A stretch of 51,610 bases of DNA from a virus, in the IMG/VR virus record IMGVR_UViG_3300019487_000008, positions 1 to 51,610 of that record; one strand, written 5' to 3'. The translations under genes were made by a program, and so were the position numbers. The notes beneath the pieces were generated by a model. The model did not search any database, was not told the origin of the DNA, and saw only the letters and a program-made list of their open reading frames with translations. Within the stretch, counting starts at the first letter, position 1. Every line of letters begins with the position of its first letter. This document shows positions 1 to 51,610 of this stretch, in pieces.

Positions 1-123
1 ATGGGCCATCAGAGGCAGTCCTCGCATTCCTGCTGCTCTGCGGCGGCCTTCCTATCCCACATGCTAGTACCCTGTCACCGGGTCACGCCCCCGGTCCACT
101 TGATGTTGAAGTTTTCGATGGAG
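1..123. repeat. terminal direct repeat, copy 1 (identical to 51488-51610)
   Basis: Read directly: atgggccatcagaggcag...gttttcgatggag is present at both window ends, 123/123 identical by eye. Confidence 0.9.
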
Positions 124-1863
124 GGAGAACTCCCCAGGAGTGAGCGGCCTTGAGAGCACGTCGTCTGCGTAGGCCATCGCGTCGATCAGGTCTCGGGTCT
201 GTCCGGTAGGGTACTCGACCAGCTCTTGGATGGCGTAGCCAGTCGTGGGGCGGTTGTAGTACCAGAGGCCCTTGGCGTGGGGTCCCTGGAGAGACCGGAT
301 GCGGGTGTCTTTGTCACGACCCTTGGGCTTGAGCGGGATGAACTGGATCTGGAAGGTGGGGTGGCGGCTTCGGAGGATTTCAGACCAAAGGGGCGCGTAG
401 ATGGCTGAGAAGTTGACCTCCTCGATGGCGATGGTGTCGGTGGCCCAGCGTTGTCCGAGGACCACCAAGTGGTCGAGGACGGTGAGGGGGTCTTCGCGTA
501 GGGGGATGGCATCGAGGACGAAGGTACGGCCCCAAGGGTCGCGGGCGAGGACGACAATGCCATTGCGCGCGCGAGGCTCAGCGTTGCGTTCGGTTTTCTT
601 GGAGGGTGCAGGGTCGAAGAAGATGGCCTTGGTCATTCGAGAAAGGGGGATCCTGGGAGGCGGAGGGTCGTCGTCCCAAGCGAGGTCTGCGTGGACGGCC
701 TTGGAGTCGTAGTGGTCGCGGTCGATGACGAACTCGGGCTCGTCGTGTTGGTCGTGAAGGACGGCGCCGTAGTGGATCCAGTCGTGGTCGAAGGAGGTCT
801 CGCGGCCGACCCTGGGGATGCACTGATACTGGGCCGCGAAGATGAAGGGGTCGGATTCGTACATGGTCTTGGCGAGTTCGGTGGGGATGCGGGTGGGGAA
901 GATGGATCGGCCAGCCACCACGTCAGGCTCGCCGGTTTCGGGGTTTTCGAGAAGGGCGCGTTGGTAGATGCGGTACTCGTTGGGCCACTTCTGGACCATG
1001 TGGCTGTATACGTCGTGGTAGCCCCAGCGTGTGCAGCAGATCAGTTGGCAGCCTCCTTCGGCAGGGCGTTCGAGCGGGCGGCAGTGGTCTACGAAGTGGA
1101 TGGCGTCCTCCATGATGGCTGTAGATTGGGAGGCGGGCTCGCCGATGATGTCGTCGAGGACCACGTGGGTGAAGTGCTTGCCGGTGTGGGAGCCCCCGAT
1201 CCCGAAGGGCTCGAAGGTCAGCTCGGAGATGTTGAGGGACTCGCGGCGCAGGAGGAGGCCGGTGTCGCCCCATTTCCAGGTGCGGGGGAGGCTGACACCT
1301 TGGTTGCGGTCCAGCTTGGAGAGGCCAGGGGGTAGGCGTTCAGGCCAGATGACCTGATACAACTCAGAGCGTTCGATGACCTGCTTGAGAGAGCCGATCC
1401 ACGATTTCACCTTGGCTTCCGACTCGGAGAAGATGCCCACGGTGATCTCTGGGTCGAGGGTAGCGCGCCAAAGGCAGTTGGCTCTGGTGGCGAGGCTGGA
1501 CTTGAAGGATTCGCGCGGGACAATGAGCATGAGGCGACGCCAGCTCTGTGACACTTTGTCGCCCTCAGCGACCGGGCGTTCGACCACCTCGCCGCCCTCC
1601 AGCTTTATCAGTCCCCAGGCTGAAAGGAACCGGCAGATGTCCAGGTGGAGGGGCGCGTAGAGGTCCCGGCAGCCGCAGACCCAATAGCTGAACAGGTAGA
1701 GGCCGAGTCCGCTGCGATCCTCGAAGATGGCGCGCAGCCGGGTGAGCTGGTTGGAGGCCAGCTCGTGGGCTCGTCCTTCATCGTGATCGAGGGCGTCGAG
1801 CCAGCCTAGGGCCTCCCGGTCGAGGCCGGCGGGGTCAGGCTGCGGGGTCGGGTCCAGGCTCAC
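64..1863 (-). CDS. terL: terminase large subunit
   Basis: 599 aa. ATPase-type motifs (HVVLDDIIGE Walker-B-like, CCTRWG coupling motif) and C-terminal RNaseH-like nuclease acidic motifs (FFDPAPS, IAIEEVN, DLIDAMAYA). Follows a small HTH ORF; the portal lies downstream across the circular junction. Confidence 0.85.
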   Translation of the reverse strand: MSLDPTPQPDPAGLDREALGWLDALDHDEGRAHELASNQLTRLRAIFEDRSGLGLYLFSYWVCGCRDLYAPLHLDICRFLSAWGLIKLEGGEVVERPVAEGDKVSQSWRRLMLIVPRESFKSSLATRANCLWRATLDPEITVGIFSESEAKVKSWIGSLKQVIERSELYQVIWPERLPPGLSKLDRNQGVSLPRTWKWGDTGLLLRRESLNISELTFEPFGIGGSHTGKHFTHVVLDDIIGEPASQSTAIMEDAIHFVDHCRPLERPAEGGCQLICCTRWGYHDVYSHMVQKWPNEYRIYQRALLENPETGEPDVVAGRSIFPTRIPTELAKTMYESDPFIFAAQYQCIPRVGRETSFDHDWIHYGAVLHDQHDEPEFVIDRDHYDSKAVHADLAWDDDPPPPRIPLSRMTKAIFFDPAPSKKTERNAEPRARNGIVVLARDPWGRTFVLDAIPLREDPLTVLDHLVVLGQRWATDTIAIEEVNFSAIYAPLWSEILRSRHPTFQIQFIPLKPKGRDKDTRIRSLQGPHAKGLWYYNRPTTGYAIQELVEYPTGQTRDLIDAMAYADDVLSRPLTPGEFSLHRKLQHQVDRGRDPVTGY

Positions 1864-2455
1864 TGTCTGTCTCGCCGGCCGTCTCGTCGGAGGCCGGGTT
1901 GGTGGTGGGGTCGGGCGGCCCCACGAACGGGATGCCGGTTGAGAGGGTGGAACGGACCCGCGACTCCAAGGGGCGCATCCCTGCGAGGACAGGCTTCAAG
2001 GTCTCCACCATGTTGGCCATCTTGCCGATCGAGTCCACGAAGGATTCGGGGAGCTGGACGTTCACGGTGGCGCCTTCGTGGTCACGGCCATCGCTGGGCC
2101 TGGGGAGGGTGCGATCGACCCACCACTTGGCGGTGGAGAGGCGCGTGGGGATGTCCTTGGAATGGAGGCCGTCGTGTTCGAGGACCCGGATGGCCTCGTC
2201 GAGCTGCTCGATCATTCGGAAGCGGGAGACAACGAGGGCGCGGGTGAGCGAGCCGGCGGCCACAGCCTTGCGGTCCTGCATGTCTGGGTCGTGCAGGTCG
2301 AGGCCGCGGACGCGGTTCAACGGCAGGCGGAAGGCAGCGGCGATCTCGTGGTAGGAGACACCCACCGTCAGAAGGCGGGCGATGTGGTCGAGCTGGGTCT
2401 CGGAGAGGTGGATCCGGGAGGGCGCCTCGACGATCCGGCCGGAGACAGGGCTCAT
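1835..2455 (-). CDS. putative terminase small subunit (HTH protein)
   Basis: 206 aa with AGGAGGA SD just upstream. N-terminal HTH-like segment (ETQLDHIARLLTVGVSYHEIAAAFRL). 29-nt overlap with terL. Assignment is by position. Confidence 0.5.
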   Translation of the reverse strand: MSPVSGRIVEAPSRIHLSETQLDHIARLLTVGVSYHEIAAAFRLPLNRVRGLDLHDPDMQDRKAVAAGSLTRALVVSRFRMIEQLDEAIRVLEHDGLHSKDIPTRLSTAKWWVDRTLPRPSDGRDHEGATVNVQLPESFVDSIGKMANMVETLKPVLAGMRPLESRVRSTLSTGIPFVGPPDPTTNPASDETAGETDSEPGPDPAA

Positions 2456-2565
2456 GGGATCCTCCTGGTGTCGAGCAGGGCGGCCGTTGGGTCAGGCTGC
2501 CGGACTGGGGCGCGGCACAGATGTGACCTGGATCACAGGACCGCCACCTGTGCCGCCTCCCCAGC

Positions 2566-2609
2566 CAGCCTCAGCCTTCACGGCAGCCTCAGCCTTCACA
2601 GCAGCCTTC
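2566..2609. repeat. 18-bp tandem repeat (cagcctcagccttcac x2 plus a partial copy)
   Basis: cagcctcagccttcac at 2566-2581 and 2584-2599, then cagccttc at 2602-2609. Confidence 0.8.
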
Positions 2610-2691
2610 GGGCAGGGGAGCCTCCCCGTGAGGGAACTCTACCACGGTCTGGTGTGGGGTTTCCACTACATCATTTCCCGACAACCTTCTT

Positions 2692-2823
2692 GTTGCGCGA
2701 AAAACTTTCTGCCCGTGAGTGTTGCGCGAAATCCCTTGTGGTGGGTGAGGGGTTGCGCGAAAAACACTGTCGTGTGCCCCGCGGGGACCCCTCGACCAGA
2801 GAACCCTTTTGTTCCGCGAAAAG
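2692..2823 (+). promoter_or_regulatory. four phased copies of GTT(G/C)CGCGAAA
   Basis: gttgcgcgaaa starts at 2692, 2721 and 2752; gttccgcgaaa starts at 2811. Spacings are 29, 31 and 59 bp (about 3 or 6 helical turns). The sites lie 240-370 bp upstream of the terS start on the opposite strand. Confidence 0.5.
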
Positions 2824-2882
2824 GATTTCGCTCACGTTCGCCCCTGTGTGGAGGGTGGGGGCGGGTCGTTCCCGCGGGGACC

Positions 2883-2969
2883 TTCAGGCTGTGGCGAAAT
2901 GGGACACCCCACGGGGACCCCCACGAGGACCCCCACGGGGTGTGGCGAAATGGGACACTGCAGCCTGAA
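2883..2969. repeat. 18-bp direct repeat (tgtggcgaaatgggacac x2) bracketed by a 9-bp inverted repeat
   Basis: Direct repeats at 2890-2907 and 2941-2958. Inverted arms ttcaggctg (2883-2891) and cagcctgaa (2961-2969). Interior has ggacccccacg(g/a)g reiterations. Confidence 0.8.
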
Positions 2970-3246
2970 ATGGCGTAGGGAATACCCCACAGTTTGGCCC
3001 ATACCGTAGGGAAATAGCCCCATAATTAACCCCCCCTGGCGCCCCCCCGGTGTCGGTCCTCTGACAGCAGAGCCCAGCCCACCGGGCCGACCCCCCTATA
3101 GGGGGTATATCAGTAAACAAGCCTAACCCCTCGCCACCAAAAGGGAAATACCCCCTAATAGGCAATAGGACGGGGGGGCCTCATGCGTATATGGACGAGC
3201 GTACGTCCCCGCGGGGACGAACATCTGCGAACGTCCGTAGGGTTTT

Positions 3247-3285
<39 letters not shown>

Positions 3286-3345
3286 CTACCTACTAACAAC
3301 CAAAAACCCTTATCAATCGCCAGGGTTTATTGACATACCGATAGA

Positions 3346-3359
3346 CTCCGATATCGGAG
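3346..3359. promoter_or_regulatory. 14-bp perfect palindrome ctccgatatcggag (two TCCGAT half-sites)
   Basis: Read directly. Lies 10 nt downstream of a perfect TTGACA hexamer (3330-3335). Shares the TCCGAT core with the motif clusters at 7368-7413 and 8719-8836. Confidence 0.5.
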
Positions 3360-3395
3360 GGTGGTTTTCCCCACACCCCCGCGTCCCCCCCCATG

Positions 3396-3620
3396 CTTTG
3401 TAGGTTTTTCACCCCGTAGGCTCCCCACCCCGTAGGTCCAACGCTACGTAGGCCTAATACCACGTAGGGTCAGACCCACGTAGGACCACCCACCCGTAGG
3501 CCCCTCACCACGTGGGGTTTTAACCACCGTGGGTCAAACAACACGGGGGGTTTCACACCCGTGGTGCTTTGCACCCGTAGGGCTCCACACCCGTGGGGTT
3601 TTCCCCCCACCCGTAGGGTT
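3396..3620 (+). repeat. iteron-like array: 14 units of (C/A)C(C/A)CGT(A/G)GG core plus a variable ~7-nt spacer, 16-bp register
   Basis: GT(A/G)GG cores start at 3400, 3416, 3432, 3448, 3464, 3480, 3496, 3512, 3529, 3545 (degenerate), 3561, 3577, 3593 and 3613. All are in the same orientation. Confidence 0.85.
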
Positions 3621-3753
3621 TCCCCCACAAGCGTCAACGCTCGTCAACCCCCTGGGGGGCGCTGTGGCACCCTGCCACAGGAGTGGGGCGGAATGGTGCC
3701 CCATAGGGTGGGAAAGCCCCGTTCTAGCGCGCCGTGGGGGCCTCTGGAGTGGC

Positions 3754-3933
3754 ATGGCGATTGCAGTAGAAACCAAATGGCGCGATTGGGCTCGCGAGGC
3801 AGCTTCGGAGGGCGACCGCCGCTGGTGGTCGCGCTGCTGCGGTTTTGTCCGCTCGGCCGAGCGAATCTACAGGGAGATCCGGCTCACGGAGCCCTGCCGG
3901 TGTGACATTTGCAGTGAGCCCGAGAGGAGGTAA
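3754..3933 (+). CDS. hypothetical small Cys-containing protein
   Basis: 59-aa ORF from the internal ATG of track ORF 3529-3933, with GGAG upstream. Its stop sits just before the SD of the next gene. First plausible ORF after the repeat region. Confidence 0.35.
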   Translation: MAIAVETKWRDWAREAASEGDRRWWSRCCGFVRSAERIYREIRLTEPCRCDICSEPERR

Positions 3934-3938
3934 GGACC

Positions 3939-4208
3939 ATGACCTATCGCACCTACAACCCACACGACTGTACCAGTTCCGGCTACGAGGCACGCTCCAC
4001 GTCGCACGGCCGCATCATCGTCACCTACCGCACACGGTGGCGGTGGGAATTGACCGGGCGCTCCTGGAGCCTGCCGAGGGATGCTACGCGGCGCGGGCTC
4101 CGGTATACGGCAGTTGAACTCGCGGAAGCAATCTGCAAGGTAGATGAGTGTCTGGAGGAAGGGCGGAGTCCCGGCCGATTGCTCCGCAGGGGAATCGTCG
4201 TCCGGTGA
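3939..4208 (+). CDS. hypothetical protein
   Basis: 89 aa with strong SD GAGGAGG upstream. No motif recognised. Confidence 0.55.
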   Translation: MTYRTYNPHDCTSSGYEARSTSHGRIIVTYRTRWRWELTGRSWSLPRDATRRGLRYTAVELAEAICKVDECLEEGRSPGRLLRRGIVVR

Positions 4209-4279
4209 GGATCGCCATATCCCCGATCCCCGCGAGCCTGACGGCGCGGGGATGCGGGATCGGGTAAGGAGTAAAAAAC

Positions 4280-4909
4280 ATGACGAGGAACGCGAAGGAG
4301 AACGACTATTGCCCGGTGATTGCCGCCTTCATCTGCTCCTGGAACGATTCGCTCCCCGATCAGGATCGCACTCGGCTACTCACACCGCTGCTGCCGCGGC
4401 TAGTCGGCACGCGTTCTACGCCCGAAATCGAGCAACGCCGCAGCTACCTGGCGCTCGACTGGCTGGTGCGCACGTATACGTCGGCGTGGCTCGACCTCGT
4501 GGAAGCGTGCAAGGCGGATGCCGCAGCCCTGCGCGCGCTGGCACCCGTGCTCGACGAGGCGGCGGCAAAGAGTGCGCTCTCGACGATCCGGCATGCGCGA
4601 GACGCCACGTGCGACGCGATGTACGCCGCGTGGGCCGCGGAAGACCCCTGGGACTGGGACGAGAGGGCTGCGAAAGACGCCACGTGGGCTGCGGCGGACG
4701 CCGCGATGTACGCCGCACAGGCCGCGTGGGCTGCTGGGGAGGCCGCGTGGGACGCGGGGGACGCCGCAAGGGTCGCCCGGGCCGCCGGGGCCGCTAGGGC
4801 CGTTGGGGCCGCCTGGGCCGCCAGGGCCAGGCTGCGTCCGGTCGTCATAGACCTCCAGGCGAGCGCACTCCGGCTCATCGACTCCATGCTCGCAGAGCAC
4901 GCGGCGTAG
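4280..4909 (+). CDS. Ala/Trp/Asp-rich repeat protein
   Basis: 209 aa with SD AAGGAG. The C-terminal half is degenerate helical repeats (MYAAWAAEDPWDW, ATWAAADAAMYAAQAAWAAGEAAWDAGDAARVARAAGAARAVGAAWAAR). All six frames are open here because of composition. Confidence 0.6.
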   Translation: MTRNAKENDYCPVIAAFICSWNDSLPDQDRTRLLTPLLPRLVGTRSTPEIEQRRSYLALDWLVRTYTSAWLDLVEACKADAAALRALAPVLDEAAAKSALSTIRHARDATCDAMYAAWAAEDPWDWDERAAKDATWAAADAAMYAAQAAWAAGEAAWDAGDAARVARAAGAARAVGAAWAARARLRPVVIDLQASALRLIDSMLAEHAA

Positions 4910-4938
4910 CCCAACGGAAGCGCCCGAAAGGAAAAACA

Positions 4939-5661
4939 ATGTCAAATTGGAAAACAATCGAAACCATCCTACGTGCCATGCCGCTCCCTCACTTTTCTAC
5001 GCTGCTGCTGTATGGCCCGCCGGCTAGCGGGAAGACGTGGGCAGCCGAAACGATGGGGCAAGACGGCCCCGTCTTTTCGGTCACCGCGACCCCGGACACG
5101 CCGGCCGCCGAACTGAGGGGATTCTACGCTCCCTCGGCGGAGGGAATCCGCTGGCATGACGGGGTGGCAACCCTCGCAATGCGCGCGGGCCGCCGGCTCT
5201 GCCTCCATGAGGTAGACCTATTCGGAGCCGACTGTCTCGGGTTGCTCTACATGGTCCTTGACTCGCCCCAATCCTGCTCGCTCACGCTGCCGACGGGTGA
5301 GACGCTACGGCCGGCTCCTGGATTCCACGTAGTCTGCACGTCAAATGTCGCGAGCCCCGACGAACTGCCCGACGCAATCCGCTCCCGACTCCCTGTGGCG
5401 CTCCACGTCGGAACGCCGCACGAGTCGGCTTTCGTGGGGCTCCCGAAGGACCTCCAACTGCCCGCACGTACGACCGCGAGTCTCGCCGATCCGGCCCGCC
5501 GGATCGACTTGCGGTCGTGGCTTGCCTTCGCAGCCCTGCGACCGCTTCTCGGCTTGGACGCTGCGAGCGTGGCGGTTCTGGGCCCGCGTGCCGAGGGGAT
5601 ACGAGACGCTCTTACCCTGGGGAGCGCAGCCTCGGACGCCGAGGAGTCGAACAATGAGTGA
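4939..5661 (+). CDS. MoxR-like AAA+ ATPase (AAA_5 type)
   Basis: 240 aa. Walker A GPPASGKT, Walker B RLCLHEVD, sensor/arginine region VVCTSN...AIRSRL. SD AAAGGA upstream. Confidence 0.8.
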   Translation: MSNWKTIETILRAMPLPHFSTLLLYGPPASGKTWAAETMGQDGPVFSVTATPDTPAAELRGFYAPSAEGIRWHDGVATLAMRAGRRLCLHEVDLFGADCLGLLYMVLDSPQSCSLTLPTGETLRPAPGFHVVCTSNVASPDELPDAIRSRLPVALHVGTPHESAFVGLPKDLQLPARTTASLADPARRIDLRSWLAFAALRPLLGLDAASVAVLGPRAEGIRDALTLGSAASDAEESNNE

Positions 5662-7114
5662 CAAGGGCGAAGGGCTGTTCTACTACCCCTATCCAGAACT
5701 ACTAGCGGTGATGCGCCGCCGGTTCAATCGGGGGCGCAAACCCAACTGGGTAACAAAGAAATGGGAAGTCTCACGGACACCCCACCCTCGAATGTCGTTT
5801 CAGGATCGCGTGCTCGAATACGCGTGCCCTTGGACGGCGCGACACGAGGAAGCCCATCTCGCGTTCTCTCGCGAGAGGCCCGCGCGGTCCGGCAGTCCCT
5901 TTGAGCGGGCCTGCCTGAACGCAAGCGAAGACGCACGAGTCAATACGCTTGCCGCGCGGGCTGGGGTTAGCACGTTTGGAGGGCCATTCGTCGCAACTGC
6001 ACTGATGCAAGTCGCGAAAATGCCCGACCCGAGACTCCGGTATCTAGGGGCTCTGTCGGTCACAGGGTCTCTCTACGGGGACGGTCAGACTCTCACTGCG
6101 GAAGCTATAGCTGAGGCATTGAACCTCCCTCCCGATGCTATGCCGATGCTAGCTTCCCATGCTGCGCGGATTCGAGCAGCTGCGGCCGACCCGCAAGTAG
6201 CCGAAGCAGTAGGCCGGGAACTGTACCGCCTGTTCGGCGAGGCTGGCGAGCCTGAACCCGAGTCCAAGCCGAAGCCCGAGTCCGAGTCCGAGTCCGAGTC
6301 CAAGCTTGAGCCTAAGCCTGAGCCCTCCGACAAGAGTAAGGATGACGAGGGCGAGGGGAAGGCTAAGGGAGAATCGAAGCCCTCAAGCCCCAGCCCGCTC
6401 CTGAAGGCTTCAATCACTTGGTACCAGGAAGCAAAGGGAAAGCGGGGCCCTGTTGATGATACGGAGATTGGAGTACTCGCCGATACGGAAATTGGAGTAC
6501 TCGCGCGACCGCCTCGGGTAGTGTGGGGCAAGATGCAATTGCACACGCTGCCGTTGACCCGCCTCACGACCCAGCCTGGAATGCGCTCCGTGACATACCG
6601 TGACTCGGGGGACCGTATTGACCCTGGGCGCCTCGCGCTCCCGAACCGGTTTCGCACCGTGACGAGCGGGCGGACGGGACGGTGGCGTGGAGGGTCGATT
6701 CTCATTGACACGTCTGGGTCAATGAACATGAAAACAGATGTACTACTGCAAGCTATCGCAGGCATGCCTGCGAGCACCGTAGTGGCGATGTATTCCGCGC
6801 GAAGGGGGGGGACCGGCACCGTAACAGTCCTAGCCCGCGGTGGGCGGATCGCCCATCATGAAGTCATTAGGCGGGCGCGGGCCTATGCAGGGCCCGAAAA
6901 CGTAATTGATGGCCCTGCCCTAGAGTGGCTCGGGCACCAACCCGGGCCGCGATGGTGGGTCAGCGACGGGAAAGCAACGGGGGTGCCAGCCGAGCGCCCC
7001 GAGAGCGGGGAATCCGCTCTCCAAGTCAAAGAGGCCGCCGCCATCGCAGCCTACCACCGGATTCGCCGAGTCGAGACGCTTGAAGACTTCGCCGCCCTCA
7101 TGCGGCGCCGCTGA
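5654..7114 (+). CDS. HExxH metallopeptidase-like N-domain + VWA-like C-domain protein (MoxR partner; DUF2201-type architecture)
   Basis: 486 aa from the internal ATG with GAGGAG upstream, overlapping the ATPase stop. N-terminal RHEEAHLAF...LNASEDARVNTL. Acidic/Lys low-complexity linker. C-terminal MIDAS-like ILIDTSGSM and later VSDG. Confidence 0.75.
   Translation: MSDKGEGLFYYPYPELLAVMRRRFNRGRKPNWVTKKWEVSRTPHPRMSFQDRVLEYACPWTARHEEAHLAFSRERPARSGSPFERACLNASEDARVNTLAARAGVSTFGGPFVATALMQVAKMPDPRLRYLGALSVTGSLYGDGQTLTAEAIAEALNLPPDAMPMLASHAARIRAAAADPQVAEAVGRELYRLFGEAGEPEPESKPKPESESESESKLEPKPEPSDKSKDDEGEGKAKGESKPSSPSPLLKASITWYQEAKGKRGPVDDTEIGVLADTEIGVLARPPRVVWGKMQLHTLPLTRLTTQPGMRSVTYRDSGDRIDPGRLALPNRFRTVTSGRTGRWRGGSILIDTSGSMNMKTDVLLQAIAGMPASTVVAMYSARRGGTGTVTVLARGGRIAHHEVIRRARAYAGPENVIDGPALEWLGHQPGPRWWVSDGKATGVPAERPESGESALQVKEAAAIAAYHRIRRVETLEDFAALMRRR
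6278..6301 (+). repeat. (gagtcc)x4 hexanucleotide repeat inside the VWA-protein linker
   Basis: Encodes ESESESES; read directly. Confidence 0.85.
6458..6505 (+). repeat. 24-bp tandem duplication inside the VWA-protein linker
   Basis: gatacggagattggagtactcgcc followed by gatacggaaattggagtactcgcg. Encodes DTEIGVLA twice. Confidence 0.9.
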
Positions 7115-7120
7115 CCCATC

Positions 7121-7174
7121 GGAGCCAGCCCTTCCTGGGGAAATACCCTTTGGAGGGGCTGGCTCCCTTTTTTT
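7121..7174 (+). terminator. intrinsic terminator after the MoxR/VWA operon
   Basis: ggagccagccc (7121-7131) pairs with gggctggctcc (7156-7166). The interior can extend the helix (uucc/ggag, gggg/cccu). Followed by c plus T7 (7168-7174). Confidence 0.75.
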
Positions 7175-7240
7175 GCCCTCAAAACGACGTAGGGGAACCT
7201 CTACGCTCCCGCCCGCCGCATTCCTGGGGCACCCTGGGGC

Positions 7241-7269
7241 TTGACTCCCCAACCCTGGGGCTATATGTT
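7241..7269 (+). promoter_or_regulatory. sigma70-like promoter candidate
   Basis: TTGACT (7241-7246), 17-nt spacer, TATGTT (7264-7269). Lies downstream of the terminator and upstream of the 7461 gene set. Confidence 0.4.
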
Positions 7270-7367
7270 ACGCACTGTGACCGATTACCCCACCAGGGAA
7301 GCCCCCTTAGCCCCTCGTGGGCGCCGGCGGCAGCCCTACGCTGAGCCGAGAGCCTTCGGCCCCACGA

Positions 7368-7413
7368 ATCTTCCGATTTCGTGAGCCGATCGGAGAAATT
7401 ATCTTCCGATTTC
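7368..7413 (+). promoter_or_regulatory. two copies of ATCTTCCGATTTC flanking a ccgatcgg palindrome
   Basis: atcttccgatttc at 7368-7380 and 7401-7413, with gagccgatcggagaa between them. Located in the leader of the 7461 operon. Confidence 0.55.
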
Positions 7414-7414
7414 A

Positions 7415-7445
7415 GGCACCCTCAAACAACGGCACCCTCAAACAA
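7415..7445 (+). repeat. 16-bp tandem repeat ggcaccctcaaacaa(c) x2
   Basis: Copies at 7415-7429 and 7431-7445, immediately upstream of the SD of the 7461 gene. Confidence 0.85.
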
Positions 7446-7460
7446 AAGGAAAACCCCCGT

Positions 7461-7655
7461 ATGACCCCCGACATAACCATCCAGAACCACGGATCGATCT
7501 TCCTGTTTGTCACCCACACCGAAACCGCCTCCCAATGGATCGCCGACCATCTCCCCGAGGATCGTATCGAATACGCCGGCGGCGTGGCGGTCGAGCATCG
7601 CTACGCTCGCGACTTGGCCGCCGGAATGCTCGCCGACGGCCTCAAGGTGGAGTGA
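7461..7655 (+). CDS. hypothetical protein
   Basis: 64 aa from the internal ATG of track ORF 7317-7655, with AAAGGAAAA upstream. The upstream part of the track ORF reads through regulatory repeats. Confidence 0.5.
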   Translation: MTPDITIQNHGSIFLFVTHTETASQWIADHLPEDRIEYAGGVAVEHRYARDLAAGMLADGLKVE

Positions 7656-7658
7656 CCC

Positions 7659-8093
7659 ATGCTCGCCTCAAACGTCACGCGCGAAACCCTCGTCAAAGCG
7701 GCCAGCGAAGTTGGAGTGACCCTAGACCTCGACCGCCGAAATCACGCTGGCACCCGCTGGCGTCTCCGCCTGCTTCCACAAGTGCACCCTTGGAATCTCA
7801 CCAAAGGGGGCCGCCGGCGGCCCGGGCCCCACGGAGACGCGAAATACCAGCGCGAATCCGTTGGCTACAGCACGGCAGGCCGCCGGGTCCATGCGGTCTG
7901 TTGGCACGGCCACCGCGATTTCTTCCGAGCCGTCTACGATCGGGAGCCCGAGGCCATCTTCCGAACTGTACTCACCACCTACAAAGGCTGGGCTGATTTC
8001 GAGTCGCACTACTCTGCGACCGGCTCCCGAAATATCGGCCCTCCCATCGCGCCGGTTCCAGTCTCAGAAGCCTGCCGGTGCCAGAGCAGCTAG
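7659..8093 (+). CDS. hypothetical protein
   Basis: 144 aa. ATG lies 4 nt after the preceding stop. No motif recognised. Confidence 0.5.
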   Translation: MLASNVTRETLVKAASEVGVTLDLDRRNHAGTRWRLRLLPQVHPWNLTKGGRRRPGPHGDAKYQRESVGYSTAGRRVHAVCWHGHRDFFRAVYDREPEAIFRTVLTTYKGWADFESHYSATGSRNIGPPIAPVPVSEACRCQSS

Positions 8094-8115
8094 TCATTCA
8101 ACAGGAGAATCTTCC

Positions 8116-8403
8116 GTGTCAGAAGCGACCTTCCGAAAAATACGCCAATACATCGACCCTCCTGCGCAGTGTGACCTTTGTGACTTTCCCATCAGCCATG
8201 TCTTCGTTGACGGCCGTGTAGAGGGGGGCTCAAGTTGGGCCAATATGTGCCTCCCTTGTTGGCACCGCCGGGGGACCGGGCTAGGCACGGGGTCCGGCCA
8301 AGTGTATGCTGCCCTGCCGACTTCCGAACTACAGGAACATCCCAGACTACGGGAACTCCTGAAGGCTGAACCCCGGCGGCGTTTCTACAAGATTGCAGGG
8401 TGA
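8116..8403 (+). CDS. hypothetical zinc-ribbon-like protein
   Basis: 95 aa from GTG preceded by AGGAG. CDLC...CLPC pairs. Confidence 0.45.
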   Translation: MSEATFRKIRQYIDPPAQCDLCDFPISHVFVDGRVEGGSSWANMCLPCWHRRGTGLGTGSGQVYAALPTSELQEHPRLRELLKAEPRRRFYKIAG

Positions 8404-8780
8404 ACAGACCTACGATTCACGAAATAGCCCGGCGCCTCGCCGAGCCCATTCCCCAGCGCCGCCGGCCTGCCCCTAGGCCACGCAAATCCTGGCGCAGCCT
8501 CAAAGCTGGCGTGAACCTTCGGGCCCTTCCCTCATGCGAGGACGCGCCTGCCGGCACCATCTACGAGGTCCTAAGCTGTGACACGGATGGCGCCTGGCTG
8601 CGGCGCGCTGACTGGCCTTCCCAACCTGTGGTGATTCAGCTACGCCTCACCAGGCCCGACTGGGAACAGGAATGGGCCCGAGTTCGCCCACCGAGGCGAC
8701 AGGCCGCTCGGCAGGCGAATCTTCCGATTTCGGGATCTTCCGATTCTAGGACGGCTTCCGATCCTCGGACGGCAGGATGA
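8400..8780 (+). CDS. hypothetical protein
   Basis: 126 aa. GTG start in a GTGA overlap with the previous stop. The C-terminus reads through the TCCGAT motif cluster. Confidence 0.45.
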   Translation: MNRPTIHEIARRLAEPIPQRRRPAPRPRKSWRSLKAGVNLRALPSCEDAPAGTIYEVLSCDTDGAWLRRADWPSQPVVIQLRLTRPDWEQEWARVRPPRRQAARQANLPISGSSDSRTASDPRTAG

Positions 8781-8836
8781 TCTTCCGATTTCCAGGGGGG
8801 CCCTCCCATTGGTACCCATTGACATCTTCCGATCTC
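8719..8836 (+). promoter_or_regulatory. cluster of five (A/G)(T/C)CTTCCGAT(T/C)(T/C)(C/T) motifs
   Basis: Copies at 8719-8731, 8735-8747, 8753-8765 (ggcttccgatcct), 8780-8792 and 8824-8836. The last copy lies in the spacer of the promoter at 8819-8848. Confidence 0.6.
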
Positions 8837-8848
8837 GCCCTGTAGAAT
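8819..8848 (+). promoter_or_regulatory. sigma70-like promoter, TTGACA-18-TAGAAT
   Basis: Perfect -35 (8819-8824) and TAGAAT (8843-8848). The ATG of the nuclease gene is only 9 nt after the -10, which implies a leaderless or near-leaderless mRNA. Confidence 0.5.
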
Positions 8849-8857
8849 GAGCCCAGC

Positions 8858-9928
8858 ATGACCTCGCCGGCTCCCTCCTTCGTTCCCAAGCCCAGCCCCG
8901 ACTCGACCGCTACCCGCTTCGGTCACCACTATGTTTCCGATTGGGTGGCCTGCCGGAGAAAGTGGTTCTACCGGTACGTCTTCCCTACGGCCAGCGGACA
9001 GCTCATCGGCATCGTCCATCCCTACACCAACCCCGCTCCCATGCTCGGGCAAACCGTTCACGAGGGCCTTGCCGCGTGGTATCTCTCGGGGTGGCGCAGC
9101 GGCGCCGACACCGGAGAGTACGATCTCGGCCGCGCCCTGCTCGCTGCCGAAGCCGCCGCCACCAAAAGCCAACCCTCCTACCAGGATCCCGAACGCTGGA
9201 CCCAGGACTGGGCCCAAGCCCGCGAACTGCTCACCCAATATCACGAGACCTTCGGACCCCAGGGCCTCGCCCCAGACTGGCCGCGCATCAAAGTCATCGG
9301 CGACGCCTCTGGCGCCCCCCTGGTCGAGCGCGCCTGGGAGGTTCCCATCATCACCTCTGAGGGTGGCCGCTACGTCTACACTTGTCGCACCGACCTCATT
9401 GTGGAAGACGTTGGCTACCTCCAAGTGATGGAGCACAAAACCTCCGTAGCCTCGTGGGTTGCACGGCGCACCGCCTCGGCCCAAATGGACTCCCAATTCA
9501 CCGGCGAGCTGGCCGCCCTCCACCACCATTTCCCCGACCTGCCCTGCTGGGGCGTCAAACTCAACGTGCTGGTCAAAGGACGCTCCAAGACCTCAGGCAA
9601 GTTCAACGCAGCCGAACGTGAGACCATCACCCGAACCCCTGAGGACGTGGCCTCCTATCTCGATGAGGCCGCCGGCCTGTTGGGCGAGATCGACCGCGCC
9701 ACAGCCTGCTTCGCTGACCGGCTCAAGGCCGGCGATCCCTGGCAAGTGGCAGCCCAGCGCGCTGGCTTCTGGGAAACTGGCAGGCGCACCGATCACTGCC
9801 ACTCTTTCAATTCACGCTGCGCCTACTACGACCTGTGCCGCATGAAGGGTCACGAGGACAATTTCCTACCTGACTTCCGACCCCGGGTCCCAGAGCCCGT
9901 GGGGGTCGCAGAGGACGCCGAACTATGA
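8858..9928 (+). CDS. PD-(D/E)XK exonuclease, Cas4/RecB-like with Cys cluster
   Basis: 356 aa. N-terminal Cys (WVACRRKW). Motifs TVHEGL, CRTDLIVED, LQVMEHKTS (D...E-x-K). C-terminal CHSFNSRCAYYDLC, consistent with a 4-Cys Fe-S site. Confidence 0.75.
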   Translation: MTSPAPSFVPKPSPDSTATRFGHHYVSDWVACRRKWFYRYVFPTASGQLIGIVHPYTNPAPMLGQTVHEGLAAWYLSGWRSGADTGEYDLGRALLAAEAAATKSQPSYQDPERWTQDWAQARELLTQYHETFGPQGLAPDWPRIKVIGDASGAPLVERAWEVPIITSEGGRYVYTCRTDLIVEDVGYLQVMEHKTSVASWVARRTASAQMDSQFTGELAALHHHFPDLPCWGVKLNVLVKGRSKTSGKFNAAERETITRTPEDVASYLDEAAGLLGEIDRATACFADRLKAGDPWQVAAQRAGFWETGRRTDHCHSFNSRCAYYDLCRMKGHEDNFLPDFRPRVPEPVGVAEDAEL

Positions 9929-10341
9929 CCATCATCTTTCGACGCTGGTTCAAGGAGGATGACCTTGACCCCAAGCCCGCCCCTGATGTAACATCCGACC
10001 TCGCAACCAACCCCACTACCTCCATAGGAGACACCATGCCCGAGTCCCAGCCCTCCATGTTCGCAGACGACGGCTTCAAGGCTGCATCCACAGACGAGAG
10101 CCCCGCCTCCAAGACCCACGCTCGCCGTCGGGCCGCCTTCCAACACCAAGTCGCTCGCCGGATCAACCGGGTCCTCGACGAGATGACCACCCTCCAGACC
10201 CTCGCTGATCGCTACCGCGGCATCTACGAGCCGAGCGACGCCTCGGCCATCACTCAAGCCCTGAGCGAAGCCCTCGTGCGGCTGGAGAATGCTCTGGAGT
10301 CGCAGCCGACCTCCGGGCCGGCTTTCGGGTTCAAGGAGTAG
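9925..10341 (+). CDS. hypothetical protein
   Basis: 138 aa. ATGA overlap with the nuclease stop. Confidence 0.5.
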   Translation: MTIIFRRWFKEDDLDPKPAPDVTSDLATNPTTSIGDTMPESQPSMFADDGFKAASTDESPASKTHARRRAAFQHQVARRINRVLDEMTTLQTLADRYRGIYEPSDASAITQALSEALVRLENALESQPTSGPAFGFKE

Positions 10342-10407
10342 GCACGGGAGTGGTTTTCGACGATCCCGTCCTCGACGAGAAATAGCTACGACTCCCATGG
10401 AGACCTA

Positions 10408-11256
10408 ATGACCCTCCGCACCATCGACTCCCGCAACATCAAAGAGGCCCGCCTCTCGGTGGCCTACAGCGGACCCGAAAAATCCGGCAAGACCCACAAC
10501 GCCTTCTCGTGGCCGGAACCAATCGTCTCCCTGTACCCAGACCCCAACACCGAAACCGTCCGAGGATTCATCCTGGAAGGACGCAAGATCCAACTCTACG
10601 TCCCCTCCAACTTTCAGGAGATCGAAAACGAGTTCCTGCCGATGGTGGTCAACCGCAAGTTCGACGCCAACACCATCGTCATCGACTCCTACTCGTTCGT
10701 GGATGTGCTGCTCAACAGCGACTACTGCGGCGCCAGTGGTGACCGGAAAATCACCATCGCCGAGTGGGGCGCCATCCGATCGCGCCACATGAAGCTGGTG
10801 AACCAGCTCCTCACCGCCACGAAGCCCATCCCAGGCAAGCCGGCCTACCATCTCGTGGTCACGGCTCACCTGAGCGATGTGCTGGACGACAAGGGCGCCG
10901 TCGTCGCTACTCGCCCTGCCATCCAGGGGGGCTTCAAGGACATCTTCGGTCGGTGCTTCGGCTCCCTGTTCTACTGCGAAGCCAAGACGGTGCGCCCGGT
11001 CACCGGAACCACCCTCGGGCCTCCCGAGGTCCAGTACCGCGTCCACACCGTACCGCCGAACGAGCGAATCGCCTGTGGTGATGGGGTAGGGGGCAAGGGT
11101 GGCTACAAGCGGCTGCCCCCTGTCCTCGAAGGAACCTACCCCTCCCTGTGCAAAGCCTGGGGGAAGGATCCGACCGCAGCGACCCCGCTCGTCCCCGCGT
11201 CCTCCGACATCGACAGCCTTCTCCCTGACCCGGCAACCGCCACAGTGAAAGCCTGA
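10408..11256 (+). CDS. AAA_24 / Sak4-like RecA-fold ATPase
   Basis: 282 aa. Walker A GPEKSGKT, Walker B TIVIDSYS, VVTAHL. Typical partner of phage exonuclease/SSB modules. Confidence 0.7.
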   Translation: MTLRTIDSRNIKEARLSVAYSGPEKSGKTHNAFSWPEPIVSLYPDPNTETVRGFILEGRKIQLYVPSNFQEIENEFLPMVVNRKFDANTIVIDSYSFVDVLLNSDYCGASGDRKITIAEWGAIRSRHMKLVNQLLTATKPIPGKPAYHLVVTAHLSDVLDDKGAVVATRPAIQGGFKDIFGRCFGSLFYCEAKTVRPVTGTTLGPPEVQYRVHTVPPNERIACGDGVGGKGGYKRLPPVLEGTYPSLCKAWGKDPTAATPLVPASSDIDSLLPDPATATVKA

Positions 11257-11286
11257 CCCAACCACCAACCAGGAGACCCAGACCCA

Positions 11287-11796
11287 ATGTCCCTCTACGA
11301 CTACGATCCCGAATCCGAGAAGCGGCCCTACCTGCCGGTCGCCGGTCGCTACGGCACCGGCCAGCCCAATGGGGGCGACGTGAAGTGGACCGATTTCATC
11401 CCGTCGTGCCGCGAGGCAGCCGTCAAGTCCGAGACCCCAGACTTCGAGGCAGGCCCCGGCTACGACCGCAAGTGCGAACGCGACGACTACGCTCGCTTTC
11501 AGTTCCAGGTCCAGCACCCGGTCCACGGCCTCGTCAACATCTTCGACTGGCAACCCCTGAGGGCTCACTCGGGCTCCAAGCTGTTGCCCATCCTGCGGGC
11601 CCTCAAGGTCCCCATGGAGGACACGACGGGCCCCGATGGCAAGCCCCGACAGCGCCTCCACTTCGAGACGGTCGAGAAGATACTCGCCAACGGTGGCGTT
11701 CCGTGCGTCGTCGAGATCGGCGAGCCCAGCCAGTCCAAGAAGGACAAGACCGTCCACTACACGGGCAATCTGATCGCCGTGTTCGGCCTGGACTAG
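11287..11796 (+). CDS. hypothetical protein (position suggests a DUF669-like ssDNA-binding partner)
   Basis: 169 aa with SD AGGAGA. Immediately follows the AAA_24 ATPase. The function is inferred from position only. Confidence 0.5.
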   Translation: MSLYDYDPESEKRPYLPVAGRYGTGQPNGGDVKWTDFIPSCREAAVKSETPDFEAGPGYDRKCERDDYARFQFQVQHPVHGLVNIFDWQPLRAHSGSKLLPILRALKVPMEDTTGPDGKPRQRLHFETVEKILANGGVPCVVEIGEPSQSKKDKTVHYTGNLIAVFGLD

Positions 11797-11805
11797 GGGT
11801 CGCTG

Positions 11806-12258
11806 GTGCAGCCCCACATCTGCACCCCTGAGCAGTTCTTGGAGTGGACGGGTCGCAAAATGCACCCGTCCCTCCAAGGACTCCGGCTCACGGGTTCTCG
11901 CATCCTGGTGGCCCGCTTCGAGGCCCCGGAGACCTGGACCAGCGACCCCGACTCCAACAGCCCGGGCATCATCATCCCCGATACGGTGCGGTCCCTGGAA
12001 CCGCCGGGTGCGGGGGTCATCGTAGGAGTCGGCCCCACCTGCGGGAAGATCCTGGCCCCGTACCCCGGGGCTCTCGAAGTGAACAACCCAGAGGACGTCC
12101 TCGGGCTCCAGGTCTACTTCAAGATGCACACTGGGGTCAGCTTCCGACTGGACATCCGAGACAGGGAGTTCCAGTCTGAGATGCTCATTCTCACCGACCG
12201 GGACATCCAGGCGTGGATTCCGCGAGGGCCAGCCCCCTTCAGGATGGGACCGGGGTAA
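11806..12258 (+). CDS. GroES/Cpn10-like co-chaperonin
   Basis: 150 aa. LRLTGSRILVARFE...PGIIIPDTV...GAGVIVGVG...LQVYF...MLILTDRDIQAWI parallels the GroES pattern (I-P-L-x-D-R-V-L-V...GGI-x-LP...G-x-V-x-AVG...DILA). Start (GTG 11806 or ATG 11860) is uncertain. Confidence 0.6.
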   Translation: MQPHICTPEQFLEWTGRKMHPSLQGLRLTGSRILVARFEAPETWTSDPDSNSPGIIIPDTVRSLEPPGAGVIVGVGPTCGKILAPYPGALEVNNPEDVLGLQVYFKMHTGVSFRLDIRDREFQSEMLILTDRDIQAWIPRGPAPFRMGPG

Positions 12259-12260
12259 CC

Positions 12261-12578
12261 ATGGCAGACATGATCGACGACGGGTCCTGGGAGAGCCGGG
12301 TTCTCCGATTCATCATGGAGTCTGGAGACGCAGGAATGACCTGCGACGAAGTGGAGAAGGCGACCGGCGGCGTCCACCAGACTGTCTCCGCGCGCATCCA
12401 CTCTCTTCGAGGGAAGAACCTGATCGTGGCTTCAGGCAGGACCAGACTCAGCCGAAACTTCAAAGAGCAAAAGGTATGGGTCGGCAGGAGAGTCGCGGCC
12501 TCTCCTCAAGGGCCTCAGGGGCCTCAGGGGCCTCAGGTGGTGGTAGACGCTACTGGCGGACCCAAACACGACCTGTGA
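12261..12578 (+). CDS. winged-helix (MarR-like) DNA-binding protein
   Basis: 105 aa from the internal ATG. RVLRFIMESGDAGMTCDEVEKATGGVHQTVSARIHSLRGKNLIV. C-terminal QGPQGPQGPQ. Confidence 0.5.
   Translation: MADMIDDGSWESRVLRFIMESGDAGMTCDEVEKATGGVHQTVSARIHSLRGKNLIVASGRTRLSRNFKEQKVWVGRRVAASPQGPQGPQGPQVVVDATGGPKHDL
12504..12539 (+). repeat. 9-bp tandem repeat cctca(a/g)g(g/t)g x4
   Basis: Units at 12504-12512, 12513-12521, 12522-12530 and 12531-12539. Encodes the (QGP)n tail of the wHTH protein. Confidence 0.85.
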
Positions 12579-13231
12579 AGGGCCCTGTGAAACCCCTCCC
12601 CGAAACCTGCCGCGGCTGCCCTGCCTACGGATGGGGCGAAGGCTTCGTAGAGCCTGAAGGCCCCACCGACGCCACCTTCCTTTTCATCGGCCAAGGTCCA
12701 GGCAAGCAAGAAGCCATGTTCTCCCGGCCGTTCTTTCCCATGGCGCCGGCCGGCCAGCGCCTCGGGTACTGGCTCCATCGCTCCGGTCTAGGGCGGCACG
12801 AGGTCCTCATCGGAAACACGGTCCAGTGTTGGCTTCCAGCCCGGAAGGTCCGGTCTCTGGAGGCAGGTGGGCTCCCGGGAGCCGGACCAGGAGCAGCTTC
12901 CCAGGGCAATCAAGCGACATTCCCGACCCAGAGGGAGGCTGCTGGAAACCGGGAGCCCACCATCGCTGAGCAGCAGGCGTGTTGGGATCGCTACGTGGGG
13001 CCTTGGCTACGTCGTTTGCTGGAAGAGAACCCACGCCGCCACCTCATCGCCCTTGGCCAGTCGGCCTTCAAGTTCCTTTCCAACATGGACCCGAGAGCGT
13101 TTGAGCGGAACCTCGGGGTCACCCTCCAGGTAGAGTTGCCGCCGTCACCACTCGCGGTCGGTGACCTGCCTCCTGACCCCGAGGTTCCCGCCCCTCTCAC
13201 CCAGGCCCCTCTCGCCCAGGAGACCCCTTGA
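12575..13231 (+). CDS. uracil-DNA glycosylase superfamily protein, family-4-like with non-canonical motifs
   Basis: 218 aa. GTG start in a GTGA overlap. CRGCPAYGWG...FLFIGQGPGKQEAMFSRPFFPMAPAGQRL...VLIGNTVQCWLP matches the family-4 layout, but motif A is GQGPG and the motif-B position reads PPSPL. Has a ~45-aa insert. Confidence 0.65.
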   Translation: MKGPVKPLPETCRGCPAYGWGEGFVEPEGPTDATFLFIGQGPGKQEAMFSRPFFPMAPAGQRLGYWLHRSGLGRHEVLIGNTVQCWLPARKVRSLEAGGLPGAGPGAASQGNQATFPTQREAAGNREPTIAEQQACWDRYVGPWLRRLLEENPRRHLIALGQSAFKFLSNMDPRAFERNLGVTLQVELPPSPLAVGDLPPDPEVPAPLTQAPLAQETP

Positions 13232-13509
13232 TGCCGACTCCCGAAGAGAACCTCGAACAACTCCGCCGTGAAAAGAAACGCCGGGCCCGCACCATTCAAG
13301 CGGTGGCCGGCCTCGTAGGGGCTCTGGCCATTGGAACCTGCGGCTACCAGCAGCGCCGAGCCACTTGCATTGACCAGGCTGCCGCCGAGTTGGGGTTGTG
13401 GGACAGCCGCGACCTGAATGGGCTCAACTGGGATGCCCTCGATCAGCTCATGGAATCCAAGATCCAAGACTGCATCTTTGGAGGTCTCTCCAATGACCGC
13501 TCCGACTGA
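13231..13509 (+). CDS. hypothetical membrane protein
   Basis: 92 aa. ATG overlaps the UDG stop (TGATG). One hydrophobic segment (AVAGLVGALAIGTCG). Confidence 0.45.
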   Translation: MPTPEENLEQLRREKKRRARTIQAVAGLVGALAIGTCGYQQRRATCIDQAAAELGLWDSRDLNGLNWDALDQLMESKIQDCIFGGLSNDRSD

Positions 13510-13717
13510 CCCCTGGGCCGAGTTCGACCTGCGACTCGCCGAGTTGCGCCGAGACGTAACAGACCTCACCAAAGCCATCGAGGTCCTCGCTCGCCGTGTC
13601 GATGGGATTCGCCCGCAGATGTGGAATTGCCCTCACTGTGGACGACGGGTTTCCCAGAACGCCGAGTCCTGCGGGATTTGCGGCCAGCCCATTGACAGCC
13701 CTCTCCCCAGTTATTAA
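13493..13717 (+). CDS. hypothetical zinc-ribbon protein
   Basis: 74 aa with GGAGG upstream. CPHCGRRV...CGICGQP. Confidence 0.5.
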   Translation: MTAPTDPWAEFDLRLAELRRDVTDLTKAIEVLARRVDGIRPQMWNCPHCGRRVSQNAESCGICGQPIDSPLPSY

Positions 13718-13774
13718 CTTCACCCAGTACCAATCCCAATCCCAATCAGTAACACAAGAAAGGACCAATCCTCC

Positions 13775-14011
13775 ATGCCTCACAAGCCCCGCTCCAAGAG
13801 ATCCCGCCACACTCCCCCGCCGCGATCCCGAACCGACTGGCCCACCACTTTGAGCCAGGTCAGGAACGGCTGGCGAATCGTCCGCCGGGGCTACCGGAAC
13901 GTGAGGCGCATGACCTACTACCTGCGCGGGCGCTACCCGAAGTTCGAGTTCTCCGCGAGCACCAAAGGCGGCCGGGTGTGGGCGCGCCGTCGCGCCCGCC
14001 GCCGTCGCTAG
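13775..14011 (+). CDS. hypothetical highly basic (Arg-rich) protein
   Basis: 78 aa with AAGAAAGGA upstream. Arg-rich N- and C-termini. Confidence 0.45.
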   Translation: MPHKPRSKRSRHTPPPRSRTDWPTTLSQVRNGWRIVRRGYRNVRRMTYYLRGRYPKFEFSASTKGGRVWARRRARRRR

Positions 14012-14024
14012 AGGAGGCTGAGCC

Positions 14025-14255
14025 ATGGAATGGGGAAAGCAGGATGAACTTTCTTTCATTCGGCGTCTCGGATCCCACGCCCTCATGGCCTATTGCGCCT
14101 CGGGGCTCTCGGCTCACGATTGGCGCCTGAAGTGCCTGCGAGGCTACCTCCAGGCCATCGAGGAGAATCCGCCTCGCCGGTGGGGACTGAAACTCGACAC
14201 GACCAAACTCCGGGGCGTCGTCTCTCATGAGCTGAGCCATGCCCTCCTCAAGTAA
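14025..14255 (+). CDS. hypothetical protein
   Basis: 76 aa with SD GAGGAGG. Carries HELSH five residues from the C-terminus (see rejected list). Confidence 0.45.
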   Translation: MEWGKQDELSFIRRLGSHALMAYCASGLSAHDWRLKCLRGYLQAIEENPPRRWGLKLDTTKLRGVVSHELSHALLK

Positions 14256-14460
14256 TGTCATCCCCCTCGCGCCGTCCAGCCGCTTCGGTTGCCTCCTCTA
14301 TCGAGGCTGGGAGATCGACTGGGATGATGGCGCAGGGCAATGGCCTTCTGGGATTTGGCTGTTCTGGCCTGAAGGCAGGCCGCCAGACGGTGATGCTTGC
14401 CGGTGGGCCGAGTCCCTGGAGGAGGCGAAGCAGGAAATCGACATGGAGGTCGGGTTGTGA
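14239..14460 (+). CDS. hypothetical protein
   Basis: 73 aa. 17-nt overlap with the previous ORF. Trp-rich. Confidence 0.4.
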   Translation: MPSSSNVIPLAPSSRFGCLLYRGWEIDWDDGAGQWPSGIWLFWPEGRPPDGDACRWAESLEEAKQEIDMEVGL

Positions 14461-14515
14461 CCGGCAGTATGATGAACCCGAGCCGTCAACGGCGCGCCGG
14501 GAAGGAGGTGAGTCC

Positions 14516-14692
14516 GTGAAGTGGAGGATCCACTGGCTTGGCAAGTCCAAGGATGGCTACATGGTCATCTCGTGGCAGACCGCGGAGACCAAGCGGGAGG
14601 CTGTGCAGCTGCTGGAGTCGCAGGTCGAGTCCAAGACCGCGATCACGCGAATCGGTCACACATACATCGCGAAGATGCGAGACACGGGGTAG
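14516..14692 (+). CDS. hypothetical protein
   Basis: 58 aa from GTG preceded by GGAGG. Confidence 0.4.
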   Translation: MKWRIHWLGKSKDGYMVISWQTAETKREAVQLLESQVESKTAITRIGHTYIAKMRDTG

Positions 14693-14694
14693 CA

Positions 14695-15015
14695 ATGAAA
14701 CTCTCCGACGCACTCCGCAAGGGGATGGAGATGCATCCGGTTGGCTGTCGAAAGGCGTATTACGTGACTGATGCAGAAGGCGTCATCACGAAGACCTGCG
14801 CGCTGTTCGCGATCTACGAGGGCATGTTCGGGAAGCTTACAAGCGAGGCGGAGTTGTTGAACGATTATTCTGTCCTCTTCTGTTTTACTCCCGTCTGTCG
14901 CGTGCAGTGCTGCACGCGACAGCACGAAATCGCAGGGTACATCCTCCACGCGACCGACGTGCACGGCCGCACGCGGGAGGAAATCCTAGCGTGGCTCGAA
15001 AGGGAAGGGCTGTGA
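14695..15015 (+). CDS. conserved hypothetical Cys-containing protein
   Basis: 106 aa. ATG is 3 nt after the previous stop. The ending HATDVHGRTREEILAWLEREGL resembles a small phage/bacterial family I recall only by pattern. Confidence 0.5.
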   Translation: MKLSDALRKGMEMHPVGCRKAYYVTDAEGVITKTCALFAIYEGMFGKLTSEAELLNDYSVLFCFTPVCRVQCCTRQHEIAGYILHATDVHGRTREEILAWLEREGL

Positions 15016-15137
15016 CCACGCGACTGCTCGCCTACCACGGAGACCCCGCCATCAAGGCCAAATACCTGGCCCGCGCCCGCGCGCACCGCGAGGCCGACGA
15101 GCTGCTGCGGCTGCTGCGCGAGGCGCCGGTCGTATGA
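15012..15137 (+). CDS. short ORF, possibly a truncated gene remnant
   Basis: 41 aa. GTGA overlap start. LLAYHGDPAIKAKYLARARAHREADELL looks like the N-terminus of a longer family, but the ORF stops early. Confidence 0.3.
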   Translation: MTTRLLAYHGDPAIKAKYLARARAHREADELLRLLREAPVV

Positions 15138-15493
15138 TGCAGAGACACAGACTGAGGCGGGGGCGGCTGAATCGTTCCACCTGGGAACAGGAGGACGGCA
15201 ACATATTCTGCCACCACGGCCTCAATGAGTGGTTCGTGGTCCCGCGAGCAGCTAGCGTTGTGGATGTGGTTATCATCACTAGCCCAACGACCGACGAAGA
15301 TCGCCTCTGGATCAACGACTCCAGGTTTACCTACCAGTGCGTGCGGACGCACATCGGATTCTGGCTGGCGTACGTAGAAGACTACGCGCGTGTTCGTCAA
15401 GTGGAACCCGGAAGAACGTTTCAAGCGATCAGGATGCCGCTCGTCGGATCAGACGTGACGCACTGCTGGCTGGCTCTGGAGATCATTGAGTGA
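15134..15493 (+). CDS. hypothetical protein
   Basis: 119 aa. ATGA overlap start. The segment looks less GC-rich than its neighbours. Confidence 0.45.
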   Translation: MMQRHRLRRGRLNRSTWEQEDGNIFCHHGLNEWFVVPRAASVVDVVIITSPTTDEDRLWINDSRFTYQCVRTHIGFWLAYVEDYARVRQVEPGRTFQAIRMPLVGSDVTHCWLALEIIE

Positions 15494-15978
15494 GCCTCAA
15501 GGACGCGCACGACCCCGCCCTGCACTCGCTAGGAATCGTAGGACACGAGGCCGCGAAGTTTGATACCAAGAAAGAGGTAGCAGTCCGCAACTTCATCGAC
15601 CACTACATCGAGCGCACCAATCCAAAGGTGATTGTCTCAGGGCATTGCCACCTAGGTGGTGTCGATATCTGGGCAGAGGAGGCCGCAGCATACCATGGGC
15701 TCCCTACGATGATCTTCGCTCCGAAGGTCCGGCAGTGGTCGGCTAAGGGTGGCTTCCGGGACCGCAACTTGGAGATCGCGCGCCATTCGGACTTAGTGCT
15801 TGTGATCGTCGTACGCAAGCTACGAGGCAGCTACGATGGGATGCCGTTCCCTACGTGCTACCACTGCTCCCGGCATCGAAACAACTGTGAGGACGCGGGC
15901 CATGTGAAGAGCGGAGCCTGCTGGACCGCCTGGGAAGCGGTGCGGCTGGGGAAACGCGCTGAGTGGTTCGTGGTATGA
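15490..15978 (+). CDS. SLOG-superfamily (DUF2493/DprA-Rossmann-like) protein with Cys-rich insert
   Basis: 162 aa. GTGA overlap start. VIVSGHCHLGGVDIWAEEAAAYHGLPTMIFAP...RDRNLEIARHSDLVLVIV fits the SLOG/DUF2493 pattern. Followed by CYHCSRHRNNC...GAC. Confidence 0.5.
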   Translation: MSLKDAHDPALHSLGIVGHEAAKFDTKKEVAVRNFIDHYIERTNPKVIVSGHCHLGGVDIWAEEAAAYHGLPTMIFAPKVRQWSAKGGFRDRNLEIARHSDLVLVIVVRKLRGSYDGMPFPTCYHCSRHRNNCEDAGHVKSGACWTAWEAVRLGKRAEWFVV

Positions 15979-16286
15979 GACGCCTTATCGACCCCGCCTT
16001 GCACGCCCTGGCCGCCGCGCTGGCCGTGGCACCCGTCGCTCTGTGGCCGCGGTGGTGGGTGGCGGGGCTGGTGTGGATGGTGGCTGGTTATCTGCGCGAA
16101 ATTGAGCAGCACCGATGGCAAATCCATGATGCTGCTCTCTACAAGATGCCCCACAAGATGCCCGGTTGGCTCGACCGCCGCGTGCTCGCCCGCCTACGGA
16201 CGCACTGGCGCAACGACGTGGCCGAGGCCGCCGGCTGGGGGGTCGGGGCCGCGGTCGCGGTGGAGGTAGTACGGCTGTGGAGCTGA
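15975..16286 (+). CDS. hypothetical membrane protein
   Basis: 103 aa. ATGA overlap start. Hydrophobic segments at both ends. Confidence 0.45.
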   Translation: MRRLIDPALHALAAALAVAPVALWPRWWVAGLVWMVAGYLREIEQHRWQIHDAALYKMPHKMPGWLDRRVLARLRTHWRNDVAEAAGWGVGAAVAVEVVRLWS

Positions 16287-16753
16287 TCCGCGAGGCGTGT
16301 ATCAGCGAGTGCGGCAAGTACCGTTACTGGCTGAGCAGGCGATGGGGCGATGACGGGGGCTCCGTGCTCTGGATCATGCTCAATCCGAGTACCGCAGACG
16401 CGACGCGAGACGACCCGACGATCCGGCGCTGCACGTCCTTCGCTCGTCGGTGGGGCTACGACGGCATTCATGTGGTGAACCTGTTTGCGTGGAGGGAAAC
16501 CCGACCACAGCTCTTGGGGTTGGCCGCGGATCCCGTTGGGCCAATGACCGACGAACACATCAAGCGACTGTCGCAGCTCTCCTCAGTGATCGTGGCTGCA
16601 TGGGGCGCACATGGAGAGAGGTATAACTGGCGCGTACAAGAGGTGCTTCGGTTGTTGGAAGGACGAGAGATCCGCTGCCTAGGCACGACGCGAGCCGGGC
16701 ATCCAAAGCACCCACTCTACTCACCGGCCGCCATGCATGTGCCGTGGCCATAG
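16277..16753 (+). CDS. DUF1643-family protein
   Basis: 158 aa from GTG. YRYWLSRRW...LWIMLNPSTADATRDDPTIRRC..FARRWGYDGIHVVNLFAWRET...VIVAAWGAHG...RCLGTTRAGHPKHPLY matches the DUF1643 signature as I recall it. Confidence 0.6.
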   Translation: MELIREACISECGKYRYWLSRRWGDDGGSVLWIMLNPSTADATRDDPTIRRCTSFARRWGYDGIHVVNLFAWRETRPQLLGLAADPVGPMTDEHIKRLSQLSSVIVAAWGAHGERYNWRVQEVLRLLEGREIRCLGTTRAGHPKHPLYSPAAMHVPWP

Positions 16754-16769
16754 CGGTGGAGGTAACGAA

Positions 16770-17594
16770 ATGGATCACCCTCTAGTCATCTATCATGGCA
16801 ACTGTTACGACGGGTTCACCGCTGCATGGGTAGCGCGCCAGGATTACGAGCACTTCGATCTGCACGCTGCAAAGTACGGCGAGCAGCCCCCTGACGTGCG
16901 TGGGCGCACGGTTTATGTGCTCGACTTCTCCTACCCACGAGAGACGCTGCTCCGCATGAAATCCGAGGCGAAGTGGCTGCGCGTTCTCGACCACCACAAG
17001 ACGGCCGCCGCAGACCTCGATGGCCTCGACTTCTGCGAGTTCGACATGGAGCGGAGTGGGTGCCGGATGGCGTGGGACCACTTCTTTGGACCCGAAAAGG
17101 AGGCTCCGCCCCAGCTTCTCCTTTGGATTGAGGACCGCGACCTCTGGCGTTTCCGCTACGGCGACGACACGAAGATGGCTCACGCCTACATCGCCTCACT
17201 CCCGATGACGATGGCGGAATGGGATCGCGCCTTCGCGATGGAGCCGGCGCAGATCGTCGAGTCTGGCAAGGCGATCCGGCGCTACATCGACACCTACTGC
17301 GAGAAGGCAGCGCAAGAGACCCGCATCGTCCACTGGGCGAACGAGCGGGCGGCAATCGTTAACGTTCCTTATCAAAACGCCTCGGAGATGGCTGGCGTCG
17401 TGCTAGAGAAGAACCCCGATTGCAATTTCTCGGTCGGATGGTTCCAGCGCGCAGACGGGCGCGTGCAGTTCTCACTGCGCTCGCGCAGCGACTTCGACGT
17501 TTCTGTGGTCGCGAAGCAGTACGGCGGCGGAGGCCACGCTGGCGCGGCAGGCTTCGATCTCCCGTTAGACGAAGCCTTGAACCTGATTCGATAG
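16770..17594 (+). CDS. DHH/DHHA1-family phosphoesterase (NrnA/RecJ-like)
   Basis: 274 aa with GGAGG upstream. HGNCYDGFTAAW, VLDFS, LDHHKT (DHH motif), GGGGHAGAAGF (GGGH motif). Confidence 0.75.
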   Translation: MDHPLVIYHGNCYDGFTAAWVARQDYEHFDLHAAKYGEQPPDVRGRTVYVLDFSYPRETLLRMKSEAKWLRVLDHHKTAAADLDGLDFCEFDMERSGCRMAWDHFFGPEKEAPPQLLLWIEDRDLWRFRYGDDTKMAHAYIASLPMTMAEWDRAFAMEPAQIVESGKAIRRYIDTYCEKAAQETRIVHWANERAAIVNVPYQNASEMAGVVLEKNPDCNFSVGWFQRADGRVQFSLRSRSDFDVSVVAKQYGGGGHAGAAGFDLPLDEALNLIR

Positions 17595-17606
17595 AAGGTG
17601 GTTGAA

Positions 17607-17822
17607 ATGGCTGTAGAGATCGAGAGTCACGAGTCGCGCATGGGCTGTGTCTGGTGCGGCTCTGACATAGGCTGCGACTGCGAGGAGCGGCGGTCCTGCG
17701 ACCACGCCGGAAACGACGGACACCAGCAGTGCGGCACGCGCCCCTGCGGCTGCCCCCGCTGGTGGCCGCAGGACCGAGTGGTGCCCGCAGAGCGCCCGCG
17801 CGCAGGAGGGACCGCGCCGTGA
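17607..17822 (+). CDS. hypothetical Cys-rich protein
   Basis: 71 aa. 9 Cys, including CVWCGSDIGCDCEERRSC and CGTRPCGC. Confidence 0.4.
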   Translation: MAVEIESHESRMGCVWCGSDIGCDCEERRSCDHAGNDGHQQCGTRPCGCPRWWPQDRVVPAERPRAGGTAP

Positions 17823-18124
17823 GTGACCAGACCGCAACGCCGCAGCCGCAGCCGTGCCCGAGGTGCTCGACGCCCCTTGACATACACGGCACCCGCGGCG
17901 GTGTGACCATCTACCACCAATACGGCGTGTGCCCTTGGGAGCAAGGCATTCCCGTCGGCCCCTACGTCTATGGGTACGGGCCTCGCCGCATTCCGCACTG
18001 CTGTCCAGCGTGCAACGGCTGGGGGAAGCGCGACGAGGTGCTGCCCGCCTCCGACACAGTGGCCTCGCGGCCAGTCACCTGCCTCGCCTGCTTCGGCACG
18101 GGGATCGTGTGGGGGCCGGCATGA
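17819..18124 (+). CDS. DnaJ-type zinc-finger (CxxCxGxG) protein
   Basis: 101 aa. GTGA overlap start. CPRC, CPACNGWG and CLACFGTG motifs. Confidence 0.5.
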   Translation: MSDQTATPQPQPCPRCSTPLDIHGTRGGVTIYHQYGVCPWEQGIPVGPYVYGYGPRRIPHCCPACNGWGKRDEVLPASDTVASRPVTCLACFGTGIVWGPA

Positions 18125-18324
18125 CGGCAGTGAAGCTGAGGACTGACGCCGAGAGGCTGGACTGGCTCTCGAAGCCGTGCGGTGGCAAAGGTCGCCTTCT
18201 CTGGGGGTTTCCCGGCGGCTACCAGGTCATCCTGACCGGGAATGATGGGCAGACACTCCGCGCCGCCATCGACGCCGCGATGGATCAGGAGGACGCAAGT
18301 GAGCGAGAGGAGACCTCGCCGTGA
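18121..18324 (+). CDS. hypothetical protein, LDWL paralog 1
   Basis: 67 aa. ATGA overlap. TDAERLDWL...LRAAIDAAM. Confidence 0.45.
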   Translation: MTAVKLRTDAERLDWLSKPCGGKGRLLWGFPGGYQVILTGNDGQTLRAAIDAAMDQEDASEREETSP

Positions 18325-18539
18325 ATGAAACCAACACCGCCACCGGATACTTTGCCCTGGTCCGCGATCCCACGGCAGATGAGATGTTGGATTGGTTGGA
18401 CGAGCATCCGTTCAGTTTCGAAATGAAACTGGAGTGGAACATGTTCAAAACGATAGTCACACCTTCTAGTGGTATGACGAGAGTAGCCATCATCGCTGCG
18501 ATGCGCTTGAGCGGATGGCGGCCGGGAGGAAAGCGATGA
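18321..18539 (+). CDS. hypothetical protein, LDWL paralog 2
   Basis: 72 aa. GTGA overlap. TADEMLDWLDEHP...VAIIAAMRLSGWRPGG. Confidence 0.5.
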   Translation: MNETNTATGYFALVRDPTADEMLDWLDEHPFSFEMKLEWNMFKTIVTPSSGMTRVAIIAAMRLSGWRPGGKR

Positions 18540-18700
18540 CTGACGGTCGCTGGTTTTTTGCGTTTCTCCTGGCTGTCGCGGCCCTCCTATTGTCGCAGGG
18601 GACAATCTATTTCCAGCGTGGCACGATCGAGGATCTGAGGCGCGCCTACGATTTTCAGCGCGCAACGATCGAAACCCTGAGGAGCGCCTTGAATGACTGA
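18536..18700 (+). CDS. hypothetical single-pass membrane protein
   Basis: 54 aa. ATGA overlap. WFFAFLLAVAALLLS transmembrane segment followed by a coiled segment. Confidence 0.4.
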   Translation: MTDGRWFFAFLLAVAALLLSQGTIYFQRGTIEDLRRAYDFQRATIETLRSALND

Positions 18701-19070
18701 CCGCGACCCCACGGACACCGAGGTGCTCGACTGGTTGGACTGCCAGCCCCCGCCCGTGGTCATCAAGATTGCCAGACAATTCCGAGACGATGACCAGCAC
18801 GAGGACGCCAACTTCCGAGCCGCCGCAATCGCCGCGATGCGCGCGAGCGGGTGGCGGCCGGGAGGGGGCACGGCTGACTACGACCGCTGGCTGGAGGAGG
18901 CGGCACGCATCTGCAATCACCCTGGTCCTTCCCATAAGCCGTGGCTAGCCGATGTGCGTCCCATCGCCGACGCCCTCGCGCGGGCCTACAGGGAAGGGCA
19001 GGCGAGCCGACACAACGCTGAGGTGTGCATGGACACGATGGACGAGGTGGAAGGTGATGAGCGACCGTGA
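18693..19070 (+). CDS. hypothetical protein, LDWL paralog 3 fused to a WLEEA module
   Basis: 125 aa. TDTEVLDWLDCQP...AAAIAAMRASGWRPGGG, then DRWLEEAARI...IADALARAYREG. Confidence 0.5.
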   Translation: MTDRDPTDTEVLDWLDCQPPPVVIKIARQFRDDDQHEDANFRAAAIAAMRASGWRPGGGTADYDRWLEEAARICNHPGPSHKPWLADVRPIADALARAYREGQASRHNAEVCMDTMDEVEGDERP

Positions 19071-19467
19071 CAACTGGCTGGAGGAAGCGCGGCGCCTGAT
19101 AGCGCCGTACGCGACTGGCTGGAGGGAGAAGATCGCCGACGCCCTCAAAGAAGCCTACGAGGAGGGGGTCGCACGTGGGATCGACTGCGGTTCCGCTGAA
19201 TCGAGCTGTACGCCACGCTGTCACAGGCATGGAGTCGTCGAAGCGATGGAGCGCGTCGCCAAGCTATACGAGCGCGGCCTCCACGCCGAGCGTCAGCGGA
19301 TCGCGGACCTGATTGGGCTCTGCGAGACTGCGTGGGGTGTGATCGCAAACGCCAGCGGAGGAGACTGGAAACGCGAAAGCCGGGTGTGGAGAGGCGCCGC
19401 CGAGTTGTGGCGCGACCGTTATCACAGGATCCTAGCCGCGGGCGCCGCGGCGCTGGAGGAGAAGTGA
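19057..19467 (+). CDS. hypothetical protein with N-terminal WLEEA module
   Basis: 136 aa. DNWLEEARRLI...KIADALKEAYEEG parallels the C-half of the preceding ORF. Confidence 0.5.
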   Translation: MSDRDNWLEEARRLIAPYATGWREKIADALKEAYEEGVARGIDCGSAESSCTPRCHRHGVVEAMERVAKLYERGLHAERQRIADLIGLCETAWGVIANASGGDWKRESRVWRGAAELWRDRYHRILAAGAAALEEK

Positions 19468-19775
19468 CGGAGGAAACCTGGGTCGACGGGGTGCTGCGTC
19501 GTGCGATCGACAAGTGGCTCAGGGCCGACGTGCCGGAGGGTCGGCTGTCTCGACCCTCCGAGGGCACGCCCCAGGGCGGGGTCATCTCCCCGTCGCAAAG
19601 TGGAAGCGCTGCGCTCCAGGCTGAGAATACCGTACTGCGCCGCACTCTCGACGAGCTGGTCCGGGCAGCGAGAGACTACAAACGTGCAGTGCATCATCCG
19701 GACACAATTGTGAACAGAATGGCAGAGCGTGCCCTCGAAGCCGCTCTCGCCAAGGTGGAGGACCGCGATGCCTGA
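19464..19775 (+). CDS. hypothetical protein (ends ...KVEDRDA)
   Basis: 103 aa. GTGA overlap start. Its C-terminus lies in the conserved junction motif. Confidence 0.45.
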   Translation: MTEETWVDGVLRRAIDKWLRADVPEGRLSRPSEGTPQGGVISPSQSGSAALQAENTVLRRTLDELVRAARDYKRAVHHPDTIVNRMAERALEAALAKVEDRDA

Positions 19776-19944
19776 ATCATGCTACCAGAATGGCTGCGGC
19801 AATCCCGTCGCCTACCGATTCACATGGCCCGGGAGGGACTCGTCCGCGATCTGCGAGCAGCACGTAAACTGGCTGCGCCAGGTATCCGACGCAATGGGGT
19901 TGTACCTCCAAGTTATCCCGCTTGTGGAGGACCGCGATGCCTGA
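19768..19944 (+). CDS. hypothetical small protein (MPESC...VEDRDA)
   Basis: 58 aa. Start ATG lies inside the junction cassette. CYQNGC...C..H. Confidence 0.5.
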   Translation: MPESCYQNGCGNPVAYRFTWPGRDSSAICEQHVNWLRQVSDAMGLYLQVIPLVEDRDA

Positions 19945-20281
19945 CTACAGGTCCATGAGCCGACCGCGCTACTACATCCTGGAAGGTCATGACCCCGTAA
20001 CCTGCGACCTTGATACGTGGGCACGCTGGTTCGCGAAGAGCGACAGAATGGTAGCGAAGACGGAGTTATACGGTTCACTGGTTTCGACGATCTTCCTTGG
20101 GGTTGACCACAACTTCACGCTGAAGGGTCCCGCGCTGTTGTTCGAGACACTGGTGTTTGGCGGTCCACTCGATCAGGAGATGGACCGGTACTCCACCTGG
20201 GGGCAGGCGGAGGCCGGTCACGCGGCGATGGTCGAGCGCGTGTCGCAGGCATCAGCCAAGGTGGAGGACCGCGATGCCTAA
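19937..20281 (+). CDS. conserved hypothetical phage protein (MPDYR...VEDRDA)
   Basis: 114 aa. YYILEGHDPV.C.D...WARWF...VSTIFLGVDHNF...LLFETLVFGG...RYSTWGQAEAGH resembles a widespread small phage family, recalled by pattern only. Confidence 0.55.
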   Translation: MPDYRSMSRPRYYILEGHDPVTCDLDTWARWFAKSDRMVAKTELYGSLVSTIFLGVDHNFTLKGPALLFETLVFGGPLDQEMDRYSTWGQAEAGHAAMVERVSQASAKVEDRDA

Positions 20282-20441
20282 CTGCGTCCAGTGCGGGCTC
20301 CCCGTGCCGGAGCCGCAGCGCGTATGTTCCATGTGCTACGGCGACATAGACCACGGCCGTGATGGCTACTACCGACAATGGGCAGAGGGGCAGTTGCGAG
20401 AAAAGACCGAGGGTGAACCCGAGGAGGACCGCGATGCCTGA
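20274..20441 (+). CDS. hypothetical zinc-ribbon protein (MPNCV...EEDRDA)
   Basis: 55 aa. CVQCG...CSMC. Confidence 0.5.
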   Translation: MPNCVQCGLPVPEPQRVCSMCYGDIDHGRDGYYRQWAEGQLREKTEGEPEEDRDA

Positions 20442-20619
20442 CCGCAAGCCGAGCCCCGAGGTGAAGCAAGCAATTCGCGAGTTCGTCAGGGTGCAGCGCG
20501 AAAAGTACGGAGACGACTGGAAGGAGCGTCTCTCGGCAGAGATGACCAACGAAGCGATGCCGGTGCTAAGACTCCTATTCCCCGGCTGCGCAGAGGAGGA
20601 CGCCGATGACCGAGAGTGA
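20434..20619 (+). CDS. hypothetical protein (MPDRKPSPE...)
   Basis: 61 aa. Shares DRKPSPE (gaccgcaagccgagccc) with the next ORF. Confidence 0.45.
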   Translation: MPDRKPSPEVKQAIREFVRVQREKYGDDWKERLSAEMTNEAMPVLRLLFPGCAEEDADDRE

Positions 20620-20743
20620 CCGCAAGCCGAGCCCTGAGGCGATGGAGGCGGCGCGCGCGGAGATCCCGCAGTGGGCGCTGGAGGAGGCGCGCGATCCGTT
20701 GTTACCTCAGCGTTCTGGAGGAGGCCAATGCCTAACGTCCTGA
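20606..20743 (+). CDS. hypothetical protein (MTESDRKPSPE...)
   Basis: 45 aa. Not in the ORF track (<60 aa); translated by hand. ATG lies in the junction cassette and the stop is 13 nt after the next ATG. Confidence 0.35.
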   Translation: MTESDRKPSPEAMEAARAEIPQWALEEARDPLLPQRSGGGQCLTS

Positions 20744-21738
20744 CCCAGCCCCTCATCATCGACAAGCCCAACACCACGCTCTCGGGCGAGTGGCGCCTAG
20801 CCCCGGACTCCTACCCGTGGTGGGCTGCGATCGACGTGCGCGCCGGTGGGTTCAAGACCACGCCCGACTTCACGCTGATCGGACACCCGGGCGACGCCCG
20901 TATGGGCTGGGCCCGCGGCATCGCGTTCCACCCGATGCCGGGCTACGACCCGGGCGGCGCCAATCTCCAGGGCACGATCACCGGCTTCCCCATAGGCGTC
21001 GGCCTGGTGGGCGGCGGCGGCACCAGCGTGGTCCACGACCTCGATGTGAGCGGCGCGATTCTCGGGCTCGCATGCAACGGCAAGCGGTGGACCAACGCGA
21101 ACGGCAGCGAGCAGAAGTGGGAGCCGCTCGTGGGTCTCGCGATCCAACGCCTCCACTCGCACGACGCGCTGGGAGGCGACGGGTTCCACCTGACGAACAC
21201 GCGCGATCTCCACTGCTCCGATCTCGTCAGCTCGACGAAGATCAAACTCAGCTACAAGTGCCGCGGTGCAAGAATCCTGCGCGCGGTCTGCCCAGGCGGC
21301 AACCTCCAGATGGCCGTGGACGGCCCCGGCAGCGCGTGGCCGTGGTCGGTTCCCGACGAGCCGCAGGATGTCCTCTTCAACCGATGCCGCTTCCTGCGCG
21401 GGCTTGACGACGTGCGAAACCCGCGCAACCTGTGGGAAGTCACCGGGCCGGTGAGCCTCCACTCAAGAAACTGCACCTACGCCAACGCGCTGGCCGCCGA
21501 TGGCTCCTCGTGGCTCCCCGGCGCGGGCATCGCTGCGGGACCGTTCGGCCCTGACCCGTCGCTGGTGCCGTGGGTCACTGGCACCGGCAACTCATTCCAC
21601 CACTTCGCGACGCCCTACCCCAACAATCCCGAGCCCGGCGGGCTCACGCTCCTGGGCGGCGCGAAGGCGAACTGGGGAGACGCGCAGTGGTCCGAGATGA
21701 ACAAGGGCATCGGCTGTAAGGCGCTGGTGCGGCTATGA
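20728..21738 (+). CDS. hypothetical protein, possible right-handed beta-helix fold
   Basis: 336 aa from the junction-cassette ATG (MPNVL). Gly/Asn-rich short repeats (VGLVGGGGTSVVHDLDVSGAILGLACNG, GFHLTNTRDLHCSDLV). The fold call is weak. Confidence 0.45.
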   Translation: MPNVLTQPLIIDKPNTTLSGEWRLAPDSYPWWAAIDVRAGGFKTTPDFTLIGHPGDARMGWARGIAFHPMPGYDPGGANLQGTITGFPIGVGLVGGGGTSVVHDLDVSGAILGLACNGKRWTNANGSEQKWEPLVGLAIQRLHSHDALGGDGFHLTNTRDLHCSDLVSSTKIKLSYKCRGARILRAVCPGGNLQMAVDGPGSAWPWSVPDEPQDVLFNRCRFLRGLDDVRNPRNLWEVTGPVSLHSRNCTYANALAADGSSWLPGAGIAAGPFGPDPSLVPWVTGTGNSFHHFATPYPNNPEPGGLTLLGGAKANWGDAQWSEMNKGIGCKALVRL

Positions 21739-21917
21739 CGCCCCCCATCCACACTACCGAGCAGCAGCGGCAGATCGCCCTGGAGGTACGCAGACTCGTG
21801 AAAGCTGCCTACGACGCTGGGCTCCGTGTCATTGTCCACGATGCCCCTGTCTACAGAGACGACAAGCGGCGCTGGGTGGTCAATGAGATTCGCGTCTGGC
21901 TTGACGAAGACGCTTGA
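21735..21917 (+). CDS. hypothetical protein
   Basis: 60 aa. ATGA overlap start. Confidence 0.4.
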   Translation: MTPPIHTTEQQRQIALEVRRLVKAAYDAGLRVIVHDAPVYRDDKRRWVVNEIRVWLDEDA

Positions 21918-21973
21918 CTACCCAGACCAGAAGTGCGAATGTCCTAATGGTCAACAACAGAGGAGACCACTCG

Positions 21974-23221
21974 ATGAATCTCAAGATCCTGTGCTTGTCT
22001 CTGCTGATCGCCACGTCGGCGTCAGCCGTTGCAATCAGCCCCGGAGACGGCTCCGGCAACACCAGCCCCCCTGGCGTACTCAGCGCCGCCTGGTTCGCCT
22101 TCTGCCGCTTCGATGATGGAGCGGGCGGGTCAACCGACGAAGGGGCATGGCACATCGAGGACGGCTGGTTCCTCGCACCCGAGAACAACCTCATCGCTCC
22201 GACCACAGGGATCCGCTGTGCTGGGACCCTCTACCCGACCGTGGAGACCTACCAGCTCGACGGCTGGACGGACATCGGCGGCACCGACCAGTGCAACATC
22301 GCGACGAACCTCAGGCTCCGGCGCGTCTCCCCAGTGCCCTCTGTCCCGACTGTTCCCGTGGCGCAGATTTCCGTCGAGACTGGGGACGTGGGCTACCTCG
22401 TCGGCGCAGGCGCCAGGAGGACGGCCAACACCCTCCCGGGGCCGGACTGCTTCATCAACGACCCGCCCTGGCCGCTCCTCCAGACGCCCTTCATCGAGGC
22501 CACGACAGACCACCAGACCCGATGGGCGGAGAACAGGCCCGAGATCAAGTGGTTCACGATCGGAGGGACCATCACCGGCTGCCCGTGCCCTCCGACGGGA
22601 ACGACCGCCGCCTGCGTTGGAAATGCAGGCTGCCCCCTAGAACAGAACTCCGCCACGAGGATCTACTGGGATCCGATCTCCGACCCGAATGCGCTCCCCA
22701 ACGAAGGCATCGGTCTGCCGGAGGGCGACATCGGCGCCGGCTTCATGCGGATCAACAGCGAGGGCCCCGAGCTGATCGGCCTCAACGAGTCGTCCGCCTT
22801 CTGCGCCCTGCTCACTTCCCCCGTAGACGCAGCGGTCTACGACATGAATCAGTTGATCCAACTCCCGGCCTACTACAACCAGATCCAGGACATCATCGCT
22901 GACACCGACAGCGATGGCGTGCGCAACTGGTACGACAACTGCAAGAACCACGCGAACGCAGGCCAGCAGGACGCTGACGGAGACGACATCGGAAACCGCT
23001 GCGACCCGGACTTCGACCAGAACGGCATCGTGGGCGGCTCCGACTTCGTGACGCTCCAGGCGTGCTTCGGGAGCCACCCACCGATCTCAGGAGGGCCCGC
23101 GTCGGACCTGACCTGTGAGGAGTCCGACCTCGACTCCAACGGTGTGGTCGGGTCGTCCGACTACATCATCCTGCGAGCCTTCTTCGGGATGCAGAACGGG
23201 CCGGCCGGGACCTGCGGCTAG
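21974..23221 (+). CDS. secreted protein with thrombospondin type-3 and dockerin-like Ca-binding repeats
   Basis: 415 aa from ATG with GAGGAG upstream. Signal peptide MNLKILCLSLLIATSASAVA. DTDSDGVRNWYDNC..N..QQDADGDDIGNRCDPDFDQNG (TSP3-like). DQNGIVGGSDFVTLQACFG and DSNGVVGSSDYIILRAFFG (dockerin/EF-hand-like). Confidence 0.65.
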   Translation: MNLKILCLSLLIATSASAVAISPGDGSGNTSPPGVLSAAWFAFCRFDDGAGGSTDEGAWHIEDGWFLAPENNLIAPTTGIRCAGTLYPTVETYQLDGWTDIGGTDQCNIATNLRLRRVSPVPSVPTVPVAQISVETGDVGYLVGAGARRTANTLPGPDCFINDPPWPLLQTPFIEATTDHQTRWAENRPEIKWFTIGGTITGCPCPPTGTTAACVGNAGCPLEQNSATRIYWDPISDPNALPNEGIGLPEGDIGAGFMRINSEGPELIGLNESSAFCALLTSPVDAAVYDMNQLIQLPAYYNQIQDIIADTDSDGVRNWYDNCKNHANAGQQDADGDDIGNRCDPDFDQNGIVGGSDFVTLQACFGSHPPISGGPASDLTCEESDLDSNGVVGSSDYIILRAFFGMQNGPAGTCG

Positions 23222-23234
23222 CCCACACGCTGAC

Positions 23235-23280
23235 GCACGCTGGGGGCGCGCCACGACTCCTGATGTCGCCCCCAGCGTGC
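23235..23280 (+). terminator. 14-bp perfect GC-rich hairpin after the secreted-protein gene (no U-tract)
   Basis: gcacgctgggggcg (23235-23248) pairs with cgcccccagcgtgc (23267-23280), with an 18-nt loop. No T-run follows, so terminator function is uncertain. Confidence 0.4.
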
Positions 23281-23313
23281 CCTGGCGCCCACGCGGCGCA
23301 GAGAGAGGACCCC

Positions 23314-23502
23314 ATGCCCGTACCTAACATGAAACTTCTGATTCGTGAGGCTCGCCGGCTTGGCGCAGAAGCCTACCGCCACGGCGGCGACACCATTCTG
23401 TATCACCCAACTTGGGGCCGGAAGGTCTCATGTTCTATGGGCAGAAAAGACGGGAGCCGCATCCTGTTGAAGCTGGTGAAGCAGCTTCGTGAGGCCAGAT
23501 GA
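23314..23502 (+). CDS. hypothetical small protein (weak YcfA/HicA-like pattern)
   Basis: 62 aa with GAGAGAGGA upstream. Coupled by ATGA to the polymerase exonuclease ORF. Confidence 0.45.
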   Translation: MPVPNMKLLIREARRLGAEAYRHGGDTILYHPTWGRKVSCSMGRKDGSRILLKLVKQLREAR

Positions 23503-24131
23503 AGGTACTCCTCACCCCGCTCCTCCACCCTGCCGCCATCGTTCGCGGTCGTTGGAACATGGAACCAGCCATGCAACGCTACCTCCAACGAGTCAAAGAC
23601 AACCCATTCCCCACCCCTCTCGACCTGAGCCAGGCCCCCGGCCCAGCCATCTTGTATCCGACCCTCTCGGACCTGGACGCTTTCGGCGCAGAGGCCCGCC
23701 GCCTCAAGGCCGTGGCCTTGGACATAGAAACCGGAGGCCCGGCCCTGCTGTGCGTGGGGTTTGCAGCCATGACCCCTCCAGGCGAGGAGCCCGCCACCGT
23801 CGGTTTGAAGCTGTGCCTCAGGTTCCGGCGCCAAGGCGGGCGACTCTACTGGAGCGATTGGCCCAGCCACGAGGCAGCGACCCAGTGGCTCTACGACCTG
23901 TTGGCCGACGCCACCGTGGACAAAGTGTTCCATAACGGGATCGCATTCGATGTTCCATACTTGGAGGAACTGGGGTTCACGGTGGCTGGCCAGCTCTGGG
24001 ACACCATTCTGATGGCTCACGCGGCATACTCAGAACTTCCGAAGCGCCTCCAGTTTCTTTCGACCCTGTTTTTAGGTTTCCCAGTGTGGAAGACCATGGT
24101 GAAAGACGAAGCCATCGAAGAGAAGGGGTGA
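23499..24131 (+). CDS. polA: family A DNA polymerase, fragment 1: 3'-5' exonuclease ExoI + ExoII
   Basis: 210 aa. ALDIET (ExoI), VFHNGIAFDVPYL (ExoII), WDTILMAH. Ends with TGA before ExoIII. Confidence 0.8.
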   Translation: MKVLLTPLLHPAAIVRGRWNMEPAMQRYLQRVKDNPFPTPLDLSQAPGPAILYPTLSDLDAFGAEARRLKAVALDIETGGPALLCVGFAAMTPPGEEPATVGLKLCLRFRRQGGRLYWSDWPSHEAATQWLYDLLADATVDKVFHNGIAFDVPYLEELGFTVAGQLWDTILMAHAAYSELPKRLQFLSTLFLGFPVWKTMVKDEAIEEKG

Positions 24132-24137
24132 GAGACA

Positions 24138-24635
24138 ATGACGAAGATTTCTGGGCCTAGGGATCGGGTGATTGACGACCTGTTCCGCAACTGCTGTGAG
24201 GCGGCCAAGGTGGTTTTCGAGCGCGAGGGCCACTTCTACTCGAAGCTGCATCTGATATTCAAAGACGGCAGCATGGCCATCTTGGGGGGCGGATCCATGC
24301 ACGAGATGATCGAAGAGGCCAGAAAGCTGTCGAACGACGGCCTACTCGCAGTCTTCGGGATCGCCGAAGCGTGGTCCGTGTTTCGCCACGCTGAGGACCC
24401 AGACCTGGAAACCGTCAACCCGAGCGAAGCCTCCGACCGCCAAGAAGTCCTCCACGCCTTTCTGGAGACCCGCGAAGGCCGAAGGCTCCTGGTGACCTGG
24501 AACATCATCCGCCGAGACGAAGCAGGATGGCCTTCCTTGGGTGAGCCAGAGACCAACACAACCGGCCCCGGCATGAAGTTCGGCGGGCGCTGCGTGGGGA
24601 TTTTCCCCATATTTCACGGCGCCTCGATCCACTAA
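24138..24635 (+). CDS. hypothetical protein inserted within the split polymerase gene
   Basis: 165 aa with its own ATG 6 nt after the TGA and GGGGTGAG upstream. Same reading frame as both polymerase fragments. No motif recognised. Confidence 0.55.
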   Translation: MTKISGPRDRVIDDLFRNCCEAAKVVFEREGHFYSKLHLIFKDGSMAILGGGSMHEMIEEARKLSNDGLLAVFGIAEAWSVFRHAEDPDLETVNPSEASDRQEVLHAFLETREGRRLLVTWNIIRRDEAGWPSLGEPETNTTGPGMKFGGRCVGIFPIFHGASIH

Positions 24636-24647
24636 ACTACTCCCACG

Positions 24648-26096
24648 GTGCCCAAGGCCAACCAGGGGTGGGTGGACGCGGAGTTCCAGTTCGTCCGGTT
24701 GCCGGACGAGACCCTGGGGGTCTACAACCTCTGGGACACCGAAGCCACAGCGCGGCTCGCCCACTGCCTCCACCGGGAGCTGGTCCAGACGGGCCAGCTC
24801 TCATGGTTCCAGGAGGGCCCCCAAGCTGTCCAGCCTGCGGTTCTGGCGATGCAGCGGCGCGGCCTTCTGTTGGATCAGTCGGCCCACGACACCTCTCGGG
24901 CTCGCCTCCACGATGAGTTGCACGAAACCGACCGCAGCCTTCGCGCCCATACCCCACCAGGCATCAGCTTCGACTCTCCCACTCAGCTCTCCAAGTGGCT
25001 GTTCAACCCCCCCACCGAGGGTGGTCTCGGCCTCAAGCCGGCCAAAATCACCGACAAGGGCCACCGGCAAGTTGACTTGGAGTCGCTGGTGAGGGTCCTC
25101 CAGGGACTCCGCAAGCGAGACGCCGCCGCCCGCCCGATCCTGGAGCAACTCTTCCACCGGAGCCGACTCAAGACCCTGCTGGAGAGGTATTTCGATCCCA
25201 TGGTGGGGCACGACGGCCGCGTCCGCGCCACAGTCAAGATGTTCGGCACCAAGACCTTCAGGTTCTCGTATGCGCGGCCGGCCCTCCAACAATTTCCCGA
25301 CAAGCTGCGTCGGATGTTCATAGCCTCCCCAGGCCATCACTTCGTCTCTTCGGACTATTCTCAGCTAGAGGCCCGGATCATGGCTGTGCTGGCCCAGGAC
25401 CGAGTGAGCCTCGACGCTTTCACTCGTGGTGAGGACATCCACGACCTGAACTCCAGGGACCTGTTTGGGTGGTCGCCGTCAGACTGGGAAGCCCTCAATC
25501 CAACGCAACGCAAGGCGGCTCGCAACTTCGCAAAAACCTTCCTGTATGGTCTTCAGTACGGAGGCCGAGCCGAAACCATGAAAATGAAGGTCTTTTGCCC
25601 GTGCCCCTTGTGTGTGGAAGAGAACCCTCCCACCCTCGACCTGAAGCGCAGTGAGATCGCCCTTGCTGAGCGTCGGTGGATGGCCCGGCACCCTGCGGTG
25701 CCTCGCTACCAAAGGCAAGTCTCCGAGCAGGTCCGTTCAACCCGGTCCTACCTTCACCCACTGGGGGTGCGCCGCTACTTCGCCAAACCCTGGGGCAACG
25801 AGCTGGAACGAGAGGTCAAGAACGTCCCTATGCAGATGGGCGCGGCCATCCTGATGGTCCAGGCCCAGGTCAAGTTGCACCAACTAGGAGTCCCGGTGTG
25901 CCTTCAGCACCACGACTCGTTCTTGTGTGAGGTGCCTGACGAGCAGATCGCCGAGACCTCGACCACCTTGCGGGAGGTCATGGAAGCCCCGGTCCCCCAG
26001 ATGGGAGGGGTGAGGTTTCCCGTCACAATCTCAGTAGGCAGGAATTGGGCCGACCGCACCATCGACAACCCTGAAGGCTTGGGAGCCTCCACATGA
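24648..26096 (+). CDS. polA: family A DNA polymerase, fragment 2: ExoIII + polymerase domain
   Basis: 482 aa. YNLWDTEATARL (ExoIII), SSDYSQLEARIMA (motif A), RKAARNFAKTFLYGLQYGG (motif B), LQHHDSFLCEV (motif C). Only a GTG start, with no clear SD. Confidence 0.8.
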   Translation: MPKANQGWVDAEFQFVRLPDETLGVYNLWDTEATARLAHCLHRELVQTGQLSWFQEGPQAVQPAVLAMQRRGLLLDQSAHDTSRARLHDELHETDRSLRAHTPPGISFDSPTQLSKWLFNPPTEGGLGLKPAKITDKGHRQVDLESLVRVLQGLRKRDAAARPILEQLFHRSRLKTLLERYFDPMVGHDGRVRATVKMFGTKTFRFSYARPALQQFPDKLRRMFIASPGHHFVSSDYSQLEARIMAVLAQDRVSLDAFTRGEDIHDLNSRDLFGWSPSDWEALNPTQRKAARNFAKTFLYGLQYGGRAETMKMKVFCPCPLCVEENPPTLDLKRSEIALAERRWMARHPAVPRYQRQVSEQVRSTRSYLHPLGVRRYFAKPWGNELEREVKNVPMQMGAAILMVQAQVKLHQLGVPVCLQHHDSFLCEVPDEQIAETSTTLREVMEAPVPQMGGVRFPVTISVGRNWADRTIDNPEGLGAST

Positions 26097-27937
26097 GACA
26101 CCTGCGGCTAGTCCACAGGGAGCTGACCGCCGAAGAGTGCAAACTCGTCTTGTCCCAATGGGAGCCCAAGATGGAGCAACTCTTCCGGGCGGCCGAGGCC
26201 ACTCCCCCTGACGCCTGGAGCCAGGACTACATCAAGCAGGCCAAGCTGATCCACACCATCGGGGTCTGCTGGGAGGCCATGCCCGACGAGAAGCGGCAGT
26301 CGGCCCAAGCCCGCGCCCTCCGGTATGTGCCTATGCTCTCAGCGAACCCTCGGGCCTTCGAGGTGTTCATGGACATGATCGTTCAGCGGTGGAGCAGCCG
26401 GCCCTACGAAGACATCGCCCGAGCCCTCCAGGTGGGCCTCTTCAAAGAGCAGGACTTCGTAGCCCTCGACGAAGAGAAACCCTACTTGGAGGTGGGAGGT
26501 TGGCTCGGGGACTATGTGGACTGGGCCAAGGCCGGCGAGTGCCCCATAGCGTTCCACTTCTGGGCTGCTGTGGCGTTGATTGGCGCGGTCGCCAAGTTTC
26601 GGGTCTCCATCGACCGCAGGGCCTATCGACTGAGACTCAACCACTATGTTTTTCTGTTTGGCCCGCAGGGGACCGGGAAAGGCCAAGCCAAGTCCGCCAT
26701 GCTCGACATCCTCAGGAGGCTGAATCGAATCATCGACCCGGAACACCCTGAGGACGCCCACCACGCTCGGATCCGCCTGATCCCAGAGGACACCAACCAA
26801 TCCGCCATGCTCAGACTCCTGAAGCCTGAGCCAGCCCATAGCGCCAAGGTCGGCTCGCTGGAGTCAGCCATGGTGGATTCGACGGGATTCCTGGTGCTGG
26901 ATGAGTTGGCCACTTTCTTCTCTAAGGACGCCTTCCGGATTTCCAAGACCTTGCCTTTTTTGGTGACCGCCTACAGCGAAGAGGAGTACGACTACTACAC
27001 CGTCACAGGCGGTCACATCCATCTGGAGAACCTGGCCCTCTCCATGCTAGGGTGCTCGACCCTGGACTGGATCAAAGACGCCATCACTCCGCTCTTGATG
27101 CACGGCGGGTTCCTGGACAGGACGCAACTGATCTACCGCACCGAGACCCCCCGCGTCTACTCGACGCCAGGATTCCTGGATCCTGTGCGAGCCATTCAGC
27201 TCGCTCACGGGTTGCTGGAACTGGCCACCCTGGAGGAGCCAGTGTTGATGGCTGGGGACCTCGGAGCCCTGGAGTGGTACGACGATTGGTACCGCAAGAT
27301 CCCCGTCACCGATCACATAGAAATGGCCCGCCCAGGCCAAGAGGGGGACTCGTTCTCCACCTCCTCGAAGCGGCAAGCCAACCACCTGTGGAAGCTGGCG
27401 GCCATCCTGTCGATCTCAGAGGGGACCCACTACCCCTGGATCACTCGCGCCCACATGGAGAAGGCCGCGAAGCTACTGAAACTGGAGCGTGAGCACTCCG
27501 CCAGCTTCTTTCAGATGGTGTCGAGGTCTCCTGAAGGCGCCATCCTAGAGAGACTCCTCCAGGTGCTCTGGCGCATCGGCAAAGGCGACGCGGTGCGCTG
27601 GGCAGACCTCATTTCCCGAGTGAAAGCGTGGAAGGGCTTGCGCGGCAGATCGCGGCTCCTGTTGGAGTACCTCTACACCATGCAGGACGCCGGCATGGTG
27701 AAACTCGTCAAGATGGTCGGGAAAACCGGGCAACCGACCCGGGGCTTTGCGATCCGCCCTCTCGTGGAGCCCAGGGTGCAACTCGAACTCCCTGCGACCC
27801 CGGACCCGGCCCTGCTACCTGACGAGGGCCCTGAGGTCGTGCAGGCCACCGGCGGGCCCATGGAGTCCGAAGCCAAGAGGCGTCGCCGGCGGGAATGGCC
27901 TGATCCACAGGATCCCGATTTAGACGAGGGCACCTGA
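26093..27937 (+). CDS. DUF3987-like P-loop ATPase, putative replicative helicase
   Basis: 614 aa. ATGA overlap with the polymerase. Walker A FGPQGTGKG, Walker B FLVLDELATFF. The overall layout resembles DUF3987/SF3-type helicases. No primase motifs seen. Confidence 0.55.
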   Translation: MRHLRLVHRELTAEECKLVLSQWEPKMEQLFRAAEATPPDAWSQDYIKQAKLIHTIGVCWEAMPDEKRQSAQARALRYVPMLSANPRAFEVFMDMIVQRWSSRPYEDIARALQVGLFKEQDFVALDEEKPYLEVGGWLGDYVDWAKAGECPIAFHFWAAVALIGAVAKFRVSIDRRAYRLRLNHYVFLFGPQGTGKGQAKSAMLDILRRLNRIIDPEHPEDAHHARIRLIPEDTNQSAMLRLLKPEPAHSAKVGSLESAMVDSTGFLVLDELATFFSKDAFRISKTLPFLVTAYSEEEYDYYTVTGGHIHLENLALSMLGCSTLDWIKDAITPLLMHGGFLDRTQLIYRTETPRVYSTPGFLDPVRAIQLAHGLLELATLEEPVLMAGDLGALEWYDDWYRKIPVTDHIEMARPGQEGDSFSTSSKRQANHLWKLAAILSISEGTHYPWITRAHMEKAAKLLKLEREHSASFFQMVSRSPEGAILERLLQVLWRIGKGDAVRWADLISRVKAWKGLRGRSRLLLEYLYTMQDAGMVKLVKMVGKTGQPTRGFAIRPLVEPRVQLELPATPDPALLPDEGPEVVQATGGPMESEAKRRRRREWPDPQDPDLDEGT

Positions 27938-27966
27938 ATTGACGGGGGGAAATCCCTACAAGGTCC

Positions 27967-29004
27967 CTACGTGGGCTCCAGCCCCAGCCCTTCCTCCAGC
28001 GCCACCAACACCCCGCCGAGCCGCTGGAAGGCATCCCACCGGACCTGAATCTCTGGGGTGGAAACCCCCCGGACCACGCCCATGGCCCTGGCCACGGCCG
28101 TCTCCCAGCTCCCGTCGGCGACGCCCCGGGCGACTCCGATGAGTCCGTCGCGGCCTCCCGTGACGATGCGGCGGGCCTCCCGGTCCACCTGGATGTCGTG
28201 CCAGAAGACCCGCCCCTGGTGCTCGCCGTAGTCGATCTGGCAGCCGGCCTCAGCGCGCCCCTCGCTGGGCCACGGTGGTACAGACATGGGTACAACGCAG
28301 GTGAATCGGCTCCCCAGGCTCGGCTTCACCTCCCCGCGAATGACCCCATCCAGGGGTGCCGCCGGGCTCAGGGCCTCCATGAAGGCATGGGTGTGCAGCC
28401 ACGGCCACCCGGCCTCGAACCCCTGGACCTTGGGGCCTCCCAGGTCCACGGAGGCTTGGAACAGGCCAGAGAACCCGAGGTCTTTTAACTCCGTGGCCAA
28501 TTCCCCCCACACAGGAGCGAGCGGGCCCCCGACCAGTTGGTCGTGGGGGAATCGCCCCAACATGAGAGCCGCATCCACCTTGGGTCCAATTCCACCCGGC
28601 CATGCCCCCTGCTCCACCACCAGCAGGTGGGGGGCGTGGATCTCTCCGTCGGCAGCCTCGAACCAGCCACCGAGCCTGACTGAGCCGTCCACCTGCCCCC
28701 GTCGTGGCGCCCTGGCGAGTCTTCGTTGGGCTCCCCGGCTCGGGACCCAAAGGTCCCGGACATCGCTCACCAGGACGCGATCTCCACGCTCCGCTTCAGC
28801 CAGCAGCTCGTCGAGAGGGAAGTTACCCACCTGCTCGTCGAGCTGGAGGAAGGCTCCCTGGAAGGCGGGGCGAAATCCCCTCACCCAGACCATCAGCTCG
28901 TGCCGCTCAGGCGCGGGACCGTTCGACAGGAGGCCCAGCCGGTGGGCCAACGGGACGAGGCCGTGGGTGTGGGTGATGACGAGGATGCAGGCCGCGTCCG
29001 CCAA
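27967..29004 (-). CDS. PurD-like ATP-grasp fold protein, degenerate
   Basis: 345 aa with TTG start. Colinear resemblance to glycinamide ribonucleotide synthetase: ILVITHTHGLVPLAHRL vs VLVIGxGGREHALAWKL; LGFSGLFQASVDLGGPKVQGFEAG vs GFLYAGLMI..PKVIEFNCR; RRIVTGGRDGLIGVARGV vs VVTNGGRVLCVTALG. The FNCRFGDPE-type residues are not conserved. Confidence 0.4.
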   Translation of the reverse strand: MADAACILVITHTHGLVPLAHRLGLLSNGPAPERHELMVWVRGFRPAFQGAFLQLDEQVGNFPLDELLAEAERGDRVLVSDVRDLWVPSRGAQRRLARAPRRGQVDGSVRLGGWFEAADGEIHAPHLLVVEQGAWPGGIGPKVDAALMLGRFPHDQLVGGPLAPVWGELATELKDLGFSGLFQASVDLGGPKVQGFEAGWPWLHTHAFMEALSPAAPLDGVIRGEVKPSLGSRFTCVVPMSVPPWPSEGRAEAGCQIDYGEHQGRVFWHDIQVDREARRIVTGGRDGLIGVARGVADGSWETAVARAMGVVRGVSTPEIQVRWDAFQRLGGVLVALEEGLGLEPT

Positions 29005-29007
29005 AGG

Positions 29008-31371
29008 CTATTCGCCCTCGGGAACCACAGGCCAGGCCGGCCTCACCTGGGGGATGGGGACGCCGAAGCCGCCCACAGGCTGGAAGGGCTGGAATCGGGT
29101 GCGGAGGTCTTCCTGTTCGATCTCGCGCTTGGCGAAGGCCGCCATGCTGGCGTAGGCGGCGCGTCTGGTGGCTTGGGAGCTGGTGGGCTTGAGCCCTTCG
29201 GTGATGAGTTTCACTCGGGCAGGGGAGGTGAAGTAGCGGCCAGCGAGGCGCATTCCTGCCAGAGCAGCGACGCCCCCAGCGACCCCTTCGACGCCGAACA
29301 GGTTGGCGCCTGCGAACATCCCGGTTGCCGTGCCGCCGAAGACCGCACTGCGGATCAGGAAGGCGTAGGCACTGGCGGGGCGGGTCGAGTAGACCTCTTG
29401 CATGGCGTCGAGCAGGTCGTCCAGTTGGGCCGGTGTGACCACTTCAGCAGCCGGCTTGCCTGCCAGCTTCGCAGCCCGGCGGGCCTCGAAGTTGGCGATA
29501 TCCAAGGCAGCCGCCAAGCCCTCTCGCTTGAGTTTCACCCCAGTGAGCCCAGCTTGGCCAGCCTCCTTGGCTCCATAGAGAGCCTCCCGGATCACCCCGG
29601 CGTCGAACAACGGCGTGCCGGCCTCGGCCATGGTGCCTCTGGTGACCACGAAGCCCTTGGCAAAGGCATCGTCCAGGTGCTTGCGGACGGTGGCCCTGAA
29701 GTTCTGGCCTCCGATGAGTTTGTAGAGGTTCTCCAGTTGGCTGCGGTCGTCGAAGTTGGAGAGCACGGCCTTGAGGAGACTGATCTGCTTGTGGCCTTCG
29801 CCCACCCCAGCGTAGATGAGGGACGGGTCCACGTTTCTGATGGACTTGCCAGCCGGCGATCCGAGGAGGTCTTGGTATGCCTTGTAGTGGCGGCTCAGGT
29901 TCAGGTATTCGGACCTGACCCCAGGACTCGCGACTACATCCTTCCGGGCAGACGACAAAAGCCCGTGGACTCGCATCCCCGCCCCGGCGGCCGTGTCGTC
30001 TCCCATGGTCTTGGCGCGCTGGATCAGCATGTCCAGGCGGTTCCCGAGGAGTCTCTCTTCCTTGGGGGTGAAGTAGGGAGTCCCATCGCTGAGCCGCCGC
30101 GCTGACGCCTGCATCTTGTTGAGGAAGTTGTAAATCTCGTTGGTCGAGTAGACCGGCTCCAGCTTCTCGGTCTCCCGGATGATTTCGCTCACCGATTCGC
30201 TGATGCGACTGGAGGATTGTTCGAGGATTTCTCGCTGTTCCTGGGCGCCGATCTCTTGGATCAGGCCCAGTTCTCGCTGGGTGGAGACCTCAAGGGTGGT
30301 GGGGCCGAAGGGAGTCACCTCTCGCGCGGCTCCCTCGCCTTCGGTCACAGCGCCAGTGCGGGTGGTGCTTCCGAGAGACTGGCCCCTGGCCGCTCGCCGG
30401 GAGGTGCCGGTGATTTCGCTGGCGGTTTGGCCTGCTGTGGTGGTGGTGCGCTCAGCTAGCGTGCGGGTGGTCGAGACGGCCTCCCGGCGCACCGGAGCCG
30501 TGGGGATGATGCCCACTTCCCTCTCCAGGATGTCTTGGATGCCGTCCACCACCCTGGCTTGGGGGATGTAGGCGCCGTCCGCGTCGAGAGCCCCGTAGAC
30601 CTCGCGGTAGCGCCGTTTGAACTGGTCGCGTTGCTTGCCAGTCATGCGGCGAAGGGTGCGGCTGATGTTGTGGACGGCACCAGACTCATCCACGAGGTCG
30701 CTCATCTGGACGAGGAGGCGATCCTTGTAGGATTCCAGGGCCTCCTCTGTGGCTCGTTGGCGCTTTCCGAAGGCGCTGCGGACCAGTGGGAACACACCCA
30801 AGGATGCCTGGGCCAGACGTGCCTGCTTGGAGCCTGCTTGGAGCAGCCCCGCCTTGATGCCGAGTCGCTTGAGTCGCTCGGCAGACTCGACGACCTTCTC
30901 AGTGACTCCCACCAGGGGGCGCTTCAGGGCCTTGCCAGCGACCCCCACCCCTTGGAAGGCTGCTTCGAAGGCTGCGTCCTGAGCCATGCCGCGGCCGGCC
31001 GTCTCGAAGGCTTCCCCCACTGTGGGAGGCGCTGTGCCTTCAGGGAGTTTCCCCTCAGCCTCCAGAGCCATGGCATCGAGGTCTTTTTTCAGCCCTAGGA
31101 CGGCGCCTCCGAGGATGGCACCACCGATTGCCCCCGGCGGGCCGGCTGCTGCGCCGCCGATGATTGCGCCTCCCACGTTTCCAGCCAGTTGAAACTTGCT
31201 GCGCTTCGAGGCAAGGGTGCTACGGGCCCCCTCGACGCGGGCGCGTTTCTGGAGGGCGATGTCGCTTCGGATGCCCTCCAGTTCTTGGGCGGTGGGCCCG
31301 GCAGCCGGGTCGGCGATGTCGTATTCCAGCGCGCCCAGCTCAGGGTCTTGGAGTCGGAACGGTCCCGGCAT
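29008..31371 (-). CDS. large virion-internal/ejection (or tape-measure-like) protein
   Basis: 787 aa. Glycine-zipper segment NVGGAIIGGAAAGPPGAIGGAILGGAVLG. Long helical regions. Assignment by position in the late operon. Confidence 0.5.
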   Translation of the reverse strand: MPGPFRLQDPELGALEYDIADPAAGPTAQELEGIRSDIALQKRARVEGARSTLASKRSKFQLAGNVGGAIIGGAAAGPPGAIGGAILGGAVLGLKKDLDAMALEAEGKLPEGTAPPTVGEAFETAGRGMAQDAAFEAAFQGVGVAGKALKRPLVGVTEKVVESAERLKRLGIKAGLLQAGSKQARLAQASLGVFPLVRSAFGKRQRATEEALESYKDRLLVQMSDLVDESGAVHNISRTLRRMTGKQRDQFKRRYREVYGALDADGAYIPQARVVDGIQDILEREVGIIPTAPVRREAVSTTRTLAERTTTTAGQTASEITGTSRRAARGQSLGSTTRTGAVTEGEGAAREVTPFGPTTLEVSTQRELGLIQEIGAQEQREILEQSSSRISESVSEIIRETEKLEPVYSTNEIYNFLNKMQASARRLSDGTPYFTPKEERLLGNRLDMLIQRAKTMGDDTAAGAGMRVHGLLSSARKDVVASPGVRSEYLNLSRHYKAYQDLLGSPAGKSIRNVDPSLIYAGVGEGHKQISLLKAVLSNFDDRSQLENLYKLIGGQNFRATVRKHLDDAFAKGFVVTRGTMAEAGTPLFDAGVIREALYGAKEAGQAGLTGVKLKREGLAAALDIANFEARRAAKLAGKPAAEVVTPAQLDDLLDAMQEVYSTRPASAYAFLIRSAVFGGTATGMFAGANLFGVEGVAGGVAALAGMRLAGRYFTSPARVKLITEGLKPTSSQATRRAAYASMAAFAKREIEQEDLRTRFQPFQPVGGFGVPIPQVRPAWPVVPEGE

Positions 31372-33110
31372 CAGGGAGCCCCACCCTGGAGGCTGCGGTT
31401 GGTGAGTTCCTCGATGGTGGGCAGCTTCTCATCAGGGTTGGGGTTGACAGGGCGCCCACGCAGTGCAGCCGGGGCCTCAGGGGGCGTAGCCGGAGTGCGC
31501 CCAGGGACGGTGAACGGAGCCAGTTGCGCCTCAGGACCGACAGGCTGGCCCATTTCAGAGAGCTGGCGGGCTGCTTGGGTTTCGCTTGCGTTGAGTTGCT
31601 CGATCGTGGACTGGAGCCTGGAGCGGATCACGGCATCGGAGACGAGCGGGTTCCAAGTAAAGAGACCGAGCTGTTGGTTCATTCGTGCAATGTCGGCCAC
31701 AGCCGGGGAGCGGCCACCCTTGAGGCCACGGGCTGCGTTCCAGATCAGGATTCCTTGGATGGCCTCTAGCCTGGCATATGGATCGTCGCGACTCGCCCTA
31801 GCGTCGGGGAACAGTCGGGCGCGTACAGACTCCAGTCCGGGGTCGGCTGCGGCTGCCTCGTTGAATTGTCGTTTGGTCTCGTCGAGGGCCTCCTGAGTGG
31901 ATTCGGGGCCGCCGAGGTTCTGTTCGATTGCGCCGAGCATCTGCTGGGCTTTGTCCCTGATGGCGGGGACGCTTCGCAATGCGGGGTTCAGGAGGGCTCG
32001 CCCGACATCCTTCCTGAAGGCTCCCTCATAGCCAAGGCTCAGGGGCGAGGCGAGAATTGCCCGTAGCTGACCCTTGGACGCTACGGCGGCGTCGTACTGT
32101 TGTCGGGCGTCCCGGTAGGCCGGCGGGCGTTCCGGCGGCTTCGACACCAGGAATGCCTTGCCGGTGCCCTCGTCCACCTTGAGGTCCTTGCCCGCCAAGC
32201 GTGCGACAACCCCCATGTGGGCCTCGTAGCCCTCCTGGTCGCCGTCCGCCTGAGCCTCCCTGGCCGCTCGGAGGTTCTTGGCCAGACCCGTCTCAGAGCC
32301 ACCCTCCCGCTGAGTGGCGATGCTGGCCATGATCTGGGCGTTGAGTTTGTTCACCTCGGCCTGACCCATGGACCGAGCCAGCGCCTCGACTCGGAGTCTC
32401 GCCTCGGGTCCCAGCCTCACAGTCACGGCATCGAGAGCGCCTTTGATCTGGGCGGCTGCCGCGCGATCACCCTGCGCAGCCGCAAAGAAGTACGGCGCCA
32501 CAGCCTCGGCTTCCTTTTGGGTCTGGCTGTCGAGGTAGTCCCGGCGGTCGTCTTGGAGTTTCTGCTGGTCGATGATGAGCTGAGCCCGCTGGTAGGCGGT
32601 GAGGGCTGGCGGTGCCGGTCGCGTGGTGACCTGGCGCTGCGTGACCTCGTAGGGAGGCGGCGTCCCTCCGAAGGCGCGCTGGATCAGGGAGCCAACGGCG
32701 TTGGGCCCCTGTTGGATTTCAGTCACTTCCTGCTCGGTGGCGCCCCGCTGCACCCCACCACCACCGCTCACGATGTCCTGGATGCGGCTGGCGGCGTCCT
32801 GGGAGAGCTGGTTCTGGGGGGAGTCCACGTTGATGGGCCCAGTGCTCGGGACGGCTCGGGCTTGAGCCTCCTCAGAGCCGGCCTCCTCGGCGTCGAGCTG
32901 GTCGAGCTGGTTCTGGATCCGAGAGGCAGCGAGTTTGCGGCGGGCCTCTCGCACGATCTTGTTGGTGTCGAAGGCGGCCTCCAGGGCTGACTGCTGTTGG
33001 CCTGCCGCAGCCATGCGGAGTTTGTCTTGGAACTCTTCGGTGGCGCTGCGGGCCTCGACCCTCTGGAGCATGGACTCCAAGAGCTGTCGCTTCTGGCGGG
33101 GGTCAGCCAT
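31371..33110 (-). CDS. virion-internal/ejection protein, coiled-coil rich
   Basis: 579 aa. Gln/Ala/Glu-rich helical sequence. 1-nt overlap (TGATG) with the next gene. Confidence 0.45.
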   Translation of the reverse strand: MADPRQKRQLLESMLQRVEARSATEEFQDKLRMAAAGQQQSALEAAFDTNKIVREARRKLAASRIQNQLDQLDAEEAGSEEAQARAVPSTGPINVDSPQNQLSQDAASRIQDIVSGGGGVQRGATEQEVTEIQQGPNAVGSLIQRAFGGTPPPYEVTQRQVTTRPAPPALTAYQRAQLIIDQQKLQDDRRDYLDSQTQKEAEAVAPYFFAAAQGDRAAAAQIKGALDAVTVRLGPEARLRVEALARSMGQAEVNKLNAQIMASIATQREGGSETGLAKNLRAAREAQADGDQEGYEAHMGVVARLAGKDLKVDEGTGKAFLVSKPPERPPAYRDARQQYDAAVASKGQLRAILASPLSLGYEGAFRKDVGRALLNPALRSVPAIRDKAQQMLGAIEQNLGGPESTQEALDETKRQFNEAAAADPGLESVRARLFPDARASRDDPYARLEAIQGILIWNAARGLKGGRSPAVADIARMNQQLGLFTWNPLVSDAVIRSRLQSTIEQLNASETQAARQLSEMGQPVGPEAQLAPFTVPGRTPATPPEAPAALRGRPVNPNPDEKLPTIEELTNRSLQGGAP

Positions 33111-33113
33111 GGG

Positions 33114-34154
33114 TCAGTAGCCTGCACTCAGCCCGGAGCCGAGGTTCACGGTCCCGGCGTTGAAGTCGAGACCTTGAACGGAGGAGGCACCGCCGCCACC
33201 ACCCTGACTGATCGGCGCCCTGGTGTCGAACAGGCTCCCTGCTGACTGGCCCAGCCCAGTCCCCGCAGACCCGGCGAATGTGCTGGCGAGGGTCCGAAGG
33301 GTGGATTCGAGGGAACTCATCGTGGGTTGGCTCTGGATGATGGACTGCTGGGGCGCCAGGTTGAGAATCGCCCCCAAGCCCTGGAGGAAGTTGAACCCCG
33401 GCTGCTGCTGGCGTTCGGCGTTCTGCACCTGGGCCAGGATGTTGAGGAAGTCCGACCCGAAGGCGAGGGGCAGGGCCACCTGACTGGAACTGAGCAGGGC
33501 CGAGAGCGGAAGCCCTTGGAGCCGGCGCTGCGCTGCCGCCTCGTCAAGTCCGGTCTGGAGGGACCCGAGCTGAGTCTCCACGTCCCCTGCTGCCTGGGTG
33601 ATGGAGTTGAGGAAGTCGCTGGAGAAGCCCCCCGTGATGCCCGCGTACTGTTCGGCAATCCCCGGGATGGTTTCGCGCTTGAGCTGTCGGAGGGCCTGCT
33701 CCCTGATGGGGGAAATGTCGGTGCGGAACCCGGTGCGCGCCAGCTCCTCTGCGGCCGGCTGGAGGGTGTTTCTGAGGAAATCGGTAACAGAGCCCACATT
33801 TCCGAAGGTCTTTGCGACGAGATCCTCGACGTTCTCGACGAGTCCGTAGTCGCCGATGGGCTCCAGCAGGTCCCGAAGTTTGTTGAAGTCGCTGGGCTGG
33901 AACAGAGGGTCGGCGAACCCAAAGACCCCCGGCGCCACCATGACTCCGCCCCGCCCGGTCCCGGCGCCGATCCCGAACAGGTTGAGCAGGACGCCGGTGT
34001 AGGGGTTGGGGCCGAAGTAGATGTCGGCCTTCTTGGGCTTGCCGAAGATCGCGTCTGTGATGCCGGCTGTGGCAAGGCCAGTCAGGCCGGCCGCCGCCGG
34101 ACCCAGGAGGCTGGAAACCGCGTCTCCGCCGCCGCCACCGCCGCCGTAGCCCAT
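33114..34154 (-). CDS. Gly-rich virion-internal protein
   Basis: 346 aa. MGYGGGGGGGD N-terminus, hydrophobic Gly/Ala segment, GGGGG near the C-terminus. Confidence 0.45.
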   Translation of the reverse strand: MGYGGGGGGGDAVSSLLGPAAAGLTGLATAGITDAIFGKPKKADIYFGPNPYTGVLLNLFGIGAGTGRGGVMVAPGVFGFADPLFQPSDFNKLRDLLEPIGDYGLVENVEDLVAKTFGNVGSVTDFLRNTLQPAAEELARTGFRTDISPIREQALRQLKRETIPGIAEQYAGITGGFSSDFLNSITQAAGDVETQLGSLQTGLDEAAAQRRLQGLPLSALLSSSQVALPLAFGSDFLNILAQVQNAERQQQPGFNFLQGLGAILNLAPQQSIIQSQPTMSSLESTLRTLASTFAGSAGTGLGQSAGSLFDTRAPISQGGGGGASSVQGLDFNAGTVNLGSGLSAGY

Positions 34155-34228
34155 GGGGAGATTCTACCTCCTGTTGGGATCTCGCCACACCTGTGGGGGT
34201 TTCCACCCACCCACGACCCTAACCCCAG

Positions 34229-34606
34229 CTAATCGACCCGCCACCACTGGGTCCCGTTGTGGAGGACGGCGAGTCGATCGTACTGGGCCCCTAAGACTAC
34301 CGTGAGGGCTCCGTCGATGTTCTCGCCCGTCCGGCCTGAAACGGTGACCGCGTTGCCGCCGCCGTTGAGGCGCTTCACCCAGTAGACCTTTCGCTGGGCG
34401 TCGGCCACGAAAGGGAGGGTGACGGTGAAGGCCCCGCCAGTGGCATCGGCGAGTACGAGATCGTCCTCCAGGTCCATGGAGTAGGTGGCCGTCACAGTGC
34501 GGGTGTCCTGTTCGAGCGAAAATCGCCCCAGGGTGCGGATCGAATCGACGATGCTGAATGAGTCCCTGGGGTCGGGGGAGACCTCCTCAGAGCGGACGCG
34601 GCTCAT
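34229..34606 (-). CDS. hypothetical small tail-associated protein
   Basis: 125 aa from the internal ATG (the upstream part of the track ORF overlaps the previous gene). Beta-rich pattern ...AFTVTLP...VYWVKRLNGGGNAVTVSG... Confidence 0.4.
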   Translation of the reverse strand: MSRVRSEEVSPDPRDSFSIVDSIRTLGRFSLEQDTRTVTATYSMDLEDDLVLADATGGAFTVTLPFVADAQRKVYWVKRLNGGGNAVTVSGRTGENIDGALTVVLGAQYDRLAVLHNGTQWWRVD

Positions 34607-34724
34607 CGGATCAGACGCCTCCAGCAACGGCGGTGGTGGTGGTACAGGAGCCTCGGGTTGTTGAGGGGGTAGGTGATGATTTGGCGGTGCCACCACCGCA
34701 GAGGGCGTTTGCAGGTTTCGCAGG

Positions 34725-36527
34725 TCACAGGCGCTCCTGGGCAGGGATTTCCTGGTAGTCCAACTCCAGGGACCGCACCGCAACCGGCCCGGCTCCAGTG
34801 ACGGTAATACCCAGGTGTTGGCCGGTGGTGCGAAAGTGCCGACCTACCAGATGGACCTGGCCCTCGGTGCCTTGGTTGGTGGCGACAGTCCCAGCCTCGG
34901 AGGCAACGTCAGTTCGCACCCCCAAGGTGACCGAGGGCTGGCTTCGGTTCACGTACTCCAGGAGCACCCGATCGGCGGCCTTGAGGAATCGCGGTGAGGT
35001 CCCCGGGGTGAGGATCGACTCGTAGACCCAGGTGGGGTTGGCGCCGTCGTAGGTGGTGAAGCTGGGGTCGTGGATGTAGACGAAGCCGTTGGCTCGTCCG
35101 TGGACGAGAGAGCGGTGACCGAATCGGGCTCCGTAGTCCCCCCAGGAGCCTGCCACGCTGTCCCATGTATCGACCATGGCACTCCAAGCAGTCGCGGTCT
35201 GAAGCTGGGCTGTGAATTCTCCCCAGCAGGTGGCCTCGTAGGTGTCGAGGGACACCCGGTCGGAGCGCAAGTCGTAGGTCCAGACCTCAGAGACCTCGCT
35301 GGAGGCCGTGGGCTTGACGGAGATCCTCACGTTCTGGAGGCGCTGGTCGAAGGCGCAGTAGAGGCGCTGGAGGTTGTCGGTGTCGATGCGATTGTAGAAG
35401 GTCTCGCGCCACTTGTTCACGTCGGTGTTGCCCACCTGGGCGCGGCCGACCTCCTGGAAGCGGCCTGAGGCATCCACCAGGAACCACCCGTCCCGGAAGA
35501 TCCCGAAGTGGACGTTGGCGTCGATGGCACAGACCGCATTGGGTCCGAGGAGGCCCCGGTATTGGCTGATGAGCCGGGCCCGGTGGGGAGCCGCCACCTG
35601 GCCGCTGCGTTCCAGGAACACCACTCCGTCGCTGAAGTAGCAGGCCAGGAACGGCCCCAACGGAATCATCCTGAGCCCTTCCCCAGAGAGGGCCACGATA
35701 TCGAAGGCCCCTGCACCAGGGCCAGCGGGGTCTGGGTCTGCGGTGAACAAGGGAGTCCACCGGATGCGTTGGTGGCGCCGCGTCCCCGACTCGCTGGTGT
35801 TCAAAAAGAACACCCTGCCCTCCCAGGATGCCACCGAGAGGGCCTTGAAGGCACCGCCGAATTGGTTGGTCAGCTCTTCGTAGGTGTGGAGGCCGGTGCC
35901 GGCAGGGAAAACATACACATCATCCACGTTGTTGGTGTAGTCCATGCAGGGCTCAGCGATGGCCCCGGTGCCGGCTGTGCGGGCAGCGGCCCCACTAGGC
36001 AGGAAGCAGGACTGGGGCATGGAGCCGAAGTCGGCGCCGCCGTCCCGCCCACCTGTGGCCTCTGTACCCAGCCCAGCCGAGAAGGCGATCGGAGTCCATA
36101 GGCCAGTGACCGGGCTGATCCGGTAGAGCCTCTGGACGCCTCCGACCGCTGCGGTGACAGCAATGGGGGTGAGGTCGAACTCCCCGGTGCGCGCCCCGAC
36201 GGAGTTGGTCCTGAGCATCTCGGTGAGGTGGGTGACAGCGCCTCCGACGGCTGAGGGGAGCGCCGCCTCACCCAACGGGAGACGGGCCGTGTCCACCTGC
36301 ACGAACCCATCGGAGTTGACCAGAAACTCTCCCCCGCCTCGGCCGCCGCGAACCTGGAGGTTCTCCATTCGGCTGGCCGCGCCCAACGGCAGTGCTCCTA
36401 CCGGCAAGTCAGGGACGAACCCGAGCCACGGGGAAGCCGCCTGGGTGGCCTTGTAGGGGTTGAGCTGCCGAGCGAAGACCCTGGCTTGGAAACGGCGCTT
36501 GGCGTTGTCGGCGAGGCGGGTGGGCAT
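34725..36527 (-). CDS. large tail structural protein (nozzle/tubular-B-like by position)
   Basis: 600 aa from an ATG 5 nt after the upstream stop. No enzymatic motif. Function assigned by position only. Confidence 0.45.
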   Translation of the reverse strand: MPTRLADNAKRRFQARVFARQLNPYKATQAASPWLGFVPDLPVGALPLGAASRMENLQVRGGRGGGEFLVNSDGFVQVDTARLPLGEAALPSAVGGAVTHLTEMLRTNSVGARTGEFDLTPIAVTAAVGGVQRLYRISPVTGLWTPIAFSAGLGTEATGGRDGGADFGSMPQSCFLPSGAAARTAGTGAIAEPCMDYTNNVDDVYVFPAGTGLHTYEELTNQFGGAFKALSVASWEGRVFFLNTSESGTRRHQRIRWTPLFTADPDPAGPGAGAFDIVALSGEGLRMIPLGPFLACYFSDGVVFLERSGQVAAPHRARLISQYRGLLGPNAVCAIDANVHFGIFRDGWFLVDASGRFQEVGRAQVGNTDVNKWRETFYNRIDTDNLQRLYCAFDQRLQNVRISVKPTASSEVSEVWTYDLRSDRVSLDTYEATCWGEFTAQLQTATAWSAMVDTWDSVAGSWGDYGARFGHRSLVHGRANGFVYIHDPSFTTYDGANPTWVYESILTPGTSPRFLKAADRVLLEYVNRSQPSVTLGVRTDVASEAGTVATNQGTEGQVHLVGRHFRTTGQHLGITVTGAGPVAVRSLELDYQEIPAQERL

Positions 36528-36531
36528 GGGG

Positions 36532-37929
36532 TTAGTGTTGCTTGACCAGCTCGACCATGAGGGAGGCAGCCACGCTGCTGCACACAGCAGAGGCACCCCC
36601 GTGAGTCATGGAGAAGCCGGCGTCCTGGGCTTCGATTTCGTAGTTGAGGCTCGCACCGGGAGTGGGGTTGGTGTTCACATAGAACACCGGGACGGTGAGG
36701 TCTACGTTTCCAGCACTGGCAGCGACCTCATCGACGCTGGCTCCGCGCCGGATGACCTGGACATTGTTTTCGGTGATCTGCACCTGAACTCCGGTCACAT
36801 CTGCCACTCCAGCTTCGATGGCGCAAACGTCCCCGGTGACCTTCACGGCGTACCCAGGGCCCGGGACGGTCACAGTGAGGCTCACGAGTCCGGTGCCGGT
36901 GAAGGCGTCCGGGACTGCGGTGACCGCGGTACTCGTCCCATACCGGACGAAGTTCATGGCTTCGGGGATGCGGTTGATTGGCTTCTCGAACACTCCAGCG
37001 TGGTCGAAGGTACAGGTGGGAACGTCGTCAGTGTCGTCTTCCAGGATCAGGGTCATTGTGTCTACGTCGGCCGTGAAGGTGAACTGGAGGGTCTGGTAGG
37101 AGGTCGAAGAGGTGGTGGCAGACTGGTTGGCTGCGAGGCCAGTGGTTCGCATGGAGCAGGAGCCAGTGCCGCCGCCTTCCTCGTCCGCGCGAACGACCGC
37201 ATAGTAGAGGCCGCCGACCTTGAGGCCGGCGAGAACCTGAAGGATGCCTTCGTCTGCGGCGCCGACCGCTGAGAACGCAACTTCGTGACCCGCTCCCTCG
37301 CTGGTGTCTACGTCTTGGTGGGTGATGGCGCTGGGGGTGCCTGAGAGGGACCACCCGACCGGAGTGGCAGTCGCCGCGTCCACTTGGTCCTCGAAGTCCC
37401 CGTTGCGCAGGAGGTTGGTTCCGTAGAAGAAGGCCGGCCTGGCGGTAACCTCCTCCCAACGGATGTCCGTGCCGTCGTAGACTTGGAGTCGATTGATGTC
37501 GCCAGTGACGGTGGTGACTGGTGCTCCGCCGTCGGAGTCAACCCACAGGCGGCCGTCGCCCTGGCGTTCAAACGGCACCCCGTCTGTGAGGTTGCTCAGC
37601 CCCAAGGCGGTGTTGCCCTCCGTGCTGGGCTTGAAAGCGCCGACCGAAGGCATGTTGGCAGGGGTGGCGTCCTGGCGAAACACCCTGGCCGACCCCAGCC
37701 TGGCGAGTCCCGTGTCGGTCCCGTTGTCGTTGCCGAACTGCATCTCCACTTCGAGTCGGCGGCGGATCTGGTTCTTCAGCTCTCGGATGCGGTCGTCTCC
37801 TTCGCTCACAGGGTCGCCACTGGCGGGGGTGGACTCGAAGGTCCCACCAGCCCAGTCGAGGCCGAGCAGGTATCCCCCCAGGCCCAGAGTTGCCAAGGCT
37901 GCGATCAGCAGTTCTCGACGACGGCTCAT
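36532..37929 (-). CDS. tail fibre / receptor-binding protein with CBM-like jelly-roll segment
   Basis: 465 aa. N-terminal DDRIRELKNQIRRRLEVEMQF. NLLRNGDFEDQ...GWSL (CBM4_9-type pattern). Thr/Ser/Val-rich beta C-terminus. Confidence 0.55.
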   Translation of the reverse strand: MSRRRELLIAALATLGLGGYLLGLDWAGGTFESTPASGDPVSEGDDRIRELKNQIRRRLEVEMQFGNDNGTDTGLARLGSARVFRQDATPANMPSVGAFKPSTEGNTALGLSNLTDGVPFERQGDGRLWVDSDGGAPVTTVTGDINRLQVYDGTDIRWEEVTARPAFFYGTNLLRNGDFEDQVDAATATPVGWSLSGTPSAITHQDVDTSEGAGHEVAFSAVGAADEGILQVLAGLKVGGLYYAVVRADEEGGGTGSCSMRTTGLAANQSATTSSTSYQTLQFTFTADVDTMTLILEDDTDDVPTCTFDHAGVFEKPINRIPEAMNFVRYGTSTAVTAVPDAFTGTGLVSLTVTVPGPGYAVKVTGDVCAIEAGVADVTGVQVQITENNVQVIRRGASVDEVAASAGNVDLTVPVFYVNTNPTPGASLNYEIEAQDAGFSMTHGGASAVCSSVAASLMVELVKQH

Positions 37930-38633
37930 GCCATCACCTCACTTTCGTAGCGGCCTGGCTCGATCCCGGAGCCGGCCTGCTGACGAGTATCCATGGTGGC
38001 CAGGAAGCTGTGCCCGCCGGTGTCGTTGACGAGGGCTGCGAAGTCCTGCTTGGTTTGTTCGGCGATCTCCTTGTAGCCGAGGTCGCGCTGGGCTCGCCAG
38101 AGAGCACCCTGGAGAAGTATCTCGTCCCACATGAAAGGGAGGACTGTCACGTCTGTGTCGAGCGTGAGCAGAGCAGGCTGCCGGACGATTTCGAGGCTCA
38201 GGATGTTGCCGGCAGCGGTGGAGTCCGGGCCGGGGAAGATGTTGAGTTCCTCACCGCGGATGGCATAGAGGTTGGGGTTGGGCCCTGTGCGCGGGGTGCG
38301 GGACTGGTGCTGGGTGATGGATTCGTATGCCACGTCCACTCGGCGGGAGGTGAAGTTGAAGGCCGCTGCGGCCAAGTAGGTGACTTGGCGGATCCGGAGC
38401 AGCTTCAGGCCGAGGGCGGCCTCGGAAATCGGGTAGTTGAAGGTGTTGAGGATCAGGGTGATGTCCTGGCGCACCTGGACTTCGCGATGGTCGAAAACGT
38501 CTGGGTGGCTGATGTGACAGTAGGCCCAATTGAGCCAGCGGTCGAGATGAGTGTCTGTCAAGGCGGCGTCAGAGCGGTTTTCGAGCATGAAAACCAGCTC
38601 GTCTCGGAATTGGCTCAGTTGAATGGTGCCCAT
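37926..38633 (-). CDS. putative head-tail adaptor
   Basis: 235 aa. Pattern L..RW+NWAY..I...........Y.+P....L.++..V.Y...........P.+Y...G..L.+FP.P is typical of adaptor/connector proteins. Function assigned by position. Confidence 0.4.
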   Translation of the reverse strand: MGTIQLSQFRDELVFMLENRSDAALTDTHLDRWLNWAYCHISHPDVFDHREVQVRQDITLILNTFNYPISEAALGLKLLRIRQVTYLAAAAFNFTSRRVDVAYESITQHQSRTPRTGPNPNLYAIRGEELNIFPGPDSTAAGNILSLEIVRQPALLTLDTDVTVLPFMWDEILLQGALWRAQRDLGYKEIAEQTKQDFAALVNDTGGHSFLATMDTRQQAGSGIEPGRYESEVMA

Positions 38634-38639
38634 GGTTTT

Positions 38640-39473
38640 CTACCTGGCGGGCACCGAGTCGGTGCCGCCCTCGTTGGGATCCTGCTGGTAGGCGTCGCCG
38701 TAGTCCGTGGGGTCTTCGGGATCCCACTCCCGGTCGGCCACCCACACCCCTCGGCGGAAGTGATCCTCAACCAAGTCCTTGGAGAACGCCGGGAGGCCGG
38801 AGCGCATCGAGTGGACGGCCGCAGTAGGGCGATCCTCGTGCGTGTGCCAGCCGGTGTTGAAGACGGCCTCGGTGGTCAGGGGGGTCGGCGGCTGGCCCTC
38901 GGTGCTCTCGGCCGTGAAGACCGGCACCTGGACCCCAAAGTAGAGGGGGCTGTTCAACCCCAGGGTGAGGATTCCATCCCATCGAGGGTTGCGGGCGAGG
39001 GCGGCGATGGTGGGGTGGAGGGTTGTCACCGGCCCTAGGGGGCCCTGGGTAGTGACATTGAGCGGAACCGTCCAGGTGGTGAGGCCCACGAAGTCGGTGG
39101 CCGCGTCGTAGACGAGGACTTGGTTGGGGCGCCCGCCGACTCCCAGGGTGTGAGGCGGGAAGGCGTCGCTGAAAGGGGCGGCCTCCAGCTCATCCACCAC
39201 CCAGACCTGGAGGGTGAGAGGCGCGCTGGGGGCCACGCTCGCTGTCAGGACCAGACTGGCAGTGACCAGGCGCGGCGGATCCAGAGCCAGGCCGCCGCTG
39301 CGGGCGAACCCGAGTGGGAATCGGAAGCCGGCGTGGAACGGCCCATAGAACCCGCCCAGGGTGATGTCTTCCTCTACGTCTTCCCAGAGGCCCCCCGCGT
39401 CCACCAGATTCAAGGTGCCGTCCTGGGCCCCGGGGAGCCGGGTCGTGCGTGTGACGATGGAGGTCTGGGCCAT
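38640..39473 (-). CDS. virion structural protein, tandem paralog B
   Basis: 277 aa. The C-terminus TGWHTHEDRPTAAVHSMRSGLPAFSKDLVEDHFRRGVWVADREWDPED parallels the upstream gene. Confidence 0.5.
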   Translation of the reverse strand: MAQTSIVTRTTRLPGAQDGTLNLVDAGGLWEDVEEDITLGGFYGPFHAGFRFPLGFARSGGLALDPPRLVTASLVLTASVAPSAPLTLQVWVVDELEAAPFSDAFPPHTLGVGGRPNQVLVYDAATDFVGLTTWTVPLNVTTQGPLGPVTTLHPTIAALARNPRWDGILTLGLNSPLYFGVQVPVFTAESTEGQPPTPLTTEAVFNTGWHTHEDRPTAAVHSMRSGLPAFSKDLVEDHFRRGVWVADREWDPEDPTDYGDAYQQDPNEGGTDSVPAR

Positions 39474-39476
39474 GGG

Positions 39477-40340
39477 TCACTTTGCCGGGATGTTGATGGT
39501 GGCGCCCTCGCTGGGCGAGGAGACGTAGGTGTCGAACTCGAAGTCGTCTTCGGGGTCGCTCTCGTGAGGCAGGACCCAGACGCCGGGGAGGTAGCCGTCT
39601 TCGACCATCTCGTGGGACAGGGCGGGGAAGCCAGAACGCATCGAGTGGATGGCTCGGGTGTGGGGTTCTTGACTGCCGGTCTGCCAGCCAGTCTCGACCG
39701 ACTCCGCCCCCGGGGCCAAGACCACTTCAGTGAGGCTCAGGGTTGGCGGGGGGGTCAGGGCTGACTCGGAGGCAACCACCGTGAAGCCATTGGAGCCGTC
39801 GCCCACTGCATCGAGGCGAATCAACAGGCACAGCTTCCCGTTCCAGGTGGGGTCGTCACGCACAGCCTCCACCCAGTTGAAGGCCCCCAGGTCTCCTGAG
39901 CCGGTCAGGTCCAGCTCGAACGAACTCAAGCCCCCAGGGCGCGGGACTGTGAAGGTGGGCGCCAAGGCCCAGGGGGCGAATCCTCCCAGGCGCGCCCAGG
40001 GAAGGACTTGCGCCGCCAACGTAGGGAGGTTGGCATCGCTGAAGGCTGCGAGGGTAGGGGAGGTCATCAAGGCCAAGGGACGAACGAAAATGTCACTCCC
40101 AACGGCCCCGGCGATGATCCGAAGGAGCAAGGTGCAAGGTTGAAGCACCCCCGGCAACTCGGCGGGGATGCCGCCTGGGTAGAGTTGGAATTGGAGTCCT
40201 AGCTGGAGGCGCCAGTTGATGAAGCCGTCGAAGGTGGCAGATATCTGGGGGTCCAGCTCACTGACCCACTGCGGCGCGGAGACTCGTTGGCGGCCGTCCT
40301 GAGAGCCGGCCAACTCGGTGGTGTAGTCAACGACGGGCAT
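39477..40340 (-). CDS. virion structural protein, tandem paralog A
   Basis: 287 aa. C-terminus TGWQTGSQEPHTRAIHSMRSGFPALSHEMVEDGYLPGVWVLPHESDPED. Confidence 0.5.
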   Translation of the reverse strand: MPVVDYTTELAGSQDGRQRVSAPQWVSELDPQISATFDGFINWRLQLGLQFQLYPGGIPAELPGVLQPCTLLLRIIAGAVGSDIFVRPLALMTSPTLAAFSDANLPTLAAQVLPWARLGGFAPWALAPTFTVPRPGGLSSFELDLTGSGDLGAFNWVEAVRDDPTWNGKLCLLIRLDAVGDGSNGFTVVASESALTPPPTLSLTEVVLAPGAESVETGWQTGSQEPHTRAIHSMRSGFPALSHEMVEDGYLPGVWVLPHESDPEDDFEFDTYVSSPSEGATINIPAK

Positions 40341-40506
40341 CCGAGGGCCTCTTGGGCTGGCGCCGAGAGACGAGCTGCTTGCGGGCCTTCCTGGCGCGCC
40401 AGCGGCGAATCAGTTGGAGGATGTCCAACTTGAGGCGGCGGACCTCAGCGCCAGCCAGATCGCGGGCCAGGAGGATCCCCCGTCTCATTCGGGCGGGACC
40501 CCCGCC

Positions 40507-40800
40507 TCAGCCGAGCGGGATGAATCGGGCGAGGACACCCACCCAGCCGCCCTTGGCGATCATCCAGTTCCGCAGGATCTTCCCGAGCAGCGCCCCGCCG
40601 CCCAGGATCATGGCTCCGAGCGCAGTCTCCAGGCCCACGCGGACCTGTTCCACCTGGGCCGGGTCCATGCCGCTCTGGGTGAGGGTCCCCACGACGGTGC
40701 CCAGGATCGCCCCCAGGACGGCCTGGCGGACGGCCCCCTCCGCGGCGGGGCTGGCTGTGCGGTCGGACGAGAAGAGGAGCGACTTGAGGAAGCCCAGCAT
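40507..40800 (-). CDS. small multi-pass membrane protein, holin candidate
   Basis: 97 aa with AGGAGG upstream. Hydrophobic segments AVLGAILGTVVGTL, ALGAMILGGGALLG and GGWVGVLARFI. Confidence 0.45.
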   Translation of the reverse strand: MLGFLKSLLFSSDRTASPAAEGAVRQAVLGAILGTVVGTLTQSGMDPAQVEQVRVGLETALGAMILGGGALLGKILRNWMIAKGGWVGVLARFIPLG

Positions 40801-40879
40801 CACGTACCTCCTGCCCCATGGGGCTGCCCTGTGGGGCCTTGGCTACGTGGTGGAATGGTACCACAAGGCCAGAGGCCAG

Positions 40880-41149
40880 CTACAAGCACTGCCCCTGGAT
40901 GGTGCGCCAGCCGTTGAGGCCAGAGCCGAGCCGGGCTGTCTGGATGGCCTCCAGGGCCCTGGAGTCGTCCGCCTCCCGGACGCAGTTGTCGCCATTCCAG
41001 TCATAGAGGGCGATGAGGGCCGCGCGTTCGGCAGAGTAGTCCGGAGGAGGCGGAGGGGGGGTAGGGCATTCAGGACATTCAGGGGGCTGGCAGGCGCCAC
41101 CCAGGAGCATCCCGAGGCCAAGGGTCAGGATGAGAGCCAACCGAACCAT
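40880..41149 (-). CDS. Pro-rich lipoprotein, o-spanin candidate
   Basis: 89 aa with AAGGAGA upstream. Signal plus lipobox-like LLGGAC, followed by CQPPECPECPTPPPPPPD. Confidence 0.5.
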   Translation of the reverse strand: MVRLALILTLGLGMLLGGACQPPECPECPTPPPPPPDYSAERAALIALYDWNGDNCVREADDSRALEAIQTARLGSGLNGWRTIQGQCL

Positions 41150-41159
41150 GAGGGTCTCC

Positions 41160-41507
41160 TTATTTCACTCCATCGTGGGTGATGGAGTAGTGATTTCCGT
41201 CACCAAAGCGGCCGCCCCATCGGCAGTCTGGATGGAGACGTTCCCAGAAGACGCCGAAGGTCTCGTGGTCTTTGGTTTCGGTCAGGTAGCGGCGGTCCTG
41301 GAACAGGTGTAGGTCGGCTGCGAGACGAAGGGTGTGGACGCTGTTTGGTTTTCCCAGGCGGGCGGCCTCTTCGGGGCTGCGTTCGACCTGGCCCATGCGG
41401 ACTTGATAGCCCTCCAGGTGCATCCGTAGGAGGAGCTGGACGAGGCAGCGAGTGAAGAGTTCTTGCTTGTCTCCGAGGCTCACAGGACTGCTTCGTTTCG
41501 TTGTCAA
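41160..41507 (-). CDS. endolysin, peptidase M15 (VanY / L-Ala-D-Glu peptidase-like)
   Basis: 115 aa. SVHTLRLAADLHLF...WGGRFGDGNHY matches the H...D...H zinc-peptidase pattern of M15 lysins. Start uncertain (TTG 41507 or GTG 41483). Confidence 0.7.
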   Translation of the reverse strand: MTTKRSSPVSLGDKQELFTRCLVQLLLRMHLEGYQVRMGQVERSPEEAARLGKPNSVHTLRLAADLHLFQDRRYLTETKDHETFGVFWERLHPDCRWGGRFGDGNHYSITHDGVK

Positions 41508-41537
41508 CCAGAGAGGCGGGCAGGCGTCGGGAGAAGG

Positions 41538-41864
41538 TCACGCCGGCTCTCCCTTCCCGATGTAGGCGTCCACCAACTTACCCAGCCGGTCTTCGACGTG
41601 GCCAACACGGACCTCGACTTTTCCGATGGAGACAGCAAGTCCGTTCTGTCCCTCGAACAGCCTGCTCACGCTGTCTCGGATACGCTCCACCTCGCCGCGC
41701 ATGGCGATGCAGTCGTCTCGGGTCTCTACGGCCGCAGCCCTCGTTGTAGGATCGCCGAAGAGGCTGGTCTTCTTTGCGATCACGACGATGCCGAGCAGTA
41801 GTACGATAGCGCCCACGAGATCGAGCTGACCTAGGGCGTAGATGACCTTGTAGAGTTCTTCCAT
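41538..41864 (-). CDS. N-terminal TM + coiled-coil protein (i-spanin or holin candidate)
   Basis: 108 aa from the internal ATG, 4 nt after the upstream stop. TM segment LVGAIVLLLGIVVIA, then a helical periplasmic-type region. Confidence 0.45.
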   Translation of the reverse strand: MEELYKVIYALGQLDLVGAIVLLLGIVVIAKKTSLFGDPTTRAAAVETRDDCIAMRGEVERIRDSVSRLFEGQNGLAVSIGKVEVRVGHVEDRLGKLVDAYIGKGEPA

Positions 41865-41868
41865 GAGG

Positions 41869-43398
41869 CTAGTTGCAGAAGGCGGCGATGTTGATACCAG
41901 CGCCGGGCTGATCTGTGCAGGCTTGTCTGGTGAGGACCGGCACCCCGTCTGTTCCGAAGGCAATCACATTCACGCACTGCATTCCAGCATTGCTACAGAC
42001 TTCCTGCCCGCACGTCGGAGTCTGATCGACGGTGCCGGCGGCAGCGCAGGTGCCATCGGCATCCAGGACTCCCCAGATTGCCGGGCCCCATGTGCTGCGA
42101 TCGGACTCCATCACGAAGGCGCGGCCGGCGGATTCGCTGGGGGGACCGCCAGTGTCGGTGCGGGCCCGCATGACCTGGCCCACAGACCCCGGCGTGTCGT
42201 AGCCGGAGGTCGAGTCGTCCGGCCAGAGCCAGTATCCACCGCCGCCTGAGGTGACCCAGACGAAGGATGCGGCACTGGAGTTGGACGGACGGTCCATGAG
42301 CAGGTAGCGGATGTAGTCCGGGTCCGTTCTCCAATACTGCATGGTGCTGTACCCGGTCGGCTGGGTCTCTGCGTTCGGGAAGATGTCGATGGCCGCAGAG
42401 GGCGAGGTGTTCCCGAAGATCGTGATGCCTCCGTTCACGAAGTAGATGTATTGCTCACCCGCACCGAAGTTTCCGTTGCGATCCCGATCCCGATGGTGGA
42501 TCGAGAAGGACATGGCCCGCTGCACAGGGTCGATGTCTACGAAAAAGTACCGGAGATCGTGAGTCGGAACCCCACCAGGCTCCCACGCCTTCAGGTAGGC
42601 TTCGATGACGCTGCGCTGGTACTCGACGTTGCAGGTTCCAGATCCAACGGCCGTGAGGTTGATTGCGGAGAGCGGGTTCCTCGTGGCCGAGAGCTGGAAT
42701 TCCGAGGTTGTGAAGGCATTGCTCCAGATGATGAAATAGTCGGTCGCAAGCGCGAGCTGGGGCGTAGAAGTAGGCAGCACCGCGGCCGTGTCACACTTCA
42801 GGCGGACAGGGCCACTGCCAGTCGGGAAGCCATGGGGGGCGCCTGTGGTGATGCGCTCGTTGGCCGTGTTCACTGCCGCCGCATTCCAGGTGAAACTGGT
42901 GACCCCAGGGCGCCAATCGGACTCGACGACCGTGGCCCAGGAGTGCTGGTTTGCGTCGTAGGCCGTGTTTTCGTCGATCATGTTGTAGGCCATGCCGCTG
43001 AGAACAGAGTCGAGCCTCCGCGTGGCCCCCACACCGGACGCAGGAGGCGCAGGCCCGGCCGCGGCGTTCACGTAGGTGCGATACTGGGTCGGGAGGTACC
43101 CGGTGTTACCGCCGGCCGTGTTGATCTCGCAGGTCGCGTCGATGCAGTCGTCGTCCGCGTCGCACTCCTGGTTGTCGTTTCGGCCGCCGTCGCAGCGCCA
43201 CGAGGGACCCCATTGGGTCTCGAAGATATCGCCGAAGCTGCGCTCTCCGGGGGCCGTGAAGGGGTCGCCGGACCCGCCGGTTGAGGGGAAGGTGGTCACA
43301 CCGGAAGATGTCTGGGTAGGGACGAAATCTGTTCCTCCAGCAAACGTGACGCCAGCAACGAAGCAAAGGAGGATTGCGAGTGTCCTGTACCAGTTCAC
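41869..43398 (-). CDS. signal-peptide Cys-rich secreted protein
   Basis: 509 aa. GTG start in a GTGA overlap. MNWYRTLAILLCFVAGVTFAGG signal. Acidic Cys cluster RCDGGRNDNQECDADDDCIDATC and C-terminal Cys cluster. Confidence 0.55.
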   Translation of the reverse strand: MNWYRTLAILLCFVAGVTFAGGTDFVPTQTSSGVTTFPSTGGSGDPFTAPGERSFGDIFETQWGPSWRCDGGRNDNQECDADDDCIDATCEINTAGGNTGYLPTQYRTYVNAAAGPAPPASGVGATRRLDSVLSGMAYNMIDENTAYDANQHSWATVVESDWRPGVTSFTWNAAAVNTANERITTGAPHGFPTGSGPVRLKCDTAAVLPTSTPQLALATDYFIIWSNAFTTSEFQLSATRNPLSAINLTAVGSGTCNVEYQRSVIEAYLKAWEPGGVPTHDLRYFFVDIDPVQRAMSFSIHHRDRDRNGNFGAGEQYIYFVNGGITIFGNTSPSAAIDIFPNAETQPTGYSTMQYWRTDPDYIRYLLMDRPSNSSAASFVWVTSGGGGYWLWPDDSTSGYDTPGSVGQVMRARTDTGGPPSESAGRAFVMESDRSTWGPAIWGVLDADGTCAAAGTVDQTPTCGQEVCSNAGMQCVNVIAFGTDGVPVLTRQACTDQPGAGINIAAFCN

Positions 43399-43898
43399 CT
43401 TTCGATCTCCCCGTAGATGAGGATGATTTCGCTGTCGGTGCAGCCGGCTGTGTTGGTCAGGGAAACATTGAGAAATCGGTCCACGGGGGCTCTCTGAAGG
43501 TCCACGACCAGGCGGGACGTGGCTGCGTTTATGGCAGTGGTGCTGCCCAGGGTGTGGAGGGTGTCGGCGTCAGGGCCGGTGGCGAAGGTGGCCGTGAGGT
43601 CTGCTGCGCAGCCGGCCACCAAGTTGCGCTCGAAAATGAGCAGGTCAGGGGACTTGGTGAGGCTCGCGGACATGGCCCTGAGGTCGTAGTCGTTGGCAGC
43701 CCCGGTGCCTGTGCCCGGAACGCAGTCGGCAGTCCCGTCACACAGGCAGATGGCTGCAACCTCAGCAACACGGCCCTGGTAACCGACGGCAGCGTTGGTC
43801 GCTCCGCCAGCGCCCAGGTCGCAGAGTGCGGCCCCCAGGGCGCCAGTGGGCAGGAGGAGGGCCCCGATGGCCCCGAGGATGGCGAGGCAGCGGGTCAT
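43395..43898 (-). CDS. signal-peptide Cys-containing secreted protein
   Basis: 167 aa from the internal ATG with AAGGAG upstream. MTRCLAILGAIGALLLPTGALGAA signal. 7 Cys. Confidence 0.5.
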   Translation of the reverse strand: MTRCLAILGAIGALLLPTGALGAALCDLGAGGATNAAVGYQGRVAEVAAICLCDGTADCVPGTGTGAANDYDLRAMSASLTKSPDLLIFERNLVAGCAADLTATFATGPDADTLHTLGSTTAINAATSRLVVDLQRAPVDRFLNVSLTNTAGCTDSEIILIYGEIER

Positions 43899-43912
43899 GG
43901 GGTCTCCTTCGG

Positions 43913-44788
43913 TTAGACCATCGCTCCGGCGTCGTCGAAGAGGCTTTGGACAACGAGGACGTATCCGATGTCCATGATCTTGGCAACGGCTTCGCCGTTC
44001 TGAACGCAGAGGGTGACGCACAATTCCGTGTCAGGGATGAAGCCGGCTGCGTTGATGGGGCTTGCGGCGGTGACCTCGTTGTTGACCCAGACGTAGACGT
44101 TGCCGTTGGCGCCGTTGCCGGTGGGCTCGACCAGGAAGGCCAGCTTGATCCACTGGTTCGGGCCCATGAGACGGTCGGCCCGGTTGGCGGCTTGGGCTAC
44201 GGCTTGGGTGCTCAGGGCGGTCCAGCCAGTGGGGCTCACGAGTTGGTCAACCAAGGCGCCCGCGGCGCCTCCTGCGTCGCCACTGACGAATTGAATCGCA
44301 GTGGCGGTGCCGTCCTGCTTGACGAATCCGATGAAGTCAGTGGCACCGTCGATCACGGTGGTGTCTGTGATGGCAAGCCCGACGAACCAATCGACCTGCT
44401 CCACGGTGTCGCGGTCGTTGTTCGCATCCCGAAGGCGAATCATGGTCTCGAAGTAGAGTGGGCGGTCGCCAGTGAGGAGCCATGTTTCACCAGCGGCGAC
44501 CGCGGTGAGCTGAGCCTCCTGGGAGTCGTTGTCGAGCGCATCGCAGGTGAGGACCAGGGCTGAGGGAGACGTGTCTGCTGAGAGGGCCGAGGTTCCGGCT
44601 GCGCCGGTCTCCGTCACTGTCCAGTCGTTGGTGGCGTCGAAGTCGCTAGCCCGCAGGAAGTCGTTGTGGTAGACCTGGCAATCGCTGAGGAGTTGAAGTC
44701 CGACCGGAAGTCCTGCGTAGCGAGAGACCAAAGGGCCGCCGGAGTCTTGACTTCGTGCGTATTCGACGGGAGCGCGGAATCGGGCCAT
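43913..44788 (-). CDS. virion structural protein, beta-sandwich-like
   Basis: 291 aa with AAGGAGA upstream. Directly downstream of the capsid gene. Beta-rich, with no catalytic motif. Confidence 0.45.
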   Translation of the reverse strand: MARFRAPVEYARSQDSGGPLVSRYAGLPVGLQLLSDCQVYHNDFLRASDFDATNDWTVTETGAAGTSALSADTSPSALVLTCDALDNDSQEAQLTAVAAGETWLLTGDRPLYFETMIRLRDANNDRDTVEQVDWFVGLAITDTTVIDGATDFIGFVKQDGTATAIQFVSGDAGGAAGALVDQLVSPTGWTALSTQAVAQAANRADRLMGPNQWIKLAFLVEPTGNGANGNVYVWVNNEVTAASPINAAGFIPDTELCVTLCVQNGEAVAKIMDIGYVLVVQSLFDDAGAMV

Positions 44789-44948
44789 TGGTAGTGTCTC
44801 CTTTCATCCCCATTGACCTATGAGGGCTGGGGGCTACCGGGTGCCAACCGGCTTACTTGGAGTGGGCCCCGTGGCAGGTGGGGCCGTAGGCTCAGGTTGT
44901 GATCGCGGTGTCCTTCTGGTGGTCTACGAGGTACTGGAAGGCGCACCG

Positions 44949-45860
44949 TTAGAAGTTACTCCCCCAGTTCCCCCTCCATTCCGAGAACATCACCGAGCAC
45001 CGGAAGGTCCCGTAGAACTTCATGTCGAAGGTGTCCGCGTCGCGGGCCCGGCTGAAGTTCACGTCCTCTCGCTCGTTCCACACGAGGGAGTTGCGGCCAG
45101 GCCGGTCGTGGACGGTCCAGTTGGTGGCGGAGGTGACGTAGGGGGAGACGAGGGGCTGAAGGCCGGAGCGGGTGGAGCGCACGGTGGACAGGTCGTTGTC
45201 GGCCGTGCCCGGTCGGAACTCGGTCTCCAGGAGGACGTAGAGGGCGTGCTCCAGGGCCGGCGCCACCACCACGTAGGCTTGCCCGAGGGACACGAACCGG
45301 CCCTCTTCGCTGTCGGTGGTCCTCTTGAGGGTCATGATGGATTCGAGGCCGGTGACCGAGAGGGCGACCGCAGGCGCGAGGACGTTCGAGACGGCGGTGG
45401 CCTCGGGGCGCAGGTTGGTGTGGGCCGCGTTCAGCAACGAGAGGCCGTCGAGGCCGGTGTAGGTGGCCCCAGCGAAGGCGTCGTTGCGCAGGTCCCACGC
45501 GAGCCGCTCCCGGTAGTCCCGGGCCGCGTCTCCGAGGTCGGCCGGCATCTTGTCGAGGATGTTCCACTGGTCGTCTTCCAGAGCCTCGTGCGTGGCCCGG
45601 AAGCCCTCGGCGTAGGTCTGGTGGGCGACCCGGCGCCGGACACCCTGCACGGGGTCGTCGAACGCGACCGGCGAGCCTTCGGGCTTGAGCTGGAAGCGGC
45701 CCAGGCCGGCTACCCGGATGCGGTCCTCGAACGCCTTGGTGGAGCGTCGGACCTCGAACAGGGTGGGGTAGAGCACGGGAATCTGGGTGAACTGCTTGAA
45801 GAAGATCATCTTGTCCCGCGTTTCGAGCAGCTCGGGGAAGTTGGATGTGAAGGTGGCCAT
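44949..45860 (-). CDS. major capsid protein (HK97 fold)
   Basis: 303 aa from the internal ATG with GAGGGAG upstream. MATFTSNFPELLETRDKMIFFKQF...LYPTLFEVRRS...EDDQWNILDK pattern. Position after scaffold/decoration genes. The upstream part of the track ORF is a Pro/Ser/Arg-rich shadow overlapping the previous gene. Confidence 0.75.
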   Translation of the reverse strand: MATFTSNFPELLETRDKMIFFKQFTQIPVLYPTLFEVRRSTKAFEDRIRVAGLGRFQLKPEGSPVAFDDPVQGVRRRVAHQTYAEGFRATHEALEDDQWNILDKMPADLGDAARDYRERLAWDLRNDAFAGATYTGLDGLSLLNAAHTNLRPEATAVSNVLAPAVALSVTGLESIMTLKRTTDSEEGRFVSLGQAYVVVAPALEHALYVLLETEFRPGTADNDLSTVRSTRSGLQPLVSPYVTSATNWTVHDRPGRNSLVWNEREDVNFSRARDADTFDMKFYGTFRCSVMFSEWRGNWGSNF

Positions 45861-45894
45861 GGCTCCCTCTCTGTTTCTGGCAGGCCCGACGCTA

Positions 45895-46494
45895 CTACGC
45901 GCCGGTCTTGATCTCGAACACCGCGGAGACGCCAGCAGCCCCGGAAGTTCGGATGGGGCGGCCGAGTGCATCGAGGACATCGACGATGACGGCGACCACA
46001 TCGGTTCCGTAGGCGCCCGCCGTGTATTCGATGCCCCAGCCGGCGTCGGGGGTCCCGTAGGTGCCGAAGGTGATCTGGTAGGGCTCCCCGATGTCGGTGA
46101 TGGCCGGGGCGGCGCCTGCGCTGGCGCCTCCCGCCGCGTGGAAGTTGTTGGTGATGAAGAGGGTCCCCTGGTCGGCGGGCCAGTAGGCGATGGTGGCACC
46201 CGTGGCGTAGGGAGCCCCCGTGGCCGGGTTGTCCCAGAGCTGGCTGCCGGGGTCCGCGGCGGCGCTGGCCGCACCAGGCCCGAAGCAGGCGATCCCAACG
46301 CGGTTTCCCACGGTGTCCTGGTCTGCCAGGACCCACTGGGCTCCGGTGTCCGGCGGCTCCGTGAGGGTGCCTGCGTCCACGATGCCGACGGGCTCGCCGG
46401 TCTGGAAGGATTCGCCAGCTGTCATCCCAGCGTGCCGTACCTCGTAGGTACCGCCGAGGGGCGACTTGTAGGGCATGATGTCTCCGCGAGGCAT
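45895..46494 (-). CDS. head-associated protein (possible decoration protein)
   Basis: 199 aa with GAGGAGAG upstream. Gly/Ala-rich beta protein immediately before the capsid gene. Confidence 0.4.
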   Translation of the reverse strand: MPRGDIMPYKSPLGGTYEVRHAGMTAGESFQTGEPVGIVDAGTLTEPPDTGAQWVLADQDTVGNRVGIACFGPGAASAAADPGSQLWDNPATGAPYATGATIAYWPADQGTLFITNNFHAAGGASAGAAPAITDIGEPYQITFGTYGTPDAGWGIEYTAGAYGTDVVAVIVDVLDALGRPIRTSGAAGVSAVFEIKTGA

Positions 46495-46506
46495 GGTGGC
46501 TCTCCT

Positions 46507-47082
46507 CTACTCGATCGGAACGTCCGGGATCTGGTGGCTTTCGATCACGTCGTCGCCGTCACGGACCTGGAAGCCGTGGGACGAGTGGGCGAATCGGGTG
46601 TTGCGGCCGTGACCTGAGAGCATTTCCTCTGAGGTCATCTGGTCGATGAAAGAGCGTTCGGCAGCCCTGAGGCTGGCGATTCGCTCGGCCTCTTCGAGGC
46701 GGCGATTCTCGGTGAGCCTGGCTGCGGGGATCCGAAGGAGCACCACGTCCTGGTAGACCTCGGAGGTGTCCATGGGAGTGGGGGCGTTGTGGTCGGGGTC
46801 GATGGCCCCGGAACGCCAGGCCGGGCCGTCGGGGTCGGTGTCCCGGACGACCTCGTAACCGCGCTGGCGGTCGATCAGGTGGCGCCGGGGGTCTCGGGAG
46901 CCCCAGGCGTATTCGTAGCCGGGGATGGGGTTTCGGATGTTGAGGCCGGCCGCGTGGGCCCGGTGGGTGCCGAAGATTTCCTCGTTGGGGCTGGATTCCC
47001 AGGCGCGACCGGAGCCGTCAGGCTTCAGGGGGGTGAGCCAGCTTCGAGGGGAGCCCAGGCCGAGGGGTTTGGGGTCACTCAT
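46507..47082 (-). CDS. hypothetical head-module protein
   Basis: 191 aa. ATGA overlap with the scaffold stop. Confidence 0.45.
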   Translation of the reverse strand: MSDPKPLGLGSPRSWLTPLKPDGSGRAWESSPNEEIFGTHRAHAAGLNIRNPIPGYEYAWGSRDPRRHLIDRQRGYEVVRDTDPDGPAWRSGAIDPDHNAPTPMDTSEVYQDVVLLRIPAARLTENRRLEEAERIASLRAAERSFIDQMTSEEMLSGHGRNTRFAHSSHGFQVRDGDDVIESHQIPDVPIE

Positions 47083-48002
47083 CGGGCGGCCTGCTGGGTG
47101 GTGGCATCGGGCTTGGGCTTCGTGGTGGCCTTGAGGAAGTCGCTCAAGGTGGTTCCGGCCGGGCCTCCGATGGCGTGGAACTTGGCGAACTCCTTGGGGT
47201 CGATCTGCTCGCCGGTGGCTGCGGCGACCTCGCGGCTGTAGAGGTCGAACCCAGGGATGTCCTTGGCGTTGGGGTCGCGGGTCTGGCGGCGCAGGCCCGA
47301 GGCCGGCAGGGTCGCCGAGATTCGGTCGGTGATGGACCTCATGGAAGCCTCCGAATCCTGCGCGACCTTGGCGTCGTGTGCGGCCTTCCGGGTGGTGAGG
47401 TCGGAGACCAGCTCACCCTTCACCATGTTGACGAGCCGGGTCACGGAGGCTTGGTCTGCGAGGACCTTGGGGTTGTTGCCTGTGAGGTCGCGAATGTGAG
47501 GGTCGAGGCGGGGCTTGATGACCTCGCGCCAGGTGTCGGGCCCGAACTCCTGGTCGATGTCGAAGGCCGCGTCGTCGAGGAGGTTACGGGACTGGGTGGC
47601 GAGGAGAGTCTGGAGGAGGTCAGACTGATCCTTGGTGAGGTCCTTGTAGGCCCCGGTGGCGATCTCCCGGATGAGCCCAGCCGGGTCCTCGGTGAACTTG
47701 GACACGAGGTCGGAAGCGTCCTGGCTGGCCTTCGGCTCAGGCTGGGCAGGCTCTTGGCGCTGGGATAGCTGCATGATGGCCTGGGAGACCTGCTGGGCGA
47801 ATTGGGGGAACTGGGTGGCCAGCTGCGAGACCTGGGACTGGAGGGCTGCGAACTGCGCCGGGTCGATGGCCGCGCTGGCCCCGGGGCTCGTGGAGGGGGA
47901 GGCAGCGCCCGAAGCTGAGGGTGAGGGCTCAGCCGACGCGACGGGGGCGGGACCGCCTCCGAGGGCGGGCCCCGCGTCACCGAAGATGGGGTCTTCCGGC
48001 AA
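47079..48002 (-). CDS. putative scaffolding protein
   Basis: 307 aa. TTG start with AGGAGG upstream. Ala/Pro/Ser-rich N-terminus, then Gln-rich helices (QFAALQSQVSQLATQFPQFAQQVSQAIMQL). Lies between portal and capsid. Confidence 0.5.
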   Translation of the reverse strand: MPEDPIFGDAGPALGGGPAPVASAEPSPSASGAASPSTSPGASAAIDPAQFAALQSQVSQLATQFPQFAQQVSQAIMQLSQRQEPAQPEPKASQDASDLVSKFTEDPAGLIREIATGAYKDLTKDQSDLLQTLLATQSRNLLDDAAFDIDQEFGPDTWREVIKPRLDPHIRDLTGNNPKVLADQASVTRLVNMVKGELVSDLTTRKAAHDAKVAQDSEASMRSITDRISATLPASGLRRQTRDPNAKDIPGFDLYSREVAAATGEQIDPKEFAKFHAIGGPAGTTLSDFLKATTKPKPDATTQQAAR

Positions 48003-48080
48003 GGACGTGCCTCCTGTGATGGGATTCTACCCTGCTGGTGTGGGTGTCAAGGCCCACGTGGGGAGGGGCCCCCGGCCGGC

Positions 48081-48461
48081 TTACTCGCTCGCTTGGCCCC
48101 CGGAATCCGGGGCCATCCAGGGGTCCCCCTCGGGGACAGGCTGAGGCGGCTGGAGGGCCTGTTCGGCCTGGAGGTGGTAGTTCTCGAAGGCGCCCTTGAC
48201 CACGAGGTCGAGCCACTGGGCTACGTGGGCGTGGAAGTCCCGAGCCTCACGGGGTTCATTGGAGTAGAGAACCGCCGCCCGCAGGTGGTAATCCTGCTCC
48301 GCCCTGAGGACCTCCAGGAGAGGTTCCCAGAGGTCCCTGGCCCGGAACAGATCCAGCACCAGCAGCAATTTCTCGCGCTGTGCCCATTGCACCGGCGAGT
48401 TGCTGCTGAGAGCCGGATTCGACGGCGTTTCGGAGCTGGCCTGTGAAGCGTTCGATGTCAT
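48081..48461 (-). CDS. hypothetical ORF overlapping the portal 3' end
   Basis: 126 aa. The first ~68 codons overlap the low-complexity portal tail in another frame. No ATG after the portal stop. The real start is unknown. Confidence 0.3.
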   Translation of the reverse strand: MTSNASQASSETPSNPALSSNSPVQWAQREKLLLVLDLFRARDLWEPLLEVLRAEQDYHLRAAVLYSNEPREARDFHAHVAQWLDLVVKGAFENYHLQAEQALQPPQPVPEGDPWMAPDSGGQASE

Positions 48462-50244
48462 CGACGTTGGCTCCTTCGAGGAAGCGTTCGTAGGCGGAGC
48501 GTTGGGCCTCGATGGCCTGGAGCCAGAGCTGGCCCATGGCAGGGGGGAACTGGTTGGAGGTGATGACCTGGGCGCCCTGGAGGACGAACGCCCAGAAGTC
48601 GCGGTTCATCTGGGAGACGACTACGGCTCGGCGCATTTCGGTGTCAGGATTGAGGGTCTCGGAGAGGGCTCGAACGTCGAACAGGTAGTGCTGGGGGATG
48701 GGCTCTGTGGGGAAGATCAGGTCGGAGATGTCCCGGGCGTCGCTGGGGCCGAAGATCCGTTCGAGGCTGCCGTCTGCGTTGGTTTCGTATTGCTGGGTGA
48801 GGATGGCCCAGCCTTGGCCCATGGCACTGACTTGCTCGCGCAGGAGGAGGGCCGTGGAGGCGGACATCTGGACTCCCTGCTCCAGCAGGGCGAGGGTCGA
48901 GGTAGCAGGGGAGGGATGGCCACCCTGGCGGGACTCACGGCCGAAGGCGGGGTCAGAGATGCCGGTGATTCGCTCGGCGAAGATGTTGGCGATGTTCATG
49001 AGGGCGATGTTGGGCTGGACGGAGGTGCCGATGTCCAGGGGCTTGAAGGAGTCGAGGTTCGGGGTGAAGAGGGGCCTGGACGGGTCGATGGGTGTGGTCT
49101 GCCAGCGGGGGTCTGAGGTTTGGGCCCAGATGGCGTTCGCACGGGTCTGGGAGTCGATGGCCTGGTTGTAGAGGGTGGTGAGGATGCGCTGGAGCATTTC
49201 GAGTTTCTTGGCGACCCCGGTGCCGTGGCCGCGGGCGCTGTCTTTGCGAAAAAAGCCATCGAAGAAGGGCTTGCCCGGGAGATGGTAGGGCTCAGCCACC
49301 AGGCGAAGGACCTTTTGGGTCTTGCGGTGGAGGTGGATGACGATGGGGATGGTGGGGGCCGTGGGGTCCGGGTCAGCAGGATCCTCGAATCCCATGGTGC
49401 GGAGGATGGGCCAGTCGATGTGGCATTCGCGAATGTCGTGCTCTTCGCCTAGAGGGGGCGAGAAACCTCTGGTTCTGGAGTCGAGGCGGTCTTTCAGGTC
49501 GGCCACGTCCTTGGAGGGCGCGTAGCTGCCAGTGTCTTGGAAGACTTCCTTGACCTGTTCGGAGAGCCAGGCGGGGTCTCGTATCGACATCTGGGAGAGT
49601 TGGGACTTGGAGTAGCGGTGCTCCCTGACGACAAGGGGGGCGTCGGCGATCCGGTAGCGCGTGTCCCAGAGGATCTGCTCGCGGGGGACGTGATCGTAGA
49701 GGACGCCGCGGGAGAACTCGACGACTTGGCGCTGGATGGGGACCCGGCCGTTCAGGCGAGCTGCCCCCTGGCCGAAGAACAGGGCGCGCTGGTCACGGCG
49801 GTAGTTGATGGCGAGGACGCTGGAGCCGATGACGAACAGCTCACTGAGCCAGTCGTAGACGGAGAGTTTGATGTTGGAGCCGTGGTTGACGGACCAGTTG
49901 GCGGCGCGTTCGACGTTTTTGGCCTTGGCCCTGAGGTCTTCGCGTTCGGTGGCGACAACCCACACCCGATCGCCAGCGCCGAACAGGGACGAGTAGGTGC
50001 GGCTGATGAGGGCGTCAGCCTGCTGGGCAATCAGGGGGACGACGACGTTGGCGGCCGCCGTGAAAGGGAAGATTCGTTCGCGACGGCGTGGGACGGCGTG
50101 GTACCACTGCCACCAAGCGGGGATGTCCACGGTGAGGAGGCTGTGGTATTCGGCTTCGAGGTCGTCGATCATGTCGGACAACTCGTGCCCGATCAGTTCG
50201 AGGTCATCGTTGGAGGGGCGGAGGATTGTGCCGGGGACCAGCAT
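48256..50244 (-). CDS. portal protein
   Basis: 662 aa with GAGGTAA upstream. Size, position (first large gene after terL across the junction) and general portal-like pattern. Gly/Pro-rich C-terminal tail. Confidence 0.7.
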   Translation of the reverse strand: MLVPGTILRPSNDDLELIGHELSDMIDDLEAEYHSLLTVDIPAWWQWYHAVPRRRERIFPFTAAANVVVPLIAQQADALISRTYSSLFGAGDRVWVVATEREDLRAKAKNVERAANWSVNHGSNIKLSVYDWLSELFVIGSSVLAINYRRDQRALFFGQGAARLNGRVPIQRQVVEFSRGVLYDHVPREQILWDTRYRIADAPLVVREHRYSKSQLSQMSIRDPAWLSEQVKEVFQDTGSYAPSKDVADLKDRLDSRTRGFSPPLGEEHDIRECHIDWPILRTMGFEDPADPDPTAPTIPIVIHLHRKTQKVLRLVAEPYHLPGKPFFDGFFRKDSARGHGTGVAKKLEMLQRILTTLYNQAIDSQTRANAIWAQTSDPRWQTTPIDPSRPLFTPNLDSFKPLDIGTSVQPNIALMNIANIFAERITGISDPAFGRESRQGGHPSPATSTLALLEQGVQMSASTALLLREQVSAMGQGWAILTQQYETNADGSLERIFGPSDARDISDLIFPTEPIPQHYLFDVRALSETLNPDTEMRRAVVVSQMNRDFWAFVLQGAQVITSNQFPPAMGQLWLQAIEAQRSAYERFLEGANVDDIERFTGQLRNAVESGSQQQLAGAMGTAREIAAGAGSVPGQGPLGTSPGGPQGGAGLPPAGGGSLLQ

Positions 50245-50251
50245 GGGCGCG

Positions 50252-50437
50252 TTACCTCGATAGGGCGCACCGGCCGCTGCCGGAGTAGTCGGTTTGGAGA
50301 CACAGGCAACCCTGGGCGGGGCCGCAGTCTTGGGAGCTGAAGCAGATGAGACCCAGGTTGCAGTAGGCGCAGGGAGCCTTGGTGCTCCAGAGGACCACGA
50401 TGGTGAGGACGAGGGCTGCGATGAGCAGGAACTTCAC
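50252..50437 (-). CDS. small signal-anchored Cys-rich (knottin-like) peptide
   Basis: 61 aa. GTG start in a GTGA overlap. MKFLLIAALVLTIVVLW hydrophobic leader, then CAYCNLGLICFSSQDCGPAQGCLCLQTDYSGSGRC (7 Cys, CxC). Confidence 0.45.
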   Translation of the reverse strand: MKFLLIAALVLTIVVLWSTKAPCAYCNLGLICFSSQDCGPAQGCLCLQTDYSGSGRCALSR

Positions 50438-50613
50438 CGAGAGCCTCGGCGTCTGGCCTTGCGCTGCTCAGAGAGGGCAATGGCAATGGCCTGTTTGGGG
50501 TCGGTGACTTTGGGGCCTCGGCTGGAGCCGGAGTGGAGAGTCCCAGCTTTGAACTCGTGCATCACCTTTTTGATCTTGGCAGTGGACTGACGGCGAGAAC
50601 GGGACTTGGCCAT
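50434..50613 (-). CDS. small basic conserved protein (KVMHEFKxGxLHSG...QAIAIALSE signature)
   Basis: 59 aa. Not in the ORF track; hand-translated: MAKSRSRRQSTAKIKKVMHEFKAGTLHSGSSRGPKVTDPKQAIAIALSEQRKARRRGSR. AGAGGAG upstream. Confidence 0.6.
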   Translation of the reverse strand: MAKSRSRRQSTAKIKKVMHEFKAGTLHSGSSRGPKVTDPKQAIAIALSEQRKARRRGSR

Positions 50614-50698
50614 GGGGGCTCACTCCTCTTTGGAGAGAGGTTTCCTCTCTTGAGAGGTTTGTTGTGGTGGGACACAGGGTCTCTACTGTGGTTGGAGG

Positions 50699-51217
50699 TC
50701 ACGAAGCCGGAGCCCGCCTGGCCTTGCCTGGGGTTTCGATGATGACTTCTGTGGTGACCGGGATGGTTTGGGGCGCGCTGGGATGGGGGTCTTGGGGTGA
50801 GATGGCCGGTCCGAGGTCTACGGTGTAAGGCTCCGGGCTGATGAGTCCGGTGAGCCGCTGGATGTCGGAGTCGTACCAGCAGAGGCGAATCCCTGCGGTG
50901 GGGGGCTGGCCCAGGATCGGACGACCAGCCGTGAGGAGCATGGCTTCGCACTGGCCGAGGGGCCCGGCGATCACGTAGGGGTCCAGGCCGCGGACACGGC
51001 GCCAGCCGGTGCCGTCGGTGGCTTGGCTGGGCGGGTCGTCGAGCAGTTGGCGGACGTGGTGGAGGGCGGTTTGGAAGTAGGTGAGGCCGGGGATGCCACC
51101 GTGGGCGAGCAGGTGGTTCAGGTGAGGGATCTGCTTGTAGATTGAGAGACCTCGCTGACCGCGCTGCGAGGGAACATCCGGGAGGCCGGCGGGCTTGAGG
51201 TACGGGATGGGGGACAT
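50699..51217 (-). CDS. hypothetical protein
   Basis: 172 aa with AAGGAGA upstream. Confidence 0.5.
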   Translation of the reverse strand: MSPIPYLKPAGLPDVPSQRGQRGLSIYKQIPHLNHLLAHGGIPGLTYFQTALHHVRQLLDDPPSQATDGTGWRRVRGLDPYVIAGPLGQCEAMLLTAGRPILGQPPTAGIRLCWYDSDIQRLTGLISPEPYTVDLGPAISPQDPHPSAPQTIPVTTEVIIETPGKARRAPAS

Positions 51218-51247
51218 GATGGTCTCCTTGGGGCCTTGGGGTTCAGG

Positions 51248-51496
51248 CTATGCGAATCGGCGGCGTAGGTCAATCACCCCACCTTGGGGGACCTGGACCC
51301 GAGAGGTGGAGGCGATTTCAGGGACGATCAGGTCGCGCTCCTCGTGGTAGTGCCGGGGGAAGCCGGGGAGGGACCGGGCCTCTTCGTGGAGGAGGAGGGC
51401 GGCTTCGCTGGATTCGTCGAGGTCTTCGAGCTGGCGGAGGATGGACTGCCAGCGGCGCCAGGTTTGGAGGGTCATGCGCCAAGCGATATGGGCCAT
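51248..51496 (-). CDS. hypothetical protein
   Basis: 82 aa from the ATG at 51496, which has GAGGA upstream (the track ORF starts at 51514). The first late gene after terL once the contig is circularised. Its start lies in the terminal repeat. Confidence 0.4.
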   Translation of the reverse strand: MAHIAWRMTLQTWRRWQSILRQLEDLDESSEAALLLHEEARSLPGFPRHYHEERDLIVPEIASTSRVQVPQGGVIDLRRRFA

Positions 51497-51610
51497 CAGA
51501 GGCAGTCCTCGCATTCCTGCTGCTCTGCGGCGGCCTTCCTATCCCACATGCTAGTACCCTGTCACCGGGTCACGCCCCCGGTCCACTTGATGTTGAAGTT
51601 TTCGATGGAG
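51488..51610. repeat. terminal direct repeat, copy 2 (identical to 1-123)
   Basis: Same 123-nt string as 1-123. It covers the 3' end of terL and the 5' end of the next late ORF, so assembly overlap of a circular or permuted genome is more likely than a physical DTR. Confidence 0.9.

Follow-up and report, generated by a model that had tools for sequence, protein, structure and literature searches.

The window analysed here, a stretch of 51,610 nucleotides, is a circularly assembled complete phage genome of ~51,487 bp. The same 123 bases stand at both ends of the window; they cover the 3' end of terL and therefore represent an assembly overlap, not a terminal repeat. The lineage is uncultured and known only from metagenomes, and comparison of the DNA with 50,697 phage records gave no match. 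The leftward late operon starts with the putative small terminase TerS (1835-2455, minus strand), a protein of 206 aa with an N-terminal HTH, followed by the large terminase TerL (64-1863, minus strand; phrog_38), and continues at the opposite end of the window with the portal and capsid genes. The rightward early and replication genes start with a Cys-rich protein of 59 aa (3754-3933, plus strand), a real gene judging by the conservative and synonymous changes in a 92% identical fragment (L231), and include an AAA_5 ATPase, a PD-(D/E)XK exonuclease, a Sak4-like protein, a DHH phosphoesterase, a split PolA and a DUF3987 primase/helicase-type ATPase of 614 aa (26093-27937, plus strand).

Among cultured phages, TerL matches only podovirus terminases, at 20-27% identity, including those of the cyanophages A-4L, Pf-WMP3 and PP. 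It has 72 metagenomic homologues, of which the best (P0002, whose contig, ERZ27301951, has an intergenic region of 967 bp) is 65% identical; a relative of 34% identity lies on a Phycisphaerales MAG contig, which is the only clue to the host. Sequence searches of the PDB gave no match for TerL, TerS or the helicase, a TerL profile gave a single chance-level PDB match, and the exact TerL and TerS sequences were absent from the protein collection searched. A helicase-based search for related loci returned only relatives of 21-28% identity. In the AlphaFold model of the DUF3987 protein, residues 480-556 form an α-β-α-α-β-β arrangement (pLDDT 64-84), a tentative C-terminal winged helix; over the whole protein the pLDDT averages 48, and the wing did not appear when the C-terminal region was modelled in single-sequence mode. 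The scanned ORFs include no DnaA-, O- or RepA-like protein, in agreement with an earlier note on this DNA that recognised no classical initiator, and no integrase or partition protein. Pfam and PHROG scans of the early genes found no ParA/ParM or RHH families, and the early proteins have no match to an HTH or RHH family. From its genome, the phage appears to be virulent.

The repeat array and its units

A non-coding region of 1.3 kb (2456 to ~3753), with genes diverging from both sides, contains an array of short repeats (3396-3630, plus strand), whose right-hand end is 124 bp away from the first early gene. The array comprises 14 units in one orientation with the consensus CACCCGTRGGGTTT. In successive units, the C of CGTRGG lies at 3399, 3415, 3431, 3447, 3463, 3479, 3495, 3511, 3528, 3544, 3560, 3576, 3592 and 3612, with offsets of 16 bp (seven times), 17, 16 (four times) and 20. 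The earlier note had described the same 14 co-oriented units and offsets, with coordinates shifted by +1. It had also given the core as CCGT(A/G)GG, of which the CGTRGG part holds and the leading C does not. CGTRGG is exact in 11 of the 14 units and each of its positions agrees in 13-14 of them, whereas CCGTRGG is exact in seven only; ACGTRGG is found in four. Three units are degenerate (TTGTAGG at 3398, ACGGGGG at 3543 and CCGTGGT at 3559). The left flank of the core is C/A-rich with the consensus CACCC, the right side often reads G-T-T-T, and positions +6 to +12 are variable.

The pattern CGTRGG-N10-CGTRGG occurs seven times in the window, every time within the array; 100 shuffles that preserve dinucleotides gave an expectation of 0.06 occurrences and never as many as seven. 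Exact CGTRGG is found 11 times in the ~200 bp of the array and ~75 times across the other 51.4 kb. The units approximate a palindrome (CACCC-N2-3-GGGTG), whose ideal form is a dyad of 12-13 bp; CACCCTAGGGTG is a perfect palindrome, of which CACCC-GTA-GGGT in the window and CACC-GTA-GGGTG in the related phage L225 are one-off variants. This symmetry suggests a dimeric dsDNA-binding protein on each unit, with the dimers side by side every 14-16 bp, and fits a dimer per site better than one subunit of a ring per site.

A coding repeat was ruled out, since 16 is not divisible by 3 and the overlapping ORFs lack the GC3 signal of the genome's genes. A CRISPR array was also ruled out by the dimensions of the core (9-12 bp) and spacers (4-7 bp), as CRISPR arrays have repeats of 23-50 bp and spacers of 26-72 bp. 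Searches of the array region found no tRNA and no Rfam match at E <= 1 except two chance-level eukaryotic families. RNA from the plus strand (sense for the early genes) folds at chance level compared with shuffled sequences (z = -1.1), and RNA from the minus strand folds better than shuffled sequences (z = -4.3).

The genome-wide minimum of duplex stability, by nearest-neighbour energies, lies ~40 bp to the left of the array (3275-3354 in 80-bp windows and 3238-3357 in 120-bp windows, z ~4). It contains a perfect (CA)17.5 microsatellite (3248-3282) and a CTAC-rich stretch of lower GC content (3283-3345), and 3238-3357 is a candidate DNA unwinding element. Directly to the left of the (CA)n tract is a solitary full-length copy of the motif, CCGTAGGGTTTTCCACACA (3235-3253, plus strand), and two more solitary copies lie within 2973-3012 on the same strand (GCGTAGGGAATACC at 2973 and CCGTAGGGAAATAG at 3004). 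Farther left is an inverted mini-array of three copies with a period of 12 bp (2901-2940, minus strand; CACACCCCGTGGGGGTC, CTCGTGGGGGTC and CCCGTGGGGTGTC), separated from the main array by ~455 bp and bracketed by two copies of GTGGCGAAATGGGACAC, a sequence also present in L036. On the other side of the array, the copy CCGTGGGGG (3732-3740, plus strand) lies 14-22 nt before the ATG of the first early gene. A search with a position-weight matrix derived from the units gave chance-level matches outside the control region, except for two copies at 27944-27975 (minus strand; GGGGGGAAATCCCTACAAGG and TCCCTACGTGGG as read on the plus strand), in the gap that directly follows the stop codon of the helicase gene.

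The control region also contains four copies of GTTGCGCGAAAA, which lie nearer to terS, and GTCCCCGCGGGGAC palindromes. No sigma-70 promoters or terminators above chance were found between 2300 and 4300. A second tandem motif set is present elsewhere in the genome (ATCTTCCGAT, some copies being 16-18 bp apart), and one ATCTTCCGAT copy overlaps a near-consensus sigma-70 promoter at 8819-8847.

Motif clusters in related phages

Relatives of the phage were collected as TerL-bearing contigs; an alignment-based TerL scan of IMG/VR returned relatives, and a single-protein TerL scan found none. Relatives of 92% identity occur in JGI 3300019458 and ENA ERZ27251176. Three of them carry clusters of the motif. 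In L225 (TerL 55% identical), 8-9 tandem units of TTCACCGTAGGGTG with a period of 14 bp lie at 1815-1935, in the same orientation relative to terL as in the window. These units combine CCGTAGGG and CCCTAGGG, and the variants therefore belong to one motif family. In L035 (TerL 64%), ~10 copies of CCGTAGGG or CCCTACGG occur in both orientations with irregular spacing, as a dyad unit of the dimer type would explain, in a cluster that adjoins the first leftward gene and is followed by a (TCTA)4 tract. In L033 (TerL 49%), ~8 copies of the palindrome TACCCTAGGGTA and its close variants, spaced 12, 14, 34 and 59 bp apart, lie in AT-rich DNA 0.2 kb upstream of terS. The motif was found nowhere else in L225 (13.7 kb) or in L033, 13-19 kb being covered. 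The cluster lies closest to terS in L033 (0.22 kb), followed by the window (0.94 kb), L035 (1.26 kb) and L225 (1.9 kb).

In all three of these relatives, the cluster adjoins the locus-wide minimum of duplex stability, which lies within the cluster in L033 (z = 5.5), ~70 bp from it in L035 (z = 4.0) and ~130 bp from it in L225 (z = 3.0). No cluster of the motif was found in L036, L032, L034, L039 or L223. These contigs have low-complexity or microsatellite tracts in common, for example (GT)~20 in L036; L034 has (GT)n-G15-A5-(CA)n, and the tract of L223 is (CTA)n/(TA)n. Palindromes of the type GTCCCC-N-GGGGAC occur in L036, L039, L225 and L230, GTGGCGAAATG repeats are common to the window and L036, and GCGCGAAA was considered as a lineage-wide motif and dropped following a census. 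Scans of IMG/VR and the JGI metagenomes for the periodic core pattern returned only unrelated tandem repeats and no close phage relative. Repeats matched in this way include four units of 16 bp in L076 and five to six copies of CCACCCGTGGG in L007; the only protein matches in the contigs from the pattern scans are a TerL of 21% identity (L076) and a PolA of 27% identity (L187).

The comparison bears on several proposals of the earlier note. The presence of the same core in the same non-coding region of three relatives with TerL identities of 49-64% indicates that the sites are under selection, and upholds the view that they are a selected, repeated binding site and not a recent tandem duplication. 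A search for the periodic core in related phages had been proposed as a check, and it recovers the motif and its position but not its periodicity. Judged by sequence, motif and position are conserved in part of the lineage, whereas period and orientation are not. The strict 16-bp register had been read as placing sites on alternating helical faces of DNA threaded along a ring. This geometric argument is weakened by the periods of the relatives (14 bp in L225; 12, 14 and 34 bp in L033; irregular in L035). A period of 16 bp is ~1.5 helical turns and one of 14 bp ~1.33 turns, and selection appears to act on the number of sites, not on helical phase.

The early genes beside the array are small ORFans that are not homologous among the array-bearing phages. 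The motif is nevertheless nearly identical, which suggests a binder from the conserved late module or from the host and speaks against an origin. TerS had been named earlier as a possible binder, and the relatives give this no specific support: L036 and L034 have the same TerS family without a motif cluster. The DUF3987 ATPase, which the note had also named, is still a candidate, given its tentative winged helix and the two motif copies past its stop codon. The N-terminal HTH of TerS is conserved across the lineage, but the recognition helices differ between the window and L225 despite the common motif.

Similar arrays in known systems

The array is an uncharacterised example of the iteron and short-repeat arrays known from phage control regions. 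As far as sequence allows, it can be regarded as a conserved multi-site element of protein-binding type, to which a protein would bind. In form, its closest analogue is the SRL array of phage T7. The left end of T7 has a 160-bp terminal repeat, followed by 12-13 co-oriented copies of the CCTAAAG type, mostly 12-14 bp apart, with variants including CATAAAG, CCTAACG and TCTTAAAG, variable spacers, and an AT-rich promoter region next to them; at the right end, a looser repeat set lies to the left of the right-hand terminal repeat. The T7 arrays and the present one share a core of 7-9 bp, variable spacers, a period of 12-16 bp, a single orientation and about a dozen copies, and both are non-coding, lie upstream of early genes and adjoin an AT-richer region. 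The T7 arrays differ in abutting a mapped 160-bp terminal repeat and in being co-oriented with one another, while here the second set has the opposite orientation and the units, which are pseudo-palindromic, have a motif unrelated to that of T7 (CACCCGTAGGG compared with CCTAAAG). To our knowledge, the function of the T7 SRL/SRR arrays is not established.

Tandem, dyad-symmetric iterons are also present in the lambda origin, where a dimer occupies each iteron and an AT-rich unwinding region is adjacent. The present array likewise has tandem, internally dyad-symmetric sites beside an unwinding-prone region, with occupancy by dimers a conjecture here. The lambda origin has 4-6 iterons of 19 bp inside gene O, whereas the 14 units here lie between genes, in a genome with no O homologue. 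In phage P4, a second iteron locus, crr, lies away from ori, and the two motif copies at 27.95 kb are similarly placed away from the array. In arrays bound by RHH proteins (the omega heptads of pSM19035 and the ParR-parC systems of R1 and pSK41), dimers coat packed sites into a filament. These resemble the array in their closely packed tandem sites, sometimes of mixed orientation; the difference is that the scans detected no ParA, ParM or RHH protein here and that the genome looks virulent. A partition centromere of the ParR or omega type was rejected for want of a ParA/ParM partner and of an adjacent gene for a centromere-binding protein in the scans.

In SaPI origins, opposed iterons flank an AT-rich region, and the Rep helicase binds through a C-terminal winged helix without a separate loader (PMC9371898). 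Both systems have many short iterons on both sides of an easily melted region, some of them opposed, and the C-terminus of the phage DUF3987 ATPase can tentatively be modelled as the corresponding winged helix. SaPI iterons are shorter (5-6 nt), number 6-12 copies and lie immediately downstream of rep; here the core is ~12 bp with a period of 16 bp, there are 14 + 3 units, and they are 22 kb from the helicase gene. The opposed sets are ~455 bp apart in the phage, compared with the short, AT-rich centre of the SaPI origins.

Possible functions of the array

We tentatively favour, at well below even confidence, the reading that the array is the replication origin of the phage, with iterons beside a DNA unwinding element. 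An initiator would coat the 14 sites at 3396-3630 together with the opposed sites at 2901-2940, and the low-stability segment between the opposed sets (3238-3357, with the (CA)17 tract) would melt. The phage's own replisome would then be loaded, consisting of the DUF3987 SF3-type helicase/primase, the split PolA, the Sak4-like protein and the exonuclease. The candidate initiator would be the 614-aa DUF3987 protein itself, acting through its putative C-terminal winged helix in the manner of SaPI Rep and P4 alpha. Consistent with an origin, the array is far beyond chance, the motif is kept in the same region of L225, L035 and L033, and at least three tandem copies of a short site lie in a non-coding region. 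A candidate unwinding element that is the genome-wide stability minimum lies ~40 bp away, with a similar arrangement in the three relatives, and an opposed mini-array is found across the unstable segment, as in SaPI origins (PMC9371898). The phage encodes its own replisome and no classical initiator, the helicase C-terminus is modelled as α-β-α-α-β-β, and two copies of the motif lie directly past the helicase stop codon.

Several features do not fit an origin so well. In all four phages, the site is linked to terS-terL, and in the window the helicase gene is 22 kb away. Origins of mosaic phages usually adjoin their initiator gene, but the neighbours of the array are non-conserved small ORFans. 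Iterons typically have a period of 21-22 bp, corresponding to two helical turns, whereas the periods here are not whole helical turns (16 bp in the window, 14 bp in L225, without regular spacing in L035 and L033), and 14 copies are many for iterons. Since non-coding control regions generally contain more AT, the stability minimum is only partly independent evidence. The earlier note had suggested GC skew for placing the origin, but the sign change at the array coincides with the switch in gene orientation, and the coding strands are C-rich, opposite to the leading-strand rule. The winged-helix model also has low confidence (mean pLDDT 48) and loses its wing in the single-sequence version.

The linkage to a conserved terS-terL module, while the early neighbours differ, would be expected if the array were instead an SRL/SRR-like element on the early-gene side of a direct terminal repeat located in the 1.3-kb non-coding region (e.g. 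2940-3396), with a role in concatemer processing or packaging, or at the first-entering DNA end. We consider both this placement and this role rather unlikely, although direct comparison with T7 nucleotides 160-350 shows a very close likeness in form, extending to core spacing, orientation, copy number and variable spacers, and podovirus terminases are the only matches to TerL in cultured phages. Assemblies also break in this region: L037, L038 and L229 stop at ~270-430 bp on the upstream side of terS, an N-gap interrupts L230 here, and L231 and L232, two 92% identical fragments, begin just to the right of the array. Such breaks are equally explained by microsatellites and tandem repeats, and the 123-bp overlap of the window is an assembly overlap over terL, not a terminal repeat. 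TerL and the podovirus terminases are no more than 20-27% identical, the second array has the opposite orientation here and the same one in T7, and the analogy is one of form, not of mechanism. The same position heading the terS operon (0.22-1.9 kb from terS) and the conserved N-terminal HTH of TerS could also point to a pac or cosB-like site, where the HTHs of a TerS oligomer on successive repeats would start packaging. This is improbable, as the cluster does not track the TerS family (absent from L036 and L034), the recognition helices differ between the window and L225 while the motif is the same, the repeats nearest to terS are others (two copies of GTGGCGAAATGGGACAC and four of GTTGCGCGAAAA), and dyad units with a variable period are at odds with one ring subunit per repeat.

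The proximity of the array to the first early gene (124 bp, with a further copy 14-22 nt before the ATG) suits an operator or silencer, in which a phage regulator would polymerise over the sites and shut or time an early promoter, or the early-to-late switch. RHH regulators such as omega, CopG and Arc act on tandem sites, dyad-symmetric units packed at 14-16 bp fit adjacent dimers, and the ATCTTCCGAT set overlapping a sigma-70 promoter suggests that the phage uses repeated operators. This function is nevertheless unlikely, given that no sigma-70-like promoter is detectable in 2300-4300, that 9-14 sites are far above the number in typical operators, that no conserved regulator gene lies beside the array across the four phages and that the early proteins have no HTH or RHH family match. 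The retention of the motif next to differing genes would also fit a host protein shared by these phages, which the array would titrate or recruit, or an action in the transcript or single strand instead of the duplex, where the lack of a conserved helical phase would be irrelevant. The minus-strand folding (z = -4.3) and the ACCC-GUA-GGGU mini-hairpin that can be read in each unit agree with the latter, but there is no Rfam match, the plus strand folds at chance level (z = -1.1) and core positions -1 and +3 show no paired variation across the units; for the host, the clue is limited to the Phycisphaerales MAG contig with a TerL of 34% identity. We regard a host-factor or RNA role as having little likelihood.

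More broadly, and with low probability, the motif cluster and the simple-sequence tract might together form a new bipartite cis element of a lineage possibly infecting Planctomycetota. A protein from the conserved module would coat the opposed dyad sites, and a self-loading SF3 helicase would enter, or the genome ends be cut, at the intervening tract, which is prone to melting or to forming Z-DNA. Selection would maintain the unusual structure of the tract and leave its sequence free; the tract is (CA)17 in the window and, depending on the relative, (GT)n, (TCTA)4, (CTA)n/(TA)n or low-complexity sequence rich in G or C. The consistent place of the cluster beside such a tract is unusual, and helps to explain why assemblies fragment here.

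For this lineage of phages, known from metagenomes only, the array is the clearest cis-acting landmark. One motif occurs in four layouts among the relatives (a 16-bp tandem, a 14-bp tandem, scattered inverted copies and a perfect palindrome), a natural series that suggests selection for the number of sites and not for their helical geometry. The defined 12-bp site offers a bait for the cognate protein, and the array provides a concrete place to look for the replication origin or the genome ends.

Assembly ends and genome length

The non-coding control region, or a spot just beside the array of CGTRGG cores, is a repeated end point of independent assemblies of the relatives. Three related metagenomic contigs (L037, L038 and L229) start within the control region, and the starts of two closely similar fragments (L231 and L232), equivalent to window positions 3830 and 3913, lie just to the right of the array. 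This recurrence suggests either repeat-driven length heterogeneity or else real genome ends. The ends of the window itself share an exact direct overlap of 123 bp (1-123 = 51488-51610), which covers the 3' end of the large terminase gene terL and is a circular-assembly overlap, giving a unique genome of ~51,487 bp. This phage has also been assembled elsewhere as a contig of 51,626 bp, which exceeds the window by 16 bp.

Repeats and tracts of the control region

In several relatives a simple-sequence tract occupies the control-region spot equivalent to that of the (CA)17.5 tract of the window (3248-3282): (GT)~20 in L036 (3181-3222), (GT)n-G15-A5-(CA)n in L034 (640-710), (TCTA)4 in L035 (838-856) and (CTA)n/(TA)n in L223 (6030-6080), and in L230 this position (814-858) is taken up by an assembly N-gap. 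GC-rich palindromes of the form GTCCCC-(N0-2)-GGGGAC are also shared among control regions, at 2777, 2870 and 3205 in the window and in the relatives L036 (2838-2884), L039 (3000-3175), L225 (1540) and L230 (870-965).

Further window repeats at 2692-2826 and 2891-2958 comprise GTTGCGCGAAAA, present in four copies with a spacing of ~30 bp, and GTGGCGAAATGGGACAC, present in two copies closer to the putative small terminase gene terS; L036 carries three copies of a similar sequence, GTGTGGCGAAATGCCAC. The GTTGCGCGAAAA and GTGGCGAAATGGGACAC repeats are candidate late-promoter or TerS sites.

Inserted elements and similar arrays in other contigs

HNH endonuclease genes are inserted close to the array in L035 (1262-1698) and L225 (926-1276 and 2983-3432), and inteins or LAGLIDADG insertions split several TerL homologues (L227 894-3764, L040 and P0065). 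Arrays resembling that of the window also occur in two unrelated viral contigs: L007 (IMGVR_UViG_3300034062_008014) contains 5-6 copies of CCACCCGTGGG at 5809-5960, spaced by ~29 bp and adjoining a very AT-rich stretch, and L076 contains GGATCGTAGGCCCAAT as four 16-bp units (reverse complement, 210-290).

Motifs elsewhere in the genome

Two copies of the array motif (27944-27975, minus strand) lie in the convergent gap directly after the stop codon of the DUF3987 helicase gene. A 209-aa early gene (4280-4909) contains tandem repeats at 4665-4830, with periods of 21/42 bp and 9 bp, which translate into a repeat rich in alanine and tryptophan (…AAWAA…). Within 7368-8847, another motif, (G)ATCTTCCGAT, is repeated on the plus strand, with copies at 7368, 7401, 7956, 8719, 8735, 8755 (degenerate), 8780 and 8824. 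The final copy lies in the 18-nt stretch between the two elements of a sigma-70 promoter close to consensus, TTGACA(8819)-18-TAGAAT, directly upstream of a PD-(D/E)XK exonuclease gene. The (G)ATCTTCCGAT copies probably serve as operators of the middle genes.

Follow-up and report, generated by a model that had tools for sequence, protein, structure and literature searches.

Phage DNA polymerases encoded in pieces are already known from LUZ24-like phages, S-SBP1-like cyanophages and T4-related phages (gp43). In Pseudomonas phage LUZ24, gp25 is annotated as 'DNA polymerase exonuclease subunit' and gp34/gp36 as 'DNA polymerase part II', with eight ORFs between them, including the HNH endonuclease gp30, and part II is additionally interrupted by the endonuclease gene gp35, an interruption that is presumably a group I intron. 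A split gp43 (PolB) is found in some T4-related Aeromonas phages, and the nrdA gene of Aeromonas phage Aeh1 is reportedly split by mobE (Friedrich et al. 2007); in the nrdA and gp43 cases the pieces must reassemble, and a selfish ORF sits at the cut. In the T7-like cyanophages of the S-SBP1 type, PolA is carried by two adjacent genes, which is interpreted as true gene fission and not as a frameshift, and the exo/pol complex predicted by AF2 superposes on an unsplit relative (Czernecki et al. 2023, PMC10201439). The same study describes CCPol, in which only three exonuclease helices are left and which works with other partners, as well as UDG-PolA fusion polymerases of N4-like cluster 17, SPO1 and others. 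In these fusions, a family-4 UDG-like domain precedes the exonuclease and polymerase domains. We found no report in the literature of a PolA that is cut inside the proofreading domain with the residues of one active site on two products, nor of such a cut joined to a second, intra-domain cut in a UDG-like module.

The stretch of DNA analysed here (the window; 51,610 nt of an IMG/VR virus record) is an essentially complete genome, about 51.6 kb long, from a tailed phage that has not been cultured. The replicative polymerase of this phage, a family A enzyme with the layout UDG-Exo-Pol, is divided over separate genes and is a variant of the known split ('genes-in-pieces') phage polymerases. The reading we favour, with a probability of roughly three in four, is an old, clade-wide fission that left an N-terminal and a C-terminal piece (N and C pieces) acting as a heterodimer with a composite proofreading site, and an ORF between them (ORF2) that is a passenger. 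The features of the locus are as follows.

12476-13231, +, UDG-like core (family-4); PF03167, E 6e-13, profile positions 2-102 of 141 only
12608-12622, +, CxxC motif of the UDG-like core
12689-12703, +, UDG motif A, GQGPG
23499-24131, +, ORF1, polymerase N piece, 210 aa, ATG start, TGA stop
23520-23549, +, UDG motif-B strand LLHPAAIVRG, at the N-terminus of the exonuclease (N) piece
23715-23732, +, ExoI, ALDIET, on the N piece
23931-23963, +, ExoII, HNGIAFDVPYL, on the N piece
24129-24650, +, split junction: TGA, 6 nt, ORF2, TAA, 12 nt, GTG
24138-24635, +, ORF2, 165 aa, ATG start, TAA stop
24648-26096, +, ORF3, polymerase C piece, 482 aa, GTG start, TGA stop
24723-24758, +, ExoIII, YNLWDTEATARL, on the C piece (YNLWD core at 24723-24737)
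25350-25379, +, motif A, SDYSQLEARI, on the C piece
25521-25562, +, motif B, RNFAKTFLYGLQYG, on the C piece
25593-25613, +, invariant CPCPxC cluster, on the C piece
25902-25934, +, motif C, on the C piece (LQHHDSF starts at 25902)
26093-27937, +, DUF3987 primase/helicase-like gene, overlapping the C-piece stop (ATGA); PF13148, E 1.8e-11

ORF1, ORF2 and ORF3 (23499-24131, 24138-24635 and 24648-26096) are colinear on the + strand and share one frame in the ORF list, with spacers of 6 nt (ORF1/ORF2) and 12 nt (ORF2/ORF3), as the first-pass annotation had described. That annotation also gave the correct positions for the exonuclease motifs and for polymerase motifs A, B and C, and it was right that the C piece has a GTG start without a Shine-Dalgarno (SD) sequence, and that ORF2 has its own ATG behind a purine-rich signal (an SD-like GGTGA, 4 nt upstream). 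An ENA/MEGAHIT contig of 51,626 nt matches the window over 6,498 nt with a single mismatch, which lies outside the region; by this independent assembly, possibly built from the same reads, both stop codons of the junction (24129-24131 and 24633-24635) are real. No promoter, terminator, flanking repeat or Rfam match was found inside the junction. The product of the downstream gene (26093-27937) matches the DNA primase profile phrog_14296 among the PHROG profiles (E 5e-23) and marks the replication-module context; a DUF3987 gene is also the downstream neighbour of the polymerase in locus L002.

The N and C pieces are the two neighbouring halves of a single family A polymerase, matching positions 647-788 (E 4.5e-13) and 796-1239 (E 1e-77), respectively, of the PHROG DNA polymerase profile phrog_17. 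The C piece matches PF00476 (E 1e-44) over profile positions 7-381 of 381 and contains the PolA motifs A (D..SQ.E), B (R..AK...YG) and C (HD). A complete DnaQ-like exonuclease signature, ExoI (DxE), ExoII (Nx2-3(F/Y)D) and ExoIII (Yx3D), is present across two polypeptides; the single polypeptide that defines a PolA with 3'-5' exonuclease is absent, there being two stops and a break common to 26 loci. When the N piece alone was searched with the 3'-5' exonuclease family PF01612, profile positions 59-129 were matched at 20.5 bits, below the cutoff of 23.6 bits, and an in-silico N+C fusion extended the match to positions 59-172 of 173 at 24.4 bits, above the cutoff. Among 47 clade sequences, residues D236, K296, Y300, H422 and D423 of the C piece are invariant, and conservation of Y26, N27 and D30 of ExoIII is 90% or higher. 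In motif C, HHDS takes the place of the usual HDE, and normal catalysis by the C piece is assumed. The N piece ends ...EEKG, an acidic tail followed by TGA, and the C piece begins VPKAN, its start aligning with the GTG/ATG starts of relatives. The closest relative of the C piece is 52% identical; for the N piece, identity with its counterparts in L001 and L002 is 43-46%.

All 26 related loci with both pieces (21 of them distinct) break at the identical residue position, with an N piece ending ...E(E/D)GKG before its stop and a C piece starting (M/V)xxKY..., and in every one the two genes are adjacent and co-oriented. Alignments of the N pieces and of the N-termini of the C pieces put the break at one point, and 22 aligned N pieces conserve DxE and HNG..D and have a common C-terminus. 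The database relatives of the C piece at 36-52% identity (about 46) are all 414-528 aa long and represent the C piece only. The break is at this position in L064 and L072 as well (28-31% identity); the polymerases of L005, L012, L069, L071, L073, L075/L076, L083 and L095 (25-29% identity) and of P0054 and P0067 are uninterrupted there. It falls between ExoII and ExoIII, within conserved coding sequence, and leaves two intact ORFs under selection, as in other genes in pieces. Wherever it could be estimated, dN/dS was 0.05-0.19 for the N and C pieces (0.06-0.19 for the N piece), and both pieces look functional and under purifying selection. The break is an ancient gene fission, fixed in the whole clade, and since it is present in relatives down to about 28-31% identity, the recent fission suggested in the first-pass annotation is wrong. 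The comparison with the nearest phage PolA genes, which had been proposed there as a check, shows the split retained and the gap empty or variably filled.

A second break separates the UDG-like core from its motif-B strand. The UDG-like domain forms the N-terminal part of this polymerase in relatives, and in L052 and L055/56 it lies in one ORF with the ExoI/II piece. The contiguous UDG domain of L052 aligns to residues 11-162 of the Thermus thermophilus UDG (PDB 1UI0), including HPAYLLR, and the L052 strand homologous to that of the N piece here aligns with motif B of this structure. In the window, the core (12476-13231) is without this strand and lies about 10 kb upstream of the N piece; it matches the UDG parts of P0050 and L002 in tblastn (E 1e-35). 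The elements of a UDG-PolA, motif A and a motif B (HPxxxxR) contiguous with the exonuclease, are present but divided. Adding the motif-B strand to the core brings almost no gain in the Pfam UDG score (44.2 to 44.5 bits), and the reassembly of the core with the strand on the exonuclease piece is proposed from alignment.

The junction is a hotspot of variable insertions in the clade. Across the 26 loci, the spacing of N stop and C start varies between -79 and 1577 nt, the contents are mutually unrelated between loci, and in at least five loci of the clade the gap is free of genes. Elsewhere the gap contains a 140-aa unknown ORF, HTH plus HNH_3, HNH_3 plus AP2, an HTH_17 protein, a Zn-ribbon protein with a VWA protein or, as judged by reading alone, a DnaQ-like exonuclease and a SLOG-like protein. 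Genes for HNH_3 endonucleases occupy it in two lineages (L055/56 and L062), which makes it plausible that the split was made by an endonuclease. At the window's own break there is neither an endonuclease nor an insertion scar, and an endonuclease-driven origin is plausibly inferred from the two relatives. The C pieces of L046 and L047 are near-identical (dS 0.009), but their N pieces have diverged (dS 0.47) and the gap content differs, placing a recombination boundary within the junction.

ORF2 has a codon-position GC of 0.60/0.43/0.77, like its neighbours. It gave no match of its own in Pfam, PHROG or PDB sequence searches, and no close homologue was found; an exhaustive HMMER search returned weak homologues, and a profile search led to a family of 45 proteins with the motifs EAW, PSEHPDRRE and GRF. 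Fifteen of the 45 match phrog_11268 (unknown function), a profile that ORF2 itself does not match. Family and fold searches returned no HNH, GIY-YIG, LAGLIDADG or other nuclease match, in line with what had been read from the sequence. An AF2 model built with the family alignment (pLDDT 87.8, pTM 0.80) was submitted to the fold search that the first-pass annotation had recommended; there was no PDB match, and the significant viral matches (E <= 0.001) were all unnamed or uncharacterised phage proteins. The family aligns with residues 247-380 of lambda Ea47 (hhalign probability 91.8%, E 7e-7, identity about 14%), and the precomputed match of ORF2 to PF26900 (Phage_lambda_Ea47), flagged weak, agrees with this; the local Pfam scan was empty. 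Judged from these profile comparisons, ORF2 is a member of an uncharacterised phage family that is probably related to the Ea47 C-terminal domain. Lambda Ea47, an early-left gene product of the b-region that we take to be non-essential, is 410 aa long, and the 165 aa of ORF2 are equivalent only to its C-terminal third. Outside the window, family members occur in arrays of small early genes of other phages, away from polymerases, and the family profile found none in any other fetched polymerase locus. ORF2 is most likely an unrelated passenger outside the enzyme.

How the pieces are expressed bears on several competing explanations. The first-pass annotation raised stop-codon bypass, suppression or RNA-level removal as routes to a single fused enzyme, and with ribosomal bypass and protein splicing included, such an enzyme would fit the one frame of the three ORFs and the SD-less GTG of the C piece; we regard it as extremely improbable. 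The shared frame carries no meaning, because it arises by chance in one case in nine and is not conserved in relatives: the N and C pieces are in one frame in 8 of the 21 distinct loci, and the frame relations of L046 and L047 differ. About half of the genes of this genome are without an SD anyway. Programmed readthrough or bypass was rejected on this frame relation and because two different stops (TGA and TAA) would have to be suppressed when the window has no tRNA genes, suppressors included, and uses all three stop codons normally; a bypass would span 516 nt, about ten times the translational hop of T4 gene 60, which is 50 nt. A group I or group II intron with an internal ORF was also rejected. 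A search of 22500-27000 against Rfam gave no intron match at E <= 1 and a single, spurious snoRNA match, the non-coding sequence around ORF2 amounts to 6 + 12 nt only, and relatives with a zero-length gap keep a stop and a start. For protein splicing, the halves of an intein need an extra ~100 and ~35 aa. A split intein (Dassa et al. 2009) was set aside, since neither piece has a Pfam match to a Hint/intein domain and there is no room between phrog_17 positions 788 and 796, where the pieces abut with no polymerase residues missing. The earlier statement that the locus has no intein signature and no intron core is upheld by the Hint and Rfam searches. The three genes would instead be co-transcribed and, being tightly packed, yield separate products, an arrangement that is directly visible and a mechanism that is proposed from it. 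Termination-reinitiation would fit the window, given the SD-less GTG start 12 nt past the ORF2 stop, and junctions that are coupled occur in relatives (TAAATG in L002; overlapping stop and start in L004 and L025).

An artefact, in which the stops or the insert arose from errors in sequencing or assembly or from a chimeric contig, might be suspected, as the window is one metagenomic genome that lacks close relatives (52% at best for the C piece). The independent assembly, identical across the region, excludes sequencing errors as far as assemblies can show (with the proviso about shared reads), 25 further loci, which come from many samples, are broken at the same point, and ORF2 has normal coding composition and belongs to a confidently folded family, leaving artefact next to impossible. 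The multi-subunit polymerase put forward in the first-pass annotation fares better in part. Comparative data favour a two-subunit enzyme with its exonuclease site in trans, because the break is the same in 26 of 26 loci, both pieces are under purifying selection, and ExoI DxE, ExoII N..D and ExoIII Y..D are conserved on separate pieces. The variant preferred there, which makes ORF2 a third subunit, chaperone or regulator dedicated to the split polymerase, is very unlikely: its uncharacterised function and its position exactly between the pieces, co-oriented, with spacers of only 6 and 12 nt and a matching codon composition, are set against a gap that is empty or filled by unrelated ORFs in relatives, a family that resides in small early-gene arrays and not beside polymerases, and probable homology to a domain of lambda Ea47. 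It is also unlikely, if less so, that the pieces work separately, the C piece as a proofreading-deficient polymerase and the N piece as, for example, a UDG-docking scaffold or a decaying remnant. CCPol, with its three exonuclease helices and other partners, is a precedent, but conservation of the ExoIII Y and D on the C piece is 90% or higher, ExoI and ExoII are conserved on the N piece, purifying selection is as strong on the N piece as on the C piece, and the two genes are neighbours in the same orientation in every locus. Catalytic residues conserved on both sides are difficult to account for unless the active site is shared.

In the favoured heterodimer reading, the N piece would supply ExoI and ExoII within the first two-thirds of the 3'-5' exonuclease fold, and the C piece would add ExoIII on the last helix or helices of that fold, covalently joined to the polymerase domain; the two polypeptides would associate by fragment complementation and form the proofreading site from both chains. 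The original split would plausibly have followed insertion of an endonuclease, as in other 'genes-in-pieces' cases, and the inter-subunit boundary, once formed, may have served as a landing pad and recombination boundary for mobile and accessory ORFs. ORF2 would then be an accessory early protein resembling the Ea47 C-domain, co-expressed with the replication genes but dispensable for polymerase function; a lineage-specific role alongside the polymerase is conceivable. A bolder proposal, which we hold only tentatively, is an obligate, interlocked three-piece replicase made of the UDG core, the motif-B strand with ExoI/II, and ExoIII with the polymerase. Both breaks cut folded domains, so neighbouring subunits could be held together by completing a shared fold. 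Endonucleases at two homing sites would have fissioned a single-chain UDG-PolA ancestor, and the break points would now be portable integration and recombination hotspots that feed accessory genes, here an Ea47-like one, into the replication operon.

If the pieces reassemble as proposed for the heterodimer, the locus would be a natural fragment-complementation system for a replicative polymerase, of help in split-polymerase engineering and in studying communication between exonuclease and polymerase domains. It would also be a comparative example of gene fission leading to a stable subunit boundary and then to a hotspot of mobile genes and inter-phage recombination. Where the upstream piece is overlooked, gene callers and polymerase-based virome surveys will take such an enzyme for an 'exonuclease-less' polymerase of about 475 aa.

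Among the described systems, the UDG-PolA fusions have the domain order UDG-Exo-Pol, which is also that of the relatives P0067 (unsplit) and L052 and L055 (partly fused). The window and most of the clade differ in that the UDG core has a gene to itself, at distances of up to about 10 kb upstream, with just the last UDG strand and its HP motif left on the exonuclease piece; motif A is GQGPG instead of GEGPG. The published Zobellviridae-like phage polymerase resembles the window in that a small ORF, which could not be annotated, separates its two genes; it belongs to a different phage lineage, and its authors did not decide between intron and fission. LUZ24-like Pseudomonas phages (Bruynoghevirus) share with the window a family A polymerase whose exonuclease and polymerase parts have different genes of the same strand, several unrelated small ORFs between the pieces and a bidirectional early/late genome layout. 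LUZ24 gp25, however, carries ExoI, ExoII and ExoIII, which puts its break at the exo|pol domain boundary, whereas that of the window lies between ExoII and ExoIII; the LUZ24 pieces have no significant sequence similarity to this clade, and no UDG-like domain was seen in a 10-kb LUZ24 stretch. As in Aeh1 nrdA and split gp43, an essential and conserved enzyme of replication or nucleotide metabolism is cut within a folded region into two ORFs. The enzyme family is different, and the homing endonuclease typical of genes in pieces is lacking at the window's break, its place being taken by an unrelated gene, with HNH endonucleases only in L055/56 and L062. The S-SBP1-like split lies between whole domains and arose via a 1-nt frameshift, with overlapping genes and no cargo, whereas the split described here is inside the exonuclease fold, is much older, holds variable cargo and is accompanied by a second cut in the UDG-like domain.

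The window, ~51.6 kb at 64% GC, is essentially the whole genome of an uncultured tailed phage, and its genes include those for a large terminase, a major head protein and a head-tail adaptor. A DUF3987 primase/helicase is encoded downstream of the polymerase, and in the comparison with named phages no polymerase was closer than about 26% identity. The ORF listing of the window confirms the first-pass annotation of a family A DNA polymerase spread over three colinear ORFs in a single frame, and the polymerase and exonuclease motifs it had quoted were all found at their positions:

23499-24131, + strand: N piece, 210 aa, ATG to TGA, with exonuclease motifs ExoI and ExoII
24138-24635, + strand: ORF2, 165 aa, ATG to TAA
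24648-26096, + strand: C piece, 482 aa, GTG to TGA, with ExoIII and polymerase motifs A, B and C

The spacers on either side of ORF2 are 6 and 12 nt, respectively. The common reading frame is not remarkable, since it is expected by chance in 1 of 9 cases. Nor is the GTG start of the C piece, which indeed has no SD, as do about half of the window genes; its position agrees with the starts in aligned relatives. No promoter or terminator was found inside the gap between the N-piece stop and the C-piece start.

On the PHROG DNA polymerase profile (phrog_17) the N piece covers positions 647-788 and the C piece 796-1239, and the C piece matches the Pfam DNA_pol_A domain in full (E 1e-44). The N piece alone matches PF01612 over profile positions 59-129 with 20.5 bits, which is under the cutoff, whereas an in-silico fusion of the two pieces matches positions 59-172 of 173 with 24.4 bits, over the cutoff. 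The Klenow fragment aligned with the full fused sequence as one stretch spanning the junction. On these alignments the N and C pieces are adjacent halves of one enzyme. Between motifs B and C of the C piece lies a CPCPxC cysteine cluster (C317, C319 and C322; window 25593-25613), invariant in all 47 clade sequences and accompanied by a nearly invariant H348, possibly a metal-binding element inserted in the fingers region. Motif C (window 25902-25934) reads LQHHDSF, with HDS where HDE is canonical; QMHDSF is the consensus in the clade, and two distant unsplit relatives carry HDA (P0054) and HDD (P0067).

Relatives were searched for with the fused N+C sequence as the query. About 46 were retrieved at 36-52% identity, all of 414-528 aa and covering the C piece only, while single-chain, full-length relatives were seen only at about 23-30% identity. 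One clade-type fragment (P0049, 530 aa, 52% identical), from a Planctomycetes MAG, is fused to a MiaB/RimO radical SAM enzyme in one predicted protein; this either reflects a chimeric assembly or gives a clue to the host or to a prophage remnant. A single-sequence search for related viral loci gave no match and an alignment-based search was required; about 100 related loci (L-numbers) were fetched from viral, genome and metagenome collections, and both pieces were located in each. Of these loci, 26 (21 distinct sequences) have an N piece alongside a clade-level C piece, and every one is broken at the same position, where the alignment shows N pieces ending in WK(acidic)...GKG before the stop and C pieces starting with (M/V)xxKY..NT.H.F...YN..D. 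Two more distant loci, L064 and L072 (28-31% identity), are split at this spot too. Loci at 25-29% identity run unbroken through it (L005, L012, L069, L071, L073, L075/L076, L083 and L095), as do P0054 and P0067. The split is ancient and clade-wide, and its presence in 26/26 two-piece clade loci and in L064 and L072 speaks against the recent fission that had been proposed. In L083 (about 5080-6790), an intein-like stretch (CFDGETEILT ... VTGNCQNW) was noticed by reading in the polymerase domain, just before motif A.

The distance from N-piece stop to C-piece start varies across clade loci from overlapping up to 1,577 nt, and the contents of the gap are unrelated between loci:

L002, L003, L004, L025 and L029: no gene
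L001: unknown ORF of 140 aa
L026: unknown ORF of ~140 aa
L055/56: HTH and HNH_3 endonuclease
L062: HNH_3 and AP2 endonuclease
L060: HTH_17 protein
L052: topoisomerase-type Zn-ribbon protein and VWA protein
L064: DnaQ-like exonuclease (by reading) and small ORFs
L072: SLOG-like protein (by reading)
L046/L047: three or four small ORFs

As a cargo hotspot, the gap shows fast turnover. In seven loci (L002, L004, L026, L028, L029, L060 and L061) the C piece shares 63% identity or more with that of L002. Three of these (L002, L004 and L029) have a closed gap; in the remaining four it measures about 70-410 nt, and its contents are unrelated from one locus to the next. Two further loci (L046, 1718-4700, compared with L047, 167-2900) have near-identical C pieces (dS 0.009), diverged N pieces (dS 0.47) and gap contents that differ by one ORF, and therefore a recombination boundary sits in the split junction. 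Around ORF2 itself there are no target-site duplications or terminal repeats, only short repeats at chance level. The 233-aa ORF in the gap of L064 (6700-7401) carries, by reading only, DnaQ/epsilon-like motifs (DFETTG ... HSAEADA) and, if so, would place another complete gene for a proofreading-type exonuclease within a split one.

ORF2 has a coding-like composition indistinguishable from that of its neighbours (GC1/2/3 of 0.60/0.43/0.77). It gave no Pfam, PHROG or PDB match of its own, no tblastn match in named phage genomes and nothing meaningful in sequence and profile searches of the PDB, apart from a weak precomputed Pfam match (PF26900). Six weak homologues came up in an exhaustive HMMER search, and a profile search extended these to a family of 45 proteins of about 150-200 aa with conserved EAW, PSEHPDRRE and GRF motifs, 15 of which match phrog_11268 (function unknown). 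Profile comparison of this family with the C-terminal domain of lambda Ea47 (probability 91.8%, E 7e-7) agrees with the PF26900 match, and ORF2 and its relatives appear homologous to the C-terminal third of that protein. The single-sequence AF2 model of ORF2 was unusable (pLDDT 44), and the family alignment was used instead, giving a confident alpha/beta model (pLDDT 87.8, pTM 0.80). Foldseek found no counterpart in the PDB (best E 0.08, poor TM-scores), so no function can be assigned from the fold; the model's significant hits to predicted viral structures (E <= 0.001) are without exception phage proteins that are unnamed or uncharacterised, such as one of Mycobacterium phage Catdawg (TM 0.70). 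A PD-(D/E)xK-type nuclease, considered because of conserved E/D/R residues, was rejected for want of fold or profile support. In five other phage contexts, family members lie in arrays of small early ORFs, away from any polymerase. Lambda ea47 (L116, 2190-3419) is annotated beside the HNH endonuclease ea31 and the AAA ATPase ea59, and in L108 and L112 AAA/nSTAND3-like ATPases are encoded a few genes upstream of the family members.

Both pieces show dN/dS values of 0.05-0.19 wherever dS is unsaturated, the N pieces keep the ExoI DxE and ExoII HNG..D residues in the alignment, and the ExoIII residues Y26, N27 and D30 are at least 90% conserved among 47 C pieces. These values and residues indicate that both are functional genes. 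The break therefore spreads the catalytic residues of a single exonuclease site over two polypeptides, both sides having been kept by selection. The economical reading, which we infer from sequence, is that the two would form a heterodimer whose proofreading site is composite. We put at about 0.75 the probability of a two-subunit polymerase whose exonuclease site is assembled in trans, with ORF2 as cargo; that the pieces do not reassemble is unlikely. Since gap contents are unrelated and the ORF2 family occurs away from polymerases, ORF2 is most readily taken as an accessory gene, specific to its lineage, that entered the gap between the subunit genes. A role as third subunit or regulator, as earlier suggested, is considerably less likely still: five loci have a gene-free gap, others have unrelated contents, and the family profile found no member in any other fetched polymerase locus.

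A single fused product, made by stop-codon bypass, suppression or RNA-level removal as the first-pass annotation had envisaged, is highly improbable. The pieces share a frame in 8/21 distinct loci, as expected at random, and the frame relation differs even between the near-identical L046 and L047. Relatives free of cargo retain a stop and a start, as TAAATG in L002 or overlapping in L004 and L025, which are typical translationally coupled operon junctions. An intron at the junction was rejected, as a search of the split region found no Rfam family, and so was a suppressor tRNA, as the window has no tRNA genes; its stops are TGA, TAG and TAA in 17, 10 and 4 cases. A split intein was likewise rejected, there being no Hint domain on either piece and no extra residues at the break by Pfam and phrog_17 coordinates. 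Sequencing or assembly error, also raised initially, has a negligible probability given that an independently assembled ENA contig is identical to the window across the split region.

A second break of the same kind lies in a uracil-DNA glycosylase (UDG)-like domain. The N piece opens with LLHPAAIVRG, the HP-motif strand of this domain, so that the split spans window 12476-13231 and 23499-23560. In L052 and L055/56, the homologous strand ends a complete family-4 UDG-like domain, in one ORF with ExoI/II, and the L052-type domain aligns to residues 11-162 of the T. thermophilus UDG (PDB 1UI0), including motif B (HPAYLLR). The window, like most clade members, encodes the UDG core in a gene of its own, which ends immediately short of the HP strand; the core has a CxxC motif and motif A as GQGPG, and its Pfam UDG match is confined to profile positions 2-102 of 141. 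Adding the HP strand to the core brought a negligible gain in Pfam score, and re-docking of the core onto the N-piece strand is putative. The core is always upstream on the same strand. Fused forms have it at 37-43 nt and most split forms at 225-2,221 nt; in the window the distance is 10,349 nt, and the genes between include:

16166-16753: DUF1643 protein (E 8e-44)
16737-17594: DHHA1-domain protein
21914-23221: 435-aa protein with a thrombospondin type 3 (TSP3) repeat, apparently secreted

The last is an odd gene within a replication module. In L065 (3360-3670) and P0050, an in-frame, low-complexity insert of about 110 aa joins the UDG core to the HP strand; its DNA holds a 97-aa ORF in another frame, and it may be read-through of a former inserted gene.

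Mechanistic precedents for such arrangements are the endonuclease-made 'genes-in-pieces' (Aeh1 NrdA/mobE) and the split gp43 in T4 relatives. In LUZ24-like phages, eight ORFs, one of them for an HNH endonuclease, separate the genes for a 'DNA polymerase exonuclease subunit' and a 'part II'; since LUZ24 gp25 holds ExoI, II and III, that break lies at a domain boundary, whereas the one in the window is inside the exonuclease fold. As a true relative LUZ24 was rejected, having no sequence similarity and a break after ExoIII. The distantly related L110, a deposited complete podovirus genome (MW202554.1), is also split after ExoIII, its pol gene being separated by about 150 nt from a UDG-Exo (I-III) gene (1727-4364). 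In the unsplit P0067 the order is exactly UDG-Exo-Pol, the architecture of published UDG-PolAs, and in S-SBP1-like cyanophages exo and pol are split by a frameshift, without cargo, a case reported to be the first of its kind among PolAs, the AF2-predicted complex superposing on an unsplit relative (Czernecki et al. 2023, PMC10201439). What sets the present polymerase apart from these cases is a cut inside the exonuclease fold, its age, widely varying cargo and a second intra-domain cut. The architecture is sound and moderately surprising, and does not amount to a new category.
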